A stretch of DNA of 64,000 bases from a virus: positions 32,001 to 96,000 of IMG/VR virus record IMGVR_UViG_3300007511_000003. One strand, 5' to 3'. Under the pieces are notes generated by a model that ran no database searches, had not been told where the DNA came from, and saw only the letters and a list, made by a program, of their open reading frames with translations. The translations under genes were made by a program, and so were the position numbers. Shown here one piece after another: positions 1 through 64,000 of this stretch; the first letter of the stretch is position 1; every line of letters begins with the position of its first letter.

Positions 1-1
1 G

Positions 2-226
2 AACCCGAAAGGGCCCCAGACGAGTTCGGTTACTGCCTTCCACGGCGAGTCCTACTGGGGTAGGACTCTACGACCCACTACATTTCTTAACATCAAGGAT
101 TGTAACCATTCGGTTAAACTCCACGTCTACTCGGATGATAAACACCACCGGAAGTTTATCAAGAAACTCTGCAGGTTGGCCCGCGAGATTACACGGTTCG
201 CCGACTGGTTGGAGCGTCAACAATAG
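2..226 (+). CDS. Partial hypothetical phage protein (5' end outside window)
   Basis: Frame from nt 2 is open (NPKGPQTSSVTAFHG...FADWLERQQ) to TAG 224-226, directly followed by the RBS and ATG of the helicase. Confidence 0.55.
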   Translation, partial: NPKGPQTSSVTAFHGESYWGRTLRPTTFLNIKDCNHSVKLHVYSDDKHHRKFIKKLCRLAREITRFADWLERQQ

Positions 227-234
227 GAGCCGAC

Positions 235-2160
235 ATGCCGATCAGTTATATCAGTACACTCAACAGAGAGCAGAAGGTGGCAGCCACCTACCTTGGTCCC
301 AAGAAAAACGTCTTGTTACTGGCTGGAGCCGGGACCGGGAAGACCCGAACCTTGGTGGCACGCGCTGAACACCTCATGCGTCAAGGGGTACGGCCCAACA
401 GGATTGCTCTCCTGACGTTTACCCGACGGGCCACCCATGAAATGAAAGACCGCCTTCAACAGGTGATGCCTAAGAACACCAACCAGCAAGCAGGGCCCGT
501 TGTACACACCTTCCACATGTTTTGCATGATGATGTTGCGTCGGCACTGGAAGCAGCTCAAGTTTGACACCAAGATGGTTATCATTGACCAGGAAGACCAG
601 CTGACGCTTATGAAATACGCCCTCGGAACTGTCAAACGACCAGAGGACATGCCCAAGATTTGGGACCTCATGAACTACTATTCTTATGCTCGCAACACAG
701 GCATCGCGCCTGCCGAATGGTTGCGTAAAGCCCTTCCACAACAGGCTCACCCATTAATTCCGGCCATCCTCCAAATATTTCGGGCTTATAGTGACCGAAA
801 GAAAGCCCGCGGTTACATGGATTTCGATGACATGCTGTACATGGTGGCACGTAGGCTGAAGCGGAGTAACCGTATTCGGTCCTATGTTGCCGGTCTGTTT
901 GACCACATGTTGGTGGACGAGATGCAAGATACTAACCACCTTCAGTGGACGATCCTTCATCAGTTGGCACAAGCCGGGGTGCGTCTGTTTTGTGTAGGCG
1001 ACGATGCGCAGTCCGTATACGCGTTCAGAGGTGCCGACTTCCAAAACGTCCACAACTTTGTCGCCAAGATTCCCAACGCCGTGAAACTCAAGCTCGAGTT
1101 GAATTACCGCTCAACCCAAGAGATACTGGATTTGGCCAACCATATGCTGGCCCAAAGCGATCTGAACTATGACAAGAAGCTGGAAGCCTATAGAGGCCCT
1201 GGGAATGATCCACAGGTTTGGGGCTTTCAGGACCCGACGGTAGAAGGACAGTGGATACAAGAGGACATTTCCAAACGGCATAAAGCCGGTGCCAAGTGGG
1301 GAGATCATATGGTGCTAGTAAGAACCGCCTACCAAGCCCGTGACCTCGAGGGCTTCCTCTTAAACGAGAAAATTCCCTACCGGATGATTGGTGGTAAAGG
1401 TCTGTTGGGTACACAACACGTCCGAGACTTTCTGTCCATGATACGCGCCGCCCGATCACATCGCGCTGACATCCACTGGACCCGATACCTCAACCTGTGG
1501 CCACGTATTGGTCAGGTAACATCCACTCGGTTGGTAGAGGCTGTTGAGCGGTGTGCCAATGTTGGGGAAGCCCTTAACCGAGTGGATGAAATCCTGGGCC
1601 GTAAAATGGTCACAGATGGCCTACGCAGTATTGCCCGGAACCGGAAGTCCCCTATACGCGCCCTCCGCGCTGCGAGGAAGCACTTTGATCCAATTCTGGC
1701 CGCAAAGTATAAGGACGAATGGGAAAACAGGAGGAAGGACCTGGAGGTCGTTGTCAAGCTCAGCGAGAAGTTCAAGACCTTGACCCAGTTTCTGGAGTCT
1801 TACACGATTGACCCCATCACCGAGAAGGGTGTTGATGCCAACGATGGGCTCGTAACCATCATCACCACCCACTCTGCCAAAGGTGCTGAAGCCCCTACGT
1901 GTTACGTGATGGGTGCCCAGCCTGGTTTCTTCCCACATGAACGTAGCCTCCACGATCCAGAAGAGGTTGAGGAGGAGCGGCGGGTGTTTTATGTCGCCCT
2001 CACTCGGGCCGAGAACAATCTGATACTTACCCGCACCCGCAGTGCGTTGGCTTACGGACCAGAGTTTCTGGTGGCAGGGGCTGGGTCCGCCTACCGTGAG
2101 ATGGAAGAGCGTTTGGAAGACAGTCAAGGGTCTGTGATGTTAGTCGACAGGATTATGTGA
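235..2160 (+). CDS. uvrD: UvrD/PcrA/Rep-family SF1 DNA helicase
   Basis: LNREQ, AGAGTGKT, LTFTRRA, VDEMQD, VGDDAQSVYAFRGA, NYRST, TTHSAKG, EERRVFYVALTRA. Confidence 0.95.
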   Translation: MPISYISTLNREQKVAATYLGPKKNVLLLAGAGTGKTRTLVARAEHLMRQGVRPNRIALLTFTRRATHEMKDRLQQVMPKNTNQQAGPVVHTFHMFCMMMLRRHWKQLKFDTKMVIIDQEDQLTLMKYALGTVKRPEDMPKIWDLMNYYSYARNTGIAPAEWLRKALPQQAHPLIPAILQIFRAYSDRKKARGYMDFDDMLYMVARRLKRSNRIRSYVAGLFDHMLVDEMQDTNHLQWTILHQLAQAGVRLFCVGDDAQSVYAFRGADFQNVHNFVAKIPNAVKLKLELNYRSTQEILDLANHMLAQSDLNYDKKLEAYRGPGNDPQVWGFQDPTVEGQWIQEDISKRHKAGAKWGDHMVLVRTAYQARDLEGFLLNEKIPYRMIGGKGLLGTQHVRDFLSMIRAARSHRADIHWTRYLNLWPRIGQVTSTRLVEAVERCANVGEALNRVDEILGRKMVTDGLRSIARNRKSPIRALRAARKHFDPILAAKYKDEWENRRKDLEVVVKLSEKFKTLTQFLESYTIDPITEKGVDANDGLVTIITTHSAKGAEAPTCYVMGAQPGFFPHERSLHDPEEVEEERRVFYVALTRAENNLILTRTRSALAYGPEFLVAGAGSAYREMEERLEDSQGSVMLVDRIM

Positions 2161-2166
2161 AGGGCC

Positions 2167-2664
2167 ATGTCAAGCCTAACCGTAGGATCACGCGGTTTTC
2201 TCCTTCCAGGGCTTGAAAAACCCGTCGTCGTGTCTAACAAGGATTGGGATCTCATGGTTATGGCGGTGTGTCGTGACCTACAGAGTCTTAGTATCACCTC
2301 AGGTTCTCGGTGTTTATTGGTGGCACCTACCGGACCACACCCATTAAGTGCCCTCTTGAGTGAGGGCATTTTGAGGGTTCCTGCCTCTGTCTTGGCAGTC
2401 GGGGAATACAAACCACATATTCCTTGTGCTTTGAACCTGCTCCAACATGGACATTTTAACACCTTAATAATTGGGCAACGTGGTGCCAAGTTATTGTTAG
2501 ACGCAAGGAGGTCGTACGAGGCGGTTATCGAACCCTTGTCACCCCTTGCCTTGGACCAAGTTGTAGTCTTTGGTCCAATTAAAGACCGACAGCCAATAAG
2601 AATGCCAGGATTTAGTCATCAGGTTAAAAGGTTACAAACACCTGGTGTCCTACCTTGTTTGTAA
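2167..2664 (+). CDS. Hypothetical protein
   Basis: 165 aa ORF filling the gap after uvrD. Confidence 0.55.
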   Translation: MSSLTVGSRGFLLPGLEKPVVVSNKDWDLMVMAVCRDLQSLSITSGSRCLLVAPTGPHPLSALLSEGILRVPASVLAVGEYKPHIPCALNLLQHGHFNTLIIGQRGAKLLLDARRSYEAVIEPLSPLALDQVVVFGPIKDRQPIRMPGFSHQVKRLQTPGVLPCL

Positions 2665-2696
2665 ATAAAAGGCAGAGACCATCTATAGGAGTCGAT

Positions 2697-3761
2697 ATGA
2701 AAGCATTGTATGGAGTAACAACACACGGGATGGAATTTGTCGCCAAAGCCGTGTCCCGGTACAAAAGGAGCCTCCCGGAGGCCAAACAAAAGCGGTTGAA
2801 GACTCAACTGTTAGGGTTCGACGAAAAGATTAATCCACGTGCGTTGGTAGTCCTGGTACCAACGCTCCAGTGGTTCTTGCAAAACCTACGGGAGTTTAAC
2901 AAGAGTCGGGCGGTGGTATTCGTGTTCGACAACCCCGTCCAGTGTGACATGTTGGATCCCATCAACCTGTTAGATGTCCGCGAGATGCGTCATAGTTACC
3001 AATATGAACTCCAGCAACTGACGTTCGATGACATCCGCGAGGCTATCCAAAAGGGACTTAATAATAGGCACCAGGTGGAGGTGACCCGTGAAACAGTGGA
3101 CATGATCCCTCGGATGTTGTACACAACCAGGGTGTCCTTCTTGAGTCCCCTCCAGACCTTCCTGTACCGCATCCCGGACACGACTGTCCGGGCAAAGGCT
3201 CGAATTTGGATCTTCCGTTGGATGGCATCAAAACGGACGCCGGAAGAACTTGAGCAGAAGCTCGCCCGTGTGATAGGGTATGACAAAACGCCTGTATCGG
3301 TGACACGTATCCTGGAGTTCTTTGAAACCGACACTGGACAGAAAGGACGGGCGGCACTGGCCGAGTATGTCAAAGGTAAGAAGGTTGGCAAGGCACCAGG
3401 TTACGCCTTGTTGTCAAAAACGCATGGTTTGGATGCCTTCGACATCAAGTTTGTGGTGAGGGCCATGCGGAAGGCAGATTACTGGCAGTTTCCAGAGAAA
3501 GACGCCATGGAGCTTTTTAAGACACGGAAGCTTCCACAAGCCCAGGCCAAGCTCTATGGCTTCATCCTAAGCTACCAGGATGAACATGGAATGTTGCCGA
3601 CAGTAACGGAATTGTCGGCTCACAGCGGAATGGCCAAGTCGGGACTGCCCACGGCTGTCCGTAAGTTGGAGGGCCGTGGTTATGTTAGACTCCCTTCCGC
3701 CAAAAGTAGGATCCAATTAATCGAACGTACGACAGAAGCTGAAACAGAGGTAGACGTATGA
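2697..3761 (+). CDS. Hypothetical protein with C-terminal LexA-type winged HTH
   Basis: AGGAG RBS before ATG 2697; C-term QAKLYGFILSYQDEHGMLPTVTELSAHSG...VRKLEGRGYV resembles the LexA DNA-binding domain. Confidence 0.7.
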   Translation: MKALYGVTTHGMEFVAKAVSRYKRSLPEAKQKRLKTQLLGFDEKINPRALVVLVPTLQWFLQNLREFNKSRAVVFVFDNPVQCDMLDPINLLDVREMRHSYQYELQQLTFDDIREAIQKGLNNRHQVEVTRETVDMIPRMLYTTRVSFLSPLQTFLYRIPDTTVRAKARIWIFRWMASKRTPEELEQKLARVIGYDKTPVSVTRILEFFETDTGQKGRAALAEYVKGKKVGKAPGYALLSKTHGLDAFDIKFVVRAMRKADYWQFPEKDAMELFKTRKLPQAQAKLYGFILSYQDEHGMLPTVTELSAHSGMAKSGLPTAVRKLEGRGYVRLPSAKSRIQLIERTTEAETEVDV

Positions 3762-4153
3762 CCAACCCAAAAGATTTGACTCTCAATGAGTACCAACAGT
3801 TAGCTGGTAGAACTGCCAGCACTACCAGCAGTTCTTTGGAAGACCTCGAACATGGAGTGATGGGGCTCGTCACTGAGGCTGGTGAATTGACGGATGCCTT
3901 CAAACGCCATCGGTTCTACGGCAAGGAACTGGATATTGACAATATCCGAGAGGAACTGGGTGACCTCCTTTGGTACCTCGCGTTGGCTGCTCATGGAACA
4001 GGCCTTTCTCTCGGTGCCATTGCCGACATGAACATCCGTAAGTTGAAAGCCCGTTATCCCGAAGGCTTCACCCAAGAAGCAGCTCTCAACAGGGATATAG
4101 AGGCAGAACAGGAGGCAATGACACCGAGAGAAAGTCTGGCTGAGGACTGGTAG
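3758..4153 (+). CDS. MazG-like nucleoside triphosphate pyrophosphohydrolase
   Basis: LNEYQQLAGRT, GLVTEAGELTD, EELGDLLWY, NIRKLKARYP. Confidence 0.9.
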   Translation: MTNPKDLTLNEYQQLAGRTASTTSSSLEDLEHGVMGLVTEAGELTDAFKRHRFYGKELDIDNIREELGDLLWYLALAAHGTGLSLGAIADMNIRKLKARYPEGFTQEAALNRDIEAEQEAMTPRESLAEDW

Positions 4154-4163
4154 GGAGACCATA

Positions 4164-4385
4164 ATGTTGTTTAAGGTAGGGAACAAGGTCTTCACAACCC
4201 AGGACGGTCCTCTATTAGTTGTATTTACCGCCGAAGATCTTGAGAACATCAGGAACATGGAACCAAAGGCCCGACGGTATGCCATCTTTGATAGCTGTCA
4301 CTTTGAAGGCAAGGCACATATCGAGGCATGGATGAAGGATACACCAACAGGGGAAGACCCCACAGAATTTGGAGCCGACTTATGA
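4164..4385 (+). CDS. Hypothetical protein
   Basis: GGGAG RBS; 73 aa; ATGA overlap with the next gene. Confidence 0.65.
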   Translation: MLFKVGNKVFTTQDGPLLVVFTAEDLENIRNMEPKARRYAIFDSCHFEGKAHIEAWMKDTPTGEDPTEFGADL

Positions 4386-4552
4386 AAGCACACAGATACC
4401 ACGATTTTTGCGCTGGCCACCGCGTGGTTGGCCACGAAAACAAATGCCGTCACCTCCATGGCCACAACTACCGGGTGACTTTTTACTGTGAATCCCAAGA
4501 GTTGGATGGTGTTGGTCGTGTTGTTGATTTTGGAGGACGTAACCATGGGTAA
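4382..4552 (+). pseudogene. queD: Truncated QueD (N-terminal 56 aa only)
   Basis: CAGHRVVGHENKCRHLHGHNYRV...VVDFG then stop; lacks the C-terminal PTAE/ET motifs. Confidence 0.8.
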
Positions 4553-5078
4553 CACCTTCACGATTACACGAAAAATTGAAATTGATGCGGGTCATCGTGT
4601 CCAAACACATGGGTCCAAGTGCCGTAACATTCACGGTCATCGTTATACCGTCGAAGCCGTGTGTAAAGGGTTCCTTTACTTGGAAGGGGAACAAACGGAC
4701 ATGGTGGTGGATTTTGGGTTCTTGAAGACCTGCATGATGGATATTATTGATGTAGGGTGTGATCATGGTTTTATTCTGTCCATCCAAGATCAGCAGCTTT
4801 GTCCGGTATTCATCCATGACTTTGGCCGACACGTCTCTGCCATACAGAAAGCGTGTGATGAGAAGGGGTATTGGAATTCGCAAGAAAGTGACGTTGAGAC
4901 TCTCCAAGGTACCAAGATTTATGTGGTACAGGGCATTCCAACCGCAGAGGTCTTGGCACAACACTGGTACCAACGTCTCAAAGAAGAGGTTCAAAAGAAA
5001 TTTGGAAAGGATATCCTACACCAAGTGCGGGTGTATGAAACACCTAACAGTTGTGCAGTATATCCCGGACACGTTTAG
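4545..5078 (+). CDS. queD: 6-carboxy-5,6,7,8-tetrahydropterin synthase QueD
   Basis: GGAGG RBS; DAGHR, CRNIHGHRY, MVVDFG, DHGF, PTAE, VYETPNS. Confidence 0.92.
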   Translation: MGNTFTITRKIEIDAGHRVQTHGSKCRNIHGHRYTVEAVCKGFLYLEGEQTDMVVDFGFLKTCMMDIIDVGCDHGFILSIQDQQLCPVFIHDFGRHVSAIQKACDEKGYWNSQESDVETLQGTKIYVVQGIPTAEVLAQHWYQRLKEEVQKKFGKDILHQVRVYETPNSCAVYPGHV

Positions 5079-6243
5079 GTTCCATGTGGTACCAGTTATG
5101 TGGTAACGGGAGTCGGCTACCAGCAGGGTCCATCACAAGGAGTTTAAATCGGAATCCAGCTTTTAAGCAGGCTTTCGCTTTGGCTTGAGTCATTTCCAAT
5201 CTGGACCTTCTACCACAGAAGGTCCATAAGGATTTGACTTCCACTAATATGTTACGTATAGGAATCCAAAGGTCTGGATAGTATTTCCTATTACGTCCAC
5301 CCAAATGGTAGGGAACCACAGGTAGATTATCATTGGCGCTCGTTTTTATATTTTCGGCAGGTATTTCTGTATTGGCCAAAATCCAAAGGATGGCTTGTGG
5401 TTCATACCCTTGGACTTGCACAAAGCGGTCTCCGAGTTTAAAATCCTTAGGTTGGAAAGCCTTTTGTCGTGCACATACCGGGCACCCTGAACCACGAATA
5501 ACCATGCTTGGTTCAGCTTTCCATGTGTGGTTTTTAACACATTGGTGTCGGATGGCTGAGTTCGCCCCAACATATTTTTCGAGAACTTTAATCGTATTAC
5601 CATGCATGTGTCTTACTTCCCGTAGGTATTGTTGGGGGTGTTTTCTTTTCCGTGATTGGGCACATGAGGGGCAACCACATCCAGAAGTTACTGATTGAGT
5701 TGATGCCGCCCATCGGTGATGACATAGATGGCATTTGTACCGAGATTTTTGTCGAGAACCCGGATTATACTCTAACACTTGGATAGTTGATCCATGGATC
5801 CTTCTTAGCTTTTTCTCGTAGGTAGTTAATGGTACCTTGGTTCCACGATGACGGTCCGCACAAATGGGACAATTGGTAGCTCTCAGTGCTCGGTAGGGAG
5901 AAGTCTCCCAATCGGTACTACACCTAAGGCATCGGTGTAATATAAAATGATTGGCTCCTCGGTATTGTTCCAAGCAAATTAAGTAACCTTGGTGCTTAGC
6001 TTTTAACTGTTCCAAGTAGTCCTCGTGGGTCCATGTTCGATTTCGTGTGTTGCAAGCAGGACAACCAGCACCTCTTAAAATAACGCCTGGTTTGGTGTAC
6101 CATTTATGGTTACACTCAAGGCATTGGTGTAGGATTTTAATTCTTCCTTTGACGTAGGATCCGAGGACTTTAATTTTATTTCCATGTGGTAGCTGTTTGA
6201 TCGCCTTTTTGTAGGTTTCTGTAGTATACTTAACACCGCGCAT
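5044..6243 (-). mobile_element. Free-standing putative homing endonuclease: repeated Zn-ribbon units plus a C-terminal PD-(D/E)xK nuclease
   Basis: Four CxxC..W...GCPxC-type repeats; YYPDLWIP...VEVKS; antisense to its neighbours, AT-rich, 3' end overlaps queD; GGGAG RBS before ATG 6243. Confidence 0.8.
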
Positions 6244-6286
6244 CCTATTTCTCCCGTGTATAAAAAGGTTATCTATTAAATTAGTA

Positions 6287-6294
6287 TGTAAATA
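6287..6294 (+). promoter_or_regulatory. TGTAAATA putative phage promoter motif
   Basis: Recurs upstream of several genes (see findings); about 25 nt before the pyrE ATG. Confidence 0.6.
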
Positions 6295-6318
6295 GACTTC
6301 AATAGGGAGGTAAACAAA

Positions 6319-6951
6319 ATGAACGACATTGATTGGGAACAAGAACTAGGGGCTGGAGGCGCCCTCTGGATCCATGACGGCAATGGGCCTCACGCCCTGC
6401 TTACATCTGGCAACCACAGTGATGGCTTCTTCAACGCCAGCCAGGTAATCAAACACCCGACCTTGGTTTTGGATGTTTGTCTCCACTGGAAGGACCTTAT
6501 GGCCTCCCATGACTTTCATTGGGTAATCGGGTCTGCCATGGGAGTAGTAACGTTAGCCCACCAAATGGCTTTAATCCTGGGAGGGTCTATTGGTGGAGAC
6601 GTGTATACAGGCTTTACCGAACCCATGAGGGATGATGACGGCGAGAAGCAAATGGTCCTTAAGAGGTTTACCTTGGAACCGGGCCAACAAGTGTTGGTAG
6701 TCGAGGATGTATTAACCACCGGTGACACCACACGGAAGACCATCCAGGCTATCAAGGTACAAGGAGCCAAGGTAACGATGGTAGCAGTTATACTCAACCG
6801 AAGTGGTCACCGACATATTAATGGCCTACCTATCGTGTCCTTACTTGATAAACAACTCCAGATTTGGCCTCCCCATATGTGCCCACTCTGTGCGGACGGT
6901 TCTGAAGCTGTCCGCCCAAAAGAAAACTGGGACCTGTTAACAGCGTCATGA
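6319..6951 (+). CDS. pyrE: Orotate phosphoribosyltransferase
   Basis: LLTSGNHSDGFFN, GSAMGVV, VLVVEDVLTTG PRPP motif, C-term CPLC. Confidence 0.88.
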   Translation: MNDIDWEQELGAGGALWIHDGNGPHALLTSGNHSDGFFNASQVIKHPTLVLDVCLHWKDLMASHDFHWVIGSAMGVVTLAHQMALILGGSIGGDVYTGFTEPMRDDDGEKQMVLKRFTLEPGQQVLVVEDVLTTGDTTRKTIQAIKVQGAKVTMVAVILNRSGHRHINGLPIVSLLDKQLQIWPPHMCPLCADGSEAVRPKENWDLLTAS

Positions 6952-7160
6952 GTGCCTCGGAGTTAGAAAACTGGTACCGATCCCAAGTTACCACTGCTTC
7001 ACCTTCCATTGTACAAGGAATACGAAACTTGAAGGGTATCTTACAAACGGGACAATACACAAGAACCCTATCTGCTGACAACCAATTGTTGGTAGTGGTT
7101 TTAATGAAAAACAACCAACCTGTTTGGCGGTATGAACTCTGGGTTTTGGAGACGTTATGA
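6948..7160 (+). CDS. Hypothetical protein
   Basis: ATGA-coupled on both sides. Confidence 0.6.
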   Translation: MSASELENWYRSQVTTASPSIVQGIRNLKGILQTGQYTRTLSADNQLLVVVLMKNNQPVWRYELWVLETL

Positions 7161-7603
7161 CAGACGAGCAAATGCAGCAACTGTTGGATAAAGTGGTTCG
7201 GTTGGCAACGGAGGACGGTTATCCCCCCGAACTGACGAACAAGAACAACCTGCTTGACGCCCGTACAATGAAGATGACGACCACTGAGGAAACGTTCATC
7301 CGCCATTTCATTGAGGCTTACAGTTCCAAAGCCGGTATCATTTGTGTGATGGAACATGCTCTCGATGTATGGATGCGTCGGTATGAGGTACTTGAAAATA
7401 GTACCACTTATCACTACGCAGTGGTAACAGTACCAACACAACAGGGGTACGCTTTACGTCCGATTTACCAATCCAATAAGGATGGACATGGCTTTGATGC
7501 CCTCGGTCTTTTGAAGGACCAACCACCGGGGTCTATTGTGACCTTTCACACAGACCTGACGGCAGAACGGTTTTTTGCTGCCATGGATATATTGAAAGGA
7601 TAA
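7157..7603 (+). CDS. Hypothetical protein
   Basis: 148 aa, GGAG RBS, coupled. Confidence 0.7.
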   Translation: MTDEQMQQLLDKVVRLATEDGYPPELTNKNNLLDARTMKMTTTEETFIRHFIEAYSSKAGIICVMEHALDVWMRRYEVLENSTTYHYAVVTVPTQQGYALRPIYQSNKDGHGFDALGLLKDQPPGSIVTFHTDLTAERFFAAMDILKG

Positions 7604-7605
7604 GA

Positions 7606-7962
7606 ATGAAAAAGCTGGTTGACATCCCGGCTCCTAGGGTTAGGGTCCCGCTCCGTCCAGACCTAAATGAAGACCCACCAACACAAGGTGCCGCCTTTAA
7701 AGTAAAGTCTCCTGTGTCCGGACACCTAAGAGTGATTGCAACGTCATCCGATGGTTGGGACCACGTTTCTATCAGTCATAAATCCAGGATTCCTCTTTGG
7801 AAGGAAATGGAGTTTATCAAACGTATGTTCTTTCACCCGGACGAGGTGGCATTTCAGTTACACGTACCTCCAGCCAAGCACATTAACTACCATGCCAATT
7901 GCCTTCACTTATGGCGACCGCATGACCAACCAATCCCACTCCCTCCTATTGAAATGGTGTGA
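7606..7962 (+). CDS. Conserved phage hypothetical protein
   Basis: GWDHVSIS..RIPLWKEM..IKRMFF...HINYHANCLHLW, a pattern common in phage small proteins. Confidence 0.75.
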   Translation: MKKLVDIPAPRVRVPLRPDLNEDPPTQGAAFKVKSPVSGHLRVIATSSDGWDHVSISHKSRIPLWKEMEFIKRMFFHPDEVAFQLHVPPAKHINYHANCLHLWRPHDQPIPLPPIEMV

Positions 7963-8171
7963 TCATGACCATCAAGACCTTACCGCAAACGGAAGAACCA
8001 TCGGTTCCTGATTACGGGGCCTTTCGCGTAGATGGATTCTATCCAGCCGAATACCCAGGGCTACCTAAAGGTAAAACCCTTAAACAGGTGGCAGAAGACA
8101 GTGCCAAACTCAATCCGGGGACCCTAAGGGTTGAGACCGTAGACGGAACGGTTTTGTGGAGGGCAGAATGA
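7959..8171 (+). CDS. Hypothetical protein
   Basis: 70 aa, overlaps both neighbours by 4 nt. Confidence 0.55.
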   Translation: MIMTIKTLPQTEEPSVPDYGAFRVDGFYPAEYPGLPKGKTLKQVAEDSAKLNPGTLRVETVDGTVLWRAE

Positions 8172-8671
8172 AAATCAAGATCCTGTATACAGAGCAACAA
8201 ATTGCCGAACAAGTTGACGAGCTAGCGGAAAGAGTGGTGGACCGGCTCGGGCATTCTTTCCATGTCCTGTGTGTCCTTCAGGGCGCCTACATGTTTACCG
8301 CCGACTTGATGCGGGCCCTCGATCGCCGCGTTGCGAAGCCAACCCTGGGGTTTATCCAGGTGCAGAGTTACCAAGGGACTGAAAGCCGAGAGCTCAAGCT
8401 GGTTCAAGATTGCGGAGACCTACAAGGTAAAAGTGTGGTGGTAGTCGAAGATATTCTCGATACAGGTCAGACCCTTCGGTGGTTGAACGATCATCTCCGA
8501 AAGAAGGGTGCCCGCGAGGTCCTCAACTGTGTGTTGCTGGACAAGTTCAAGGCGGAACGTTGTGATCGTCTGTATGGGTTCCAATGTCCAGATGAGTTTG
8601 TGGTTGGTTACGGCTTGGATCATAATGGCCGGTATAGAGGGCTTCCTCACATCGGAGTGTTGGAGAGTTAA
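8168..8671 (+). CDS. hpt: Hypoxanthine(-guanine) phosphoribosyltransferase
   Basis: VLQGAYMFTADL, SY, VVEDILDTGQTL, LLDK, FVVGYGLD...YRGLP. Confidence 0.93.
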   Translation: MKIKILYTEQQIAEQVDELAERVVDRLGHSFHVLCVLQGAYMFTADLMRALDRRVAKPTLGFIQVQSYQGTESRELKLVQDCGDLQGKSVVVVEDILDTGQTLRWLNDHLRKKGAREVLNCVLLDKFKAERCDRLYGFQCPDEFVVGYGLDHNGRYRGLPHIGVLES

Positions 8672-8857
8672 ATGATCACAATCTTTTATATCGTGTACCT
8701 TATGCTGGGTCTAGGTACAGCTTTTGGTACCTCCTATGTATCTGACCTACTTCTGTACGACGGGCTCAAACATAGGATTGAGAACCTAGCCATGTGCCTC
8801 CTGATAATCCTAACGTGGCCTGGCGTGTTCGCTTTCAAGGTTAGGATAAAACGGTAG
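8672..8857 (+). CDS. Small membrane protein
   Basis: Two hydrophobic segments, TWP motif. Confidence 0.55.
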   Translation: MITIFYIVYLMLGLGTAFGTSYVSDLLLYDGLKHRIENLAMCLLIILTWPGVFAFKVRIKR

Positions 8858-8928
8858 TAAAGGTAGTATCCGTATGGCTGAACAATGTAAGACTTTCCCA
8901 CCCACAACAACAAGAGAGGAAAGAGTAG

Positions 8929-9324
8929 ATGAGTGCGTTGAATGCAATTTATGAAACCGTTGGCGACCTTCAGGATGACCTGTTACAAGCTGCGTTGGTC
9001 CAAAACAATCTGACCTTAGTCAAGGAGATTGGTCGGAAGGCTGACCTGGACCAAGGGTTGGAGTGGAAGGATGTGGCAGGCATCTTGGGGAAGTTGGTCC
9101 CTGAATTGATGGATGTGGCCACCACTTTCAAAGAACTGGAAGGACAAGCCAAGAGAGAGTTCGTTGTGGACTGTCTGTGGGTCTTGTATAAGACCATAGA
9201 CCCTAACATCCCTTGGATTCCAGAGCCAATGGAAACTAAGCTCGAACGATTGGTAGTTACTCGCCTGGGTGAGGCAGCCGTGGAGGCCGCCTACACCCTT
9301 GGTAAGATGGTGGGACGGTTCTGA
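8929..9324 (+). CDS. Hypothetical protein
   Basis: 131 aa with GAGGA RBS; IDPNIPWIPEPMET motif. Confidence 0.7.
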   Translation: MSALNAIYETVGDLQDDLLQAALVQNNLTLVKEIGRKADLDQGLEWKDVAGILGKLVPELMDVATTFKELEGQAKREFVVDCLWVLYKTIDPNIPWIPEPMETKLERLVVTRLGEAAVEAAYTLGKMVGRF

Positions 9325-9362
9325 CTCCTTGCTTTCTACCCCCTGATGGTTCGACTATTCTT

Positions 9363-9387
9363 GGGGACCTTTGCGGTCCCCACTTTT
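9363..9387 (+). terminator. Intrinsic terminator
   Basis: GGGGACC-tttgc-GGTCCCC hairpin followed by ACTTTT. Confidence 0.7.
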
Positions 9388-9399
9388 GCGTCCAGATGC

Positions 9400-9428
9400 T
9401 TGACAAATCCATTCAGATGTGGTATACT
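9400..9428 (+). promoter_or_regulatory. Consensus sigma70 promoter
   Basis: TTGACA (9400-9405), 17 bp spacer, TGn-TATACT (9423-9428). Confidence 0.85.
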
Positions 9429-9480
9429 ATAAGTATAGGGTGCGTATTGGGCGCGCTCTACACAGAACTAACCAAACCCG

Positions 9481-10449
9481 ATGGAGGGTAATATGAACAA
9501 GAACAACAAAGACAAAGACCGAATCCTGCTGTTTGATCTCTTATGTAGTACACAATTAAAGTTCGGTAAGCTTTTGAAGAAACAAGAGCGTGATGTAGAC
9601 CTGGACCTAGGTAACACATTGAGACAGTGCGCCTTGTTTGACGTTGACTCCACCTTCCCTGGGAAGTTTGATGAGAACACCCAACAGATGTTAGAAGAAG
9701 TAGTACTACCCTTCCCAGTTACAGGTGTACAGTTCGATGTGGACAACAAGCCGTTGGTACTCTTACGTGATACCGAAGTAGATGCCAAAGGCTTCAACAC
9801 CACCAGGCTTCATATAGAGATAGGTCCCATGCAAGACGATGGCTTACCTTTCCGTCAACAGGGCCTCACAATCTATTATCTGGCCCTATCAAAGGTACTT
9901 ACAAGTTTGAATCTAAAAGAGGACGAAGTTAGTATAAATGTACTATACCTATCAGAGTACGTTATAGGGGCCAAGGGTACCACGGCTAAAGCTCTCGACC
10001 GCCCTACTTTTTACAACGCAGATGGAACGGTGGATCATATGGATCCTGATAGTGTGTGGTCTGTCAAAAGTTCGATAGTAAAGACAATGGGGACTATTGC
10101 TAGGATCGGAGATATGAGGCGTTTTATTGTGGAGTCAGAGGTTAGTGCTAAGCCGTTGTCCTATCGACGTAGACCCGCTGCGAAATTCGGGCAAAAGAAG
10201 GTCTTCCGCAGCCTTACCCTACCAGAAGTACACACGTTAGGTTTGGGTCAACAGAAAGATCAGAACCCTGACACCCCGTCAAAACAACGGACAATTGCCC
10301 CTCACCCAAGGCGTCGTCATAAACGTGTACTTCGTAGTCCTAGGTGGGGTAAACGACAAGGTGAGGTGATTGATGTAAAGGCTTGCTGGGTGGGACCTAC
10401 TGAAATCAAGGACCGTCATGTCATCCACAAGGTAAGGATTGACTTGTAA
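9481..10449 (+). CDS. Hypothetical early protein with basic C-terminal PHxRRxHxR motif
   Basis: 322 aa downstream of the sigma70 promoter; PHPRRRHKR...KACWVG; true start may be 9493 (GGAGG RBS). Confidence 0.75.
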   Translation: MEGNMNKNNKDKDRILLFDLLCSTQLKFGKLLKKQERDVDLDLGNTLRQCALFDVDSTFPGKFDENTQQMLEEVVLPFPVTGVQFDVDNKPLVLLRDTEVDAKGFNTTRLHIEIGPMQDDGLPFRQQGLTIYYLALSKVLTSLNLKEDEVSINVLYLSEYVIGAKGTTAKALDRPTFYNADGTVDHMDPDSVWSVKSSIVKTMGTIARIGDMRRFIVESEVSAKPLSYRRRPAAKFGQKKVFRSLTLPEVHTLGLGQQKDQNPDTPSKQRTIAPHPRRRHKRVLRSPRWGKRQGEVIDVKACWVGPTEIKDRHVIHKVRIDL

Positions 10450-10557
10450 ATAGGTATAAAGCCATCAGACCTATTTGTGTGCTCGGACTTAGCCTGCCTC
10501 CTACTGGCTAAGAGGCTAATTTTGGTCAATGACCACCAACACTAAAGGGAAGAGGGG

Positions 10558-11184
10558 ATGAGCAGAAGCGGCAAATTTGATAAGATCAAGATTAGTCTTC
10601 AGGAATGGCTTCGCGGCCAAACATTCACCCGTGCCCTTGAGGCTCTGGAGTGTGGGCTATCCTTCCACACAGGTACACGCAAGGACGGCCACACTCCAGA
10701 GTTCAGCCATCAGCTAGAGATTGCTCACTATATAAGAACCTTACCTCTTGGGGAGAACCTGGAAAACTGCTTGATTGTGGCGTTCCTACATGATGTTGTT
10801 GAAGACCACTACACAACCTTGGATGCGCTGGAAGCCAGGTTCGGACCCTTCATTCGAGAATGTGTGGATGTCCTTACCAAACAGGGTCGATGGACGGACA
10901 AAGCTAGGCGAGAGTATTACAGGAGGCTAGGCACCAATTGTGTGTCCTCTGTGGTTAAAGGCGTGGATCGTATGCACAACGTCCAGTCTATGCAACATGT
11001 GTTTACCGTCAATAAGCAACAGAGGTACCTCCGGGAAGTGGAGAGGTGGGTGCTTCCAATGCTAAGACAAGCACACAAAGCCTACCCTTCTCAAGAAGCA
11101 GCCTACGAGAACATCATGTTTGTTCTGCAAGGTCAAATTGATCTCATCCGTCACATACATGTAGCCCAAGCCAAAGCTCGCTAG
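10558..11184 (+). CDS. RelA/SpoT-type HD-domain hydrolase (stand-alone, (p)ppGpp-hydrolase-like)
   Basis: HTGTRKDGHTPEFSH, AFLHDVVED, LTK, VKGVDRMHN. Confidence 0.85.
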   Translation: MSRSGKFDKIKISLQEWLRGQTFTRALEALECGLSFHTGTRKDGHTPEFSHQLEIAHYIRTLPLGENLENCLIVAFLHDVVEDHYTTLDALEARFGPFIRECVDVLTKQGRWTDKARREYYRRLGTNCVSSVVKGVDRMHNVQSMQHVFTVNKQQRYLREVERWVLPMLRQAHKAYPSQEAAYENIMFVLQGQIDLIRHIHVAQAKAR

Positions 11185-11229
11185 GCACCATACTCCTGGC
11201 TCTTGTAAATATAGCTGAAGGAGGACCAA

Positions 11230-11385
11230 ATGAATATAAACCGATTTTTCTGTTGGATTGGGTGGCACGAATGGAAGTACCAGTATCAAGTAGGCCCAGA
11301 ACCAGCCGACCGTCAATGTTTGCGGTGTGGGCGGTTCCAATACTTTGACGACTTTGACGACACTTACAAGGACTACACGACATGA
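11230..11385 (+). CDS. Small Cys/His Zn-binding phage protein
   Basis: GGAGG RBS; MNINRFFCWIGWHEWKY...CLRCG (51 aa, below the ORF-track cutoff). Confidence 0.65.
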   Translation: MNINRFFCWIGWHEWKYQYQVGPEPADRQCLRCGRFQYFDDFDDTYKDYTT

Positions 11386-11496
11386 CCATTACTGAATTTA
11401 TCCAGTACCTGAACCGTGAATTCCGTGAAGGCGCGGGCAAGACCCTGATAAACAGGTAGGACATGCCCCGGAACCAGATTCCACGGGCTTTGTTTG

Positions 11497-11505
11497 TGAT
11501 ATAAT
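11497..11505 (+). promoter_or_regulatory. Extended -10 promoter
   Basis: TGaTATAAT in the intergenic region. Confidence 0.5.
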
Positions 11506-11580
11506 GCTTTACAGCCCTTTGTGGGTGTTGGTGGCCAAAGACCTAAGGGGTGCCCATCTTAGGAACCTGGCTCTTGAACA

Positions 11581-11775
11581 GTGTCCACCCAAACTACCAT
11601 GAGGACCACTGTCCTGACCCTGGTGATAGGGTCAATCTTACTCAGCGCCTTCCATTGGTTAGTGCCTGAAACACCTATTACAGAGGTGGGGGTTGTTGTA
11701 ACCCCGATTGCCGTAGCCCTGGCTTGGGCCATAAACCATTACTGGAACCAATATGACAAAGATAACCCACATTAA
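11581..11775 (+). CDS. Small two-TM membrane protein
   Basis: Two hydrophobic helices. Confidence 0.5.
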   Translation: MSTQTTMRTTVLTLVIGSILLSAFHWLVPETPITEVGVVVTPIAVALAWAINHYWNQYDKDNPH

Positions 11776-11800
11776 CATAACTGTTCATTGAGAGGTTGCC

Positions 11801-12646
11801 ATGACTACCTGGTGGAAAGTTGGTGTAATTTTGATGGTAATGATGTTCGTGGTGGTGGCCTGTATGTCTGCTGTGGACATGAGACGGACAGTTCCCGTGA
11901 TGGCCCCTCCCGACCATCCTCCCCAAACGGCTCCTATTGGAGGTGGCCAAGGTGGAGCCGGGACTCCTGGGGCTTGGCCAGAAGAAGCCATGGAAGGAGA
12001 GGCAAGCCCTGAGTACGAACCACCGCCCAGCATGGAAGACCAAGGTTACTCGCCGCCAAATCATCACGTATGGAGTTACTTAAAGGCTTATGATTCCGAG
12101 CCTGCAGGGTACGCCATGTACACTTATGTCCTGGCCGCCCGTAAAGTAATAGAGGGCCAGCCTGCCCAGGTGCGGTTACAGGCTCTTGTCGAAGCAGTAC
12201 AGGCATCCACTACTAGCGACGAAATGTCCCGAATAGCTTTGGACCATGCAAATCTTTTTCTAATACCAGGAGGCGATTACTACCACTATGATCTTTCTTT
12301 GTTAGTGTTACAACAATTCCGCATTACGATGAGTTCCCTTGGTAAAAAGCTGGATCGAGCCGGTCCTTACTTGGTGTCGGTCATCTACCCAGCATCCCAT
12401 GTAGTTGAGCAGACCCTCATGCGGAGACCTGTGGAGACGCCCATCCTGATTGCGGACCTGTCCAACACTAGTCCCGCTGTTATGCGAGACCTTGTAAGGA
12501 TGTATAAGTCTCGACTCAGCGGACCAATGTTAACCCAACCTGTAAATGAATTTAAGAGTTTGAGGCTTCAACTAGCCTCTATACTGACCACCGCCGATGA
12601 CTACCTGTTATTGATCGGCAAGCACCTGAAGGAGATAAAGGGATGA
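11801..12646 (+). CDS. Exported/membrane-anchored hypothetical protein
   Basis: N-terminal hydrophobic helix, Pro/Gly linker, globular C-domain; GAGG RBS. Confidence 0.7.
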   Translation: MTTWWKVGVILMVMMFVVVACMSAVDMRRTVPVMAPPDHPPQTAPIGGGQGGAGTPGAWPEEAMEGEASPEYEPPPSMEDQGYSPPNHHVWSYLKAYDSEPAGYAMYTYVLAARKVIEGQPAQVRLQALVEAVQASTTSDEMSRIALDHANLFLIPGGDYYHYDLSLLVLQQFRITMSSLGKKLDRAGPYLVSVIYPASHVVEQTLMRRPVETPILIADLSNTSPAVMRDLVRMYKSRLSGPMLTQPVNEFKSLRLQLASILTTADDYLLLIGKHLKEIKG

Positions 12647-13065
12647 AGATCCTGAAGTTTGAAGAGGTAACGGACGAAATGATGCCTGACCTGGACCACC
12701 TGGAAGCCATCCATTTGGTGGCTTTTGACATGGGGTACCTAATGGGTAACATGTTGGAAGACCAAGGGTTGTTGTTGCAGGCCGAAGGAACCTACGACAA
12801 GGAACAGGGTATCTTTTCTATCAAGGAACCCTTTGTCTTCTGCCACTCCATGTTCCAACCACTTGATGGGGCCAAGGTTCACGATGGTGTGATACGACTG
12901 GCTTTCCAAGGGACCTATGCTTGGGGTTGGAAACTTACCTTCGAAGATAACGCCGAGGCGATCCTGGTTCACAACGATGGACCACGAAAGCAGGCGTTCA
13001 ACCATAAAACCGGATACGTTACGGTAGCTCCTGATGATACCAACTTTCGATCAACCGTTCATTGA
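12643..13065 (+). CDS. Hypothetical protein
   Basis: 140 aa, coupled to the previous gene. Confidence 0.65.
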   Translation: MKILKFEEVTDEMMPDLDHLEAIHLVAFDMGYLMGNMLEDQGLLLQAEGTYDKEQGIFSIKEPFVFCHSMFQPLDGAKVHDGVIRLAFQGTYAWGWKLTFEDNAEAILVHNDGPRKQAFNHKTGYVTVAPDDTNFRSTVH

Positions 13066-13636
13066 TCAACACGGGTGGGTGGCAGGTGTTGATGAAGCCG
13101 GTCGTGGTCCATGGGCTGGTCCTATCGTGGTAGCGGTAGCCGATATAGGAGGTCAACAGTTTACGGGCCTGGACGATTCCAAAAAACTTAAAGAACACCA
13201 ACGCGAGCGCCTATATGAGGAGCTAGGTCGCAAGAAGGATGTTCGGTGGGCTTGGGCTCAGGTATCAGCCCGACGTATTGACAAGATAGGCATCGACCCT
13301 GCCACCCGTAGGGCCTTAAAAGAGGCTTACCAAGATTTCCGGCCACCTTTCCTTATGATTGATGAGATGTCTATCGACGTGCCAGCACCTCATCAATTCT
13401 TCATTAAAGGGGATACTCAAAGCCCATCCATTGCAGCCGCTTCTATTGTAGCCAAAGTGGTGCGTGACAGGATGATGCTGGAACTGCACAAAGAATTCCC
13501 ACAATATGGGTTTGACCGACACAAAGGGTACGGGACCGAACTCCATCGGAAAATGATTGTGAAGCATGGACTCTGTAGAGCCCACCGGAGGTCCTACAAA
13601 CCCATTAAACGGTATCTGGGTGGGTTTACACCCTGA
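13034..13636 (+). CDS. rnhB: Ribonuclease HII
   Basis: GVDEAGRGP, DSKKL, IKGD...SIAAASIVAKVVRD, HKGYGT, HRRSY. Confidence 0.95.
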   Translation: MIPTFDQPFIDQHGWVAGVDEAGRGPWAGPIVVAVADIGGQQFTGLDDSKKLKEHQRERLYEELGRKKDVRWAWAQVSARRIDKIGIDPATRRALKEAYQDFRPPFLMIDEMSIDVPAPHQFFIKGDTQSPSIAAASIVAKVVRDRMMLELHKEFPQYGFDRHKGYGTELHRKMIVKHGLCRAHRRSYKPIKRYLGGFTP

Positions 13637-13684
13637 CCAACTAGGACCTCCCGTAGGTCCTTACACAGCAAGGAGCCGAATAAA

Positions 13685-14656
13685 ATGTTACGAGAAGCCA
13701 TTGACCGCCTCGACGATCAGATTTCATCCATTGGGTTTGGTGGAGATTTCTCTCCCGTCTGCCACCAACTCGCCCAGTTGGTTACACAGGTGTGGCCTGA
13801 ACGAGATAACGTTCCTCGGGACCAACTCCAAGACCTTTCTGGCCTTTGCCTGGAAATGTTGGATCGAGGTGCCGTCAAGATCTCGGAACCAGACCCCAGC
13901 GGGCACAAACATGACAACGGGATACCATCCTACGTCATCAATGATTGGCCCAAGCTTGGTATCTTGATGTGGTTCAAGAGCCATGACATGGAGGTGATGC
14001 GCACCAAGTCTACTTCGGGACCCGGTATGCAGGCGATCGACCAGATTGCCTACGACAAAGTACCACTCAAAACCAGTCGGTGGGGTAAACAGGATTTTGA
14101 AGCCCATGGCTTCCGCGTGGTTCCCGGAGGTGTTATCCGTTACGGAGCCTATATAGCACCCAACGTTATCCTGATGCCGTCTTTTATTAACCTGGGGGCC
14201 TACGTTGACAGCGGTACCATGATTGATACCTGGGCCACTGTCGGGTCCTGCGCTCAGGTCGGGAAGAACTGCCACATTAGTGGTGGTGCCGGTCTTGGAG
14301 GGGTACTGGAGCCCATTAACGCACGTCCTGTTATTGTTGAGGACGATTGCTTTATCGGTGCCCGGTCAGAGGTTGCGGAAGGGGTGGTGGTCGGCCGTGG
14401 ATCGGTGTTGAGTATGGGTGTCTATATTGGCGCCTCCACGCCGATCCTGAACCGTAAGACGGGCGAGATCACTACTGGTTATGTGCCACCCTACTCGGTG
14501 GTGATTCCAGGGGCTCTACACAAAGGCCAATGTGGGCCCTCCGAAACGATGCGTGGCCTTTATATTGATTACTCTACCTATGCCGCAGTTATCGTCAAGA
14601 CCGTAGACGAAAAGACACGGGCATGTACTAGTATCAACGACCTACTGAGGGACTAA
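13685..14656 (+). CDS. dapD: Tetrahydrodipicolinate N-succinyltransferase
   Basis: YDKVPLK, RVVPG, LMPSFINLGAYVDSGTMIDTWATVGSCAQVG, GGVLEP, DEKTR..TSINDLLRD. Confidence 0.95.
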   Translation: MLREAIDRLDDQISSIGFGGDFSPVCHQLAQLVTQVWPERDNVPRDQLQDLSGLCLEMLDRGAVKISEPDPSGHKHDNGIPSYVINDWPKLGILMWFKSHDMEVMRTKSTSGPGMQAIDQIAYDKVPLKTSRWGKQDFEAHGFRVVPGGVIRYGAYIAPNVILMPSFINLGAYVDSGTMIDTWATVGSCAQVGKNCHISGGAGLGGVLEPINARPVIVEDDCFIGARSEVAEGVVVGRGSVLSMGVYIGASTPILNRKTGEITTGYVPPYSVVIPGALHKGQCGPSETMRGLYIDYSTYAAVIVKTVDEKTRACTSINDLLRD

Positions 14657-14658
14657 TC

Positions 14659-14871
14659 ATGACCACACAAGAAGACCTGAACAACCGATTTACCTACCAT
14701 CCACCCAAGCCAGGGCAGGCGGATCGTTATGTCAAGATTCGAGACACTGCCCACGAATTTGCCTCCTTGCTCAACGACGAATGCCCAGATAGCCGGGAGA
14801 AGTCGGTGGCTTTCACCAAGTTGGAGGAGGCCGTTATGTGGGCTAACGCCTCGATCGCGAGGAACGAGTAA
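14659..14871 (+). CDS. Acb2/Tad1-like helical-hairpin small protein (candidate signalling-nucleotide sponge)
   Basis: FTYHPP...SREKSVAFTKLEEAVMWANASIAR resembles the Tad1/Acb2 C-terminal helix. Confidence 0.65.
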   Translation: MTTQEDLNNRFTYHPPKPGQADRYVKIRDTAHEFASLLNDECPDSREKSVAFTKLEEAVMWANASIARNE

Positions 14872-15227
14872 TGTCCAAGACCTTGACCAAAGCCGCCTTG
14901 ACCTACATCGGGGAAGCCATTCGAGCCACCATGCAGAGCATGGGTGCCTTCATTGGTGACGACGTAGGCTACCAGCGGTTCAAACAAACAGCCGTCCAGC
15001 ACTTGGGGACCACTGCCCGCTTACCTCAGAATTGGGGCTGGCGTGTATCTATCCCTGAGGACCTTAATACGCCAGAGGTCAAGGACAAACATGAAATGTG
15101 GGTCCTTGTCCGCATCACCACCGACGATGGAGTAGTTCATCCTGTCCGAGTACATGTGGCACCTCGCTATGGGGACGTACTCGGAATCAACCCTGTTATT
15201 CAAGTCAAGTACACACCAAAGGAGTAA
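14871..15227 (+). CDS. Hypothetical protein
   Basis: 118 aa, coupled. Confidence 0.65.
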   Translation: MSKTLTKAALTYIGEAIRATMQSMGAFIGDDVGYQRFKQTAVQHLGTTARLPQNWGWRVSIPEDLNTPEVKDKHEMWVLVRITTDDGVVHPVRVHVAPRYGDVLGINPVIQVKYTPKE

Positions 15228-15231
15228 ACAC

Positions 15232-15432
15232 ATGGCCCTCGTAGCAGTCGTAGTAAAATACAACAAAGAAGGCGCTCTCAGCGGTCCGCATAAGGAACGC
15301 CTGGCCTACCTACAAGGTCAGGTTTTGCCGGGCCCGAATGGCGAACCCCCGACAAGCCAGGACCTACATGTACATGTCCACAACCACCGAACCGACACTC
15401 TGGATTCTGAACTCAAGGAGGCCTCCCTATGA
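15232..15432 (+). CDS. Hypothetical protein
   Basis: AAGGAG RBS before ATG 15232. Confidence 0.55.
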   Translation: MALVAVVVKYNKEGALSGPHKERLAYLQGQVLPGPNGEPPTSQDLHVHVHNHRTDTLDSELKEASL

Positions 15433-15932
15433 CCATCAAACGTGTACCGCTTTTAACCCGCTCCGGTTACGGTTTGTGGAGTGCTTTCGTTAACCTGTTA
15501 TACTGGGGGTTCAACTTCTACCGGTTACCAGGAGCCCTCAAGGAGCTCAAGCACATCGATTCACGTGTGACCGGTCCGCGGGCTACCACAAACATTGAAG
15601 CCTATATGCGGGGCTTCCAGTGGACGGAAGACAAACCCACCGATTGGAAGCCCTGGGTTATCACGATCTTGGCCCGCAAGTTGAAGGATGACTGTGATGG
15701 CGCCGCCACTTTGGGTAAATACCTGTTCGACCAAGGTGGGCGTCCTGCGAGCCTGTTTTTGTTGAAAGGGCCTGACGGCAACCACATGGTGGCGGTCACA
15801 GATGACAGTAACTTTATGGTGTCGAACGCCAATGTGGTAAAGTTACACGACGTAATTGGTCCATACCAAGAGCCCTATCAGAAGGTCCTTGGCTACCACA
15901 ATGGCCAATACACTTCCATCCAAAAGTGGTAA
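15429..15932 (+). CDS. Possible transglutaminase-like Cys protease
   Basis: DDCDGAA ... NHMVAV, a Cys/His pattern. Confidence 0.5.
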   Translation: MTIKRVPLLTRSGYGLWSAFVNLLYWGFNFYRLPGALKELKHIDSRVTGPRATTNIEAYMRGFQWTEDKPTDWKPWVITILARKLKDDCDGAATLGKYLFDQGGRPASLFLLKGPDGNHMVAVTDDSNFMVSNANVVKLHDVIGPYQEPYQKVLGYHNGQYTSIQKW

Positions 15933-15945
15933 GAGGGAGGCAGTG

Positions 15946-16467
15946 ATGACCCTTGGTCACCCGAGAATCATGGTTTTTATTGACGGGTCCAATTTCCATT
16001 CTACTTTAAAGGCTCTTAACCTAGACATCTGTTACAAACGTTTACATGCGTACTTGAGTGACCAAGGGGTCGTTCAACGCATCTACTATTATACCGCGTT
16101 GGATGAGGGTGATTACAATCCCCTTAAACCCTTGGTAGACTGGATGCACTACAACGGTTATCACATTGTGTCCAAACCAGTAAAAACCTGGAAAGCCCCT
16201 AATGGTGACGTCCGCCGTAAGGGTAACATGGATGTGGAGATGGCTGTAGACATGCAATCTTTCGCTGATAATTATGACACGGCTTTCCTGTTTACCGGGG
16301 ATGGGGACTTTCGGTACCTGGTTGACAAACTACAACAACTAGGTAAGAAGGTAGTTGTTGTGTCTACCAAGAAAACGGACCCTCCAATAGCGGCGGACGA
16401 ACTACGTCGCCAAGCCGATGAGTTCCGCGACCTGGTGGAAATTAAAGATAACCTTGTCAAGAAATGA
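15946..16467 (+). CDS. NYN/LabA (DUF88) PIN-like protein
   Basis: FIDGSN, YYTA, KGNMDVEMAVD, LFTGDGDF, ELRRQADEF. Confidence 0.92.
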   Translation: MTLGHPRIMVFIDGSNFHSTLKALNLDICYKRLHAYLSDQGVVQRIYYYTALDEGDYNPLKPLVDWMHYNGYHIVSKPVKTWKAPNGDVRRKGNMDVEMAVDMQSFADNYDTAFLFTGDGDFRYLVDKLQQLGKKVVVVSTKKTDPPIAADELRRQADEFRDLVEIKDNLVKK

Positions 16468-16637
16468 GGGCCCGAGATATAAGTGCCTTCATTGGTATAC
16501 TGAGGGACCACTGGGACCTCTTTTGCCAGGACTGTAAATGGTTTAAGAGAGACGCACAACATTCCTGCACTGGTTGGTGCACCAAATTTGACAAATTCGT
16601 AACCCTACACTGGGGTTGCCGAGGAGACTATAAATGA
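16464..16637 (+). CDS. Small Cys-rich hypothetical protein
   Basis: 57 aa, CQDC...C...C; ATGA overlaps at both ends. Confidence 0.55.
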   Translation: MRARDISAFIGILRDHWDLFCQDCKWFKRDAQHSCTGWCTKFDKFVTLHWGCRGDYK

Positions 16638-17395
16638 CACTATTATACAAGGGTAAAGCAAAGGAACTTCATACCGTGAAAGACGCGGGCTTGTTGCGGA
16701 TGTTGTTCTGTGATGACACCAGTGCCTTTGATGGCAAAAAGACAGACCAGCTGGCAGGCAAAGGTCGGTTGAACGGCCTGTTCAACTGGCATATTATGCA
16801 GCTTCTGCGGAGTAACAACGTCCATACCTGCATGGTGGACAAGTTATCTGACACGGAATACCTGGTAGCCCAGCTGAAGATGTTTAAAGTAGAAGTCATC
16901 GTACGTAACGATGCGACCGGTTCTTTCTGTCGGCGTTACGGCTCAGAATTTGAGCTCACCCAGTTCGACCCTCCACTGGTAGAGTTCTGTTACAAGTCCG
17001 ACGAACACGGTGACCCTTTGATCAACATGCCGGCCATTGTGGCCCTGGGCTTGGCGACCAAAGAAGAATTACTTACCATGCAAGACCTGGCCCTCCACAT
17101 CAACAGTGTCCTCCGCCGTTTCTTTGGTCAACGAAAGCTGAACCTCGTCGACTTCAAGTTGGAGTTTGGCACTACCACACACCCATACAAGGTACAAGGC
17201 GAGGACAGGGCTCCTGCTGGGTTTGGGTGGACAGAGGATGTATTGATGCTGGGTGACGAGTTCTCCCTTGACAGTTGCCGCCTGTGGACCAAAGAAGGCA
17301 GAGGCGAACGGTGGTGGCGGTGGATCCGTCACGACCTAGGGCCGGTCATTGAGGGTTACCAAGAGGCACTCGATGCTGTCACAGGAGGCCTATAA
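16634..17395 (+). CDS. purC: SAICAR synthetase-like protein
   Basis: LYKGKAK, SAFDGKK, GKG, EVIVRN..TGS, YKSD..GDP, LVDFKLEFG, GDE...DSCRLW. Confidence 0.9.
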   Translation: MTLLYKGKAKELHTVKDAGLLRMLFCDDTSAFDGKKTDQLAGKGRLNGLFNWHIMQLLRSNNVHTCMVDKLSDTEYLVAQLKMFKVEVIVRNDATGSFCRRYGSEFELTQFDPPLVEFCYKSDEHGDPLINMPAIVALGLATKEELLTMQDLALHINSVLRRFFGQRKLNLVDFKLEFGTTTHPYKVQGEDRAPAGFGWTEDVLMLGDEFSLDSCRLWTKEGRGERWWRWIRHDLGPVIEGYQEALDAVTGGL

Positions 17396-17784
17396 TGTTA
17401 GAAGCTCTAAACTGCCCTGCTTGTGGTGGCTATGCCATTACCTCCAACGACCTCGAGGGACAACGATTCTCGGTCCAAGTGATGTGTGATGATCCTGTGG
17501 ACTGCGGGGTTGCGGGCCCTGTGGCTTATGACACGATACCTGCTGAGGAATCTGTGTCCAACAATATGCTGGACCACAAGTTGGAGCACGGGCACTGGCC
17601 TCAGAACATGACTCATGTCACCCAAGCCGCAATCGAACGGTGGAATAAGATGGTGGGCCAAGACAAGCAAGAAGTTATGGTCCTACGTCAGTATGGTAAC
17701 AAAGATTGTACTATAATGGCGGATGAACACCTTACAAAGCTGAGGGATCAAGGTAACTATACTGACATGGAGGACAGGGCATGA
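17395..17784 (+). CDS. Lar-like Zn-ribbon protein
   Basis: CPACGG...C....CG..GP...AIERWN. Confidence 0.55.
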   Translation: MLEALNCPACGGYAITSNDLEGQRFSVQVMCDDPVDCGVAGPVAYDTIPAEESVSNNMLDHKLEHGHWPQNMTHVTQAAIERWNKMVGQDKQEVMVLRQYGNKDCTIMADEHLTKLRDQGNYTDMEDRA

Positions 17785-17975
17785 CGCGGGAAGAACTACA
17801 AAAAGCCGCCGACAACAAGGTTCCTGCCCAGGTAGGCTCTAAATCAGGTAGAGTCCATGCCTACGATATTGCAAGGGATCGGGTTGCTATCCAACTGGAT
17901 GATGAACAAGACCTACACTGGGAACCTATTCGAAACGTCCTGGTGATTCGCGGTATCCTGAGAGTGGTGACATGA
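17781..17975 (+). CDS. Hypothetical protein
   Basis: GGAGG RBS; coupled. Confidence 0.6.
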   Translation: MTREELQKAADNKVPAQVGSKSGRVHAYDIARDRVAIQLDDEQDLHWEPIRNVLVIRGILRVVT

Positions 17976-18228
17976 CTACCCATAAGCTTCCTGACGGTCC
18001 TGTTCCGGGGACCTCCACACACCAGACTCCTTAGGTGGAGAATGGTTATGGCGGGTTGGGAAGGATGGAGTAGGTCAATGGAAACCGGTTATAACCGACC
18101 TCGAGCTCGAAACATCCTTTCCCAAAGAGCCAGTAATGGGCCAAGCCCATGAGGACAAGGCGGGTAGAATATGGACATGGACCCCGACAACGGACGATAA
18201 TATTTGCAGATGGAGGTACCTGAAATGA
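17972..18228 (+). pseudogene. Frameshifted small repeat protein
   Basis: ATGA overlaps at both ends; frame break at CACACAC 18016-18022. Confidence 0.5.
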
Positions 18229-18791
18229 CTACCTACCCTTGGAGTCTTGAGGAAACTATCAGGAACCTCAAGAGAGGTTCCCAAAGTCCTACCCTAATCC
18301 AACAGTTGGTCGAAGCCTATGAAAAACTGTTGGGTAATGGCAGGCGCCCCTCTTGGGACCAACACTGGATGAATGCTGCTCACATGGCCAAGCAGATGTG
18401 TACCTGTCAATCCAGAGCTGTAGGGGCAGTATTCGTCCAAGATAAACGTCTGTTAGTATCAGGGTTTAACGGGGTGCCTGCCAAGTACCCACACCCAACA
18501 AGCTGTTTGCGTAAAGACCGAGGGTTCAAGACTGGCGAAGCTTTACACCTTTGTCCTTGTATGCACGCGGAACAAAACGGTATCTCCAATGCTGCCCGAC
18601 ATGGTATTGAGTTGAAGGACAGTACGGTATACGTGACTTGTATGCCCTGTCAGATGTGTATGGGTATGCTGGCAAACGTAGGCATTAAACGGGTGGTGTA
18701 TGACGGGGAGTATCCTGCAGCCGAAACGAGGGATGCTATTGCCAACTATGCAAGCATCCAACTCCAACAATTAGGTGATCTCAATGAGTAG
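18225..18791 (+). CDS. dCMP deaminase
   Basis: RPSWD, VGAV, GFNG, HAEQN, PCQMC. Confidence 0.92.
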   Translation: MTTYPWSLEETIRNLKRGSQSPTLIQQLVEAYEKLLGNGRRPSWDQHWMNAAHMAKQMCTCQSRAVGAVFVQDKRLLVSGFNGVPAKYPHPTSCLRKDRGFKTGEALHLCPCMHAEQNGISNAARHGIELKDSTVYVTCMPCQMCMGMLANVGIKRVVYDGEYPAAETRDAIANYASIQLQQLGDLNE

Positions 18792-19737
18792 GATCTGGGA
18801 CTGGATATGTGGACGGCCTCGCTGGCCTCCCAAGAACTGGAAGGGAACCAAAGTCAAGGGAATGGTGGGAAAGACCTACGGCCAATTAACGGTGTTGGAA
18901 GAAAGCCCTGAGAGGGCCTCCAACGGGGCTATAATATATTTGTGTCTTTGCGTATGCGGAAAACGTTTGGAGGTCATAGGCACGGTACTCCGGCGTAAGA
19001 AATGGCCAAAGCATCACTGTGGGTGCCTGAAAAAACCCAGAGTTGTGGTAAAGCAGGGACCGAAAAAAGAGTCCCTCGCCCAAGAGATCGTTCCTAAGTT
19101 CGATCTGCCTGCCATTAACGATGGGTACCCTATGCCTACCCATCACAGTGGGGCCAAACGACCTGTTATCCGAGAACGACCGGAAGAGACCCGTGTACTG
19201 GACACCACTAAGCAAAAGCTAGCTGTTTTGCAAAAGGTGACAGGACAAACCACCGTCACCGCAGAGTCCCCTGTACAAAGAAAAAGACGCCAACAAGCCG
19301 TTTGGCAGGCCATGGAAAACAGGTGGAGGATAGAGAAGTCCGAGGACTTCAAAATGGGGATCAACCAAAACCATCGGATACGTCTCCACACGGAGCCCTG
19401 CGTAGCTTACTTTATGTGCCCAAATTGTGGGCAGTCCCTGGCAGATCAGTGCGACACAGGATACCCACAACTGCGACTTGACCAAATGATGGGCCCTTAC
19501 CTTGAGGTTGTTGCCATGGGCAGAGAATCAAATTGCTGTAAGTTTGGTTTCATGGTCCTGGTAGCGATCCAGTCTCAAGAGGATGGTACTCTTTTCAAAG
19601 GCCACAGCCGCCGTTGTCAACCGACAAGAACACCAACGATTACTGGAGCAACAGGATGGCTCGAAACAAGGATAACACCAATTTACCCACCCGTGATTTT
19701 TATACATGCAGAAACTGTAATCAGAAGCTTATGTTAA
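18784..19737 (+). CDS. Hypothetical protein with an HNH-endonuclease-type N-terminal Zn module
   Basis: GKTYGQLTVL...CLCVCG...CGC; CPNCG later; no HNH catalytic motif seen. Confidence 0.6.
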   Translation: MSRIWDWICGRPRWPPKNWKGTKVKGMVGKTYGQLTVLEESPERASNGAIIYLCLCVCGKRLEVIGTVLRRKKWPKHHCGCLKKPRVVVKQGPKKESLAQEIVPKFDLPAINDGYPMPTHHSGAKRPVIRERPEETRVLDTTKQKLAVLQKVTGQTTVTAESPVQRKRRQQAVWQAMENRWRIEKSEDFKMGINQNHRIRLHTEPCVAYFMCPNCGQSLADQCDTGYPQLRLDQMMGPYLEVVAMGRESNCCKFGFMVLVAIQSQEDGTLFKGHSRRCQPTRTPTITGATGWLETRITPIYPPVIFIHAETVIRSLC

Positions 19738-19859
19738 GCGGCCCTGAGAGGCGGCAGGGCACCAGGCAGGTATTCTTATACAGAAACCAATTCTCTCATA
19801 AGTGCGTCGATGGTAAGTACGGCATACTTGAACTCCAATACTACGAAATGCAGGGATAA
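19656..19859 (+). CDS. Small CxxC...HxC Zn protein
   Basis: YTCRNC...HKCVDGKYG. Confidence 0.5.
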   Translation: MARNKDNTNLPTRDFYTCRNCNQKLMLSGPERRQGTRQVFLYRNQFSHKCVDGKYGILELQYYEMQG

Positions 19860-19862
19860 ACA

Positions 19863-20516
19863 ATGTTGAGTCCACTACGCAAACCCGAGTTTTTTCGTTT
19901 CTGCATGGAACACAAAGCGCTCCGTTTTGGAAACGTCACCCTACCATCTGGTACAGTATCCCCTTATATCTTCAACCCTGGCGAGATTCTCAATGGGTTC
20001 GGGTTATCGGTCTGGGGTAAGTTTATGGCCGAAGGTCTGGACGCTGACTGGGGTATCGGTCAAGACTTTAACCTAGTGTGGAGTCCGACTGGTGGGGTTC
20101 CGCACCTCATTTCTACCGTCATTGGCATCAACGACCTCCACGCCTTTCGTATGACCTACAGCTTTGGAGATGAACAAGGTTTCCATGGTGATCCTCAGAT
20201 TTATGGGTCCAAGGTCGTCCTGTTGTTCGATCAGATTACTGATGGTAAGGAGATTGAGGAAGCCCTGAAATGGATGCGTCCACATGGGTGTAAGCCTGTT
20301 GGTGTGTTGGTAGCCCTTGACAGAAGGGAACGAGTTCCGAATGGGCACACACAACACGCGTCCATCATTGAGATGGAGGTTAAGACTAAGGTCCCCGTCA
20401 AGTGCTTGGTGACGTTTAACGACATGATCAGGTTTGTGCGTGAACAACTAGGGCCTGAGTCTCCACAGTACAGAAGCCTAGTCACACATAAAGCCAATCA
20501 AGGGATTGACAAATGA
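19863..20516 (+). CDS. Divergent orotate phosphoribosyltransferase-like protein
   Basis: ALRFG.VTLPSG..SPYIFN, VALDRRE; PRPP loop degenerate (LLFDQITDG). Confidence 0.75.
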   Translation: MLSPLRKPEFFRFCMEHKALRFGNVTLPSGTVSPYIFNPGEILNGFGLSVWGKFMAEGLDADWGIGQDFNLVWSPTGGVPHLISTVIGINDLHAFRMTYSFGDEQGFHGDPQIYGSKVVLLFDQITDGKEIEEALKWMRPHGCKPVGVLVALDRRERVPNGHTQHASIIEMEVKTKVPVKCLVTFNDMIRFVREQLGPESPQYRSLVTHKANQGIDK

Positions 20517-20857
20517 AAATCTGGTTGGATGACGAACGCCCTGTTCCTGATTCCAGCTGGAAAGCCGTGCGTTGGCCCGAAGAAGTTATTGCCCTCTTGG
20601 AGCAACATGGACCAAACGTTTTAAAGATTAGCCTGGACCATGATCTTGGTGACGTTGGATCCAACAAGGAACGAACAGGTAAACAGGTTCTCGATTGGAT
20701 CGAGGAACAAGTAGTATTGTACGGGTACCATCCACCTCTGATATACGTTCACACAGCCAATCCAGTAGCAAGGCAAGTGATGTGTGATATAGTGGCCAGG
20801 ATTTATGCAGTGGCCACCTTATTAATGGACAAAGGAGGCGGTTGTGAATCAATATAA
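20513..20857 (+). CDS. Cyclic-phosphate-processing receiver-domain protein
   Basis: IWLDDERP, ISLDHDLG, TG..VLDWIEE, VHTANP. Confidence 0.8.
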   Translation: MKIWLDDERPVPDSSWKAVRWPEEVIALLEQHGPNVLKISLDHDLGDVGSNKERTGKQVLDWIEEQVVLYGYHPPLIYVHTANPVARQVMCDIVARIYAVATLLMDKGGGCESI

Positions 20858-21146
20858 GAGGGAACCAGAGGTCCCGGCTTTCCCAACCTTTGGGCTGTAT
20901 GCCTGTCATCTTTGTGATAAGAAATGGGCAGCCTCTGGATCAGATATGGTTGGTCATAGGGAGACATCCATGGAGAATGGCACTGTAAGGCATAATTGTC
21001 AGGATGGGGAACGTGGGTACGTAAGGATAACCAAGGCATGGAGGAACATATCAGACGAAGAAGTAGAATCCCTCCGATCCCTGTACTCCACCTATGGGCA
21101 GCAACAACACCAGTATACGCTGGATCTTGGTAGCGGAGGAATTTAG
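20844..21146 (+). CDS. Small CxxC...HxC Zn protein
   Basis: YACHLC...HNCQDGERG. Confidence 0.55.
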   Translation: MNQYKREPEVPAFPTFGLYACHLCDKKWAASGSDMVGHRETSMENGTVRHNCQDGERGYVRITKAWRNISDEEVESLRSLYSTYGQQQHQYTLDLGSGGI

Positions 21147-21203
21147 GGAACCTTATATCTGTTGGCAGGAAGTAGGAAACACATTCTTTAAACGGAGTAA
21201 CAG

Positions 21204-22595
21204 ATGAAAATTACCCTTTATGACGGACAGGATTATGACCCCGAGACCTTGGCTATGTTACAGGCTTTCTATAGCCGGAGCCCAAAACCGATTGCCGATC
21301 GGGTTGCAGCCATGGAGAAGGACCCAAGACCTTTGATGGACCAGTACTATGTGGGGTATGGCCACCGTTCTATTGGTGACTGTGGAACCACTACGGTCTT
21401 CATGGAAGGTGTGTCCATGTTATTCGCCAAAGCCATCCAGGACTGGCCCCTCTACAGTGGGCAAGAAGGCTCGACCCGTTACATGGACTTTGGTAAAGGT
21501 GGTTGCGTCAATCCAGTAGGGTCGGCAGATGGGATGCAGATCCAACAAGGGTGGTTTGCCTTGTACAACCGTTATATGCCTCTGGTACGTGAGGCCTTGG
21601 CCAAACGTCACCTCTTCGAGTTCAAAGGGCAGGAGAACCCTGGTACGGCAAGGAAAGAGCATAATAGATCTATCAGTGCCCGGGCTTTCGACATTTGCCG
21701 TAGCCTCCTTCCATGTGGAACGCTCACTCAACTATCTTGGACGACAAACCTCCGACAAGCCAACGACCACCTAATGAGGCTGAGAGCACATCCGTTGGAG
21801 GAAGTACGCGAGACATCGGCCAAGGTGTACCTACAATTGGCGGAAAAGTACCCGCATAGTTTCAGCCCTGACCATTACGCTGGCGCTAATTTTAATTCAG
21901 GCGCGTTTAAGGGTGTGAGCAGCCAACAACATCTGGAGTACCACCAAAAGTACCCTGGGATCTTCTACGGAAATCCAGAATTGGATACGTTTTCCAGTAA
22001 CGATCTGAAAAACGGTGGGCTGGAATGTAGTACCGAACTTCTGGACTTTTCGGGTCTTTCCCATGCCCAAGGGGCACTGGAAGATCGACCTCGAGGTACA
22101 GAGGTACCACGGTATTTTGATCAATTCGGTGTCCTACGTTTTGGGTTCCTGTTGGATTTCGGATCCTTCCGGGACATCCAGCGCCATCGTAACGGTGTGA
22201 TTCGTATGCCTGTAGTAACAAGAGCTTATGATCTCCACCCTTGGTACTGGGGTCAGTACCAAGACCTTTTGAGTGGGTCCTTATTTACAGGTCTATGCTC
22301 ACATATCCAGGATCTCTTGGCGCGGGCGGAAAGGCTCCAAGCAGAACCTAGAGTAGAACAATACTACCTACCTATGGGGCTTCAGGTTCCAGTGTTTGTT
22401 ACCTGGACCGTACCTCAATTGGCGTATGTGGCTGAGTTACGTTCGGGTCGTGCGGTACATCCAACGTTACGTGTAGTAGCCCATCGTATTGGGCAATGGG
22501 CGCAAGAAAACATTCCAGGTTTAAAGCTCTACCTCGATAACGAACCTGACGGGTTCCAACCTGTACGAGGAGGGCAAACCATCGAGAGGAAATAA
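21204..22595 (+). CDS. thyX: Flavin-dependent thymidylate synthase, two-domain ThyX-like
   Basis: YSRS, YVGYGHRSIG, QEGSTRY, AFDICRSLLP, LDFGSFRDIQRHR, ELRS...HP. Confidence 0.82.
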   Translation: MKITLYDGQDYDPETLAMLQAFYSRSPKPIADRVAAMEKDPRPLMDQYYVGYGHRSIGDCGTTTVFMEGVSMLFAKAIQDWPLYSGQEGSTRYMDFGKGGCVNPVGSADGMQIQQGWFALYNRYMPLVREALAKRHLFEFKGQENPGTARKEHNRSISARAFDICRSLLPCGTLTQLSWTTNLRQANDHLMRLRAHPLEEVRETSAKVYLQLAEKYPHSFSPDHYAGANFNSGAFKGVSSQQHLEYHQKYPGIFYGNPELDTFSSNDLKNGGLECSTELLDFSGLSHAQGALEDRPRGTEVPRYFDQFGVLRFGFLLDFGSFRDIQRHRNGVIRMPVVTRAYDLHPWYWGQYQDLLSGSLFTGLCSHIQDLLARAERLQAEPRVEQYYLPMGLQVPVFVTWTVPQLAYVAELRSGRAVHPTLRVVAHRIGQWAQENIPGLKLYLDNEPDGFQPVRGGQTIERK

Positions 22596-22873
22596 TGCAA
22601 ATCGGTCCACCAGTTTTCCCACATGAAAAAGCGGAATGGGAAAAGCCTACCCGCATTATTCAACGTCAGGATCCGGATACTGGGTGGTTCATCACGATCC
22701 CTATGGATGAGTTAAGGGCAGGGGACGTATTCAGGCACTATGAACCTGACGGCAGGCTTATCGTGGATAAATATGGTCGCAGCCAGTTTATCACCACGGA
22801 AGACCCACGACCAGTGGATCCACATAACGTGTTTGAGTTCACCGTCAACATCAAACACTGGGAAAACGCTTAG
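22595..22873 (+). CDS. Hypothetical protein
   Basis: 92 aa, coupled. Confidence 0.6.
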   Translation: MQIGPPVFPHEKAEWEKPTRIIQRQDPDTGWFITIPMDELRAGDVFRHYEPDGRLIVDKYGRSQFITTEDPRPVDPHNVFEFTVNIKHWENA

Positions 22874-22879
22874 GAGCCG

Positions 22880-23158
22880 ATGATGACAGGAACCAGAAAA
22901 GACTTCGCGCCAACCATTCATTCTAAGGACTGGGAATCCGCCGACAATGAACTGGTGTTAAACAAAGGAGAGGCAGGGGATGGTATTACTACGGGCTTTG
23001 GGGGTATCCGTATCCTGCGCGGTACAAAGCCTGATTTTTTGATCAGATTTACCGAGAGTGGCCAACGCCAGCCAAATTATTGGCTCTTAAACCTTGGAAC
23101 CACAAGAAGGTATAAACCAGGGCCACAAGTACCCTTCGTGTTAACAGAGCCGAGATAA
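22880..23158 (+). CDS. Hypothetical protein (virion-fibre-like motif)
   Basis: DNELVLNKGEAGDG...GIRILRG. Confidence 0.5.
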   Translation: MMTGTRKDFAPTIHSKDWESADNELVLNKGEAGDGITTGFGGIRILRGTKPDFLIRFTESGQRQPNYWLLNLGTTRRYKPGPQVPFVLTEPR

Positions 23159-23169
23159 GGAACAATATA

Positions 23170-23391
23170 ATGGATTCTGAACCCTTGCTCGCTCTCCTGA
23201 GAGAATGTAACAATGCTCTTACCTTATTCCGCAAAACTAAGTACGAGGGCAGTGACCTTGAGCTACGCGTCCGACGCCAATTAGGTCTCCCTATCCGGAG
23301 AGTCTCTACCATGGCTTGTACGAGTCCTACTGAAAGTTGCAGTCCAGGAAGCGTTGTTGTCCCACCACATATGAGACCAAGGAGCACGTAG
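23170..23391 (+). CDS. Hypothetical protein
   Basis: AAGGA RBS, 73 aa. Confidence 0.45.
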   Translation: MDSEPLLALLRECNNALTLFRKTKYEGSDLELRVRRQLGLPIRRVSTMACTSPTESCSPGSVVVPPHMRPRST

Positions 23392-23392
23392 C

Positions 23393-23917
23393 ATGATTTT
23401 CGGACGCCAGGACTATAACCGCCGGATTGTGGATAAAGCTGGTTTAATCCCCGAGGATGAACCGGTATTCTTGATTCGAGGGCAGGATCCAGTAGCTGTA
23501 AAGGTGGTAAAATACTGGGCTCAAGTCACTGCCAACCGAAACCGGGGACCTTCTGATGTAACCCAGAACGCTCTCCAACAAGCAGAAAGGATTGTTCTCT
23601 GGGCCAACAAAAAGCCGGTGGATATACCCACACCAGAACCAGAGGAAGACCTATCCTATCTGGAACCATTCTCCACTGATGGGTGTTCAATGTTTCCGGA
23701 TGGTAAGTGGAGAGAGTGTTGTGTGGAACATGACAAGGCATATTGGAAAGGTGACCCCGAGGATAAAGAGGGTCGCCGCAAAGCAGACTTAGAATTGATG
23801 GCGTGTGTTGCCAGGAAGGGATACCCCTTCACCGCGTTCATCATGTACGTGGGAGTTAGAATAGGTGGGAGTTCCTGGTGGCCCACCTCTTGGCGTTGGG
23901 GTTACGGGAGAAAATGA
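23393..23917 (+). CDS. Two-domain hypothetical protein (DEPVFL domain plus PLA2/DUF1353-like domain)
   Basis: DEPVFLIRGQD; DGCS...CCVEHDKAY...AD. Confidence 0.65.
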   Translation: MIFGRQDYNRRIVDKAGLIPEDEPVFLIRGQDPVAVKVVKYWAQVTANRNRGPSDVTQNALQQAERIVLWANKKPVDIPTPEPEEDLSYLEPFSTDGCSMFPDGKWRECCVEHDKAYWKGDPEDKEGRRKADLELMACVARKGYPFTAFIMYVGVRIGGSSWWPTSWRWGYGRK

Positions 23918-24375
23918 AGACAACGACGAAGGTACAACATTTGGTAGTAGTACCCTACCGATTTAAGGACGAAGCCCTTGAATTCCTCGTCTGTATTGAG
24001 GACCATCCAGTGTGCGAGGTAGAACCTCTCTGTGCTATCCTCAAGGAGTTGGAACCCTCAGATTCTTGTACCCGCGAGGTAGCCCTGTCCACGTTTGACA
24101 CGATGGGCTATGACTTCCCGATCGAGGCCATGATTCCTCTTGGTAAATGTTGGTTGTCCAAAACAGAAACAACCATCTGCCATTTATACACGGTTAACCT
24201 GACCGACAAAACCCCAGTTTCAAAAGGGGACTGTAAATGGATATCAGAAAAGTCGGTCGTGGCATCGCCCGACCCTTTGGTACACATTACAATCAATAAA
24301 TTGCGGAACCTACCACCAGGAGTAAAAGGAGATGATTCGCTGGTTGAAGAAGACGGTCAGGAGCCGATTATCTGA
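23914..24375 (+). CDS. Degenerate Nudix-fold protein
   Basis: VVVPYR...EFLV...GYDFP...PLG...HLYTV layout; the Nudix box is eroded. Confidence 0.45.
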   Translation: MKTTTKVQHLVVVPYRFKDEALEFLVCIEDHPVCEVEPLCAILKELEPSDSCTREVALSTFDTMGYDFPIEAMIPLGKCWLSKTETTICHLYTVNLTDKTPVSKGDCKWISEKSVVASPDPLVHITINKLRNLPPGVKGDDSLVEEDGQEPII

Positions 24376-24670
24376 CCGACGACCCAAGGTGATTGAAGAC
24401 TGGTGTCAACAATTTGGCATCGCATTAGTGACCCAATACCACATGCCCTTTCATTGTGGTCAACTGGCACAATTAGCCTACTCCTCAATACCAAACAAGA
24501 GCTGCAGTAGCCTAGTGTGCTCGAACTGTGGTCTGCAATTAACGCAGGTCGAGAACAACCTGTGGATGTTGAAACACCGACCTACTGTTAAGAAAGTGCG
24601 TCCAAACCCTGACCAGGAAGAATTACACCAGATGGCTATGGCATACTTCCCCTATGAAGAACAATATTGA
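24332..24670 (+). CDS. Hypothetical Zn-ribbon protein
   Basis: HCG...CSNCG. Confidence 0.55.
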   Translation: MIRWLKKTVRSRLSDRRPKVIEDWCQQFGIALVTQYHMPFHCGQLAQLAYSSIPNKSCSSLVCSNCGLQLTQVENNLWMLKHRPTVKKVRPNPDQEELHQMAMAYFPYEEQY

Positions 24671-24688
24671 CCATTAGGAGCCGATTTA

Positions 24689-26839
24689 ATGGATTACCAA
24701 CCCGCATCTCAAGATACCATTGAGAAGAAATACCTGCTTCGAGACCACCAGAACCGACCAGTAGAAGACATACCAGGCCTTCACTTCAGGGTAGCCAAGG
24801 CATTGGCGGGCCAAGAGACAGAAGACAAGAAAGACTACTGGGAAGAACGGTTTCTCTGGGCTCTTGAAAACGGTGCAGTTCCCGGTGGAAGGATTATTGC
24901 CAACGCAGGCGCCCAAGACTACAAACCAGCTACGTCCCTCATCAATTGCACGATGAGTGGGACTATCCTGGATGATATGGATTCTATTCTATCATTGGTC
25001 CGTGAAGCGGGATTAACCCTCAAGGCTGGGTGTGGAATCGGATACGACTGGAGTTGCTTGCGACCATCAGGGGCCTTTGTCGGAGGGGCAGGCGCCTACA
25101 CCAGCGGGCCCATATCTTTCATGCACATTTATGACAGTATGTGCCGCACTATCAGCTCTGCAGGGGACCGCCGAGGAGCCCAGATGGCGACCATGGATAT
25201 CCGGCACCCCGACATTGAAGCCTACATCCGTGCCAAGCGGGAGCCTGGTGTCCTAACACAGTTTAACCTGTCTGTGTTGTTTACACAGGACTTCATGCAG
25301 GCAGTTGAAGAAGACAAAGACTGGAACCTGATTTTTCCTGTTCATTCTGGAGAATGGTGGGACCAAGAATACTTAGGTACTTGTGCCGTTGACAGAGATC
25401 CCCCACCCCCTATCGAATACGACTGGGTATGGGCACACTGGCCGGGCACGGAAGACCATCCCCATAAAAACCGGAATGGTGGGGGGACCGTCCCATGTAA
25501 GATTTACCGAATGATTAGGGCCCGTGACCTATGGCAAACGGTCATGCAGTCTGCCTATGACTTTGCAGAGCCAGGATTTATGCTGGTTGACAGACTGAAC
25601 GACCAGAACAACCTGTGGTGGTTGGAAGAAATCCGTGGAACCAACCCATGTGGAGAACAACCCTTGCCGCCGTATGGTGCCTGCCTGTTGGGATCCATCC
25701 TCTTGACAATGTTTGTAGACAACCCATTCACTGACAAAGCTACGTTTAACTTTGAAGGGTTCAAGGAGGTAGTACGGGTATTCACTCGTATGTTGGACAA
25801 CGTGGTGGACATCTCTGGGCTCCCGTTGGAGAAACAGCGAGAAGAAATTCTCGCCAAACGTAGGCATGGTATGGGGTTTATGGGTCTGGGTTCTGCTTTA
25901 GCTATGATGGGTGTTCCTTACGGATCGGAAAAAGCCCAGGCTTTCACCGAGGAGGTTGCCAAGACAATGGCAATCACTGGGTGGGAAGTAGGGGTAGAGC
26001 TGGCGAAAGAGAAGGGCGTGGCCCCTGTGCTGGACCAGGAATATGAAATCACTGCCGAAATACGTCATCGGCTGAAAGATTACCTAGGTGGGGATTTACG
26101 AATAGGGGACAAAGTAAACGGCTCTCTTTTACTTGCATATGGGTCCCGATACCTGGCCCAGTTCCCAAAGGAACTCAGGGCCGCCATTGAAAACCACGGA
26201 TCTCGGTTTACCCACCACACGTCCATCGCACCAACAGGGACCATCAGTTTAGGGTTTGGTAACAATTGTTCAAACGGTATCGAGCCAACGTTTGCCCAAC
26301 GATATGGTCGCAACATCACGCAACCAGATGGGTCCAAGAAGAAGGTGAAGGTATACTCAGCAGAGTTGATGGCGTATGCTAAATACATGACACGATCCAG
26401 AGGTGACGCGGTTTATGAACCTGATGACCTCCTGGACTACCCCAACGAGGTAGGAAACAAGCTACCGAAAGGATTCGTTGACACCGCTACCATTACGCCG
26501 GAACAACACTTGCGGATGCAGGCAGCAGCCCAAAAGTGGGTGGACTCCAGTATATCCAAGACCATCAACGTACCAGAAGACTTTCCGTTCGAGGACTTTA
26601 AGGGTGCGTATTTGTTGGCCCACCAACTAGGCCTAAAGGGTTGTACCATGTACCGCCCGAACCCAGACCGTGGTGAGGCTATACTGGTGCGTGAAGAGGA
26701 GACTCCGGCTATCATTGTGTTTGAGACAGAAGCCGGACCAGTAGAGGTACCACGAAACCAGATGATCGACTACCAAGGTGAGCAAGTATTGGCCCAGGAA
26801 TTGTGGCAACGCCTGCGACAAGAAACCCAAACAACATGA
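24689..26839 (+). CDS. nrdJa: Class II (B12-dependent) ribonucleotide reductase, NrdJa part
   Basis: PGGRIIANAG, INC, RRGAQM, EPG, TNPCGEQPL, CLLGS, IAPTGTIS, SISKTIN; no TSCPD tail. Confidence 0.93.
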   Translation: MDYQPASQDTIEKKYLLRDHQNRPVEDIPGLHFRVAKALAGQETEDKKDYWEERFLWALENGAVPGGRIIANAGAQDYKPATSLINCTMSGTILDDMDSILSLVREAGLTLKAGCGIGYDWSCLRPSGAFVGGAGAYTSGPISFMHIYDSMCRTISSAGDRRGAQMATMDIRHPDIEAYIRAKREPGVLTQFNLSVLFTQDFMQAVEEDKDWNLIFPVHSGEWWDQEYLGTCAVDRDPPPPIEYDWVWAHWPGTEDHPHKNRNGGGTVPCKIYRMIRARDLWQTVMQSAYDFAEPGFMLVDRLNDQNNLWWLEEIRGTNPCGEQPLPPYGACLLGSILLTMFVDNPFTDKATFNFEGFKEVVRVFTRMLDNVVDISGLPLEKQREEILAKRRHGMGFMGLGSALAMMGVPYGSEKAQAFTEEVAKTMAITGWEVGVELAKEKGVAPVLDQEYEITAEIRHRLKDYLGGDLRIGDKVNGSLLLAYGSRYLAQFPKELRAAIENHGSRFTHHTSIAPTGTISLGFGNNCSNGIEPTFAQRYGRNITQPDGSKKKVKVYSAELMAYAKYMTRSRGDAVYEPDDLLDYPNEVGNKLPKGFVDTATITPEQHLRMQAAAQKWVDSSISKTINVPEDFPFEDFKGAYLLAHQLGLKGCTMYRPNPDRGEAILVREEETPAIIVFETEAGPVEVPRNQMIDYQGEQVLAQELWQRLRQETQTT

Positions 26840-26860
26840 CCTGTTTGATAAGGAAGTAGC

Positions 26861-27085
26861 ATGGTGTCATTTATACAACGGTGTACCCATCGTGAATGTC
26901 CTGATGGTAAGGTAGGGGAGCCCGCGTCTTATGTTGTTTGTCAAAGATGTTGGAGGGGGTCCATTTGCCGTACATGTAAATACGCGGAAGACAGACCATA
27001 CGTGAATCGTTGTACCACGGCACTAGCTTTGGTACTGTCAGGACTAGGGATTCACCTTTTAATTACATTGGGTACATCCCTTTAA
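26861..27085 (+). CDS. Small Cys-rich protein with C-terminal TM
   Basis: CQRC, CRTC, hydrophobic tail. Confidence 0.5.
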   Translation: MVSFIQRCTHRECPDGKVGEPASYVVCQRCWRGSICRTCKYAEDRPYVNRCTTALALVLSGLGIHLLITLGTSL

Positions 27086-27104
27086 CGTAACCAAGAGGGC
27101 CGAC

Positions 27105-28025
27105 ATGGATAATACAGAACGACCAACCGGTAATTTGGCACAACAAGCGGAGGGCATGTCTTTCCGCCTCCCAGACCTGATCAACCAACGAGGTCAGATT
27201 GTACCGCGTAACAAGAGTGAGGAGGTAGAACTCCAACAGCTCTACAAAGCGTTCGGTGTAGAACCCCTTGGCAAGAAATACCGCAAACGCCAGGAAGCCA
27301 TCAACAAAGTCGAGAAGGACATGCCGATCCTGGCCTGTACGATTGTTTCTGTTGGTCAAGCAATGACCATCAAGGGCATCTGTCGGTTGGTAAACAAGCA
27401 AGACTTATGGCCCCTCTACCAACGGATGAAAACCAACCGTGAGAAGGTACGCATCCAACAAGAACAAGAACTGGTGATAAAGCAGCAGCAAGCGGCTTTG
27501 GCCAAGCATCGCCAGAAACAAGGTACGACACAGATTCCTGAAGGCATCCCTGTGAAAGAGGGTGACGGGGTTGTCAGTATTAGTTTGGACCAACCCATCA
27601 TGCCACAGGCAGACGAGCCCCTCGAGTTTGAGGACCAAGAGGGATTACCAGAGGAACCGACACCCGAAGAGTTGAAGCAACTTGTAGGAGAAACCTTGGG
27701 TATGAATCCTGACGAGGTTGTTCTACCGATAGAGCCTGAAGGTATTGCGGAGGAAGATCCAGGTGAGGTAGTTGAGTTCGCCGACAAGATGGGCACCCAA
27801 GACACCATAGAGATAGAGATGGATGGTAATGACGTGTCTGGCCAGGAATTCGGTCAGGATGTTCCACCTGTGTCGTTGGAGACTCCTGTAGATCCAGAAC
27901 CTCTTAAAAAGGTGACGGTCGAAGAGGTGGCACCCGCCGTAACCATCACACGACCTGGCGAAGAGGCCAAACAATTTCCTGATGCCTCCAGCAACCAAGC
28001 TGTTCAGTGGGGTACACCGAAATGA
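27105..28025 (+). CDS. Hypothetical protein with acidic disordered C-terminus
   Basis: 306 aa, coiled coil then E/D/P-rich region. Confidence 0.7.
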   Translation: MDNTERPTGNLAQQAEGMSFRLPDLINQRGQIVPRNKSEEVELQQLYKAFGVEPLGKKYRKRQEAINKVEKDMPILACTIVSVGQAMTIKGICRLVNKQDLWPLYQRMKTNREKVRIQQEQELVIKQQQAALAKHRQKQGTTQIPEGIPVKEGDGVVSISLDQPIMPQADEPLEFEDQEGLPEEPTPEELKQLVGETLGMNPDEVVLPIEPEGIAEEDPGEVVEFADKMGTQDTIEIEMDGNDVSGQEFGQDVPPVSLETPVDPEPLKKVTVEEVAPAVTITRPGEEAKQFPDASSNQAVQWGTPK

Positions 28026-28787
28026 GTATCCAAATGATGATAGACCTGGAGACGTTAGGTTTGGAACCCGGCTCCGTTATCTTGTCCATTGGTGCCGTTG
28101 TATTTGATCCCAATGCAGGATGGGTTCCTGATTTACCCCCCTATTCCAGAGGATCCCAATTCCATTAACGAAGTCCCTGGCTATTTTTACGCCAACATTG
28201 ATCCGGAGGACGCCCAACAACAAGGCTTGACAGTGGATGCCGGGACCGTCAAATGGTGGATGAGACAATCCAAGGAAGCCAGCTCTTACTTGGAGGTAAA
28301 CCAACGTCCTCTCCAAGACGTGCTCCATGACCTATACTATTTCTGCCTGAAGACAGCCCATGAGGCTCGGGCATCAGCCCCTCAATTCCTGCATAATGGA
28401 AAACCTATCGAGGTGCAAGACATAAAATATTTACGGGTATGGGGACATGGGGCGGACTTTGATCCTGTGCTATTGCAACAGGCCTTCCGTCTGTTTAAGG
28501 GTAGCGAGATTTCCCGCCCTTGGGGTCACCGGATGGCCCGTGATACCCGCACTGTTTTTGACCAGGTATGGCCCCAACTCGGAGGGCAGTACCCACACAA
28601 TACCCTACTTCCGGGTACAAACCACCTTCGACATATTGCGTGGGTAGACGCATGGCGACAAGCCCATGCAGTGTGTTGTGCTTACCACCAACTAGGGCTG
28701 ACAAATCAAGAATGCCCCTGTGACCGCCAAGCCGACTGTTTGGACGTAAACGAGGAATCTCATGGAAACACAAACAACCAAACCTAG
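28022..28787 (+). pseudogene. DEDD 3'-5' exonuclease, frameshifted
   Basis: MIDLETLG...ILSIGAVVFD in 28022-28168; TVKWW, WGHGADFD, RDTRT, HIAWVDA in the +1 frame; break at C6 28136-28141. Confidence 0.8.
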
Positions 28788-28974
28788 ACTACCTTCCCGA
28801 AACGACGGTCGGTATTATATTCAGCAATGGGACGCTGGACACGCTGTTATCGACAAGGATAGGGGAGAGACAGAACCGGTCCTTATTACCGACAGTTACG
28901 AAAGAGCCTGTGATTTCATTGAAGGGCTTTGGGGAGAACAAGATGCAGAGGAGGAACCGACGGATGGACCTTAA
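28762..28974 (+). CDS. Hypothetical protein
   Basis: GAGGA RBS, 70 aa. Confidence 0.55.
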   Translation: METQTTKPRLPSRNDGRYYIQQWDAGHAVIDKDRGETEPVLITDSYERACDFIEGLWGEQDAEEEPTDGP

Positions 28975-29139
28975 GGAGATGCGCGAATTTTGGCACGCAA
29001 AGAACCCTTCCAGACCTTTGCGTGCCCCCAAACCCGAGGATATTCCTCAACCAAAGAAACCTGATAGAGGGTCGCTCCTGGTCCACAGTCGGCACCTATG
29101 TGGATGTGACATGGGCAGACCTTGCGAAACAGTGTGACC

Positions 29140-29481
29140 ATGGCTGAATGTGTTTTCCCTGATGAAGGCGTAACATTGGTACCGACCCTTGAGGAGTATA
29201 TTATCCAAGAGGGTTACGTTGATGGTACCTGTTTTCCCAACACGTTTTTCGTAAACATCCTGTGCTGTGCTCAACACTACATTGCCGACATGGAAGACTG
29301 GATGGAAGCTCATACTAATGGGGAGCCTGTGGGTACGAAAGCGTTTGGGGGCCTCAAGGGAATGTGGGTGACAGGATGGACAGGAAAACAAGCGTCCGGT
29401 GATATGAATTTTCGCCGGTATGCCATCCGGTATGCGGGTCCTTCTGGGGACCCATGGGAGTTCAATTCATTTGTAGTATAA
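29140..29481 (+). CDS. Hypothetical protein
   Basis: 113 aa ORF before pyrF. Confidence 0.55.
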   Translation: MAECVFPDEGVTLVPTLEEYIIQEGYVDGTCFPNTFFVNILCCAQHYIADMEDWMEAHTNGEPVGTKAFGGLKGMWVTGWTGKQASGDMNFRRYAIRYAGPSGDPWEFNSFVV

Positions 29482-29491
29482 GGGGCCGAGT

Positions 29492-30598
29492 ATGTTTGCA
29501 AAGAGAATGGTGGAAAGGGCACAAGAGATTGACAGCCGGGTAATCATAGGTCTGGATCCAGATCTGTCCAAGATGCCGCCAGAAGTACAAAAAGAAGCCC
29601 AAGAAAATGGAGTAGGGCTTTCCTCTGTCATTGGGTCCTATCTTCGGCAGGTTATTGAAGCCACCCGCCAACACGCGGTGGCGTTCAAGCCTCAAGCTAC
29701 TTTCTACGAACAATTCCAACGGGATGGTCTGGAGGTCTTGGAATACGTGATCGAAAGCCTCCGGGAACTTGGTCAGATTGTCATCTTGGACGCCAAGCGG
29801 AATGACATTGGCAACACCGCAGCCGCTTATGGAAGAGCTTGGTTAAACTCCCGGTCAACTCATGGTTTTCCCAACCCTTGGATGGTTGATGCAATTACAG
29901 TAGCACCTTACATGGGCAAGGATTCTGTTCTTCCTTTCCTGGACGCCAACAGGGATGCTGGAGTGTCCCTCCTCTGTCGGACCTCCAACTCTGGGGCCGA
30001 TGACTTTCAGGACTTTTCTGACAACATGGGTGGGTGTTTATATGAAAGGGTGGCAGAAAAAGCACATGACTGGGGGAAGGACTATCGACCCCTCCATTGT
30101 AAATACTCCAATCTTGGGCTTGTTGTAGGGGCCACCAAAGACATACGAGAGGTGCGATCGATCCGGCAGTTTAATAAACGGGCTTTGTTCTTGATGCCTG
30201 GTATTGGTGTTCAAGGAGGATCGATCGAAACGATCGTAGCTGGGGCAGGACCTGACTTACTAGGCGCCTATGCGGCAGCGTCACGGTCGGTATTGTATCC
30301 AAAGAGAAGGACTAAAGAGGAACAAGCGTTGTGGGACGGAGAGAACTGGCCAGAGTTTATCCGTCTTCGGTGTGAAGAGGAAGCTCGTCTGTTGAAGGAA
30401 GCCATCCAAAAGCGGTTCGCACTTGAAAGGTGGCGGAACAACTTAAAGAGCAAGGATATCGTGGTACACAACGGGCAACAAGAAGTGCTGGAAGGAGTTT
30501 ACACCTCTCAGGATACCTTGATGGGCAGGATCCGCAAGTCAGGAGCCAAGGTCATCAATGTCCCAGTGTCAGAGTTTAATCCAGTTTCACAAGGTTAA
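29492..30598 (+). CDS. pyrF: Orotidine-5'-phosphate decarboxylase with C-terminal extension
   Basis: GLDP, FKPQ, ILDAKRNDIGNT, PYMG, RTSN, VVGAT, PGIGVQGG, SRSV. Confidence 0.93.
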   Translation: MFAKRMVERAQEIDSRVIIGLDPDLSKMPPEVQKEAQENGVGLSSVIGSYLRQVIEATRQHAVAFKPQATFYEQFQRDGLEVLEYVIESLRELGQIVILDAKRNDIGNTAAAYGRAWLNSRSTHGFPNPWMVDAITVAPYMGKDSVLPFLDANRDAGVSLLCRTSNSGADDFQDFSDNMGGCLYERVAEKAHDWGKDYRPLHCKYSNLGLVVGATKDIREVRSIRQFNKRALFLMPGIGVQGGSIETIVAGAGPDLLGAYAAASRSVLYPKRRTKEEQALWDGENWPEFIRLRCEEEARLLKEAIQKRFALERWRNNLKSKDIVVHNGQQEVLEGVYTSQDTLMGRIRKSGAKVINVPVSEFNPVSQG

Positions 30599-30599
30599 C

Positions 30600-30607
30600 T
30601 GTAAATA
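30600..30607 (+). promoter_or_regulatory. TGTAAATA putative phage promoter motif
   Basis: Right after the pyrF stop, upstream of an AAGGAG RBS. Confidence 0.55.
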
Positions 30608-30650
30608 AACCCTGAGCGTTCACCCAACTATTACCAGAAGGAGAAGTACT

Positions 30651-31028
30651 ATGGCCGATGAGCCGAAGACCGAAACACCCCAACCCCCTGCGCCCACAGT
30701 AACTGCCCTGCCCGGAGAGAACGGGATCCAGCCGCCAGAGCCGATGGGAGCACGCCCACAAGGCCCCACGATTACCATGCCCATCGTCGAGCTGGCGGAA
30801 GCCTTGACCACCGCTTATGTTGACGGATTCAACTCAGCCGCGGCAGGCGTTACCTTAATCAGCCGGAAGTTCAACCGCGAACAGCATAAGCAAGCCACGA
30901 TCGTGCGAATTGCCAAAGCGGTCGGCGCCATCAAAGAGCCGGTTAAGGAAGCCCCTCCAGAGGGCCAGCCTGCCACTGACGCTCCGGCTGAGGCCAATGC
31001 CGAGGCAAAACCCCCGCAACAGGAATAA
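30651..31028 (+). CDS. Hypothetical Pro/Ala-rich protein (last gene of the + arm)
   Basis: AAGGAG RBS; converges on and overlaps the GGDEF gene. Confidence 0.65.
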   Translation: MADEPKTETPQPPAPTVTALPGENGIQPPEPMGARPQGPTITMPIVELAEALTTAYVDGFNSAAAGVTLISRKFNREQHKQATIVRIAKAVGAIKEPVKEAPPEGQPATDAPAEANAEAKPPQQE

Positions 31029-32301
31029 AATCATCTGGGCGTTTCAACTCACCTTTATGTTCCCAACGGACAAGGGCTTCGACTGCTTCTACCTTGTTGG
31101 CCCCCAGGTTTATTTTAGGTTGGTATACCAGATAAAACTCACCTTTTTCCAGACCTTCACGGACGGAGGCTTCTATTTCAACACGACGGCAAGCTTTCTC
31201 TTGCATTTCTGGATGATAAAAGTGGAAGGTACCACGTCCAGCATTCTTGGATTCATACATTGCACTGTCGGCACTCTTGAGCAGGTCTTCTTGGAGTTCT
31301 GCGTCGTCTGGGTAGACTGAGATACCGATTGAACAGGAGATGAAAATGTTCTGCCCACACAGCTGGAAGGGTAACGTTAACTGTTCCAGAATCTTACGGG
31401 CAACCAACTCAACATAACAGGGATGGGTGATACCTGTCAGGATAGTAGTGAATTCATCCCCTCCAAGACGGGCTACAGTATCCGACTGCCGCACGCAACT
31501 CTTGATACGGATGGCTACCTCCCGCAGCAAGTCATCCCCTGCGTCGTGTCCGAGAGTGTCATTCACCCACTTGAAACGATCCAGGTCAATAAACATTAAC
31601 ACAACCTGTTCTCTGTGCCTCTTGGCGGCATACATAGACTGTGACAAACGGTCCAAAAATAGGCTGCGGTTGGGTAACCCTGTCAGTTTGTCCCTCTCTA
31701 CCTGGAGTTTTAGCTGGTGTTCCAAATACCTCCGTTTGATTAAACACGCGACTGTCGAAGCTACCACGCCAAGGAAATCCTGTTCTTCCTTATTCACAGG
31801 ATGCCCTTCTTCCAGATATAGGTTAAGTACTCCCAAGAGCTTATCAGCATCCATGATGGGCACTACATAATGCCCATGAGGAACCATGCCCTCGAATGTA
31901 AAGTCATGTTGGTGGTCCACTTTATCGGCGAAGAGGAGGCTCTGTGATTGCAGTACTCTACCACACAGACAATCCCCTAGTTTTATAACCGCGCATTGTA
32001 CCTTCTGCTCTTCCAGGAACCCTTGCTGTGCCATCAAGTGTAGGTGACCTGACTGTTCGTCTACCAGGAACACTCCTCCTTTTGGCACCAGTTTAAACCA
32101 AGGTATGTCCAGGATGATCTTTAAAAACTCTTGTAACTGGGATTTCAAAGGCATCTGGTCAAGCGAGGTCAACAACAGACGGTTAAGTACCATCACCGAG
32201 TTAAATTTTTGTTGGTTAGAAATATTAGGCTCCTGTTGCATAAACCAAGCGGCGGATGGTGTCACCCCACAATCTTGTACGGCTGGTTTTTCTGTTAACA
32301 T
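30943..32301 (-). CDS. GAF-GGDEF diguanylate cyclase with truncated EAL domain
   Basis: GAF (GDCLCG, HGHYVVPI); DKLTGLPNR, FIDLDRFKWVND.LGH..GD, RQSD...RLGGDEF, SIG, AD.AMY.SK; EAL runs only to EALVRW...FIPVA. Confidence 0.92.
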   Translation of the reverse strand: MLTEKPAVQDCGVTPSAAWFMQQEPNISNQQKFNSVMVLNRLLLTSLDQMPLKSQLQEFLKIILDIPWFKLVPKGGVFLVDEQSGHLHLMAQQGFLEEQKVQCAVIKLGDCLCGRVLQSQSLLFADKVDHQHDFTFEGMVPHGHYVVPIMDADKLLGVLNLYLEEGHPVNKEEQDFLGVVASTVACLIKRRYLEHQLKLQVERDKLTGLPNRSLFLDRLSQSMYAAKRHREQVVLMFIDLDRFKWVNDTLGHDAGDDLLREVAIRIKSCVRQSDTVARLGGDEFTTILTGITHPCYVELVARKILEQLTLPFQLCGQNIFISCSIGISVYPDDAELQEDLLKSADSAMYESKNAGRGTFHFYHPEMQEKACRRVEIEASVREGLEKGEFYLVYQPKINLGANKVEAVEALVRWEHKGELKRPDDFIPVAGVLPRHWPQPERQWQAGPLEGLP

Positions 32302-32700
32302 TCATCTATCACGACCCCCCAACACCTGTTCCTGGCGTAGGAGACGGTCGAGCCTCCTTTGGTTGTACTTGAGTAATCTGTGGTCATTGTCATTAGCCTC
32401 ACCTCTCTGTACACGGTCTTCCAAATACTCAATATAACCAGTCACACTCTCAATTTTATACGCCAGGAGTTCTCGCTCGACCGCGAGAATACGGGATGCC
32501 ACACCTGCCTCGATAACCTGACGCTCTTCTGCCAAGGCTTCTTTGGTCACGATGTTATTGGCAACCCACCAAACCCCACCTACCAAGGGTATAATCACAG
32601 ATAAAACAGCACTTACCTTTTGCCAGCCAAACTTCCTGTCCAGTTTCTCACGCACCTCTTTATCCACCAGCTCTTCCACATCCACATCGTTGTCACCCAC
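32302..32700 (-). CDS. Single-TM coiled-coil protein (lysis/membrane candidate)
   Basis: GGAGG RBS; VSAVLSVIIPLVGGVWWV then coiled coil. Confidence 0.65.
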   Translation of the reverse strand: MGDNDVDVEELVDKEVREKLDRKFGWQKVSAVLSVIIPLVGGVWWVANNIVTKEALAEERQVIEAGVASRILAVERELLAYKIESVTGYIEYLEDRVQRGEANDNDHRLLKYNQRRLDRLLRQEQVLGGRDR

Positions 32701-32750
32701 GGTACTATCCTCCTCTTTACCCCCTAGAAAGGGACATAAATAGCCGGTAT

Positions 32751-32849
32751 TTAAAATATTCTGGCCGTTAAATCTATGACAGCGACAGACACTCCGAGCA
32801 CTACGGCCAGAATCAAAAATTGAAAAAGCACTAGGGCCGCATCAACCAA
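32751..32849 (-). CDS. Small TM peptide
   Basis: GGAGGG RBS, TTG start, MVDAALVLFQFLILAVVLGVSVAVIDLTARIF. Confidence 0.4.
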   Translation of the reverse strand: MVDAALVLFQFLILAVVLGVSVAVIDLTARIF

Positions 32850-32862
32850 GCGGTCCCTCCAA

Positions 32863-33186
32863 TTACGCGGTGGGTCCTCCAGGTTTTTCATTTTGTTTAT
32901 CTGCCGAGCCGGATCTCTTTGTGAATCCCTTCAACATTGTGCTGGCGTTGACATAAAAGGCAAATAAAGGAGCGGCGAAACCAACAACAGCCGCCACTAC
33001 CCCAGCTTGTTGTGTGCTGATATCGGGCAACCCTTTTGCCCACGTAATGGTATCGTACACCAGCCACATGTATCCAAAGATTACAACACGCGGTACGATA
33101 CGCAATCGATCAAAGAAGTACCCAATGAGGTCAATGTTGACCTTCACAAGGTACTCGACGTTCTCTACGTTAAACGGGTTAGTCAT
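32863..33186 (-). CDS. Holin-like two-TM protein
   Basis: DRLRIVPR + TM, QQAGVVAAVVGFAAPLFAFY + basic tail. Confidence 0.55.
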   Translation of the reverse strand: MTNPFNVENVEYLVKVNIDLIGYFFDRLRIVPRVVIFGYMWLVYDTITWAKGLPDISTQQAGVVAAVVGFAAPLFAFYVNASTMLKGFTKRSGSADKQNEKPGGPTA

Positions 33187-33490
33187 AGTTAAACTCCAAT
33201 TGGAACGTACATGCGCCGCACTCCTTATGGATGCCAAAGTATTCCACCTCGGTAGAGTACCGCCTAGTTTTCTTGGTAGGGGTAGGCCCACCTTTCGACG
33301 TCTCCAGGTACCTTATTTGACGATGGGGTTCATCAGTATCCCAGATACAAAGGTCGAATATGTATACTGCATTTGTTTTTTGGACGGCCCGCATTAGTGC
33401 CCGTGAGAGGAACCTCAATAGATGGGCGTTGGCCTCGATGGAACTACATTTAGAGAGGGCGTTGGCAATATCGTTAATATAGAGTTGCAT
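33179..33490 (-). CDS. Hypothetical protein
   Basis: GAGGAG RBS; overlaps the next gene. Confidence 0.55.
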   Translation of the reverse strand: MQLYINDIANALSKCSSIEANAHLLRFLSRALMRAVQKTNAVYIFDLCIWDTDEPHRQIRYLETSKGGPTPTKKTRRYSTEVEYFGIHKECGACTFQLEFNYD

Positions 33491-33553
33491 TGGAGTCACT
33501 CCTCGGTTTTCAGTACATGACACTCACCTCCTCATGCTCGCGCCCAACCACAC

Positions 33554-33733
33554 TTAACCATCCCACTCCTTCTCAATTTCATTGAAAAACTTCTTCCGTT
33601 CCTCGACACTCAAATCCGCGGGACTGGAGGCATCCCACTCATCCAATTTTTTGTTGAAAAACGCCTGGTATTCCCTTTGCTTATCACTCTGGGCACAGAC
33701 ACTAGGCGTTCGTGTGGCAAGTTCTTTAATCAT
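33554..33733 (-). CDS. Small conserved phage protein
   Basis: EYQAFFNKKL...SSPADLS.EERKKFFNEI. Confidence 0.6.
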   Translation of the reverse strand: MIKELATRTPSVCAQSDKQREYQAFFNKKLDEWDASSPADLSVEERKKFFNEIEKEWDG

Positions 33734-33918
33734 GGTATCCTCTTTGGTATACTCCGCGATCTGTTCCCACAATAAAACGTAGGCAGGCCTACCTACGCGA
33801 TCATGAAAACTTGGTGGTGGGGCGAGCGGTCAGTCCGAATCCCCAACCCCAGAGTCCCGGAAACTCGATAGGGCGGATAACACCACACTTGCAGCCCTTA
33901 TACAACTACCTTCTGAAG

Positions 33919-34713
33919 TTACTCCACTGAAAGTAAGCTAGAGTCCTCCTGGATAGCACTGTAAAACGCGGGAGAACTTACAGCACTGGTTTCAAAACCT
34001 TGGACCCCATGTACCTGCCGATACACCAGCCTGTTACCTTTCTTGTAGAAATCAACAGGCCGGTTGGCAGATATATGACTACAATGCCCCAGTTCCTTCC
34101 CACAGTAGGAACAACTGTACTGGTCTACGTAGGCACCCATGGAATAACTGTTCATCTGCCCACTAAGGATATCCTTCACCAGGTCAGGATCCTTAGTGCG
34201 GTCAAACGCCAAGAGCTCCAGGAACTTCCAGACCTTTCCTTGACCGAACTCCGGCATCTTACGGAGGTAGGTATCGGCGATAACACCACGGGCTTTTGAC
34301 AGAACAGTGTTCTTATGTTCAACAAAACATGGTTTCCCTTTAAACGTCTTGAACGCCTGCATCCCTGCTTCAGGGTTGAACGCTACCATTGATGCCAGCG
34401 GGAACGCCACACCATTCCTGTTTGGTAAGTCTGTTGGAATCGTAATAACCGGCACCATCACAAAGTCCTCGAGGTTGTCAGAGATCTCGTAGGTTTTGCT
34501 GGCAAAAGGTAACCATTGGCTGATGTCTAGCGAGGTATCTCCGCTTTCCATTCCAAGGACCTCATTCCGCATTACGACCCTGCCCGAGGCTAAGGTCACA
34601 TCTTTTCGTTTGACCGCCTGGTGGACCTCCAGAGGGTTGCAAAGGGCTCTTCCACCGAGATCATAGTTGGCTGTCTTGTTCACAGGACGCCGACCTGGCA
34701 AAAATTGTGTCAT
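33919..34713 (-). CDS. Probable prohead protease / capsid maturation protein
   Basis: Directly downstream of portal; PNRNG, EHKN...GVIAD, YSMGA...CSYCG, FETSAV..PAF. Confidence 0.6.
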   Translation of the reverse strand: MTQFLPGRRPVNKTANYDLGGRALCNPLEVHQAVKRKDVTLASGRVVMRNEVLGMESGDTSLDISQWLPFASKTYEISDNLEDFVMVPVITIPTDLPNRNGVAFPLASMVAFNPEAGMQAFKTFKGKPCFVEHKNTVLSKARGVIADTYLRKMPEFGQGKVWKFLELLAFDRTKDPDLVKDILSGQMNSYSMGAYVDQYSCSYCGKELGHCSHISANRPVDFYKKGNRLVYRQVHGVQGFETSAVSSPAFYSAIQEDSSLLSVE

Positions 34714-37700
34714 GACACGTCTCCATAGGGATTCCGACGACCAATAAAACGCTGTGCCATTCGTTGTCGGCGTTTGTTGTTGGGTTCCTTGGCAATCTCA
34801 CGGACCGCCTTGATTATCTTATCATTGATGGCTTTGTTGGCACGTGTTTGGTTGAACACGTGCCGTTTCTTGCCAGCTTTGTCGGTCGTAGACAACTCTG
34901 CGAGGTCTCCGAAATCCCTGTCCGTAAGGGTCTGGCGTTTGATAGACCGCAGACCAGAGAAGGAAAAATCATCGTCGTCCTCGTCATCACCTCCACCTTT
35001 AAGTTCCTTGATTCGGTCCTTAATCTCCGCGTCTTCCTCAAGGTCACTCATCAGGCTGTCAACAGATAGACCACCGGCAGCAGCCCACATCCGCAGAGGG
35101 ACCGGCACTCCCTTCTCGGTCAGGGTCTCCAATACTGTCAGGTACTCGGTGTCCGCCTCAGGCCGAAGGGCTTTATGCCAGTGCATGGTTGGAATAACCA
35201 GTTTACTGGTATCAGCCGTATACCACTGTACCATGTCGGTTGTCAACATAGGAGTTGTCCGACGGGCCGCCGACTCCTCAGGTGTCCTGTGTCGATAGTA
35301 AGGGTTAGGCTTTGGAGCATCCTCTTCCTTCTCAAAGCCATTGATAACCGAGATCAATGGAAACAGCTTGTTGTAAAACACCCTGTGGGTGGTCATGTCA
35401 CGGAACGCCCGCATGTGTTCAATAAACACTGACAACGCTACTTCCATCGTTCCATACGACATGTCTCCACTGTTATGTACCACGATACCGTTAGACACAA
35501 AGGCAGGTGCCACTTTGTGTTCCATGGTCAGGTCATACAAATGGGAAGTTCCAGCTGGTTTTACCTCCTGTACCGGGTCAAAGAAGTACTGGAGTTCAGA
35601 CAAGCGCACCAATCGTCTGACAACTACAGGATCAATTTGTTCCAGGATATCCAATAAATCGGAGTATAGACCTTTCTCAAAGTTAGAGTAGGGCAGGACT
35701 CCATCTCGATGTTTACCCTTCCCAACCGTTGATCCCAAGTATTTTGAGGTGCGGTGACCAAAGCCTTCAATTAAAACTGGTTGGCCTTCCGCATTTTCAA
35801 ACCACTCACCAACATTGGTTTCTCTGCGGATCCAACGGGATGCCAAGAAGTTTCGGATAGGTGGTATAGGTACCCCGAATGTACGTCCTTGTAAATCCGC
35901 TTCACGTACATCGTACTGGTTTTTTTCAGTATGGGCCAACCAAGGACGTAGACGCCTGTAAAATTTGTTCCCAAAATACCGAATAACACTTAACCATTTG
36001 GGGTGGTCAGTCATCCGAAAGCTGGGTACCCCGAGGTCCGCCAATAGTATCTGCATTTGGTCCAACAATTGGCCACTACTACTGCAAAAACGCAGAGCCA
36101 CAGTATCTTTCCTTTGGGCAACAGAGCCATCACCGTCAAGAAAAGCGGCAATGAAAGCCAATCGGCATTCCGTCGGGGCCTGAAGGATGGACCAAGGTAC
36201 TACTCTGTAGGCAGACGGATTGTTCACCTCGGATTTCCGTTTCTGTACGACCCCGAGTTCCTTCAACCAATGTACGACCTTTACCTCCTCGAAGGACATC
36301 TTGTAAACATCCGAATTGGAGGTACCCGTCACACCCTTAATGTTATACCTACGACCTTTCGGGCTACTTAAGGTCCGTTCAGGAACCACACCAAAAACAG
36401 AGGTAAAAGCCTCTTGGTATCGGTCAAGGACTCCCAGATTCGAATTCGTGATCGAAACCACGTTTTTCTTCTTAAGTGTGCCCTCAGACACGATAAGTCC
36501 TAACACATAGGCCAAATCGGGTGTCATTTCTGTCGGTTTGGTTGCAGCTTTTTGGGACCAACCTCCTTTAACCAGATAATCTGTGAGGTTCAGCCTCAGG
36601 GGTTCCGTCGCCTCCTGCCCCTGTGTGTCAATGCACAGGTAATCGGATTTTTGAAGGCGCTTCACAGGAACCCATTCCGGACGTAGGTCTTGTCCCAAAG
36701 TCAGTACCTCATGCTTCTTTGTTGTTGTGACATTATACCCGGATTGTGTAGTGGTTTTGACAACAGGTGATTTACCCCGGTACCACCAATGAATGGCTTT
36801 TGCAAACTCTCCAGAACGCCCCTTGACCAACAAATCTGTGGTGTACCCTTGGTCTTTACGTAGGCCCCTACGATCATACAATTGGTCAATAGGAATTAGG
36901 CCACGTTCCGTGTGAACATACGAGCCTTCCGCCAAACACAAAAAGCCCTCATTTATCCCAAGAGCCTGCATCTTGAGGTTGGAGGTCTCTGGAATAGTAT
37001 CCGTCCATTTCCAGGAGTCACCGCCGCTCCTGATTTCATTGGTATTCACATCATCACGTGTGGCAATCATGGCACCAACAGGATCTAAGTCCGCTTGTTG
37101 GAACAGGGCTACGATAGCCTTGAGCTCCTCATCCGTGGGTTCCCAATCCTCATCCCCTGCCACGATATGCAGGATCGACCGTTGCCTCTTTGCTGCCTCT
37201 GTCAGTGTACCCCTGTACAGGATCTTCTCCAGAAAGTAAATAGGCAGCAGCCGATGATACAACGAGGTACCACGATTGTTAAAGGTAAAGCTGCGCCTGG
37301 GTACATAAAGCGTGGTCAACGGATCGAGCGTCACCTCTGGGGCTCGCATGGCTCTCAGCATACCCGGGGACAGTCGTTCCTTCAGACGTTCGATGTGCGG
37401 TTCCCGGCTGTTGATGAACTCCTTCATGTCGGCCCCAATTTTCATCTTAATCAGAGGATCGGTGCCATACAAGGGAGTCGGAATCACAGTACAGTCGGCT
37501 ATGTTCTGTGGTATCAAATCAGTAAATAATTTCTCCGCCTTTTTAAACACGAGGGTGGATACGAAGGTGCCGAGCACGAGGTAATCTACACTCATTTCAG
37601 GCATTAGACTACGCATGTTCAGGCGGTCCAAATTGGACTCGAACACCTCCAGTTGCCTCTCATCGGCTCCGCTAAGAGTCCAATCACTGAAGGGTAGGGT

Positions 37701-37961
37701 ACTCATGAGGTCTACAGCCGCGCCGGCGATAGGGTCGTGGTAGTAGATATCCGTGTAAATGTCAAACAGTTGGCGAGGGTCGGAGGGTATTACACCATCC
37801 AGCATACCGTCCTTGATGGCTCCGAGTCCGGTATAACCCATCTGCATGTTGACATTACCACCACCCATACCAAAGGGTGACATCTGATAACTGGATCTTA
37901 CCTGAGGACGTTGGTCTGTCACAGATGCCCGTACGGCTATCTTCCGGCTACTTTGAAACAC
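34710..37961 (-). CDS. Portal protein containing an intein
   Basis: Downstream of terminase; about 594 aa of extein; DIYYHDPIAGAAVD; intein inside. Confidence 0.75.
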   Translation of the reverse strand: MFQSSRKIAVRASVTDQRPQVRSSYQMSPFGMGGGNVNMQMGYTGLGAIKDGMLDGVIPSDPRQLFDIYTDIYYHDPIAGAAVDLMSTLPFSDWTLSGADERQLEVFESNLDRLNMRSLMPEMSVDYLVLGTFVSTLVFKKAEKLFTDLIPQNIADCTVIPTPLYGTDPLIKMKIGADMKEFINSREPHIERLKERLSPGMLRAMRAPEVTLDPLTTLYVPRRSFTFNNRGTSLYHRLLPIYFLEKILYRGTLTEAAKRQRSILHIVAGDEDWEPTDEELKAIVALFQQADLDPVGAMIATRDDVNTNEIRSGGDSWKWTDTIPETSNLKMQALGINEGFLCLAEGSYVHTERGLIPIDQLYDRRGLRKDQGYTTDLLVKGRSGEFAKAIHWWYRGKSPVVKTTTQSGYNVTTTKKHEVLTLGQDLRPEWVPVKRLQKSDYLCIDTQGQEATEPLRLNLTDYLVKGGWSQKAATKPTEMTPDLAYVLGLIVSEGTLKKKNVVSITNSNLGVLDRYQEAFTSVFGVVPERTLSSPKGRRYNIKGVTGTSNSDVYKMSFEEVKVVHWLKELGVVQKRKSEVNNPSAYRVVPWSILQAPTECRLAFIAAFLDGDGSVAQRKDTVALRFCSSSGQLLDQMQILLADLGVPSFRMTDHPKWLSVIRYFGNKFYRRLRPWLAHTEKNQYDVREADLQGRTFGVPIPPIRNFLASRWIRRETNVGEWFENAEGQPVLIEGFGHRTSKYLGSTVGKGKHRDGVLPYSNFEKGLYSDLLDILEQIDPVVVRRLVRLSELQYFFDPVQEVKPAGTSHLYDLTMEHKVAPAFVSNGIVVHNSGDMSYGTMEVALSVFIEHMRAFRDMTTHRVFYNKLFPLISVINGFEKEEDAPKPNPYYRHRTPEESAARRTTPMLTTDMVQWYTADTSKLVIPTMHWHKALRPEADTEYLTVLETLTEKGVPVPLRMWAAAGGLSVDSLMSDLEEDAEIKDRIKELKGGGDDEDDDDFSFSGLRSIKRQTLTDRDFGDLAELSTTDKAGKKRHVFNQTRANKAINDKIIKAVREIAKEPNNKRRQRMAQRFIGRRNPYGDVS
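35472..36938 (-). mobile_element. Cis intein with LAGLIDADG endonuclease (489 aa)
   Basis: FL/CLAEGS start, TKKHEV block B, LAYVLGLIVSEG and FIAAFLDGDG, YDL...FVSNGIVVHN/S end. Confidence 0.93.
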
Positions 37962-38187
37962 GGCTGTTCTCCACAGGGAGGGCTACGCGGTGACCGAGAC
38001 AAACATAGGCAGGAATGTTATCAGCACATTCCAAAACCTCCATCTGTTTGCCACACCCAGGCACAGGGCAGACCCCTGCTTCAGTATTGGAGACACGGGC
38101 CATCTCTTTCTTGGCACCATCGGTTGACGCGGTGGCCACATTTGGCACGCGTGGTGGTGCCAGCGGGTTTTTCAGGTCACGTTTCAT
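37948..38187 (-). CDS. Small Zn-finger protein
   Basis: CPVPGC...CLGH; lies between terminase and portal. Confidence 0.65.
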   Translation of the reverse strand: MKRDLKNPLAPPRVPNVATASTDGAKKEMARVSNTEAGVCPVPGCGKQMEVLECADNIPAYVCLGHRVALPVENSRVSK

Positions 38188-38253
38188 ATCGGTATCCTTT
38201 TCGGATTAACGTTCCAATAAAATTAGTGTGGGCTATAGGTGGGAGAGTACTAC

Positions 38254-40497
38254 CTATCTTCTTCTTTGAGCAATGGCCCCTTGGTTGTTCCTACTTGGAT
38301 CCTGTGCTAAGGTTCCAGAATTCGTTGACAGTGCACCTATACCTTCTGCCACCCCGATAGGTTGCCGAAGTGGAGTTCCGAGTACACCTACCCCGCGTCT
38401 ACGGCTTCGGTCCTTGTTCAACAGGTGGCGTTTTACCAAGTCTTCATCAAATAGTTGTGACAGGCACAGGGCAGCCGCTCGGAACAAGTCGTCCGTCAGG
38501 TTCATGCCTTTGGTGACGGTTTTTCCAGTATCGTTGACGGTTAAACACTGGAAATAAAAGTGACTGACAGGCTTGTACCGAAAGCATTTTGGGTACGTTC
38601 CTTGATCAATTTCCAGGATATCTTTGGTTGGCATCTCTGCCCTCGGTAAGACTACCTTTGGTTGCTCATCCTCTAGGTAGTCGCGGACATACACAAAGTC
38701 AGGGTACTTCATGCTATACTGGAACGCCAAGATACCAAGCTCTTCCTCCACATCGTGCAAGAGTTTCAAGCTATTCCATCGGTCGGCCACCACTATACCG
38801 ACATTGAGTTCCTTGATAAGTGGATAAATGAGATCTCGGGCCAGCTTCGAGTAGTTTAGTACCACCAAGTCTTTTGTCGGCGCCACCTCCACAAAAGTGT
38901 CAAGGTGGTATGTAACCTCCCCATCCAGTGACTCCCGCGGGTGTCCGATAACAAGGGCAAAGCTGTTGTTGGAGAATCCTGCGTCGATAGCAAGGAGACT
39001 ACGCCTTACCTTGGACTCGGTACGAACGTTTTCGACCGATGCTGCCCGCATACGGCGTCCTGCTTGGTCTTTTTTGTGCATATATTGGTATTGTACTCTA
39101 TTGGTTCCACTGGCTAGCCTATACAGCAACTGGCCGTTATGTATGAAGGGGTTTTCGTTTAGGGGAGGGTTGGCACCGTAATCCCGTTCTGCTTTCATGG
39201 GATTTTCTTGGTACACTTTCTGGATATCAGGAGAGTCCTGTGGAAGGTCAGGATTCATTTCCCAGGTAGGGAGGTGAACAGTAAACACCTGACTTGAGTT
39301 AGCGTGGTCTCGTACCAACGTCATAATCTTATCACGTGGATGGCTTGGGCTGCTAATGTTAAAAGCATAGGCAGTAGGGACGTTGTGGTACCCTTGTTCC
39401 AACAACCGACGGGCCTTGGCTCGGATAGTCAACAACGACCTGTCCAGAGCCGTATAGATTTCGTCGGCACCCGCACGTTCCTTACTATCACTATCCCCTT
39501 CATTCAGGAACCACCCAAGCTCGTCAATCGCGGTTAAAAATCGGGTATCCCCACGAAGAGTCCTTTTATTGGGTCCAGAAGGATACATAACAAGTGACCG
39601 GTGTGGGTACTCCACGATCTGGTCCTTTAGCTTGTACACCTCCTCGCCATACTTTTGACCGTAATAGTCTAGTACCTCATGGTAAGCCTGGAACCAAGGG
39701 CTGCCTGTAAGGTGATTGTGAAGAGGTGCCCAGAGAAGACGGAGAGCACGATTGAACGTCAGGGCAACAAAGGTGGCGGTCAAGATAGAACCGCGCATGA
39801 GGCCAAAGACCTCAAGAGGTTTCTGGAGCTTGAGGTACTTATGAATCAGGTAGGCAGAGAATAGTGCCACAGCACTCGACTTGCCCGCCCTTTGACCAAC
39901 GCACGCCGCCAACTCCGCATAAGAGTGAAGCCGGTTCCTTCTTACCCATCCACGCTTAGTATGCCCACACTTAGGACACGTACCATGCTTCAACATCGTG
40001 ATCTTGTCAGGAAAGTCGGCAGCGGGGAAATCCACAGGGACGTTGGTGATGTCCATGAACCGAGGACTACTACACCTTTTATTTGGACACCACTCTCCAA
40101 ACAGGTGTAGGCCAATAGCTAACTGACGGGCAAAGGGCGGGGTATCCAAACCATCTTTGGACATACAGAACTCAAAGAAGTTTGGAAACTCTGGTACATC
40201 TCGGTCATCGATGCGGATATCAGGTGGTACCTTGTTATGCGAAGCAAAGGCTTGATCCAGCATTTTGACCAGTTGGAGTTCCTGGCCATGAGCTTCACCG
40301 TCCGACATATTAAGCCCTTCCTGGACCTCTGTGGACCTCCTCCGCCCTTTTCTCTTTTTTCCCGGCATTTGCATATCCAGCAGTTCTGCGATGCTGGAGA
40401 CTGTCTCTCGACCCTCGTACCGATCACATAGGTGTTGGTGGCTTTTGTCGGGGTCCCGACAACTCACGTACAAGACACAGGATAGGCAACTACTCAC
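38254..40497 (-). CDS. terL: Terminase large subunit
   Basis: GQRAGKS Walker A, LRG, AIDELG Walker B, ISSP, LPTWEMNP, IDAG..NNSFA, DRWNS, DDLFR. Confidence 0.85.
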   Translation of the reverse strand: MSSCLSCVLYVSCRDPDKSHQHLCDRYEGRETVSSIAELLDMQMPGKKRKGRRRSTEVQEGLNMSDGEAHGQELQLVKMLDQAFASHNKVPPDIRIDDRDVPEFPNFFEFCMSKDGLDTPPFARQLAIGLHLFGEWCPNKRCSSPRFMDITNVPVDFPAADFPDKITMLKHGTCPKCGHTKRGWVRRNRLHSYAELAACVGQRAGKSSAVALFSAYLIHKYLKLQKPLEVFGLMRGSILTATFVALTFNRALRLLWAPLHNHLTGSPWFQAYHEVLDYYGQKYGEEVYKLKDQIVEYPHRSLVMYPSGPNKRTLRGDTRFLTAIDELGWFLNEGDSDSKERAGADEIYTALDRSLLTIRAKARRLLEQGYHNVPTAYAFNISSPSHPRDKIMTLVRDHANSSQVFTVHLPTWEMNPDLPQDSPDIQKVYQENPMKAERDYGANPPLNENPFIHNGQLLYRLASGTNRVQYQYMHKKDQAGRRMRAASVENVRTESKVRRSLLAIDAGFSNNSFALVIGHPRESLDGEVTYHLDTFVEVAPTKDLVVLNYSKLARDLIYPLIKELNVGIVVADRWNSLKLLHDVEEELGILAFQYSMKYPDFVYVRDYLEDEQPKVVLPRAEMPTKDILEIDQGTYPKCFRYKPVSHFYFQCLTVNDTGKTVTKGMNLTDDLFRAAALCLSQLFDEDLVKRHLLNKDRSRRRGVGVLGTPLRQPIGVAEGIGALSTNSGTLAQDPSRNNQGAIAQRRR

Positions 40498-41089
40498 TTT
40501 TTTGTTCCTGCATCATCTTAGTTAACCGAGTCAATGTATCTGGTTTGGCTTTCCCTGACGGAGGCGCGTGCTGACGTCCTAACCAAGATTCCAGAAATTT
40601 ATCGCGCACTCGGTTGTCAAGCGCCAATAAATCCGCCAGCTTATGGATGACCTTCAGGACCACCAACTGAGAGGTAACTTCCCGTATCTTCCCTACGGAT
40701 GCCTGTACACCACTGTCATCCGTCATCATGTTAAGGGTTTGCTGGGCGGCGGATATCGCAGGTTCAAGGGCCATGGAGATTGTACTAATGTCATGGATCA
40801 GGAACTCACGGAGCTCAGAGATGGTTGAGTCCAGGCCATCCACCCACTCCTTCCGGTCTTTTTCCGGTACTTTAATGGTATCAACAACCCGATCCTGGAT
40901 GTTATGTAGGGGCGAACCTGTTCCTGCCCGAAGCTTTATAGGTCGCCTTTTGTCGGTGATAAAAGGGTTGTAGGCTCTTCGTTTTATAAAACAGGAGCCT
41001 CCCTCGGCAGAGTCTGGAACCGACCCCATGTATTGTTGCTCAAGACGGTCGAGGATTCCCTCTTGGTCAGTCTTCTCCCTCGTCGCCAT
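40490..41089 (-). CDS. Hypothetical protein (possible terminase small subunit by position)
   Basis: Helical 199 aa ORF overlapping the terL start. Confidence 0.5.
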   Translation of the reverse strand: MATREKTDQEGILDRLEQQYMGSVPDSAEGGSCFIKRRAYNPFITDKRRPIKLRAGTGSPLHNIQDRVVDTIKVPEKDRKEWVDGLDSTISELREFLIHDISTISMALEPAISAAQQTLNMMTDDSGVQASVGKIREVTSQLVVLKVIHKLADLLALDNRVRDKFLESWLGRQHAPPSGKAKPDTLTRLTKMMQEQKSE

Positions 41090-42416
41090 CTGATATATCC
41101 TCTAGGTAGGTATCTAGGTTTTGCCGTTTCTTCTCGCCCTCATCAGTAGCCAACTCCTGGGCTTCTCCGGCTTTTAAATCCCGGACCCGCATACGCTTAA
41201 AGTCTTGCGCCAACTGGAACGAGAAAGGATCCTGATTACGGGCTTTGGCTTGTCGGATATCAAGGATACCCGTCTCACGGTTCTCATCGGTCATCACCCA
41301 GAACCAAGCATTGTTGCTGTGTTCCACGATGGACCGAGCGTACCGGATCTCACCTTCCTTGTTAAGCTGTGCCAACAGGACGATGATGATCTTGTGGGTC
41401 TCTGCAAATATCTTACAAAATCGGGCTACCTTACCCAGCTGTTGCCAGCTATCATCCCCGTCCACCCCTTTGAGGAGGGAGATATAATCAATAATGATTA
41501 CCTGGTACCCGTAAGGTTTCAGGATAAACAGTATTTCTTCGACGGTCAGGTCTTCCTGTGGTTTGAAAATCGAGTACCTGGTTTCGCTGGCTCGGAGGGC
41601 ATCAACATACTTTCGGTACGCCCTGGTGGTTTTTCTGTTCTCCCTCTTTGTAACCTTGCGTAACATGTACTTGGTTACCTCGACCCCGGATAAGGAACTC
41701 ATCAGACGGGCGGTAGACTCCTCCTCTGACATTTCAAGGGGAACCAAAGCACAGTCATGACCAGCCAACGTCATGTTGATCAACAATTGGCCTGCCAACG
41801 TGGTTTTACCACCACCTGTTGTTGAGGCGATCGTCATCAAGGAACCCTGAAAAATACCACCATTCCTTTTATCAAAGGTGCGGAATCCTGTAGGTACCAA
41901 CGGGGCCCTATCATTAGACAACAAGGCTTTCACTACACGGGAGCTGTTGTTTTCCCGACCAAAATGGAGTAAGTGGTGTTCGGACCCTGTAGAGCGGGCC
42001 CTCATAAGTGCCCGACTGTTCTTCTCCAAGATAATGTCAAGGTCCAACTTTTTCTCTGTCAGAGCCTCGATGGTTTTTTCTGCGTTGTGGAACAACAGGC
42101 GTAGCTTACGGTACTTCTCCAAAGCACTTACCATGCTGTCCAGCTTTTCTTTGCTTTGGGCCTCTCGTTGTTTACTGGCCAAGAGGATTTGCCTGTTATC
42201 TTCAGGTATGACAGGATCCGCGCATATCTCACTGTAATCAGGTATGGTACCTTTTGTGCGTACAAGGGAGGACAGGCGCCTATAGGCAGCACGGGTGGGC
42301 TCATAGAAAAAGTGTTCGTCAGACACTCTTCCCAGTAGGATGGAGGCCAAACTGTCGGGAGACTGGCAAATGGACAGGATGGTCTTGAGCTCTAGTTCGA
42401 CGGATAGTAGCTTCAT
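41067..42416 (-). CDS. dnaB: DnaB-like replicative helicase
   Basis: VPTGF..FD, STTGGGKT, LEMS, IIDYI, LAQLN, KARN. Confidence 0.88.
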   Translation of the reverse strand: MKLLSVELELKTILSICQSPDSLASILLGRVSDEHFFYEPTRAAYRRLSSLVRTKGTIPDYSEICADPVIPEDNRQILLASKQREAQSKEKLDSMVSALEKYRKLRLLFHNAEKTIEALTEKKLDLDIILEKNSRALMRARSTGSEHHLLHFGRENNSSRVVKALLSNDRAPLVPTGFRTFDKRNGGIFQGSLMTIASTTGGGKTTLAGQLLINMTLAGHDCALVPLEMSEEESTARLMSSLSGVEVTKYMLRKVTKRENRKTTRAYRKYVDALRASETRYSIFKPQEDLTVEEILFILKPYGYQVIIIDYISLLKGVDGDDSWQQLGKVARFCKIFAETHKIIIVLLAQLNKEGEIRYARSIVEHSNNAWFWVMTDENRETGILDIRQAKARNQDPFSFQLAQDFKRMRVRDLKAGEAQELATDEGEKKRQNLDTYLEDISDGDEGED

Positions 42417-43078
42417 AGGACTTCCCTATTAACCGTCAAATAGGCGGAAAAATGGAGTGGGTAAAATAATTGGCGCCTAAAGAAGGAAATGGGGTCGGTA
42501 CCTGTAGTTACAACGATCCTTGGAATCTCACCGTATAACTCCAGTATGTCACGTAACTTTTCCAGCTTGGTCTGAGTCGAGTTGACGGTCACGTTACTCA
42601 ACACCAATAGGGAAGGCTTGGCTTTGGTGTCCCGTAACTTATCACCGAACCCCCCAAGTAACGTGTGCCACAATGGAAGGTCCCTGCCTGACAAGGTTTC
42701 ATTAAGTGGGTGTGGTTCTTCATCGCCATTGGACTCCCTTACTTGGTTGTGTATGCTCAATGCTTGTATCATCAGACGGAGAGCCACCAATTTTGCCTGA
42801 CTATCGTTGGTGGCTCCACTAATACAATAAATGTATGGTTTTTTGAAAGGTTCTACAAAAATGCGCTTGTAGTACAGGAGTTGCTTATCCTTGTTGACCC
42901 TAACTGGTTTACGCCCTTCTACTCCAGAGGTGATGGGAGTGATATACCCAGGTAACTGGAAGGGCTTCGTTCGTAGCGTCTGCCAGCTAGCACCACGAGA
43001 CACCGCCTGGTTAACAAGCGTAGTCCTCCTGTGGTCCACCCCGACATACAGCTTGTTCCTGAGAGTTCTCTGTGTCAT
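42413..43078 (-). CDS. Hypothetical protein (possible degenerate helicase loader)
   Basis: Coupled to dnaB; alpha/beta pattern (LLVLSNV, RIVVT). Confidence 0.55.
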   Translation of the reverse strand: MTQRTLRNKLYVGVDHRRTTLVNQAVSRGASWQTLRTKPFQLPGYITPITSGVEGRKPVRVNKDKQLLYYKRIFVEPFKKPYIYCISGATNDSQAKLVALRLMIQALSIHNQVRESNGDEEPHPLNETLSGRDLPLWHTLLGGFGDKLRDTKAKPSLLVLSNVTVNSTQTKLEKLRDILELYGEIPRIVVTTGTDPISFFRRQLFYPLHFSAYLTVNREVL

Positions 43079-43384
43079 ATCACCACTATCAGTAAGGTTA
43101 CACCAAAGACCAGTAAGGTGGTCCAGCGGTATTGGAAGTCAGTGAGCTCTGGATCCTTGTTTAGATTCACGGTATACCCCTATTTACAGTATGTTCTTCA
43201 AGTCCTACCAGTAAACAGAGACCTAGATAGGGCAGAAACAACCACACACCACAGCATTTAAGCGGGAAGCCTAGGCCCCATTGTCGGCTGACGCCTCGGT
43301 GGATGAAATCCCCGTCATAGGAAAAGCGGAGACCTATCTGGAACACTGGAGTTGTAAGCCGTACCAACCATATACCACTTTCCA

Positions 43385-44917
43385 TCAAAATCTCCTGCCT
43401 ATCGCGGACCTGCGTGGTTTGAGATCATCATCCAATGGCTCTTCGGCTCCAAACTTAGGTCTGAGCTGAGCCAAATGATGGCGCATGATACCTCGGTCCC
43501 TGTCAGTCCACCGAAACTTGAGCTTCTTGAAGGTCGCACAACAGGTACGAAAACAGTGTCGTGTCAACGACATGTTGTCAATGAAGAACTTAACCTTCGG
43601 TGTCTTCTTGCCCTCCATTGGTGTGCAGATCCGTTGTACTTCCTGTTCATAATTCGGCGGGTTGGAGATCGGCATGATACCATAGATGGTGTCCCATCGA
43701 GGTACGTTTATCCCGGTCAACATAGTACGGCGTGCAACCACCACCCGGATCTCCCCTGTCCTGGCTTTCTCAATGATCTCCCTACGCTTTTTCTTGGATT
43801 GCTTACCAGTGAATGCCCACGCTGTCTGTTCTCCAGTAGCTTTGTTAATACGGTCCACCAGGCTGTTTATATGACTGATATGCCAACTTGGGATCAGGAT
43901 ATGCCGACCCTTCTGGAGGTCTCTCACCACGTGCTTAACAATCAAGCGGTCACGACCTCGCACCTTTTCAAGAAAACGGAGGGCATAGTGCCAAAGCTTG
44001 TACTCTTTACCTTCGATGCCTGTCTCAACCATACGGACCCAAGGAATCAAGGTTTTGGTGTTAACGTCATAAGACACAGGACCCAACACGGCTGCCATAA
44101 TGAAGTGCTTGAGATCCTTCCGTTCAGGTGTTGCCGTCAGCCCTACCTTGTACCGGCTGTTGAGGCTGGCAATCACTCGGGAATACTCTAAGGCATTCCC
44201 ACGATGTACCTCATCAATGATCACCAGCCCGAACATATCCCGGATCGCTTTTAATCGCTTAGGGTGCCTCAGGAAGCCCTGGTAGGTGGTGATGCATACG
44301 TCATGACGCTTGAAGTCCTCGAAGGTCTTACAGAGTCCTACAAGGGGGCGGCCCTCGAATTTTTCCACCGCCTGGATATCCGTGAACTCTGGATCATGAA
44401 AGGTCTCAAGAAATTGGAGGGCTAAGTCGTGCTGGTGGACCAAAATCAGGGTCTTAAACCCCAGACGGGCTGTTAGATCTGCCGCCATGACCGTCTTACC
44501 AGTTCTGGGCGGGGCTTTCAGGATACCGCGTTTTTTCTTTTCGAGAGCATTAACGGCAGGCACTTGGTCAGGCCTCAATGTACCGCAAAACTCGAACGAT
44601 GTTTGAGCCTTTGCCGTGGACCGGAGGTCCTTCATAGGACGTTGACGGAACTTGGGCACTACATGGGCAATCTTTTGTCGGTCCCCAGGAGGGAGACCAT
44701 AATACCAAACGCCTTTTACTTGTTTACGTCGGTAAAGGGTAAACAAGCCCTTATAAGCGGGGCATGTATCACAGACCTCGTTAGGACGATCATCCTTGTG
44801 CTCACACTTGACACACCCCTTTTCCTCGAACATGTGAGTGGTATAGGCTTTCTTCAGACGGTCGCGGTCCACCCATTGCTTAGGCACCCACACACGCTCA
44901 CGGAGGACGATGTTCAT
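43385..44917 (-). CDS. SF2 DExH helicase (UvsW/XPB-like)
   Basis: LRPDQ, APPRTGKT, IIDEVH, GLTATPER, GINVP, QRI. Confidence 0.9.
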   Translation of the reverse strand: MNIVLRERVWVPKQWVDRDRLKKAYTTHMFEEKGCVKCEHKDDRPNEVCDTCPAYKGLFTLYRRKQVKGVWYYGLPPGDRQKIAHVVPKFRQRPMKDLRSTAKAQTSFEFCGTLRPDQVPAVNALEKKKRGILKAPPRTGKTVMAADLTARLGFKTLILVHQHDLALQFLETFHDPEFTDIQAVEKFEGRPLVGLCKTFEDFKRHDVCITTYQGFLRHPKRLKAIRDMFGLVIIDEVHRGNALEYSRVIASLNSRYKVGLTATPERKDLKHFIMAAVLGPVSYDVNTKTLIPWVRMVETGIEGKEYKLWHYALRFLEKVRGRDRLIVKHVVRDLQKGRHILIPSWHISHINSLVDRINKATGEQTAWAFTGKQSKKKRREIIEKARTGEIRVVVARRTMLTGINVPRWDTIYGIMPISNPPNYEQEVQRICTPMEGKKTPKVKFFIDNMSLTRHCFRTCCATFKKLKFRWTDRDRGIMRHHLAQLRPKFGAEEPLDDDLKPRRSAIGRRF

Positions 44918-45060
44918 ACCAGTCGGATACCTTTTTCGTCAGGAACCATTTCCCACACCAACGTGTCCCTGCAATTTGGACAGGTCCGCGGTGGTTGGTC
45001 ATCAGATAGGTCAAACCGAATAGGCCACCCACAATAGGGACATTCCTCTTCTATTATCAT
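44914..45060 (-). CDS. Small Zn-ribbon protein
   Basis: CPYCG...CPNC. Confidence 0.5.
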   Translation of the reverse strand: MIIEEECPYCGWPIRFDLSDDQPPRTCPNCRDTLVWEMVPDEKGIRLV

Positions 45061-45287
45061 AACACCCTCATACCTTTGAAGCCACAAGCCGTGCAATGGA
45101 CGGGGGTGGTATACACAGGTTCCCGTCCCTGCTCAAGATCATCCACAAACCGCTTTTCCAATATACCGTTGGTGTCACAAAGTTGCCCCTGGCAATTCGG
45201 GCAGGTCAACGGGATTGCCCGAGGGTATCGGCGACCGCTCCATTGGCGGTAGGTGTTCTCGCGGTTGTTTTGTTCAAGTGATTGCAT
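45057..45287 (-). CDS. Small Zn-ribbon protein
   Basis: CPNCQG...CTACGFKG; GGAGG RBS. Confidence 0.55.
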   Translation of the reverse strand: MQSLEQNNRENTYRQWSGRRYPRAIPLTCPNCQGQLCDTNGILEKRFVDDLEQGREPVYTTPVHCTACGFKGMRVL

Positions 45288-45288
45288 G

Positions 45289-45768
45289 TCATGCCTCCCA
45301 CAAACTAAAGTTGGCAAAGTACTCGGGTACAAAATAGTTACCGACTCCTGTAGATGAGGATAAAAACCCCAAAGGAAGGACTTTGGTATAATAGTGTTCA
45401 TTCGCAATAATTGCGGCAATGAGGATGCCGACCGGAAAATCTACACCCGTTTCTCTTTGGGATACCTGGTGTAACTGGGTCAAAGGTACGTCCATGTTAA
45501 GGGTCTTACGTGGACGACAGGTTCTTACCCAGGCGGAAGCCCGTAAAAAACACTGGAACCACTTATCGTCCAACGTCATGGCTGTACGGTCTTTATCCTG
45601 ACGTTTTTGGGCCTTCTTTAACTTTTTCTCCTTATGGGTATTAGGACGTACCCAGAAACCCTCAAATGTCAGAAGGGGCTCGCTTTCCATGGCAAACATA
45701 AGGAGATTTTCCATCTTGGATTGCTGACCGGATAGTTTTTCATACTCTGCTTGGATCTTAGGTGTCAT
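45289..45768 (-). CDS. Hypothetical protein
   Basis: 159 aa in the operon. Confidence 0.6.
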   Translation of the reverse strand: MTPKIQAEYEKLSGQQSKMENLLMFAMESEPLLTFEGFWVRPNTHKEKKLKKAQKRQDKDRTAMTLDDKWFQCFLRASAWVRTCRPRKTLNMDVPLTQLHQVSQRETGVDFPVGILIAAIIANEHYYTKVLPLGFLSSSTGVGNYFVPEYFANFSLWEA

Positions 45769-45770
45769 GG

Positions 45771-46295
45771 CTATTCCTCTGTAATAGGTGTGCAGGTCAC
45801 CAACTCCAACTCTACGGCAATAACCTTGGTAACCAATAATTGGACCCAGCCAAACTCGTCTATGGCCTGAGCTCTTTTTACATGTTCGGGAATGTTAAGC
45901 ACCACCGACTTCTTGTGTGCGGGTTGCCCGAACAATACCTGTTGGCCCACCAATGTCCCGACAACATTCCAACCTTTGTCGTCAGGATACAGGAAGCCCT
46001 TACCGCGCCATCCCAGTTCGTTCAAACCTGCGTCTGACAAGTAGATGCGTGTGTAGTTACCAACAGGTTCGTCGTGAAGGGTAAACTGCCTGTTGATAGC
46101 GGTTGGTGTTTGGGCCCCGGCAGGAATGAACAAGAACTGGTGGTCGCTTACGATACCCTTCACCCACACCAGCGGTTCAGGCATCACGCAAAGGGGTTCT
46201 GTTTGGACCTCTGCTTTGACAGTGTTTTGCCCTTTAATAGGTCGCCAGGCTTCTTCAGAAAATTGGGTGGCGAGGGCCATCACGTTGGGTTTCAT
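45771..46295 (-). CDS. Hypothetical protein
   Basis: 174 aa, coupled. Confidence 0.6.
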   Translation of the reverse strand: MKPNVMALATQFSEEAWRPIKGQNTVKAEVQTEPLCVMPEPLVWVKGIVSDHQFLFIPAGAQTPTAINRQFTLHDEPVGNYTRIYLSDAGLNELGWRGKGFLYPDDKGWNVVGTLVGQQVLFGQPAHKKSVVLNIPEHVKRAQAIDEFGWVQLLVTKVIAVELELVTCTPITEE

Positions 46296-46912
46296 GGGCT
46301 CTCACACCTATCATATGGACAGTTAAGACAATGCTCGCAGTTCTGCTCTACCACGAGGGCTATGTGGTGGCACTTTGGACACTCGACACAATTGGTAGGA
46401 AAGTCCCCTACCTCATCCAACGCCAGTTTACCTGCCCGTTTAGCGTAGCCTATCTTGTGGAGGTGTTCCTCCACAATGTACCCGAGTTCTGCCACCACAG
46501 AAGGCATCCGCCGCGACCCCTGCATGTAACCACCACGAGGATCAAAAATGGCCGCCAGCTCTTCGACCACAAAGCTGACGTTACCTCCATTGCGGAACAC
46601 TGCACTCACCATACGGGTAAGGGCAACGATCCACACAAAGTACTCCATATTCTTGGAGTTGATGAAAATCTCGAATGGTCGGCGGTGTTCGTGTTGGGTG
46701 CCTTCATCCAACAGAATATCATTGATCGTGACGTAGAAGGCGTGCTCAGACCAAGGCGGTTTAAAATAATAGGTTTCCCCGGGTAGAACACGAGGTCGTT
46801 TAATCTTTTCGTGCATCTGGGTAGGCTCTAGCCCAAGGTCTTCCTCTTTCTTGGCCTCTGACTTACCATGGGTTCCTGTAATAAGGGCCTTGATTACAAC
46901 CGGTTCACTCAT
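46292..46912 (-). CDS. nrdJb: NrdJb (TSCPD domain) subunit of split class II RNR
   Basis: RP.VLPGETY, SEHAFYVTIND, RPFEIFINSKNME, ALTR..SAVFR.GG, FDPRGG, CPKC...C..CLNC. Confidence 0.9.
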   Translation of the reverse strand: MSEPVVIKALITGTHGKSEAKKEEDLGLEPTQMHEKIKRPRVLPGETYYFKPPWSEHAFYVTINDILLDEGTQHEHRRPFEIFINSKNMEYFVWIVALTRMVSAVFRNGGNVSFVVEELAAIFDPRGGYMQGSRRMPSVVAELGYIVEEHLHKIGYAKRAGKLALDEVGDFPTNCVECPKCHHIALVVEQNCEHCLNCPYDRCESP

Positions 46913-46919
46913 CTTATCC

Positions 46920-47429
46920 TCACACAATATGTTCGCGTTTCGTTCGCATCTCCAGACCTTTGACAGCGGTGGAGAGTGCCCAAGCACACTTGTCTATATC
47001 AGTTAAAACGTGGTCACAGGCTTCGATGGTGGTCTTCAGCCTGTTTAAAGCACTGTACCCCGTCTCCAACAGGGTCTTCACGTAGGTCACCTTGTCTGTC
47101 TTGGTGGTATACGGAAGCTGGCGGCCATATTGGACAAGGATATAATTGTGGAGCCCGTCAGTGGCGGCCAGTAGATGGTTATAAGTGCGACTGGTCTTCA
47201 CCAAGAGGGAGACGATACGGCTCCGATAGGACTGATCCTTTGTCGAGGCGTCAATAATGGACGCCGCGTCACGAGCTTCGATAAGGTGGCCCGTGGTCGA
47301 TGCCCGTAGTTTATGAAGCTCCATCACCTCGTCTATGCCACGCTCAGCAAGCACCTTCTCTGCTTGCTGCCGAATACGGCGCCACTTGAGATATGTTTGG
47401 TCCTTACGGAGCAAAGGTTTGATTGACAT
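46920..47429 (-). CDS. Hypothetical helical protein
   Basis: 169 aa, largely alpha-helical. Confidence 0.6.
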   Translation of the reverse strand: MSIKPLLRKDQTYLKWRRIRQQAEKVLAERGIDEVMELHKLRASTTGHLIEARDAASIIDASTKDQSYRSRIVSLLVKTSRTYNHLLAATDGLHNYILVQYGRQLPYTTKTDKVTYVKTLLETGYSALNRLKTTIEACDHVLTDIDKCAWALSTAVKGLEMRTKREHIV

Positions 47430-47686
47430 TAGGTAAGTCTCAACAAAGGATGTTGGCTAGCTTTCATACGATGGATAACACCAAACTCCACGATATAGAG
47501 GAATCGTTCACCAGTATCAGGATCCTCCTTATAATCAATCTGGGAGTCTGGTTGGATGGGCACAATATTAACCGACTCACACCCATGGCAATTCACCATC
47601 AACAAAACCTCCGGGTCAGGGTCCTGCTGGTCAGCAAGAGCTTTTTGGGCGGCCTGTAGTGCCCCAATCATCTCAGATAATTTCAT
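47429..47686 (-). CDS. Hypothetical protein
   Basis: 85 aa, coupled. Confidence 0.55.
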   Translation of the reverse strand: MKLSEMIGALQAAQKALADQQDPDPEVLLMVNCHGCESVNIVPIQPDSQIDYKEDPDTGERFLYIVEFGVIHRMKASQHPLLRLT

Positions 47687-47889
47687 TAGTTGGCCTCTGG
47701 TAATGGATATCTTGATATTAAAGCGTGGTCAGGTGCGGAACCAGGGGCTGTACCAACGTCCCAGTTAGGACTGACGGACTCCACAGGTTCTGCAAAACCT
47801 TCGGCGTCATATCCCGCCCCATATACCTCTAGGTCTCCATGGTTGTCCAGAATAATCTGAAGCTGGGCTATTAATCGGGACGCCTTCAT
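47686..47889 (-). CDS. Hypothetical protein
   Basis: MKASRLIAQLQ..HGDLEV, a common phage N-terminal motif. Confidence 0.55.
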   Translation of the reverse strand: MKASRLIAQLQIILDNHGDLEVYGAGYDAEGFAEPVESVSPNWDVGTAPGSAPDHALISRYPLPEAN

Positions 47890-48122
47890 CGAGTGGGCCC
47901 GTCCAAGATGTAGTCACCAGGGCATCCAAGCCGAGTGTTCCAACGCCTGACAGCTAGTTGCTGGCGTGTATCCTGGTTCTCGTGTTGTACGGCAGGACCC
48001 ATAGCCTGACAATCTATATTCCGGCAAGCTACAAAAGCACATAGTGGGCCGTCCCTGAGACCATCATCTATCTCTGGGTCTGGGTCCCTGCAAAACACAC
48101 ATGGTTCAGGTTTTGTCATCAT
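47886..48122 (-). CDS. Lar-family restriction-alleviation-like protein
   Basis: PCVFC...VAC...C.AMGP...AVRRWNTR. Confidence 0.65.
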   Translation of the reverse strand: MMTKPEPCVFCRDPDPEIDDGLRDGPLCAFVACRNIDCQAMGPAVQHENQDTRQQLAVRRWNTRLGCPGDYILDGPTR

Positions 48123-48708
48123 GTTTCCCTCGTTTAATTGCCCGTCGTATATCAGTTACAGCTGTCTGGATTTCCTGCCTGCCGTTTGGACGCATCAGGT
48201 AAGATGGATGGAACGTCGGCATCACAGGAATCGCCCTTGTTGGACCTGTAGATACCCTAGGCTCGTATTTCTTCCATTGGCCTCGCACTTGCCCCATCTT
48301 GGCTCTCTGGCCTGTCAGGCGCTCGTAGGCGGACAATCCGAGGGTAACGATAACCCTAGGTCGGATGATCGACAATTGTTGGTCCAAAAAGTGGGCACAT
48401 GCCTCCGCTTCCTCCGTCTTGGGTACCCTGTTGTTTGGGGGCCTGCATTTCAGGACGTTAGCCACAAACACCGCGTTACGGTGGAGACTAGACTCATCCA
48501 ACATACGGCTTAGCATCTTACCCGCTCTGCCAACAAAAGGTAAACCAGTTTCGTCTTCGTCGGCCCCAGGTGCCTCGCCCAAAAAGAACAGACGGGCTCC
48601 TGGGTACCCAATACCCGGAACAACCAGGGTCCGTGTAAGACCTAGTTCACAGACCTTACACCCGGCAATCTGGCGGTTTAGCTGATGGAGTTGTTGGCTG
48701 CGGCTCAT
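48106..48708 (-). CDS. Uracil-DNA glycosylase family 4
   Basis: C..C.L, GEAPGADED..G.PFVGRAG, NVLKCRPPNNR, TFHPSYL. Confidence 0.95.
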   Translation of the reverse strand: MSRSQQLHQLNRQIAGCKVCELGLTRTLVVPGIGYPGARLFFLGEAPGADEDETGLPFVGRAGKMLSRMLDESSLHRNAVFVANVLKCRPPNNRVPKTEEAEACAHFLDQQLSIIRPRVIVTLGLSAYERLTGQRAKMGQVRGQWKKYEPRVSTGPTRAIPVMPTFHPSYLMRPNGRQEIQTAVTDIRRAIKRGKHDDKT

Positions 48709-48962
48709 TGTTGTGGCCGGAAGTAAGGTCCCTTTGGATCATGCTTGACGAAGAAACGGTGGGCTCTGCAGATCATAACCTTGGCCCGCTTCTTGCCTTT
48801 TTTCTTCTGGCTGAGGCAGTACATAGGAGCCTCAGACTCAGTGAGGTTGTCAGAAGCAGTAGTCTGGATCTGCGGTTCAAGTTTGGTGCCGACGGCAAGC
48901 ATACAGCTTGCAAAGTGAGCACAGGTATCTCGTTCACAAATGTGGTTATAATGGTTGGTCAT
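48705..48962 (-). CDS. Small Cys-rich hypothetical protein
   Basis: 85 aa, coupled. Confidence 0.5.
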   Translation of the reverse strand: MTNHYNHICERDTCAHFASCMLAVGTKLEPQIQTTASDNLTESEAPMYCLSQKKKGKKRAKVMICRAHRFFVKHDPKGPYFRPQQ

Positions 48963-48981
48963 CTGTTAATCCTTTTGATGG

Positions 48982-49545
48982 TTACCATAAAAGTGTGATG
49001 CCCCTGATTTCGCTGAGTACCAAACTCAGGCTTATGTTCTCTGATTCGATGTGGCTTTCCCACCAACAGTACTTACAGGGGCAATCCTTGACATGATGGC
49101 GCCCGGTTTGCATCAAGTGGGTGGTTTTTTCATGACGGATCCATTGCAGGATCCTCTTCTTGGTCTGCTTCTCCGTCAACTCTGGACCGTCGTCAGTATA
49201 TCGCGAGTACAGAACCGGATAGAATTGGTACTCTGGATGTTCGCAATATTGTTCCTGGTGTACGATGGTACAAACACCATCGCCACAAAACTTGGTAACA
49301 GCTCTAGCAAGGTTGGCGGTATAGAGGGATTTACCTTCCTCCTCCATGTTTGGAAACACGGTGTTAAACAGGATCTTGCCCAGGCTTTTGGATTTACCGG
49401 TTTCCCTTACATGTAGAAGGACAGGCAGGATAAACATACCATCTGGGTCACAAGGACCTTCCGCTGTAAGAGAAAACCAATTACCTTTACCTAGCATGAA
49501 AGCTTGCTTGGTGTCGGTATTCAAAAGTACAAATTCAACGCCCAT
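48982..49545 (-). CDS. Hypothetical protein
   Basis: GAGGTG RBS, 187 aa. Confidence 0.6.
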   Translation of the reverse strand: MGVEFVLLNTDTKQAFMLGKGNWFSLTAEGPCDPDGMFILPVLLHVRETGKSKSLGKILFNTVFPNMEEEGKSLYTANLARAVTKFCGDGVCTIVHQEQYCEHPEYQFYPVLYSRYTDDGPELTEKQTKKRILQWIRHEKTTHLMQTGRHHVKDCPCKYCWWESHIESENISLSLVLSEIRGITLLW

Positions 49546-49597
49546 AACATCACCTCACATTGGATGGTCGTTATACCGATCCATCAGGACCCAGGCA

Positions 49598-50350
49598 TCA
49601 CCGACCATTATAAAAGCCGCTACGAGCATGAACGTCCCAAACACGAGCATGCAGAGTGGGATTGCCAACAAAAGTTCCTGAAAAGAAGTCGTATGTCGTA
49701 TCACTCTCATTTTCAACACCCCTACATTTCATACACAGATGGACACCGGAGGTTACGGCCATCACACCATCCACTTTAATAGCCTTGCGGTGGTCCACAG
49801 GAAGCCCTACCTGCCCTCCGATAACCTGGTCTTGCATAACCGTAACAAGATCCTTGCAATACTGTTCCTGTATCACAGGACGCCGTGCCAACAGCTCTGC
49901 GATGCGGGTAAGTTTGGACAAGCCAATAACCCGAGCACCATCCCCTGACAAGTAGGCATAGGTGACCTTGTATAGGACGGGAAGGAAGTGGTGGGGGCAT
50001 AGGCCGTGAGCTGGAATCGGTGACTGGATAGTCAACCCACCCATAGCGTAAGGCCCTTTAACAGGGCGTGTTTCTGTTAAACCACCCATTGGTGGGCCTG
50101 TAACCACTTCCTTGGGAATACCAGAAACCGGGAACGTCCTGATCAAAAGACCAGACACCTCCCCAAGGATACGTTCGACGGGTAACGCCATCTCAGACAT
50201 CAAAGCCTTGGACGCCCGCTCCCCACTTCCTTCGAGATTGGATCGGTCATCCTCAGTAAAGCAGCAATGCTGTCGGAAGTACTCAGCAATAACGTTGTAG
50301 GCTTCGACAACCTTTTTCTGGTCGGCGTTAGGGGTAAATTCAATAGGCAT
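49598..50350 (-). CDS. folE: GTP cyclohydrolase I
   Basis: CPHHFLP, IGLSKL.R, RP.IQE, HLCMKCRGV. Confidence 0.92.
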   Translation of the reverse strand: MPIEFTPNADQKKVVEAYNVIAEYFRQHCCFTEDDRSNLEGSGERASKALMSEMALPVERILGEVSGLLIRTFPVSGIPKEVVTGPPMGGLTETRPVKGPYAMGGLTIQSPIPAHGLCPHHFLPVLYKVTYAYLSGDGARVIGLSKLTRIAELLARRPVIQEQYCKDLVTVMQDQVIGGQVGLPVDHRKAIKVDGVMAVTSGVHLCMKCRGVENESDTTYDFFSGTFVGNPTLHARVWDVHARSGFYNGR

Positions 50351-50358
50351 TTCGGCTC

Positions 50359-50790
50359 CTAATCAAGAAAACGTGTTACAGTGGATGGGACCTCGGCAGC
50401 GGTCACAAGTACGGCAGAGTCTCCAAAAGTGAAGATGCGCACCATAGGCAAGCGGCACCGCAACTCCGCTTGCTGGTGTTTCATTAATCTAGCTGGTGTT
50501 TGTTGGTAAAACTGTTCACGGTACGCCAAAAGATATGAGGCTTCCATGCGGTACTTAGGGCCCACCCTCAAAACGTATCCCACATGGTGACCGACATCCA
50601 CCATTAAACGCAGGTCATACACATGTAGTATTCCAATCCGTAGGTCTTTGTTCCTCACTGCTACCAACGTATTGGACATATGTACCTTCTTGGTCAGGAA
50701 CGTGAAGTGTTTGGGCATACCCGGTATCGGGTTAAATGTATGAAGCAAGAAGTGCGTCAGGTCGCTCGCATGAAGTTCCAGATGACCCAT
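50359..50790 (-). CDS. Hypothetical protein
   Basis: 143 aa in the operon. Confidence 0.55.
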   Translation of the reverse strand: MGHLELHASDLTHFLLHTFNPIPGMPKHFTFLTKKVHMSNTLVAVRNKDLRIGILHVYDLRLMVDVGHHVGYVLRVGPKYRMEASYLLAYREQFYQQTPARLMKHQQAELRCRLPMVRIFTFGDSAVLVTAAEVPSTVTRFLD

Positions 50791-50791
50791 A

Positions 50792-51970
50792 TCACTTGGA
50801 AACCGCGGGTAACAGGTAACAAGCGTATAACGTGTGCCCTTCCCCTGTCGGTACCTCAGTAGACAACACCCAAGGGATGGTGTTCCCTGTTGAGTCTTCC
50901 TTGAGATGGAAATTAATCTCTATCAGCTGGTTCGGGACCAACGACAGCATGTCACGTAGAGTATAAGGATCCAATGCAAACACCATCCCCTTGTCACCAG
51001 TCTGGGCCTTTACCTGGCGTTTGTCCTGTGCTTTACCATAATTCGTTTCGATGGCAAAGGTAACGTGGCCCTTGGCCTCAAACTTAACGGTCACAGGCAC
51101 ACCGCGCTCAAAGATGGCATCAAAATTACCGATGATTGTTTGGAAATCGGAGGAGTTGATCTCCAATGACGCAAAGGGCGTGCCCTCCAATTGTTTGGAT
51201 ATGTGCTGAATGTTGGCAAAGGCAAAGGCAGCCTCAGTGGACAAGGCCTCTGTGGAGAACTGAAAGGTTTTACCTGAGGCGTAGACATGGGCAACCCCCA
51301 GCCTCAGCATGTACTTGGTACCTTGTGCAAGGGCTTCAATAGTATTCATGGTTTGCTGGGCAAGGGTAAACTCCAGCTTGTCCTCCACCGTGGCATCATG
51401 GTTGCTGTGGAAGGCAATGTGATAAGCATCACCACAAGCAACGAACGTCCCGGCGGCTCCCATGTGAGCAGACACTGACAAAACAGTGTCGTCCTTTGCA
51501 TGTTGAGGTGTCAAGGACACCGCTTTTAAAACCCGTTCCATCGAGGACTCTTCCGACTGGTCGTCGTTCATGTAGAAAAACGGACCTTCAGTAGGCACCT
51601 CGAAAGATAACTTCTCGAAAGGCAGTACCACGACGTACCCAGTGTACCGAGAGGACTTGGATTGTGGGGCCCTGAAAAATAACTTTTCTGCTGAGTTGGC
51701 CGGGTCATGCTTGAGTAGCAGTTGCTTGCGCCCCTTCAACAACTTTTGGAGGATCTCAATGCGAACGATGAATCTTCCCCTACTATACTCCTCAATCTTG
51801 GCATCCGGAAGGTAACAAGCAAGGACCGTTCCCTCCCCGGAACCACCAAAACACAACTTCATTTTGTCCTTACGCTTTTCGATAAACACCCGCACGTCTT
51901 CGGTCTTGGCGTAGTCCACTATCTGTTTGAGGACCGCCAGCACCTCTTTACAATCGATTTGTACCCTCAT
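50792..51970 (-). CDS. Probable DNA sliding clamp (DnaN-like)
   Basis: 392 aa, repeated beta-alpha pattern, ACGDAYHIA resembling ATDGHRLA; lies in the pol operon. Confidence 0.6.
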   Translation of the reverse strand: MRVQIDCKEVLAVLKQIVDYAKTEDVRVFIEKRKDKMKLCFGGSGEGTVLACYLPDAKIEEYSRGRFIVRIEILQKLLKGRKQLLLKHDPANSAEKLFFRAPQSKSSRYTGYVVVLPFEKLSFEVPTEGPFFYMNDDQSEESSMERVLKAVSLTPQHAKDDTVLSVSAHMGAAGTFVACGDAYHIAFHSNHDATVEDKLEFTLAQQTMNTIEALAQGTKYMLRLGVAHVYASGKTFQFSTEALSTEAAFAFANIQHISKQLEGTPFASLEINSSDFQTIIGNFDAIFERGVPVTVKFEAKGHVTFAIETNYGKAQDKRQVKAQTGDKGMVFALDPYTLRDMLSLVPNQLIEINFHLKEDSTGNTIPWVLSTEVPTGEGHTLYACYLLPAVSK

Positions 51971-52692
51971 CCGTTTACTCCTCTGTTATGTCGTGCTGTC
52001 CTCTGTAGGTACCGTTGTAGGGCCCCAACAGCAGGAAAAGTTTGCCCACCATTAGCCGCCATCCATCCATTGAATTTGGTCTCCAAGAATAACGTTTGAA
52101 GAACCAAAGACTGGTTCCTCAGCGTTATCAAAGGGACTTCCATCACCCTGTTTTGCTCCCTGGCTCCCGCTTTATTTACAAAATTGGGATCATAAGGACT
52201 CCAATAAAGTATATGCACACCCTTATACCACACCAGGTATAAACAAAGTGGTTTGTCTCCTGAAGACAGGATAAAATTAGACCGAGGGCCTAGGTAAAAA
52301 GCCGACAACAAACGACTTTGGGCAGGGAACCTGCTTATCAACGCTGCCACCGCGTCAGTGTAAGGAACACTGGTAGTATCCAGTTGGGCGAAACCCTCCA
52401 AGAATTCTGACAGGTGCTCGGTATTCCTGGTAAAAACGGAGTGGGCGGCGAGTATGTAACCACCTCTCTGTGGTATGTGTAAGTCCTGTGACCCTGAAGA
52501 GATGCAAAAGTCCACGGGTGAAGGGCCCGGTAATTCCCTGAGACCTTCCTTGTTTTTAACCGACCCGCCTACCATCGGTCGGCTAGGAGGGCCCTGAAGG
52601 TCAGTAAAGAATAATCGGTGGATCTCCAGTTTCCGGTCTTCCGTTACAACGTAGTCTTTTACCGGAAGGATCCAGTAACCAAGAGTTCTCAT
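51967..52692 (-). CDS. Hypothetical protein coupled to queE
   Basis: 241 aa; TAATG coupling with queE. Confidence 0.6.
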   Translation of the reverse strand: MRTLGYWILPVKDYVVTEDRKLEIHRLFFTDLQGPPSRPMVGGSVKNKEGLRELPGPSPVDFCISSGSQDLHIPQRGGYILAAHSVFTRNTEHLSEFLEGFAQLDTTSVPYTDAVAALISRFPAQSRLLSAFYLGPRSNFILSSGDKPLCLYLVWYKGVHILYWSPYDPNFVNKAGAREQNRVMEVPLITLRNQSLVLQTLFLETKFNGWMAANGGQTFPAVGALQRYLQRTARHNRGVNG

Positions 52693-53465
52693 TAGTAGTA
52701 CCCTAACAGTTTATGTTGTTGAGCAACCACCCGGATGTTATATCCTTGGTTCCAGTTCAGGATCATCTGGGTGATGCGTTGGAGTTCCTTAGTAGGAACA
52801 GGGCCCTTGGTGTTGTCAGCACAGGGCGTAAGGATGATTGGGTGTGACATAAAAGCGTGGTCTTGTAACAACCCACTGAAATGTTGTAATAACCAATCCA
52901 GGTCTTCTTGGTCTCGTACCACTGCCTTGGCATATACCTGGGGCATCTTCTCGATAACTTGGTAAAGGGCTGCCAGCACGTCGGCCCCCAATTCGACACC
53001 TGTATTTGGCGTCTTGATATCCAACGACACCTGATCAAAACAGTTAAAGGCTTGGCTGTCAATGATAGTACCGCTAGTCTCCAGGTTTGTTCGCAACCCT
53101 CGCCGTCGAAGTAAAGTCGAAAGGCGGGTTACTTGGGGGCGGTAGTGGAGAGGTTCGCCCCCTGTAATGGAAACCTCCACCACTTTACCTTTGACTATCT
53201 TTACCAATCGGTCCGCAAGCGAGGAGACCTCAGCCAAGGGGTGTTCTCCTACTGCCCAACTATCCTTGGTATCACAAGTAGTGCAGCCTACAGCACATCC
53301 GGATACACGGATAAATAGCCTGGGTACCCCTATGTTTATACCCTCCCCCTCCAAAGTCTCCTGGATTTCCATCACAGGGAGAACATCGTCGGGCACCTCA
53401 TGGATTCCCAGTTTCAAGAGGTTACACTTAAACTTGGGTACCACCACATTGATCGGCTTAATCAT
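52692..53465 (-). CDS. queE: 7-carboxy-7-deazaguanine synthase QueE (radical SAM)
   Basis: TLEGEG..IG.P..FIR.SGCAVGCTTCDT, ITGGEP, LETSG, QQHK. Confidence 0.9.
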   Translation of the reverse strand: MIKPINVVVPKFKCNLLKLGIHEVPDDVLPVMEIQETLEGEGINIGVPRLFIRVSGCAVGCTTCDTKDSWAVGEHPLAEVSSLADRLVKIVKGKVVEVSITGGEPLHYRPQVTRLSTLLRRRGLRTNLETSGTIIDSQAFNCFDQVSLDIKTPNTGVELGADVLAALYQVIEKMPQVYAKAVVRDQEDLDWLLQHFSGLLQDHAFMSHPIILTPCADNTKGPVPTKELQRITQMILNWNQGYNIRVVAQQHKLLGYY

Positions 53466-55534
53466 CCTTCGACTCCTTCATAAAATTCAGTGTTCAGCGG
53501 GAAGTGTTCGTCCAACCAAGGTTGTATCCGTTTGCCTTCCGCACGAATCATTGCCATTGTCTCTTCTACATTTACATTGTAGCCAATTTCATCGCGTTGA
53601 CGTTCTAACGCCGACCGGATGTTGTGCAGGAGGTTTTTCTTGGTGTAATCCCACTTTTGCATGGCGTCCCCGGAAGCCCCTATGTCAAAGTCTACCGCTA
53701 GCCCTACGTTAAACTGGAAATGAAACGTCTCTGCCACTTTCTGCTCAACGCCGACTGTAGTACACCACTCCAGCAATCGGAGGACCAAAGGAATATACCG
53801 ATAGTTCACCTCCACTTCAACGCTGTCATGGACCATCATGGACGGGTAAAGGTTCGTTGGAACCCCTATCGACTGGAGTTCTTCCCCGTCAGGATCCAGC
53901 CCATATAAGTCCTGTAAGCTTTCCCACAGTTTTTCACTGTACAGGCGTGCAGCAAGGAATCCCAACTGGCTGGCGAATCCCTGAATAGGGCTGTTGGCCG
54001 CCCGTCGTTTCATGGCGGACACCAGACCAGGAACCTCTGTCATGTAAGCAAACAGGTTTCGCTTGAACCCCAGAGGGTTGTAGGTGTACAAACGGTCGGC
54101 ACTAAAATCGCATGTCCACTGGATCCAGTTGCCTGCCTTGAAAAACTTGGCAAAGAAACCGCCCTTCACCTTTTTCATCTCAGCTTCTGACTTTCCAGTG
54201 TCCCGAGCCAAAGACCTATCCGACTTACCATACATGGTCCCAAAGGTAATCACCTTTGAATCCTGCCGTTGTTCCTTTGTCACCTTCTCTACAGGTGTGC
54301 CAGTAAAGAACTGGTAGTTAAGTTTGTGGGGGTCGCCCTTCTCTTTTAAGTCGTCTCTGTGCCGAGCGGTCGGTTGCTGGCGGAACCGCAGACGGAGGTT
54401 GTGCACAACCTTAAACATCATGGCCAGCACGGCATCCTTGCTGATGATACCCCAACAACGCACCTCATGAGCGGCATAATCAAGCTTAATAACCAAACAA
54501 CCCACACGGGCAGTGAATGAACGTTTGATAAACTTGGCATCAGGACCGTGTTGGGGTGTTTGTTGGAGGCTTGGTTCTGAGCTATTACTGCGCCCTGTCA
54601 CAACATCCTTAAATCCATACTGCGGACGTAACCTGTGGTCCACCTTCCCGTCACGGGATTTACCAATCTTCTTGTAGAAGGCGTTGACATAGGATGTGAG
54701 CAACTTCTTGAGCTTGGACAAGGTGGTGAAGTCAGCCACCTCTGGATGTTCTTTGTACTTTTTCTGGAATGCGGCGTCTATTGAAGCGGCATCATCCTTA
54801 CCTGTTGACAGAGGTTCCAGCCCCATCACCTGGATAAACAACATCTGTTTGTGGGCGGCTTTATTGGGATCAAATACCCAAGCCTGGGTGTTACCAAATA
54901 TACCACCGCCTGGGGGAACCCCTTGTACTTCACACAACAATCGGTTGGCGGTCTGGACATGTTCTGACTCTCTCATCTGAGCCGCGAGTTCCTTCCGTTT
55001 GGCCAGCACTGGGGACCGTCGGCGGTCGCGGAGCAACAACAGGTATTCGATATCCAGATGGGCTCCTGTTTGTTCCATGCCACTCATCACATGGACAGTA
55101 TCCGACATCTGAGTAAGCAATAAGCGCCTATAAAACCTTCTGTAGTTGTGTTTACCTACCCGTTGGAGGGCCGCCCTTTCTTGCTGGAGTTCATGGACAC
55201 GGAAGCAAGCTTGAGTATCCATTGCACAATAGTCTAATACCTCGTCAGACAGGTCTCTGTTGGCTATGTCTTGACGGTCATCTTTAGAAAACCTGGCGTC
55301 ATAGTAAAAGGCGTTCCCATAGTAGGCCAATATTTGTGCCAACCCATAAGCTGGTGTACCGTACAGCATCAACACCTTCATGTTCTCGTCAAGGCAATTG
55401 TGAACCAAAACTGGTTTATCACTAATTTCATTACAAATAAATAGGTTGTGATTATCCTGTACCGTAACATCACATACCATAGGTGGGGAGTCAACCACCT
55501 TTACCGACTTAACTCTTACAGTTCGGGTAACCAT
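53462..55534 (-). CDS. polA: DNA polymerase family A, C-terminal part, with N-terminal split-intein C-fragment
   Basis: IntC ending PVLVHN/C; YCAMD (exo III), TGRSNS..PSLQQ, DYAAHEVR, RQDSK.ITFG.MYG, NSPIQG, VHDS. Confidence 0.93.
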   Translation of the reverse strand: MVTRTVRVKSVKVVDSPPMVCDVTVQDNHNLFICNEISDKPVLVHNCLDENMKVLMLYGTPAYGLAQILAYYGNAFYYDARFSKDDRQDIANRDLSDEVLDYCAMDTQACFRVHELQQERAALQRVGKHNYRRFYRRLLLTQMSDTVHVMSGMEQTGAHLDIEYLLLLRDRRRSPVLAKRKELAAQMRESEHVQTANRLLCEVQGVPPGGGIFGNTQAWVFDPNKAAHKQMLFIQVMGLEPLSTGKDDAASIDAAFQKKYKEHPEVADFTTLSKLKKLLTSYVNAFYKKIGKSRDGKVDHRLRPQYGFKDVVTGRSNSSEPSLQQTPQHGPDAKFIKRSFTARVGCLVIKLDYAAHEVRCWGIISKDAVLAMMFKVVHNLRLRFRQQPTARHRDDLKEKGDPHKLNYQFFTGTPVEKVTKEQRQDSKVITFGTMYGKSDRSLARDTGKSEAEMKKVKGGFFAKFFKAGNWIQWTCDFSADRLYTYNPLGFKRNLFAYMTEVPGLVSAMKRRAANSPIQGFASQLGFLAARLYSEKLWESLQDLYGLDPDGEELQSIGVPTNLYPSMMVHDSVEVEVNYRYIPLVLRLLEWCTTVGVEQKVAETFHFQFNVGLAVDFDIGASGDAMQKWDYTKKNLLHNIRSALERQRDEIGYNVNVEETMAMIRAEGKRIQPWLDEHFPLNTEFYEGVEG
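55397..55534 (-). mobile_element. Split intein C-fragment (46 aa)
   Basis: MVTRTVRVKSVKVV...VCDVTVQDNHNLFI...VLVHN followed by Cys+1. Confidence 0.9.
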
Positions 55535-56593
55535 ATGAAGACCTCAGAAATACGTATGTTAGTGGAGCGGCGAGTGTTTGACCAAAAAATAAAGTTAACT
55601 CAAAAATTTGTACGAGACATGTCACCAAAACTCTTAGGATATTGCCAAAAGGAAGCTCTGCGAATTTATGGAGGTAAATACCCACCCTGGTGGGCTATTC
55701 TCTATAAAGTTATTTACAAGGACCACTATCGGTGCCGGTGTGGGTCCGAAAAACTAGCTTGGCAGGGTTGGGAAGGCGGTCTGGCGGAATACTGTTCCTG
55801 TAAATGTGCAGGGGCCTCTCCGGATGTTTTGAAAAAGAGGGAACATACTTGCCAACAAAAGTACGGTACTAAACATGTACAATCGGTACCTAGTATACGT
55901 GCTAAATTTAAACAGTCTATGGTACGAAACCAAGGAGTAGAATACACAGCCCAAAGCCCACGCTTAAAAAAGAAGATGCGTAAAACACTCAAAAAGAACC
56001 ATGGAGTCGAAGAAACTTTCCATTCCATGGTTCTTTATGGTAAAGCAAAGGCCACCATGTTACAGAAATATGGTGCTGAGCATAACCAACAGGTCCCCCA
56101 CCTGTTTGAACAACAACAAAGGTCAGGTTTTAAAATACGTACCATAAAAGTTAATGGGAAACGGTTTAGGGTACGTGGAGGGGAAGGTCATGCTATAAAA
56201 TACCTTGTCCACGAACTTGGGTGTTCTATAGACGAAATTTACACGACGGCGGTACAAGGTAAGCCATCCATCCCTTGGTATGACAATAAAAACAAGTACC
56301 ACATATATCACCCTGACATCTATGCCAAAGTTAAAGGGCGATGGTTTATTATTGAAGTCAAAAGCACGTATACAGCGGGTATAACCACCAAGTCTGGGGC
56401 TGAGTTTTACCGGCTACGTATGAAGGCAAAGGGTGTGGAAGAGGCCGGTTACAATTTCAGGACACTCCTTGTCCATTATGGACGGTCCCTCCCTCTTGAC
56501 TACCGTCCACTTGTTATTAAAGACATACACCAAAAGACCAGAAAACAGGTTAGGTCTGAAGTAAAACTTCATCGTCAGAGGTTAGGTTCTTAG
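55535..56593 (+). mobile_element. Free-standing putative homing endonuclease (KYG-type repeats plus PD-(D/E)xK)
   Basis: YCSCKC, repeated T...KYG units, YHPDIY...IEVKSTYT; inverted between the two polA halves. Confidence 0.82.
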
Positions 56594-57944
56594 CTTTTAC
56601 ATAGGAACCTCGGGTAACCGACCAAACCTCATGGTCTTCAGTAACGCGAATGGATCCCCCTTCATAGGATATTTCCACCATTCGTTGGTCTGTTGGGTGG
56701 GTAGAAGTAGCTAAAAGTGGTTTATATTCTTCCTGTTGTGTTTTATGGTTATATGATAAAACCTGAGGAGGATTCCCCATAACCACCAAGTCTTTCATTT
56801 GTACCATACCACGTTCCGTTACCACCCAAGACTCTGGGTGTATACAGAACTCACCGGCAATGGTGTCCCAAACAGGCCAATAAATGAATGGGAGATCGAA
56901 CTCCTGACGTATAATACGAAGGTCAAATTTGGCGTTGTGCATAACCAAATAACGAGGGGATTTAGGCTGCCATTCCACTCGTTGCCCAAAGTAGGCACGT
57001 AGTTCCTTAAATATTGTGCGGAACTCTGATCCTGAGAATGGGGTATCACGATGGTGTACAGGGAGGATAAAAGCCCTGTCGGGATTGTCTGAGAATTGGA
57101 GGGTCTGGAGTTGGTTATGATGAACGGACAGGTTCTTGGTCTCTGAGTCAACGGAAACCACGGGAGCCCGTTTAATGACCCTCATCATACGCTTAAACTT
57201 GCTCAACGTATCGATGAGGATTGGATTTGGCCGCACCTCGGAGGCCGTAAATGGGAGTCGGTCCAAAAACGCCGACATGAGAGTGCGTCCGATATATCCA
57301 AGAATATTGGCCTGGGTGATGGCTTCATCCATCTTTGTCTGACTCTCGGCATCGGAGTCATTGTCCATGTCGGTACCACGCAAAAAATAGGTGTGGTCGT
57401 ACCGTATGGTGTTGGTGACCAGGACAGGCTTCCCTCGCACTTTGATAGCATGGGGCCAACCCCTTTTATGTGAAATGTCATCCACCCGGGGTAACAGGGA
57501 TTCTGCCGCTTCATCCCCAAATACTATCACGTTCGTCGGATCCATCTTGCGAACAAACGCCTTTACTCGCTTAGAAGCAGCATCATTGGCGTGCTTACGT
57601 CGGGCACCTTTGAGGTGGTAGGTCTTGAAGAAATTGAAGTTGATGGTGGCATAAGCCACCGATTCCTCAATGGATTCTGGGTTGACAAGAGCACATTGTC
57701 GGCGGGCAAATTGTAGGAGGTTCGTGACAACGGTGGCGCCGGTTCCTCGATCCAATAACGCCTTTTCCTTGAGGTCTTTACCATCCACATGTTCTACCAC
57801 CAGAATAACACGGCGCCTGGCGGTCTTCCAGTTTTTCGTTATAGGGATAGCTACGTCAAATGCGGGGCATTCCTTTGGGCTCCAACCCTCTGGAAGATCG
57901 TTTTGGAAAGTCACATAACGCATCTGCCGGCGGTCTGTTATCAC
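56550..57944 (-). CDS. polA: DNA polymerase family A, N-terminal part (UDG-like plus 3'-5' exonuclease) ending in split-intein N-fragment
   Basis: VDSET (exo I), HNAKFD (exo II), WDT..GEF/CIHPES intein start, TEDH block B, then stop. Confidence 0.9.
   Translation of the reverse strand: MITDRRQMRYVTFQNDLPEGWSPKECPAFDVAIPITKNWKTARRRVILVVEHVDGKDLKEKALLDRGTGATVVTNLLQFARRQCALVNPESIEESVAYATINFNFFKTYHLKGARRKHANDAASKRVKAFVRKMDPTNVIVFGDEAAESLLPRVDDISHKRGWPHAIKVRGKPVLVTNTIRYDHTYFLRGTDMDNDSDAESQTKMDEAITQANILGYIGRTLMSAFLDRLPFTASEVRPNPILIDTLSKFKRMMRVIKRAPVVSVDSETKNLSVHHNQLQTLQFSDNPDRAFILPVHHRDTPFSGSEFRTIFKELRAYFGQRVEWQPKSPRYLVMHNAKFDLRIIRQEFDLPFIYWPVWDTIAGEFCIHPESWVVTERGMVQMKDLVVMGNPPQVLSYNHKTQQEEYKPLLATSTHPTDQRMVEISYEGGSIRVTEDHEVWSVTRGSYVKAKNLTSDDEVLLQT
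56553..56846 (-). mobile_element. Split intein N-fragment (98 aa)
   Basis: CIHPESWVVTERG...VLSYN...IRVTEDHEVW..RGSYVKAKNLTSDDEV. Confidence 0.9.
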
Positions 57945-58585
57945 TGGCGTGCTCCCAGTTGAGGGTGTTTTTGGATGGCAGACTGGGCGGCTGCCAGTAT
58001 ATCTTCTGGTGGTTGGTCGGCATTGATTTGGTCTACTGACCTGCCCCTGAACAAGGGAGATCGGTGTAGGTTCTCAAAGTTGTAGGCTACGCGGTCGAAG
58101 AAAGCCCGATCCTCTTGTTCCATTCGATCCAACCCACGTTCAATCCTGGCCATTGCTTTAACCGGATCCATCAGCAACAAAAGAGTCAGGTGTGGGAACA
58201 CTCCCTGGACGGCCATGGCAGAAGCGGCCCGAAAATTGTCAACTGAAGTACGGCGACCACCTACTTGGTAAGCGAACGTACTGTCAATAAACCTATCACA
58301 GATAACCCAGTCTCCTCGGTCCAAAGCAGGCTGGATTACCTGGTGTACGTGTTGACAACGAGCGGCTGACACCAACAATAACTCGGCATCCCCACATAGG
58401 TCAGTCTCTGGGTCCAGAAGGATACTACGCATCCTTTCTCCAGCGGGAGTCCCGCCAGGTTCCCTTGTCACGACTACCTCCACCCCTTGGGTCTCTTTAA
58501 CCCAAGGGATCAGACCTTTCAAAAGGGTGGTCTTCCCTGTACCTTCACCACCCTCAATAGCAATAAACCTTCCGCTCATAGCCAT
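57941..58585 (-). CDS. tmk: Thymidylate kinase
   Basis: FIAIEGGEGTGKTT, TREPGGT, AAR.QH, CDRFIDST.AYQ, DRMEQE. Confidence 0.95.
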   Translation of the reverse strand: MAMSGRFIAIEGGEGTGKTTLLKGLIPWVKETQGVEVVVTREPGGTPAGERMRSILLDPETDLCGDAELLLVSAARCQHVHQVIQPALDRGDWVICDRFIDSTFAYQVGGRRTSVDNFRAASAMAVQGVFPHLTLLLLMDPVKAMARIERGLDRMEQEDRAFFDRVAYNFENLHRSPLFRGRSVDQINADQPPEDILAAAQSAIQKHPQLGARQ

Positions 58586-58625
58586 GCTCCTTCTTTGTAC
58601 CTGTGATGGTCATTTCCTTGAATTC

Positions 58626-58633
58626 TATTTACA
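58626..58633 (-). promoter_or_regulatory. TGTAAATA putative phage promoter for the tmk-polA operon
   Basis: Just downstream of a terminator, about 40 nt upstream of tmk. Confidence 0.6.
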
Positions 58634-58637
58634 GTTC

Positions 58638-58663
58638 AAAAAAAGAGGCCCGCGAAGGGCCCC
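58638..58663 (-). terminator. Intrinsic terminator
   Basis: GGGGCCC-ttcgc-GGGCCTC followed by T7 on the minus strand. Confidence 0.8.
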
Positions 58664-58695
58664 AGTATAACATCCAAGGAAAGGAGAGTGGTTGG

Positions 58696-59229
58696 TCAGT
58701 CAGGACGCGTGTTTTCTTCGGTCGGCTCGTCGGCCCGTATGAGACCTACCTGGGAGGCAGTCACAGAAGCGGGATGTGGGTGGGCTTGCTGTTTCTCAGG
58801 TCGGGCATCCGGATCCACCGACTTGGGCTTTTGCTGGACCGCTTTGGGTTCTCCCTCGGGTTTTTCTTGGCGTCGGGGGCCTTTGCCTTTCCGAGAACCA
58901 GGAGGGGTTACAGGACCGCTGGAGGGAGGTCGAATGGTGGCCGCCGTTTTGGGTGGCATGATGGGTTTGGGTGTCGCTTTGGCAGGAGCCGGATCTGGTT
59001 TCGCAGCAGGTTCTTCCACCAGCAAGCCTCGCAAAACAGGTTCTAGGCTTTCCATGTTGACAGGTTGAGAATTACGAACCAACCGAGAGGCGCCCTGCGC
59101 AGCACACCAACCAAAGTAGGCTTTACTTGTTACGTGGTCCCAGATTCCCGTGGTTTTGCCTGATAGGAATCCCTTATCAATCAACACCTGTTGGATCTGG
59201 GTGATTTCTTTGTGTCCAATGTCGGTCAT
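58696..59229 (-). CDS. Protein with N-terminal peptidoglycan-binding-like domain and Pro/Lys-rich tail
   Basis: ITQIQQVLIDKGF...TGIWD..T..A. Confidence 0.55.
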   Translation of the reverse strand: MTDIGHKEITQIQQVLIDKGFLSGKTTGIWDHVTSKAYFGWCAAQGASRLVRNSQPVNMESLEPVLRGLLVEEPAAKPDPAPAKATPKPIMPPKTAATIRPPSSGPVTPPGSRKGKGPRRQEKPEGEPKAVQQKPKSVDPDARPEKQQAHPHPASVTASQVGLIRADEPTEENTRPD

Positions 59230-59230
59230 G

Positions 59231-62200
59231 TTATTCGTTGCCTCCTGAGTCTTGTTTGGTAACCTTGAGTTGTTTATACTCTTCCTTCACTTGGTCGAGG
59301 TTACGAATATCATAACCTGCATCTACCATCTCCTTTACCTTGTCCTTGGCATCGTTCTTGGACTTGGCGAAGTAGAACCACTCTCCATTGGAACGCTCCC
59401 ACTTGACTCCCGGTACCTTGGCTTTCTGCCTCAGCGTCTTGGAAGCAGGTTGGGTGGGAATCGTAGCACAGATAAAGAGCTGGCCGTCTTGGATAACCGG
59501 GTACGGCCGCAGTATGGTTGGTTTTCCAACAGGGCGGAACCGCATACGGAAGAAGTTCTTGATATCCATCTGAGTGGCTTTAGGTACGTTCAACAGGCGT
59601 CCTTTGCCTTGGTCAAATGCCTGTTGAAGGCGACGAAGGGTACGGACGAAACTGCTCCGCATTTCGTAACCCTCGACTAAGGCATCCACCATAAGCGCCA
59701 TCTTTTGCTTGTTCGGGATATAGGCAAAAGCGTAAGCCGGGATCAGATGGAACCCAAGATCCTGCATCTCACTTGCAGGCGGAGCATCAGGGTCGTCGTC
59801 ATCAACGGTCACACAAATGATGTTGTTGGCGACCGTCAAGAACGCCTCAAAGCCATTACCTGCCTGCTTGTCACCTGTTGGAACAGGCTTCCGAACTTGG
59901 TCCCCACTTGGGCCCACCGGCTGTTCATCCTGGTCTTCGACTACCTCTGTGGGATCAACATCCATGCGGGGTTCTTCTTCGGCAGGAGGCTCTTCTTCCA
60001 TCTGTTGTTGGGCATCATCCATGAGATCTTCAACATGGTCTTCTGCCTGCTTCTTAAGCTGGTCTTTATGGTCCTCGGCTTGTTTCTGTTCTTCCTCCTC
60101 ATTGGTGGGCTCCTGTTCAACCTTAAGTTCCTTGATACCCTCACCTTCCGGCTGTTCGTCTGTAGGTGGAAGTCCTTCGTCCACCGGAGCCTCTGGAGTC
60201 TCCTCTGGTCCCATCTCTTGCGTTTGTTTCATAACCCGACGTAGGCGCCTACGTTCACGCCGCAATTCCTTTTCCAGTTCCTCGTTACCTTCTTGTACAG
60301 CCTGCTTGATCTTGACGGCAGTTTGTTTAATCTCCATCTGGAGTTCTTCAACCGTACGCCCGTCAGGCACCAAAGCACGCCGACGTTTTTGTTGACGTGA
60401 GGCTTTACCCGCTTTGGTCGCCGGGGCATTGGTTTTGTCACGCTGGACCTGAGCGTCAGAGCCAGTGTCTGGAACATTAACGGGCTCACCAACATCAATA
60501 ACCCCTACCGTGGGTAAGCCTAGCAAACCAACCAGACGTTCTTGGACCGGAGCGGTATCCTCAGACTGGATGATAAAACTCCGCATCTTGAAAGCCGACA
60601 CTGTTTGACCACTTGCCAGCTTGACCCTGATCTTGTTCTTAGTACCCCCAACAATAACACCATCCCCGAACTCTGTGTGGACACGGGCATTCACCGGGGT
60701 GAAATCATCCAACTCTTGCCCGTTGTCCTCCGCATAGTTGGCAAACGTCGATACCCCGAGTTCGTCCATGTATGGCAACACCTGCCCGTCAATGTAGGGC
60801 ACACCTACCATATACTGAGAACCCTCGAGGTCTGGGGCCGTAGCCACCAACCTTGGCTTTTTGTGGTGCTTGGGGTTGTTCTTATAGTTCTGGAAGTCCT
60901 TATGCTCTGCCTCCTTGTATGTGTGGAAGCCTTCCAGATACTGAGACAGGTTGGTCTCGAAATCGTTCTTCTCAGTGATCGAATCCAGTGTCATCGACAC
61001 CAGTGGAAGGTTCGGTACTCCATCGTACAGCGGGTTACCTTGCTCATCGAAACGAACCTTGGCCAACATTTTGGAGATCAAGCGGCTGATCTTGGTGACA
61101 TCAATGGATTGGTCACAAATCACCCAGTCAAAGTACACTTTGTCACGCTCGGCAAACTGCCCTTTCGGATCCGGCCGGAAGATACGCGACTCTGCCTGGT
61201 CCAACGCTCCGGGGCTCCACACCGACTCAACCCTAATCAACCGACTCGCCATTTGGAGGTTGAGGCCTTCCTCCAGAGACTTGCCCACACCGATCAGGAT
61301 CTGGATACGGTCATCCTTCATGAACTGGGCGACATGCTTGGCTTTCTCCGAAGCATGGTACCGAAGGGCCCGGCTCTGCAAGTCAGGAGGCAGGCCCTCG
61401 TACATGGCATCTGCTGATCGGTTGTAACCGCAGAACACCAGAATCTTGCCCGGGATACCCTGGCTGATGTGCTGGTTGCACAGCTTCGTAACCTGCATGG
61501 CTTTGGGGCTGACCTGGTCTGCGGGGTCCTTCAGGAGGGCTTCACCATCGTGGTCCATCGCAGGCGCCGACAGGAACTTTTCCATCCGTTGCATGTAGGG
61601 CCGTAGCAAAAACTCGATGTTCTCAGCTTCTACTTCATCACCAGACCTCAACTTGGACAAGAGGTCTTCGTTTTGGGCGATGAGCTCCAACGTCTGCTTG
61701 AGGATCGAATCGTAGACCGTCCGTTGGTTGGGCCTCATCTTGACAAAGTGGAAGTTCTCCACACGCTTTGGCAGGAGAGCCGCCCATTCCTTCCTCTTAA
61801 TGGTAACAAGGTTGGAAAACTGGCCTACTCGTTGGGCGATCTTCCGCTCAGCGTCAGGCTTCCAGCTCAAGACCTTTCCACCACGCCAATCCGAGGCATA
61901 GGCTTCGATGAACTTTTTCCTATTGCCAAAGGTAGCGGGGTCGATCATGTTAAACTGACCGACAATATCCGTCATCTGGTCAGTAACAAAGGTACCAGTT
62001 GCCAGCCTACGATAAGGGATATCTGCCGCTAGCCGTTGAGTAACCTGGCTACGAGTGGACGCTGGGTTCTTGACATTGTGGCTTTCATCCAGCGCGATGT
62101 AGTCGAACCCAAAGGACCGCAGCATCTCGCTGTTGTCACCAATCTTAATCGGTTCTGGACCGTAGGACTCTTCGCGGACACGACCCTTGATGAAGTCGTA

Positions 62201-64000
62201 GTCAGATACCACGATGGTATTCCGAGGTGCCTGTTCCAGGACTTTCTGGAGGCCTTCCTCTCCATATTGACGGAAAGTCTGGGTGGTGATTGGGATCATG
62301 TTCATCTTCCCTTTGAACAGGAAGACGCCATCCTCAATGTAGTTCCGCACCAAGTACCCAGGACACAAGATAATACCTCGCGTTACCTTGCCAGCCTGGA
62401 CCAACCGAATCAGGTCCGTCAAGATCAAAATCGTTTTTCCGCCCCCCGGCGACACATCCAGGATCGCAAACTGCGGATCCTGCACAAGATAGTTCTGGGT
62501 CTTCATCTGATGAGGCAGGAACGAAAACCCTTCGACATAAGGGAGAGCCGTAGGCTCTGCGTTGGGGTCGATCTGTGGATCGATGTAGGGTTGGCGCCTC
62601 TTGAGGTCAGCAGCAACCACCTGGTCATACTTGGAAGCGTACTTGGCAATACACAGGAGTTGGGCAACCTCTTTCATACCGTTTAGTACCGAACGCCCTG
62701 AGAGGGCCGCTGTCGGGTCCCCCTCAACCAACTTCCAAGCGGCTTCGACCATACGCCCGAGGGGACGGAGGGCCGGGACAGGGCTGTTGGAGGACACCAG
62801 GTGGAGTTTCCAGTCATCCATGGACGAATGTTGTTCCACCCATTCAGGCACATCAGCGGGGTTGGCAGACCGATCGTAGTCGTAGTAGGTCTTCAGATCG
62901 CGGACTGCGGAGTGTACTTTCCTGACGATCTCCCCTGGCGACATGTCAAAATAACCTCCTAGGATGTTGCGGAGACCCCAAGGTACACTGTACTTGTCGT
63001 CAGGGCTGTACTTTTCTGCCTGGGCAGGGTTCAGCAAAGACAAGAGTTCATCCGACTGACCAACGGGACCATCACCCATGAAAGAGTTAAGGTCGGTACC
63101 TCCGTCAGTCAAACGGTTGGCGGCGCGGCCGAGGTTCTCTAAGAGTTCTTCTTCCTCGTTATATCCAAACAACGGACGCTCCAACAAAGAAGCAATCGCG
63201 GTAGACTGGCCACTGGCAAAGCCTTCCAGGCTCCAGATTTTGAGAGCCGCACTCGTATCAGTGTAAGCAAGCCGGTTGTTTACCCAGTCTGTGTACACCA
63301 ACATATTGGCGGGGAGTTTCTTTGGCTTGACGGGTTCTTCACCTTCATCCACAGATACTCGACGGCGCCGACCAGATGGTTGTTTGACATCCTGGAAGGT
63401 GACTTCTTCCCCACCATGTTGGGAAGCAAAATCTTTCACTTCCTGGTCATAGGCGTCAACGTTATCAGATGTTGGAATCCAAACCAAATCCCCTTGGAAG
63501 GTGATGGACAGACCATCCTCGTTAACACGAGGCTTCACATCACCCTGCACATCGCTGTTAGAGTCACGGATGTTGCGGATGGGGTTCATCCGCGGTTGCC
63601 ACTTTTCACCCTTCTTGAACAACCCTTGGATCCATTGTTGACTCCACAAGAGCATGTCACTGGCTTCTGCCTGGGCAAAGGGCGTTTGGATTATGTACTC
63701 CGCGTACTCAGCAGGAACGTGCAACACCATTGATGTAAAGAAGTCCCGAGAGTTCAATGCCTGTGCGGCGAATCCAATTGGATTGGCGGCGTCTTTGATG
63801 CTGGTCAGTGGACTCTCTTTGTTGATGTCGGACTCATTGTATAGACCGCCACCATACCCCAAATCCTTGGCATCCAACGGAGGTGACATGAGGCGGATCA
63901 TCTTGACGTATTTTTTGAACAACGCCAGAGAGTCCTTGGAAACCGCCAAATCAGAATGGGTGGGGTCGAACCAAGGGCTTGTCTCAACAGCATCAGACGC
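59231..64000 (-). CDS. Very large SNF2-family helicase (5' end beyond window)
   Basis: LPHQ, SPGGGKT, LDESH.VKN, ATGT, KILVF, EGLNLQ.A, WSPG..DQAESR; frame is open to nt 64000. Confidence 0.88.
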   Translation of the reverse strand, partial: ASDAVETSPWFDPTHSDLAVSKDSLALFKKYVKMIRLMSPPLDAKDLGYGGGLYNESDINKESPLTSIKDAANPIGFAAQALNSRDFFTSMVLHVPAEYAEYIIQTPFAQAEASDMLLWSQQWIQGLFKKGEKWQPRMNPIRNIRDSNSDVQGDVKPRVNEDGLSITFQGDLVWIPTSDNVDAYDQEVKDFASQHGGEEVTFQDVKQPSGRRRRVSVDEGEEPVKPKKLPANMLVYTDWVNNRLAYTDTSAALKIWSLEGFASGQSTAIASLLERPLFGYNEEEELLENLGRAANRLTDGGTDLNSFMGDGPVGQSDELLSLLNPAQAEKYSPDDKYSVPWGLRNILGGYFDMSPGEIVRKVHSAVRDLKTYYDYDRSANPADVPEWVEQHSSMDDWKLHLVSSNSPVPALRPLGRMVEAAWKLVEGDPTAALSGRSVLNGMKEVAQLLCIAKYASKYDQVVAADLKRRQPYIDPQIDPNAEPTALPYVEGFSFLPHQMKTQNYLVQDPQFAILDVSPGGGKTILILTDLIRLVQAGKVTRGIILCPGYLVRNYIEDGVFLFKGKMNMIPITTQTFRQYGEEGLQKVLEQAPRNTIVVSDYDFIKGRVREESYGPEPIKIGDNSEMLRSFGFDYIALDESHNVKNPASTRSQVTQRLAADIPYRRLATGTFVTDQMTDIVGQFNMIDPATFGNRKKFIEAYASDWRGGKVLSWKPDAERKIAQRVGQFSNLVTIKRKEWAALLPKRVENFHFVKMRPNQRTVYDSILKQTLELIAQNEDLLSKLRSGDEVEAENIEFLLRPYMQRMEKFLSAPAMDHDGEALLKDPADQVSPKAMQVTKLCNQHISQGIPGKILVFCGYNRSADAMYEGLPPDLQSRALRYHASEKAKHVAQFMKDDRIQILIGVGKSLEEGLNLQMASRLIRVESVWSPGALDQAESRIFRPDPKGQFAERDKVYFDWVICDQSIDVTKISRLISKMLAKVRFDEQGNPLYDGVPNLPLVSMTLDSITEKNDFETNLSQYLEGFHTYKEAEHKDFQNYKNNPKHHKKPRLVATAPDLEGSQYMVGVPYIDGQVLPYMDELGVSTFANYAEDNGQELDDFTPVNARVHTEFGDGVIVGGTKNKIRVKLASGQTVSAFKMRSFIIQSEDTAPVQERLVGLLGLPTVGVIDVGEPVNVPDTGSDAQVQRDKTNAPATKAGKASRQQKRRRALVPDGRTVEELQMEIKQTAVKIKQAVQEGNEELEKELRRERRRLRRVMKQTQEMGPEETPEAPVDEGLPPTDEQPEGEGIKELKVEQEPTNEEEEQKQAEDHKDQLKKQAEDHVEDLMDDAQQQMEEEPPAEEEPRMDVDPTEVVEDQDEQPVGPSGDQVRKPVPTGDKQAGNGFEAFLTVANNIICVTVDDDDPDAPPASEMQDLGFHLIPAYAFAYIPNKQKMALMVDALVEGYEMRSSFVRTLRRLQQAFDQGKGRLLNVPKATQMDIKNFFRMRFRPVGKPTILRPYPVIQDGQLFICATIPTQPASKTLRQKAKVPGVKWERSNGEWFYFAKSKNDAKDKVKEMVDAGYDIRNLDQVKEEYKQLKVTKQDSGGNE

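Follow-up and report, generated by a model that had tools for sequence, protein, structure and literature searches.

A family A DNA polymerase gene of a jumbo phage fractured by split-intein halves, with an antisense nuclease gene between them

How might a phage obtain an intact DNA polymerase from a gene that stops partway through its exonuclease motifs and resumes 1 kb away, beyond a gene facing the opposite direction? This question is raised by a 64,000-nucleotide window (the whole stretch of DNA analysed, positions 32,001–96,000 of IMG/VR record IMGVR_UViG_3300007511_000003). Two polA genes, polA-N (56550–57944) and polA-C (53462–55534), lie on its minus strand, and a nuclease gene on the plus strand (55535–56593) fills the gap. 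We consider this very probably a fractured family A polymerase, the halves of which are translated separately and joined by class-1 trans-splicing, the antisense nuclease being most likely a homing endonuclease. The host is an uncultured marine jumbo phage, distantly related to the PaBG/Lu11 group, with a PolA of the UDG–exonuclease–polymerase type.

The polA-N product (464 aa, a gene also called in independent assemblies) is formed by a 366-aa N-extein and a 98-aa intein N-part (IntN), running from a UDG-like domain through 3′–5′ exonuclease motifs (Exo I, 57129–57158; Exo II, 56913–56939) into IntN (56553–56846), whose acidic tail precedes the stop codon. All polA features are on the minus strand. 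An earlier sequence-only reading had placed Cys1 of this N-part at 56846 with a TEDH block B, and both are confirmed to the base: Cys1 is the TGT codon at 56846–56844, and TEDH (IntN residues 69–72) occupies 56642–56631. The intein N-terminal profile TIGR01445 matches polA-N residues 367–440, starting exactly at Cys1 (24.8 bits, cut-off 24.5), and IntN gathers 441 library matches. For the downstream ORF, the same reading had proposed an ATG of its own and a 46-aa C-part ending HN before a Cys, with coordinates that our analysis reproduces. polA-C (690 aa) begins with IntC (55397–55534, ending VHN), followed by a 644-aa C-extein; block F Asp22 lies within 55439–55471, block G is His45-Asn46, and Cys+1 (TGC, 55396–55394) comes directly after. 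Pfam Intein_splicing (PF14890, 155 positions) aligns to both halves, IntN at positions 10–93 (19.5 bits) and IntC at 121–155 (18.7 bits, ending at Asn46); each half alone is below the 35.8-bit cut-off, and only their sum passes it. The region skipped between 93 and 121 is the site of intein endonucleases, where the break had been suggested to fall.

Removing the intein restores a complete polymerase. The joined exteins read WDTIAGEF-CLDENMK, the junction originally put forward as linking Exo I/II to Exo III and the polymerase domain, and the one-piece PolA of Vibrio phage GR11A reads WDTIAGEY-CLDENLK, gap-free at this point. Collinearity without gaps extends along the proteins of GR11A (40% identity) and Xanthomonas phage PhiXhv-12, and these two phages and ours share a neighbourhood of SNF2 helicase, small gene, polA and radical SAM gene. 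PHROG 17 is likewise matched collinearly, by the N-ORF at profile positions 468–770 and by the C-ORF at 776–1275, and all 369 listed phage matches in a tblastn search with the C-ORF begin at residues 46–49, directly past IntC. With Exo III (55205–55237) and polymerase motifs A (54449–54484), B (54221–54268) and C (53810–53836) supplied by polA-C, Exo I–III and motifs A, B and C are all present and in order, defining a family A DNA polymerase with 3′–5′ exonuclease (Pfam DNA_pol_A, E 2e-36; DNA_pol_A_exo1, E 1e-8). The proposal of an essential family A polymerase thus stands as to family; ‘essential’ rests on the single polA found in a record that is ~65% complete, where a second polymerase is possible.

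IntN and IntC together carry every sequence hallmark of a class 1 intein (Cys1, block B TxxH, block F Asp, block G His-Asn and Cys+1). Across relatives of 33–61% identity the catalytic residues are invariant: C1, T69, H72 and W75 in 26 IntN relatives, and D22, H45, N46 and C+1 in 16 IntC relatives. IntN and IntC are confidently predicted to associate, the modelled complex having an ipSAE of 0.95 (best control 0.00), at least 98% of contacts agreeing between runs and a partner pLDDT of at least 88. The mark applied is reached by 58 of 80 solved complexes and by 2 of 110 mismatched pairs; since split inteins have solved structures, the pass may reflect likeness to these. The acidic IntN and basic IntC that had been remarked upon are borne out to a modest degree, with a net charge of −5 for IntN and of +3 over IntC residues 1–20. 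Every solved or published split intein found differs from this pair, in keeping with the suggestion that it may be new; the closest solved relative is NrdJ-1, an active split intein (family profile E 5e-12).

The inverted gene between the halves encodes a 352-aa protein resembling free-standing homing endonucleases. It belongs to DUF7487 (PF24308; 99.4 bits against a cut-off of 27, E 4e-28) and matches PHROG 3339, ‘homing endonuclease’; the homing role given to it from the outset is an assignment by inference. The protein is composed of a 4-Cys element (55733–55807, plus strand, as for the motifs below), helical ‘KYGV’ repeats (three to four) and, at the C terminus, a PD-(D/E)xK domain with E217, a PD motif (56306–56323) and an ExK motif (56348–56365). 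E217, P260, D261, E274 and K276 are invariant in relatives. In the predicted model (pLDDT 83), the C-terminal domain (approximately residues 194–347) adopts a restriction-endonuclease-like fold, with middling Z-scores to TnsA (7.5), Hjc (7.0), Vsr (6.2), I-Bth0305I (5.3) and I-Ssp6803I (5.3). The general fold is shared with Vsr and I-Bth0305I, at lower Z than with TnsA and Hjc. Vsr-like enzymes (EDxHD, for example I-Bth0305I) use an Asp-His-Asp set, whereas the DUF7487 protein has the E/PD/ExK set E217, D261, E274 and K276. No solved counterpart was found for the N-terminal 4-Cys element and KYGV repeats; a Foldseek search of the PDB with the model gave no match at E ≤ 0.001, and a PDB sequence search nothing meaningful.

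The nuclease and polymerase genes are packed tightly against each other. The nuclease gene overlaps the final 44 nt of polA-N, and at its other end its start codon abuts that of IntC (CAT-ATG, 55532–55537). A Shine–Dalgarno sequence, GAGG (55542–55545, minus strand), lies 7 nt 5′ of the IntC ATG and is the antisense of nuclease codons 3–4 (Thr-Ser). Six other loci have an equivalent signal before each IntC start, with spacing of 7–13 nt over all loci. A consensus scan for promoters and terminators performed like shuffled sequence (7 promoter-like and 10 terminator-like hits, the shuffled mean being 6.4 for each) and gave no usable promoter on either strand. The heptamer CTAATTT occurs 113 nt 5′ of the nuclease ATG, upstream of a paralogue and within the dnaX spacer; with 17 occurrences in the genome, about the chance expectation, it is a lead only.

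Far from being a single case, the locus belongs to a large family of such cassettes. Assemblies of this phage from two other samples have an identical layout (0 and 11 substitutions in 7 kb), and the order polA-N, antisense DUF7487 gene, polA-C recurs in at least seven diverged lineages, with endonuclease identities of 37–51%. A DNA-level search of the phage collection returned no match, and scanning IMG/VR for C-ORF patterns gave no relative. Among 61 related PolA clusters with this IntN, 53 end in it. The intein family is represented at three sites in polA, in an SNF2 helicase and in a helicase of Dickeya phage JA11, a cultured and completely sequenced phage where the same type of cassette is unannotated; Cys+1 is kept at all of these. 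Two different split-intein pairs, that of polA and one in dnaX, coexist in our phage, and relatives have up to three homologous pairs within one polymerase, giving polymerases of three or four pieces. In an IntN tree (52 rows, 96 columns), insertion-site labels are clustered, with 7 changes as opposed to 17.5 after shuffling, and there may have been one origin per insertion site, the tree being too poorly resolved for counting moves between sites.

From the anatomy, collinearity, residue conservation, recurrence and predicted complex, we infer the following sequence of events. Translation of polA-N would stop after IntN, and that of polA-C would start at its own ATG from its own ribosome-binding site. 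The two intein parts would associate into one HINT fold and undergo class-1 trans-splicing, beginning with an acyl shift at Cys1 and proceeding through transfer to Cys+1 and cyclization of Asn46 to formation of the peptide bond. This would yield a polymerase of 1010 aa in which the AGEF-CLDEN junction lies after exonuclease motif II and before motif III. Because the nuclease gene is antisense and flush with both intein halves, it cannot belong to the intein polypeptide and keeps the intein split. Its product is probably a TnsA/Hjc-like PD-(D/E)xK nuclease with zinc-finger and helical-repeat modules for DNA binding, and most likely a homing endonuclease spreading the cassette (intein halves plus nuclease gene) into cassette-less alleles. 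The expression signals of the nuclease and of polA-C are embedded in each other's coding sequence.

Must the nuclease be a homing enzyme for this locus? The intein could trans-splice around a domesticated or general phage nuclease housed in a tolerated gap, which would act in degradation of host DNA or exclusion of co-infecting phages. The free-standing seg and mob nucleases of T4 can mediate marker exclusion rather than classical homing, and the same genome encodes two further DUF7487-type nucleases, both outside inteins; paralogues have weak Pfam TnsA-like matches. In each locus examined (three polA sites and two helicase genes), however, a DUF7487 gene lies antisense at the canonical endonuclease insertion point of the intein family, a recurrence that ties the nuclease to the intein rather than to chance. 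A homing cycle is expected to include alleles that lack the nuclease, and related ones exist, as one-piece PolA and as a contiguous mini-intein in the same position. We therefore judge a general nuclease unlikely.

A further alternative concerns the intein itself, the halves of which may no longer splice and could serve as a non-covalent clasp between two polymerase subunits, comparable to the interaction domains of Aeh1 NrdA. Non-covalent assembly of a fractured phage enzyme has a precedent in phage Aeh1 nrdA, as cited in two papers (PMC2677866, PMC3045599). A mere clasp needs no conservation of splicing residues, yet all class-1 residues are present and invariant across the IntN and IntC relatives above, and Cys+1 persists at all three sites in polA and at both helicase loci (SNF2 and JA11), leaving this reading with a very low probability. 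An assembly artefact, a pseudogene or an invertible segment caught in one orientation has a negligible one: the source is a metagenome assembly, but the layout is kept in two further assemblies from other samples and at least seven diverged lineages and so is not a mis-assembly, a possibility kept in view since the first reading; diverged relatives keep all three ORFs intact, the completely sequenced JA11 carries the same type of cassette, and no inverted repeats bracket the nuclease gene, which speaks against an invertible segment.

Returning to trans-splicing with a homing nuclease, we tentatively extend the proposal. The split mini-intein and antisense DUF7487 gene could constitute a distinct composite mobile element, its nuclease recognizing or travelling with the intein and not a particular host gene, and the back-to-back starts and full antisense overlap could couple nuclease expression negatively to that of the polymerase. 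We hold this possible, though somewhat doubtful; if true, it would explain how the element reached three sites in polA as well as two helicases (SNF2 and ResIII/DEAD), and also the three- and four-piece polymerases built by closely related split inteins that must still pair correctly. The antisense layout suggests the hypothesis that a selfish gene and the probably essential gene that it interrupts control each other, through transcriptional and antisense effects.

These cassettes add a large natural split-intein family (at least 50 diverged PolA clusters plus helicase members) to the few families used for protein ligation. Coexisting pairs, two in this phage and up to three per polymerase in relatives, are natural candidates for orthogonal pairs, and polymerases with several pairs raise the question of what ensures the correct order of ligation. 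Since JA11 carries the same type of cassette, it offers a tractable laboratory system in which to study splicing, homing and regulation.

In the literature covered, which is incomplete so that absence is not proven, we found no description of a PolA split intein, of DUF7487 or of an antisense endonuclease in a fractured gene. Cyanobacterial DnaE (Npu/Ssp) is likewise a class-1 intein that is split in nature: it has Cys1 and Cys+1, its IntN is acidic and its IntC basic, and it is divided at a comparable point. Profile similarity to it is weak, and its halves lie far apart in the genome without an endonuclease, whereas at our locus the halves are separated by 1 kb that holds an intact nuclease gene. 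Closer in setting is Pseudomonas jumbo phage MIJ3, with a split PolB intein and an HNH endonuclease (PMC6892783). There too a split intein, with a homing endonuclease gene between its halves, breaks up a replicative polymerase gene of a jumbo phage, although the polymerase is of family B, the nuclease is HNH and the intein is unrelated.

The nearest arrangement is that of the fractured genes described by Dassa, London, Stoddard, Schueler-Furman and Pietrokovski in 2009 (gp41-1 to gp41-8, NrdJ-1, IMPDH-1, NrdA-2, DnaE, ligase and terminase; PMC2677866). Our locus has the same layout of an IntN running into a stop, an IntC with its own start and ribosome-binding site, and exteins collinear with an intact homologue; in both, the break falls between blocks B/N4 and F, the endonuclease gene overlaps one of the intein halves at its 3′ end and the interface carries complementary charges. 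In the 2009 set all three genes share a strand, with a spacer of 27–51 nt; the endonucleases belong to the GIY-YIG or Vsr-like families, and no PolA is among the hosts. Here neither a same-strand endonuclease nor such a non-coding spacer is found: the nuclease gene is antisense with zero spacing (CAT-ATG), its product, placed by Pfam in DUF7487, carries the canonical E...PD...ExK motif, and the interrupted gene encodes a family A polymerase. The fractured-gene arrangement is hereby extended to jumbo-phage polymerases of family A and to an uncharacterized nuclease family, in a real antisense variant of the layout described in 2009.

The polA-N ORF (56550–57944, minus strand; 464 aa) comprises a 366-aa N-extein and the 98-residue IntN half-intein, which begins with Cys1 (codon 56846–56844), contains a TEDH motif and is followed by a stop codon. 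polA-C (53462–55534, minus strand; 690 aa) has an ATG start, and its first 46 residues form IntC, ending in His-Asn before the +1 Cys. The 1,015 bases separating the two ORFs are wholly occupied by a plus-strand ORF of 352 aa (55535–56593), the inverted endonuclease of the sequence-only reading, whose coordinates and lengths all proved correct on recomputation of ORFs and halves. The virus record spans 168.9 kb and is judged ~65% complete, so the whole phage genome is probably ~260 kb.

The ORF ends had been claimed to be intein halves, and profile searches of both bear this out. The NCBIfam intein N-terminal model matches N-ORF residues 367–440, starting exactly at Cys1, with a score just over the cut-off. 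Pfam Intein_splicing (155 positions) aligns to IntN at profile positions 10–93 and to IntC at 121–155; single halves fall under the gathering score, which both added exceed. Left out is the region where intein endonucleases insert, agreeing with the placement originally proposed for the break. An exhaustive phmmer search with IntN returned 441 proteins at E ≤ 0.001. When 26 of these (33–61% identical) are aligned, Cys1, Thr69, His72 and Trp75 never vary, and the same holds for the block F Asp, His45, Asn46 and Cys+1 among 16 IntC sequences. A family profile matches the solved split intein NrdJ-1 (E 5e-12), with DnaX and DnaE inteins matched more weakly. The predicted IntN–IntC complex scores an ipSAE of 0.95 (best control 0.00), passing a mark that, in the benchmark, 58 of the 80 solved complexes attain, as do 2 of the 110 mismatched pairs; contacts are at least 98% concordant between runs, with a partner pLDDT of 88 or more. 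Since solved structures exist for split inteins, this modelled pass denotes likeness to them and is not independent proof. Trans-splicing of the polA halves is predicted, and we consider it very likely.

Searching 50,697 phage records with the C-ORF (tblastn) gave 369 matches; those listed start at residue 46–49, directly past IntC. The closest listed, Vibrio phage GR11A and Xanthomonas phage PhiXhv-12, encode PolA in one gene (1,017 and 1,022 aa) within the same neighbourhood as in the window (large SNF2 helicase, small gene, polA, radical-SAM gene). The joined exteins (1,010 aa) align collinearly with these uninterrupted jumbo-phage polymerases at 38–40% identity and without a gap at the junction, AGEF/CLDENMK corresponding to AGEY/CLDENLK of one-piece PolA. 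Both ORFs match PHROG 17 in collinear order, with Exo I and II located in the N-piece and Exo III and polymerase motifs A, B and C in the C-piece. Joining would rebuild a polymerase with the division of motifs that had been suggested. Residues 91–205 of polA-N (57330–57675, minus strand) weakly match the UdgX-type uracil-DNA glycosylase (UDG) family (E 2e-4); this resemblance fits the UDG-exo-pol architecture described for PolA in the PaBG/Lu11 group of jumbo phages (PMC7412058).

Mis-assembly, a pseudogene and an invertible segment are all rejected as explanations of the layout, on three grounds. Two further samples yielded assemblies of this phage with the same three genes, one (L020) being identical over 7 kb save for a 114-nt indel and the second carrying 11 substitutions over 7 kb. 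Diverged relatives retain polA-N, antisense DUF7487 and polA-C with every ORF intact, at endonuclease identities of 37–51%. No inverted repeats were found flanking the nuclease gene. The L020 indel is an insertion relative to window 53285–53534, near the 5' end of the neighbouring radical-SAM (QueE-like) gene, giving a product of 295 aa (257 aa in the window).

The gap gene matches Pfam DUF7487 (99 bits, cut-off 27) and falls in a PHROG that carries the annotation homing endonuclease. Ten homologues all have a 4-Cys element and three to four 'KYGV' helical repeats; in their C-terminal domain, E217, P260-D261 and E274-x-K276 never vary. Foldseek found no strong match to the AlphaFold model (pLDDT 83), and its weak matches are all PD-(D/E)xK nucleases; a wide structural search gave TnsA (Z 7.5), Hjc (7.0), Vsr (6.2), I-Bth0305I (5.3) and I-Ssp6803I (5.3). 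Paralogues give weak Pfam TnsA-like matches. We read the product as a predicted canonical PD-(D/E)xK nuclease; a homing role is likely, with less certainty than trans-splicing.

Packing of the three genes is tight. The start codons of the nuclease (55535) and IntC (55534) adjoin (CAT/ATG), the 3' end of the nuclease gene runs 44 nt into the end of IntN, and the polA-C ribosome-binding site (GAGG, 7 nt 5' of the ATG) is formed by the complement of nuclease codons 3–4; the expression signals of each gene therefore sit inside the other. A similar ribosome-binding site precedes IntC in all six other loci examined, and the two start codons lie −2 to +1 nt from each other in four lineages and 13–34 nt apart in three further ones. 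The polA transcript would have to traverse the whole nuclease gene in antisense, and nuclease and polymerase expression would therefore probably interfere with each other. Within the endonuclease gene, a 22-nt inverted repeat (55990–56039; 86% complementary, 6-nt loop) would give a hairpin in the transcript of either strand. The sequence CTAATTT lies 113 nt 5' of the endonuclease ATG (55422–55428, plus strand), and also 5' of a paralogue at position 38278 of the virus record and within the dnaX intein spacer; as the 7-mer shows no genome-wide enrichment (17 copies), it is a mere candidate promoter element.

The genome carries further mobile elements. A second split intein interrupts dnaX upstream of the window (26729–28553 of the record); its IntN and IntC are 32% and 43% identical to the polA pair, making the two inteins, judged by sequence, a natural candidate pair for orthogonality. 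A contiguous LAGLIDADG intein lies in a 1,083-aa ORF (window 34710–37961, minus strand; Intein_splicing 40.5 bits, LAGLIDADG_3 E 1e-13), for which Pfam gave no identification of the host protein. Two other DUF7487-type nucleases are present. One, free-standing (window 5044–6342, minus strand; 432 aa), is a paralogue of the polA endonuclease that differs from it in DNA-binding modules: its C-terminal nuclease is DUF7487/TnsA-like and is joined to four zinc fingers of the treble-clef type (DUF4379) and to CapR-homology domains. The other lies downstream of the window (record 102723–103760, minus strand; E 3e-15).

Among the best 149 other IntN matches of the 441, 61 are PolA of the type seen here, 53 of them with IntN at the end and only 5 with a contiguous intein. 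Three polA insertion sites are in use: site a, after AGEF as in the window (28 split clusters); site b, within Exo III at LDY/C.MD.Q (at least 10 clusters); and site c, ~314 residues past the start of the C-extein (6 clusters). In some phages, polA includes middle pieces with IntC at one end and IntN at the other. A three-piece polA carries an antisense DUF7487 gene at site b; its site c holds a zinc-finger Vsr-like gene on the polA strand. A four-piece polA has three DUF7487 genes, all antisense, as is the DUF7487 gene in every locus examined. One-piece PolA and, in a relative, a contiguous mini-intein at site a exist besides the fractured forms, so every stage that Dassa et al. propose in their gene-breaking model has a representative. 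The same intein with antisense DUF7487 also fractures an SNF2 helicase and the ResIII/DEAD helicase of the cultured Dickeya jumbo phage JA11. There, an intact 375-aa nuclease ORF lacking GenBank annotation (L026, the JA11 locus, 4350–5477, plus strand; MH389777.1 ~129462–130589) lies antisense between two CDS, each annotated 'putative DNA repair helicase', the first ending in IntN and the second starting with IntC; the paper describing JA11 makes no mention of inteins. In a relative with polA fractured at site b (L007, 8215–11056, minus strand), the neighbouring SNF2 helicase (2,070 aa) has an Intein_splicing match, and the replication genes of this phage group have been colonised repeatedly.

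As the sequence-only reading had stated, fractured genes with free-standing endonucleases are known from metagenomes. The 2009 description, drawn from ocean metagenomes, covers gp41, IMPDH, DnaE, NrdA, NrdJ, ligase and terminase, with all three genes on the same strand and GIY-YIG or Vsr-like endonucleases (PMC2677866). In jumbo phage MIJ3, PolB has a split intein accompanied by an HNH gene (PMC6892783), and contiguous inteins are known in bacterial Pol I. In the literature searched, coverage of which is incomplete, we came across no family A polymerase with a split intein, no fractured gene with an antisense endonuclease and no account of DUF7487. In its predicted structure, the nuclease here resembles the Vsr-like enzymes of 2009 in general fold, but it lacks their catalytic motif. 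The original observation is confirmed and its interpretation supported; the fractured-gene principle is already known, and follow-up is made worthwhile by the family size, by polymerases encoded in several pieces, by antisense packing that is consistent across loci and by the existence of a test system in culture.
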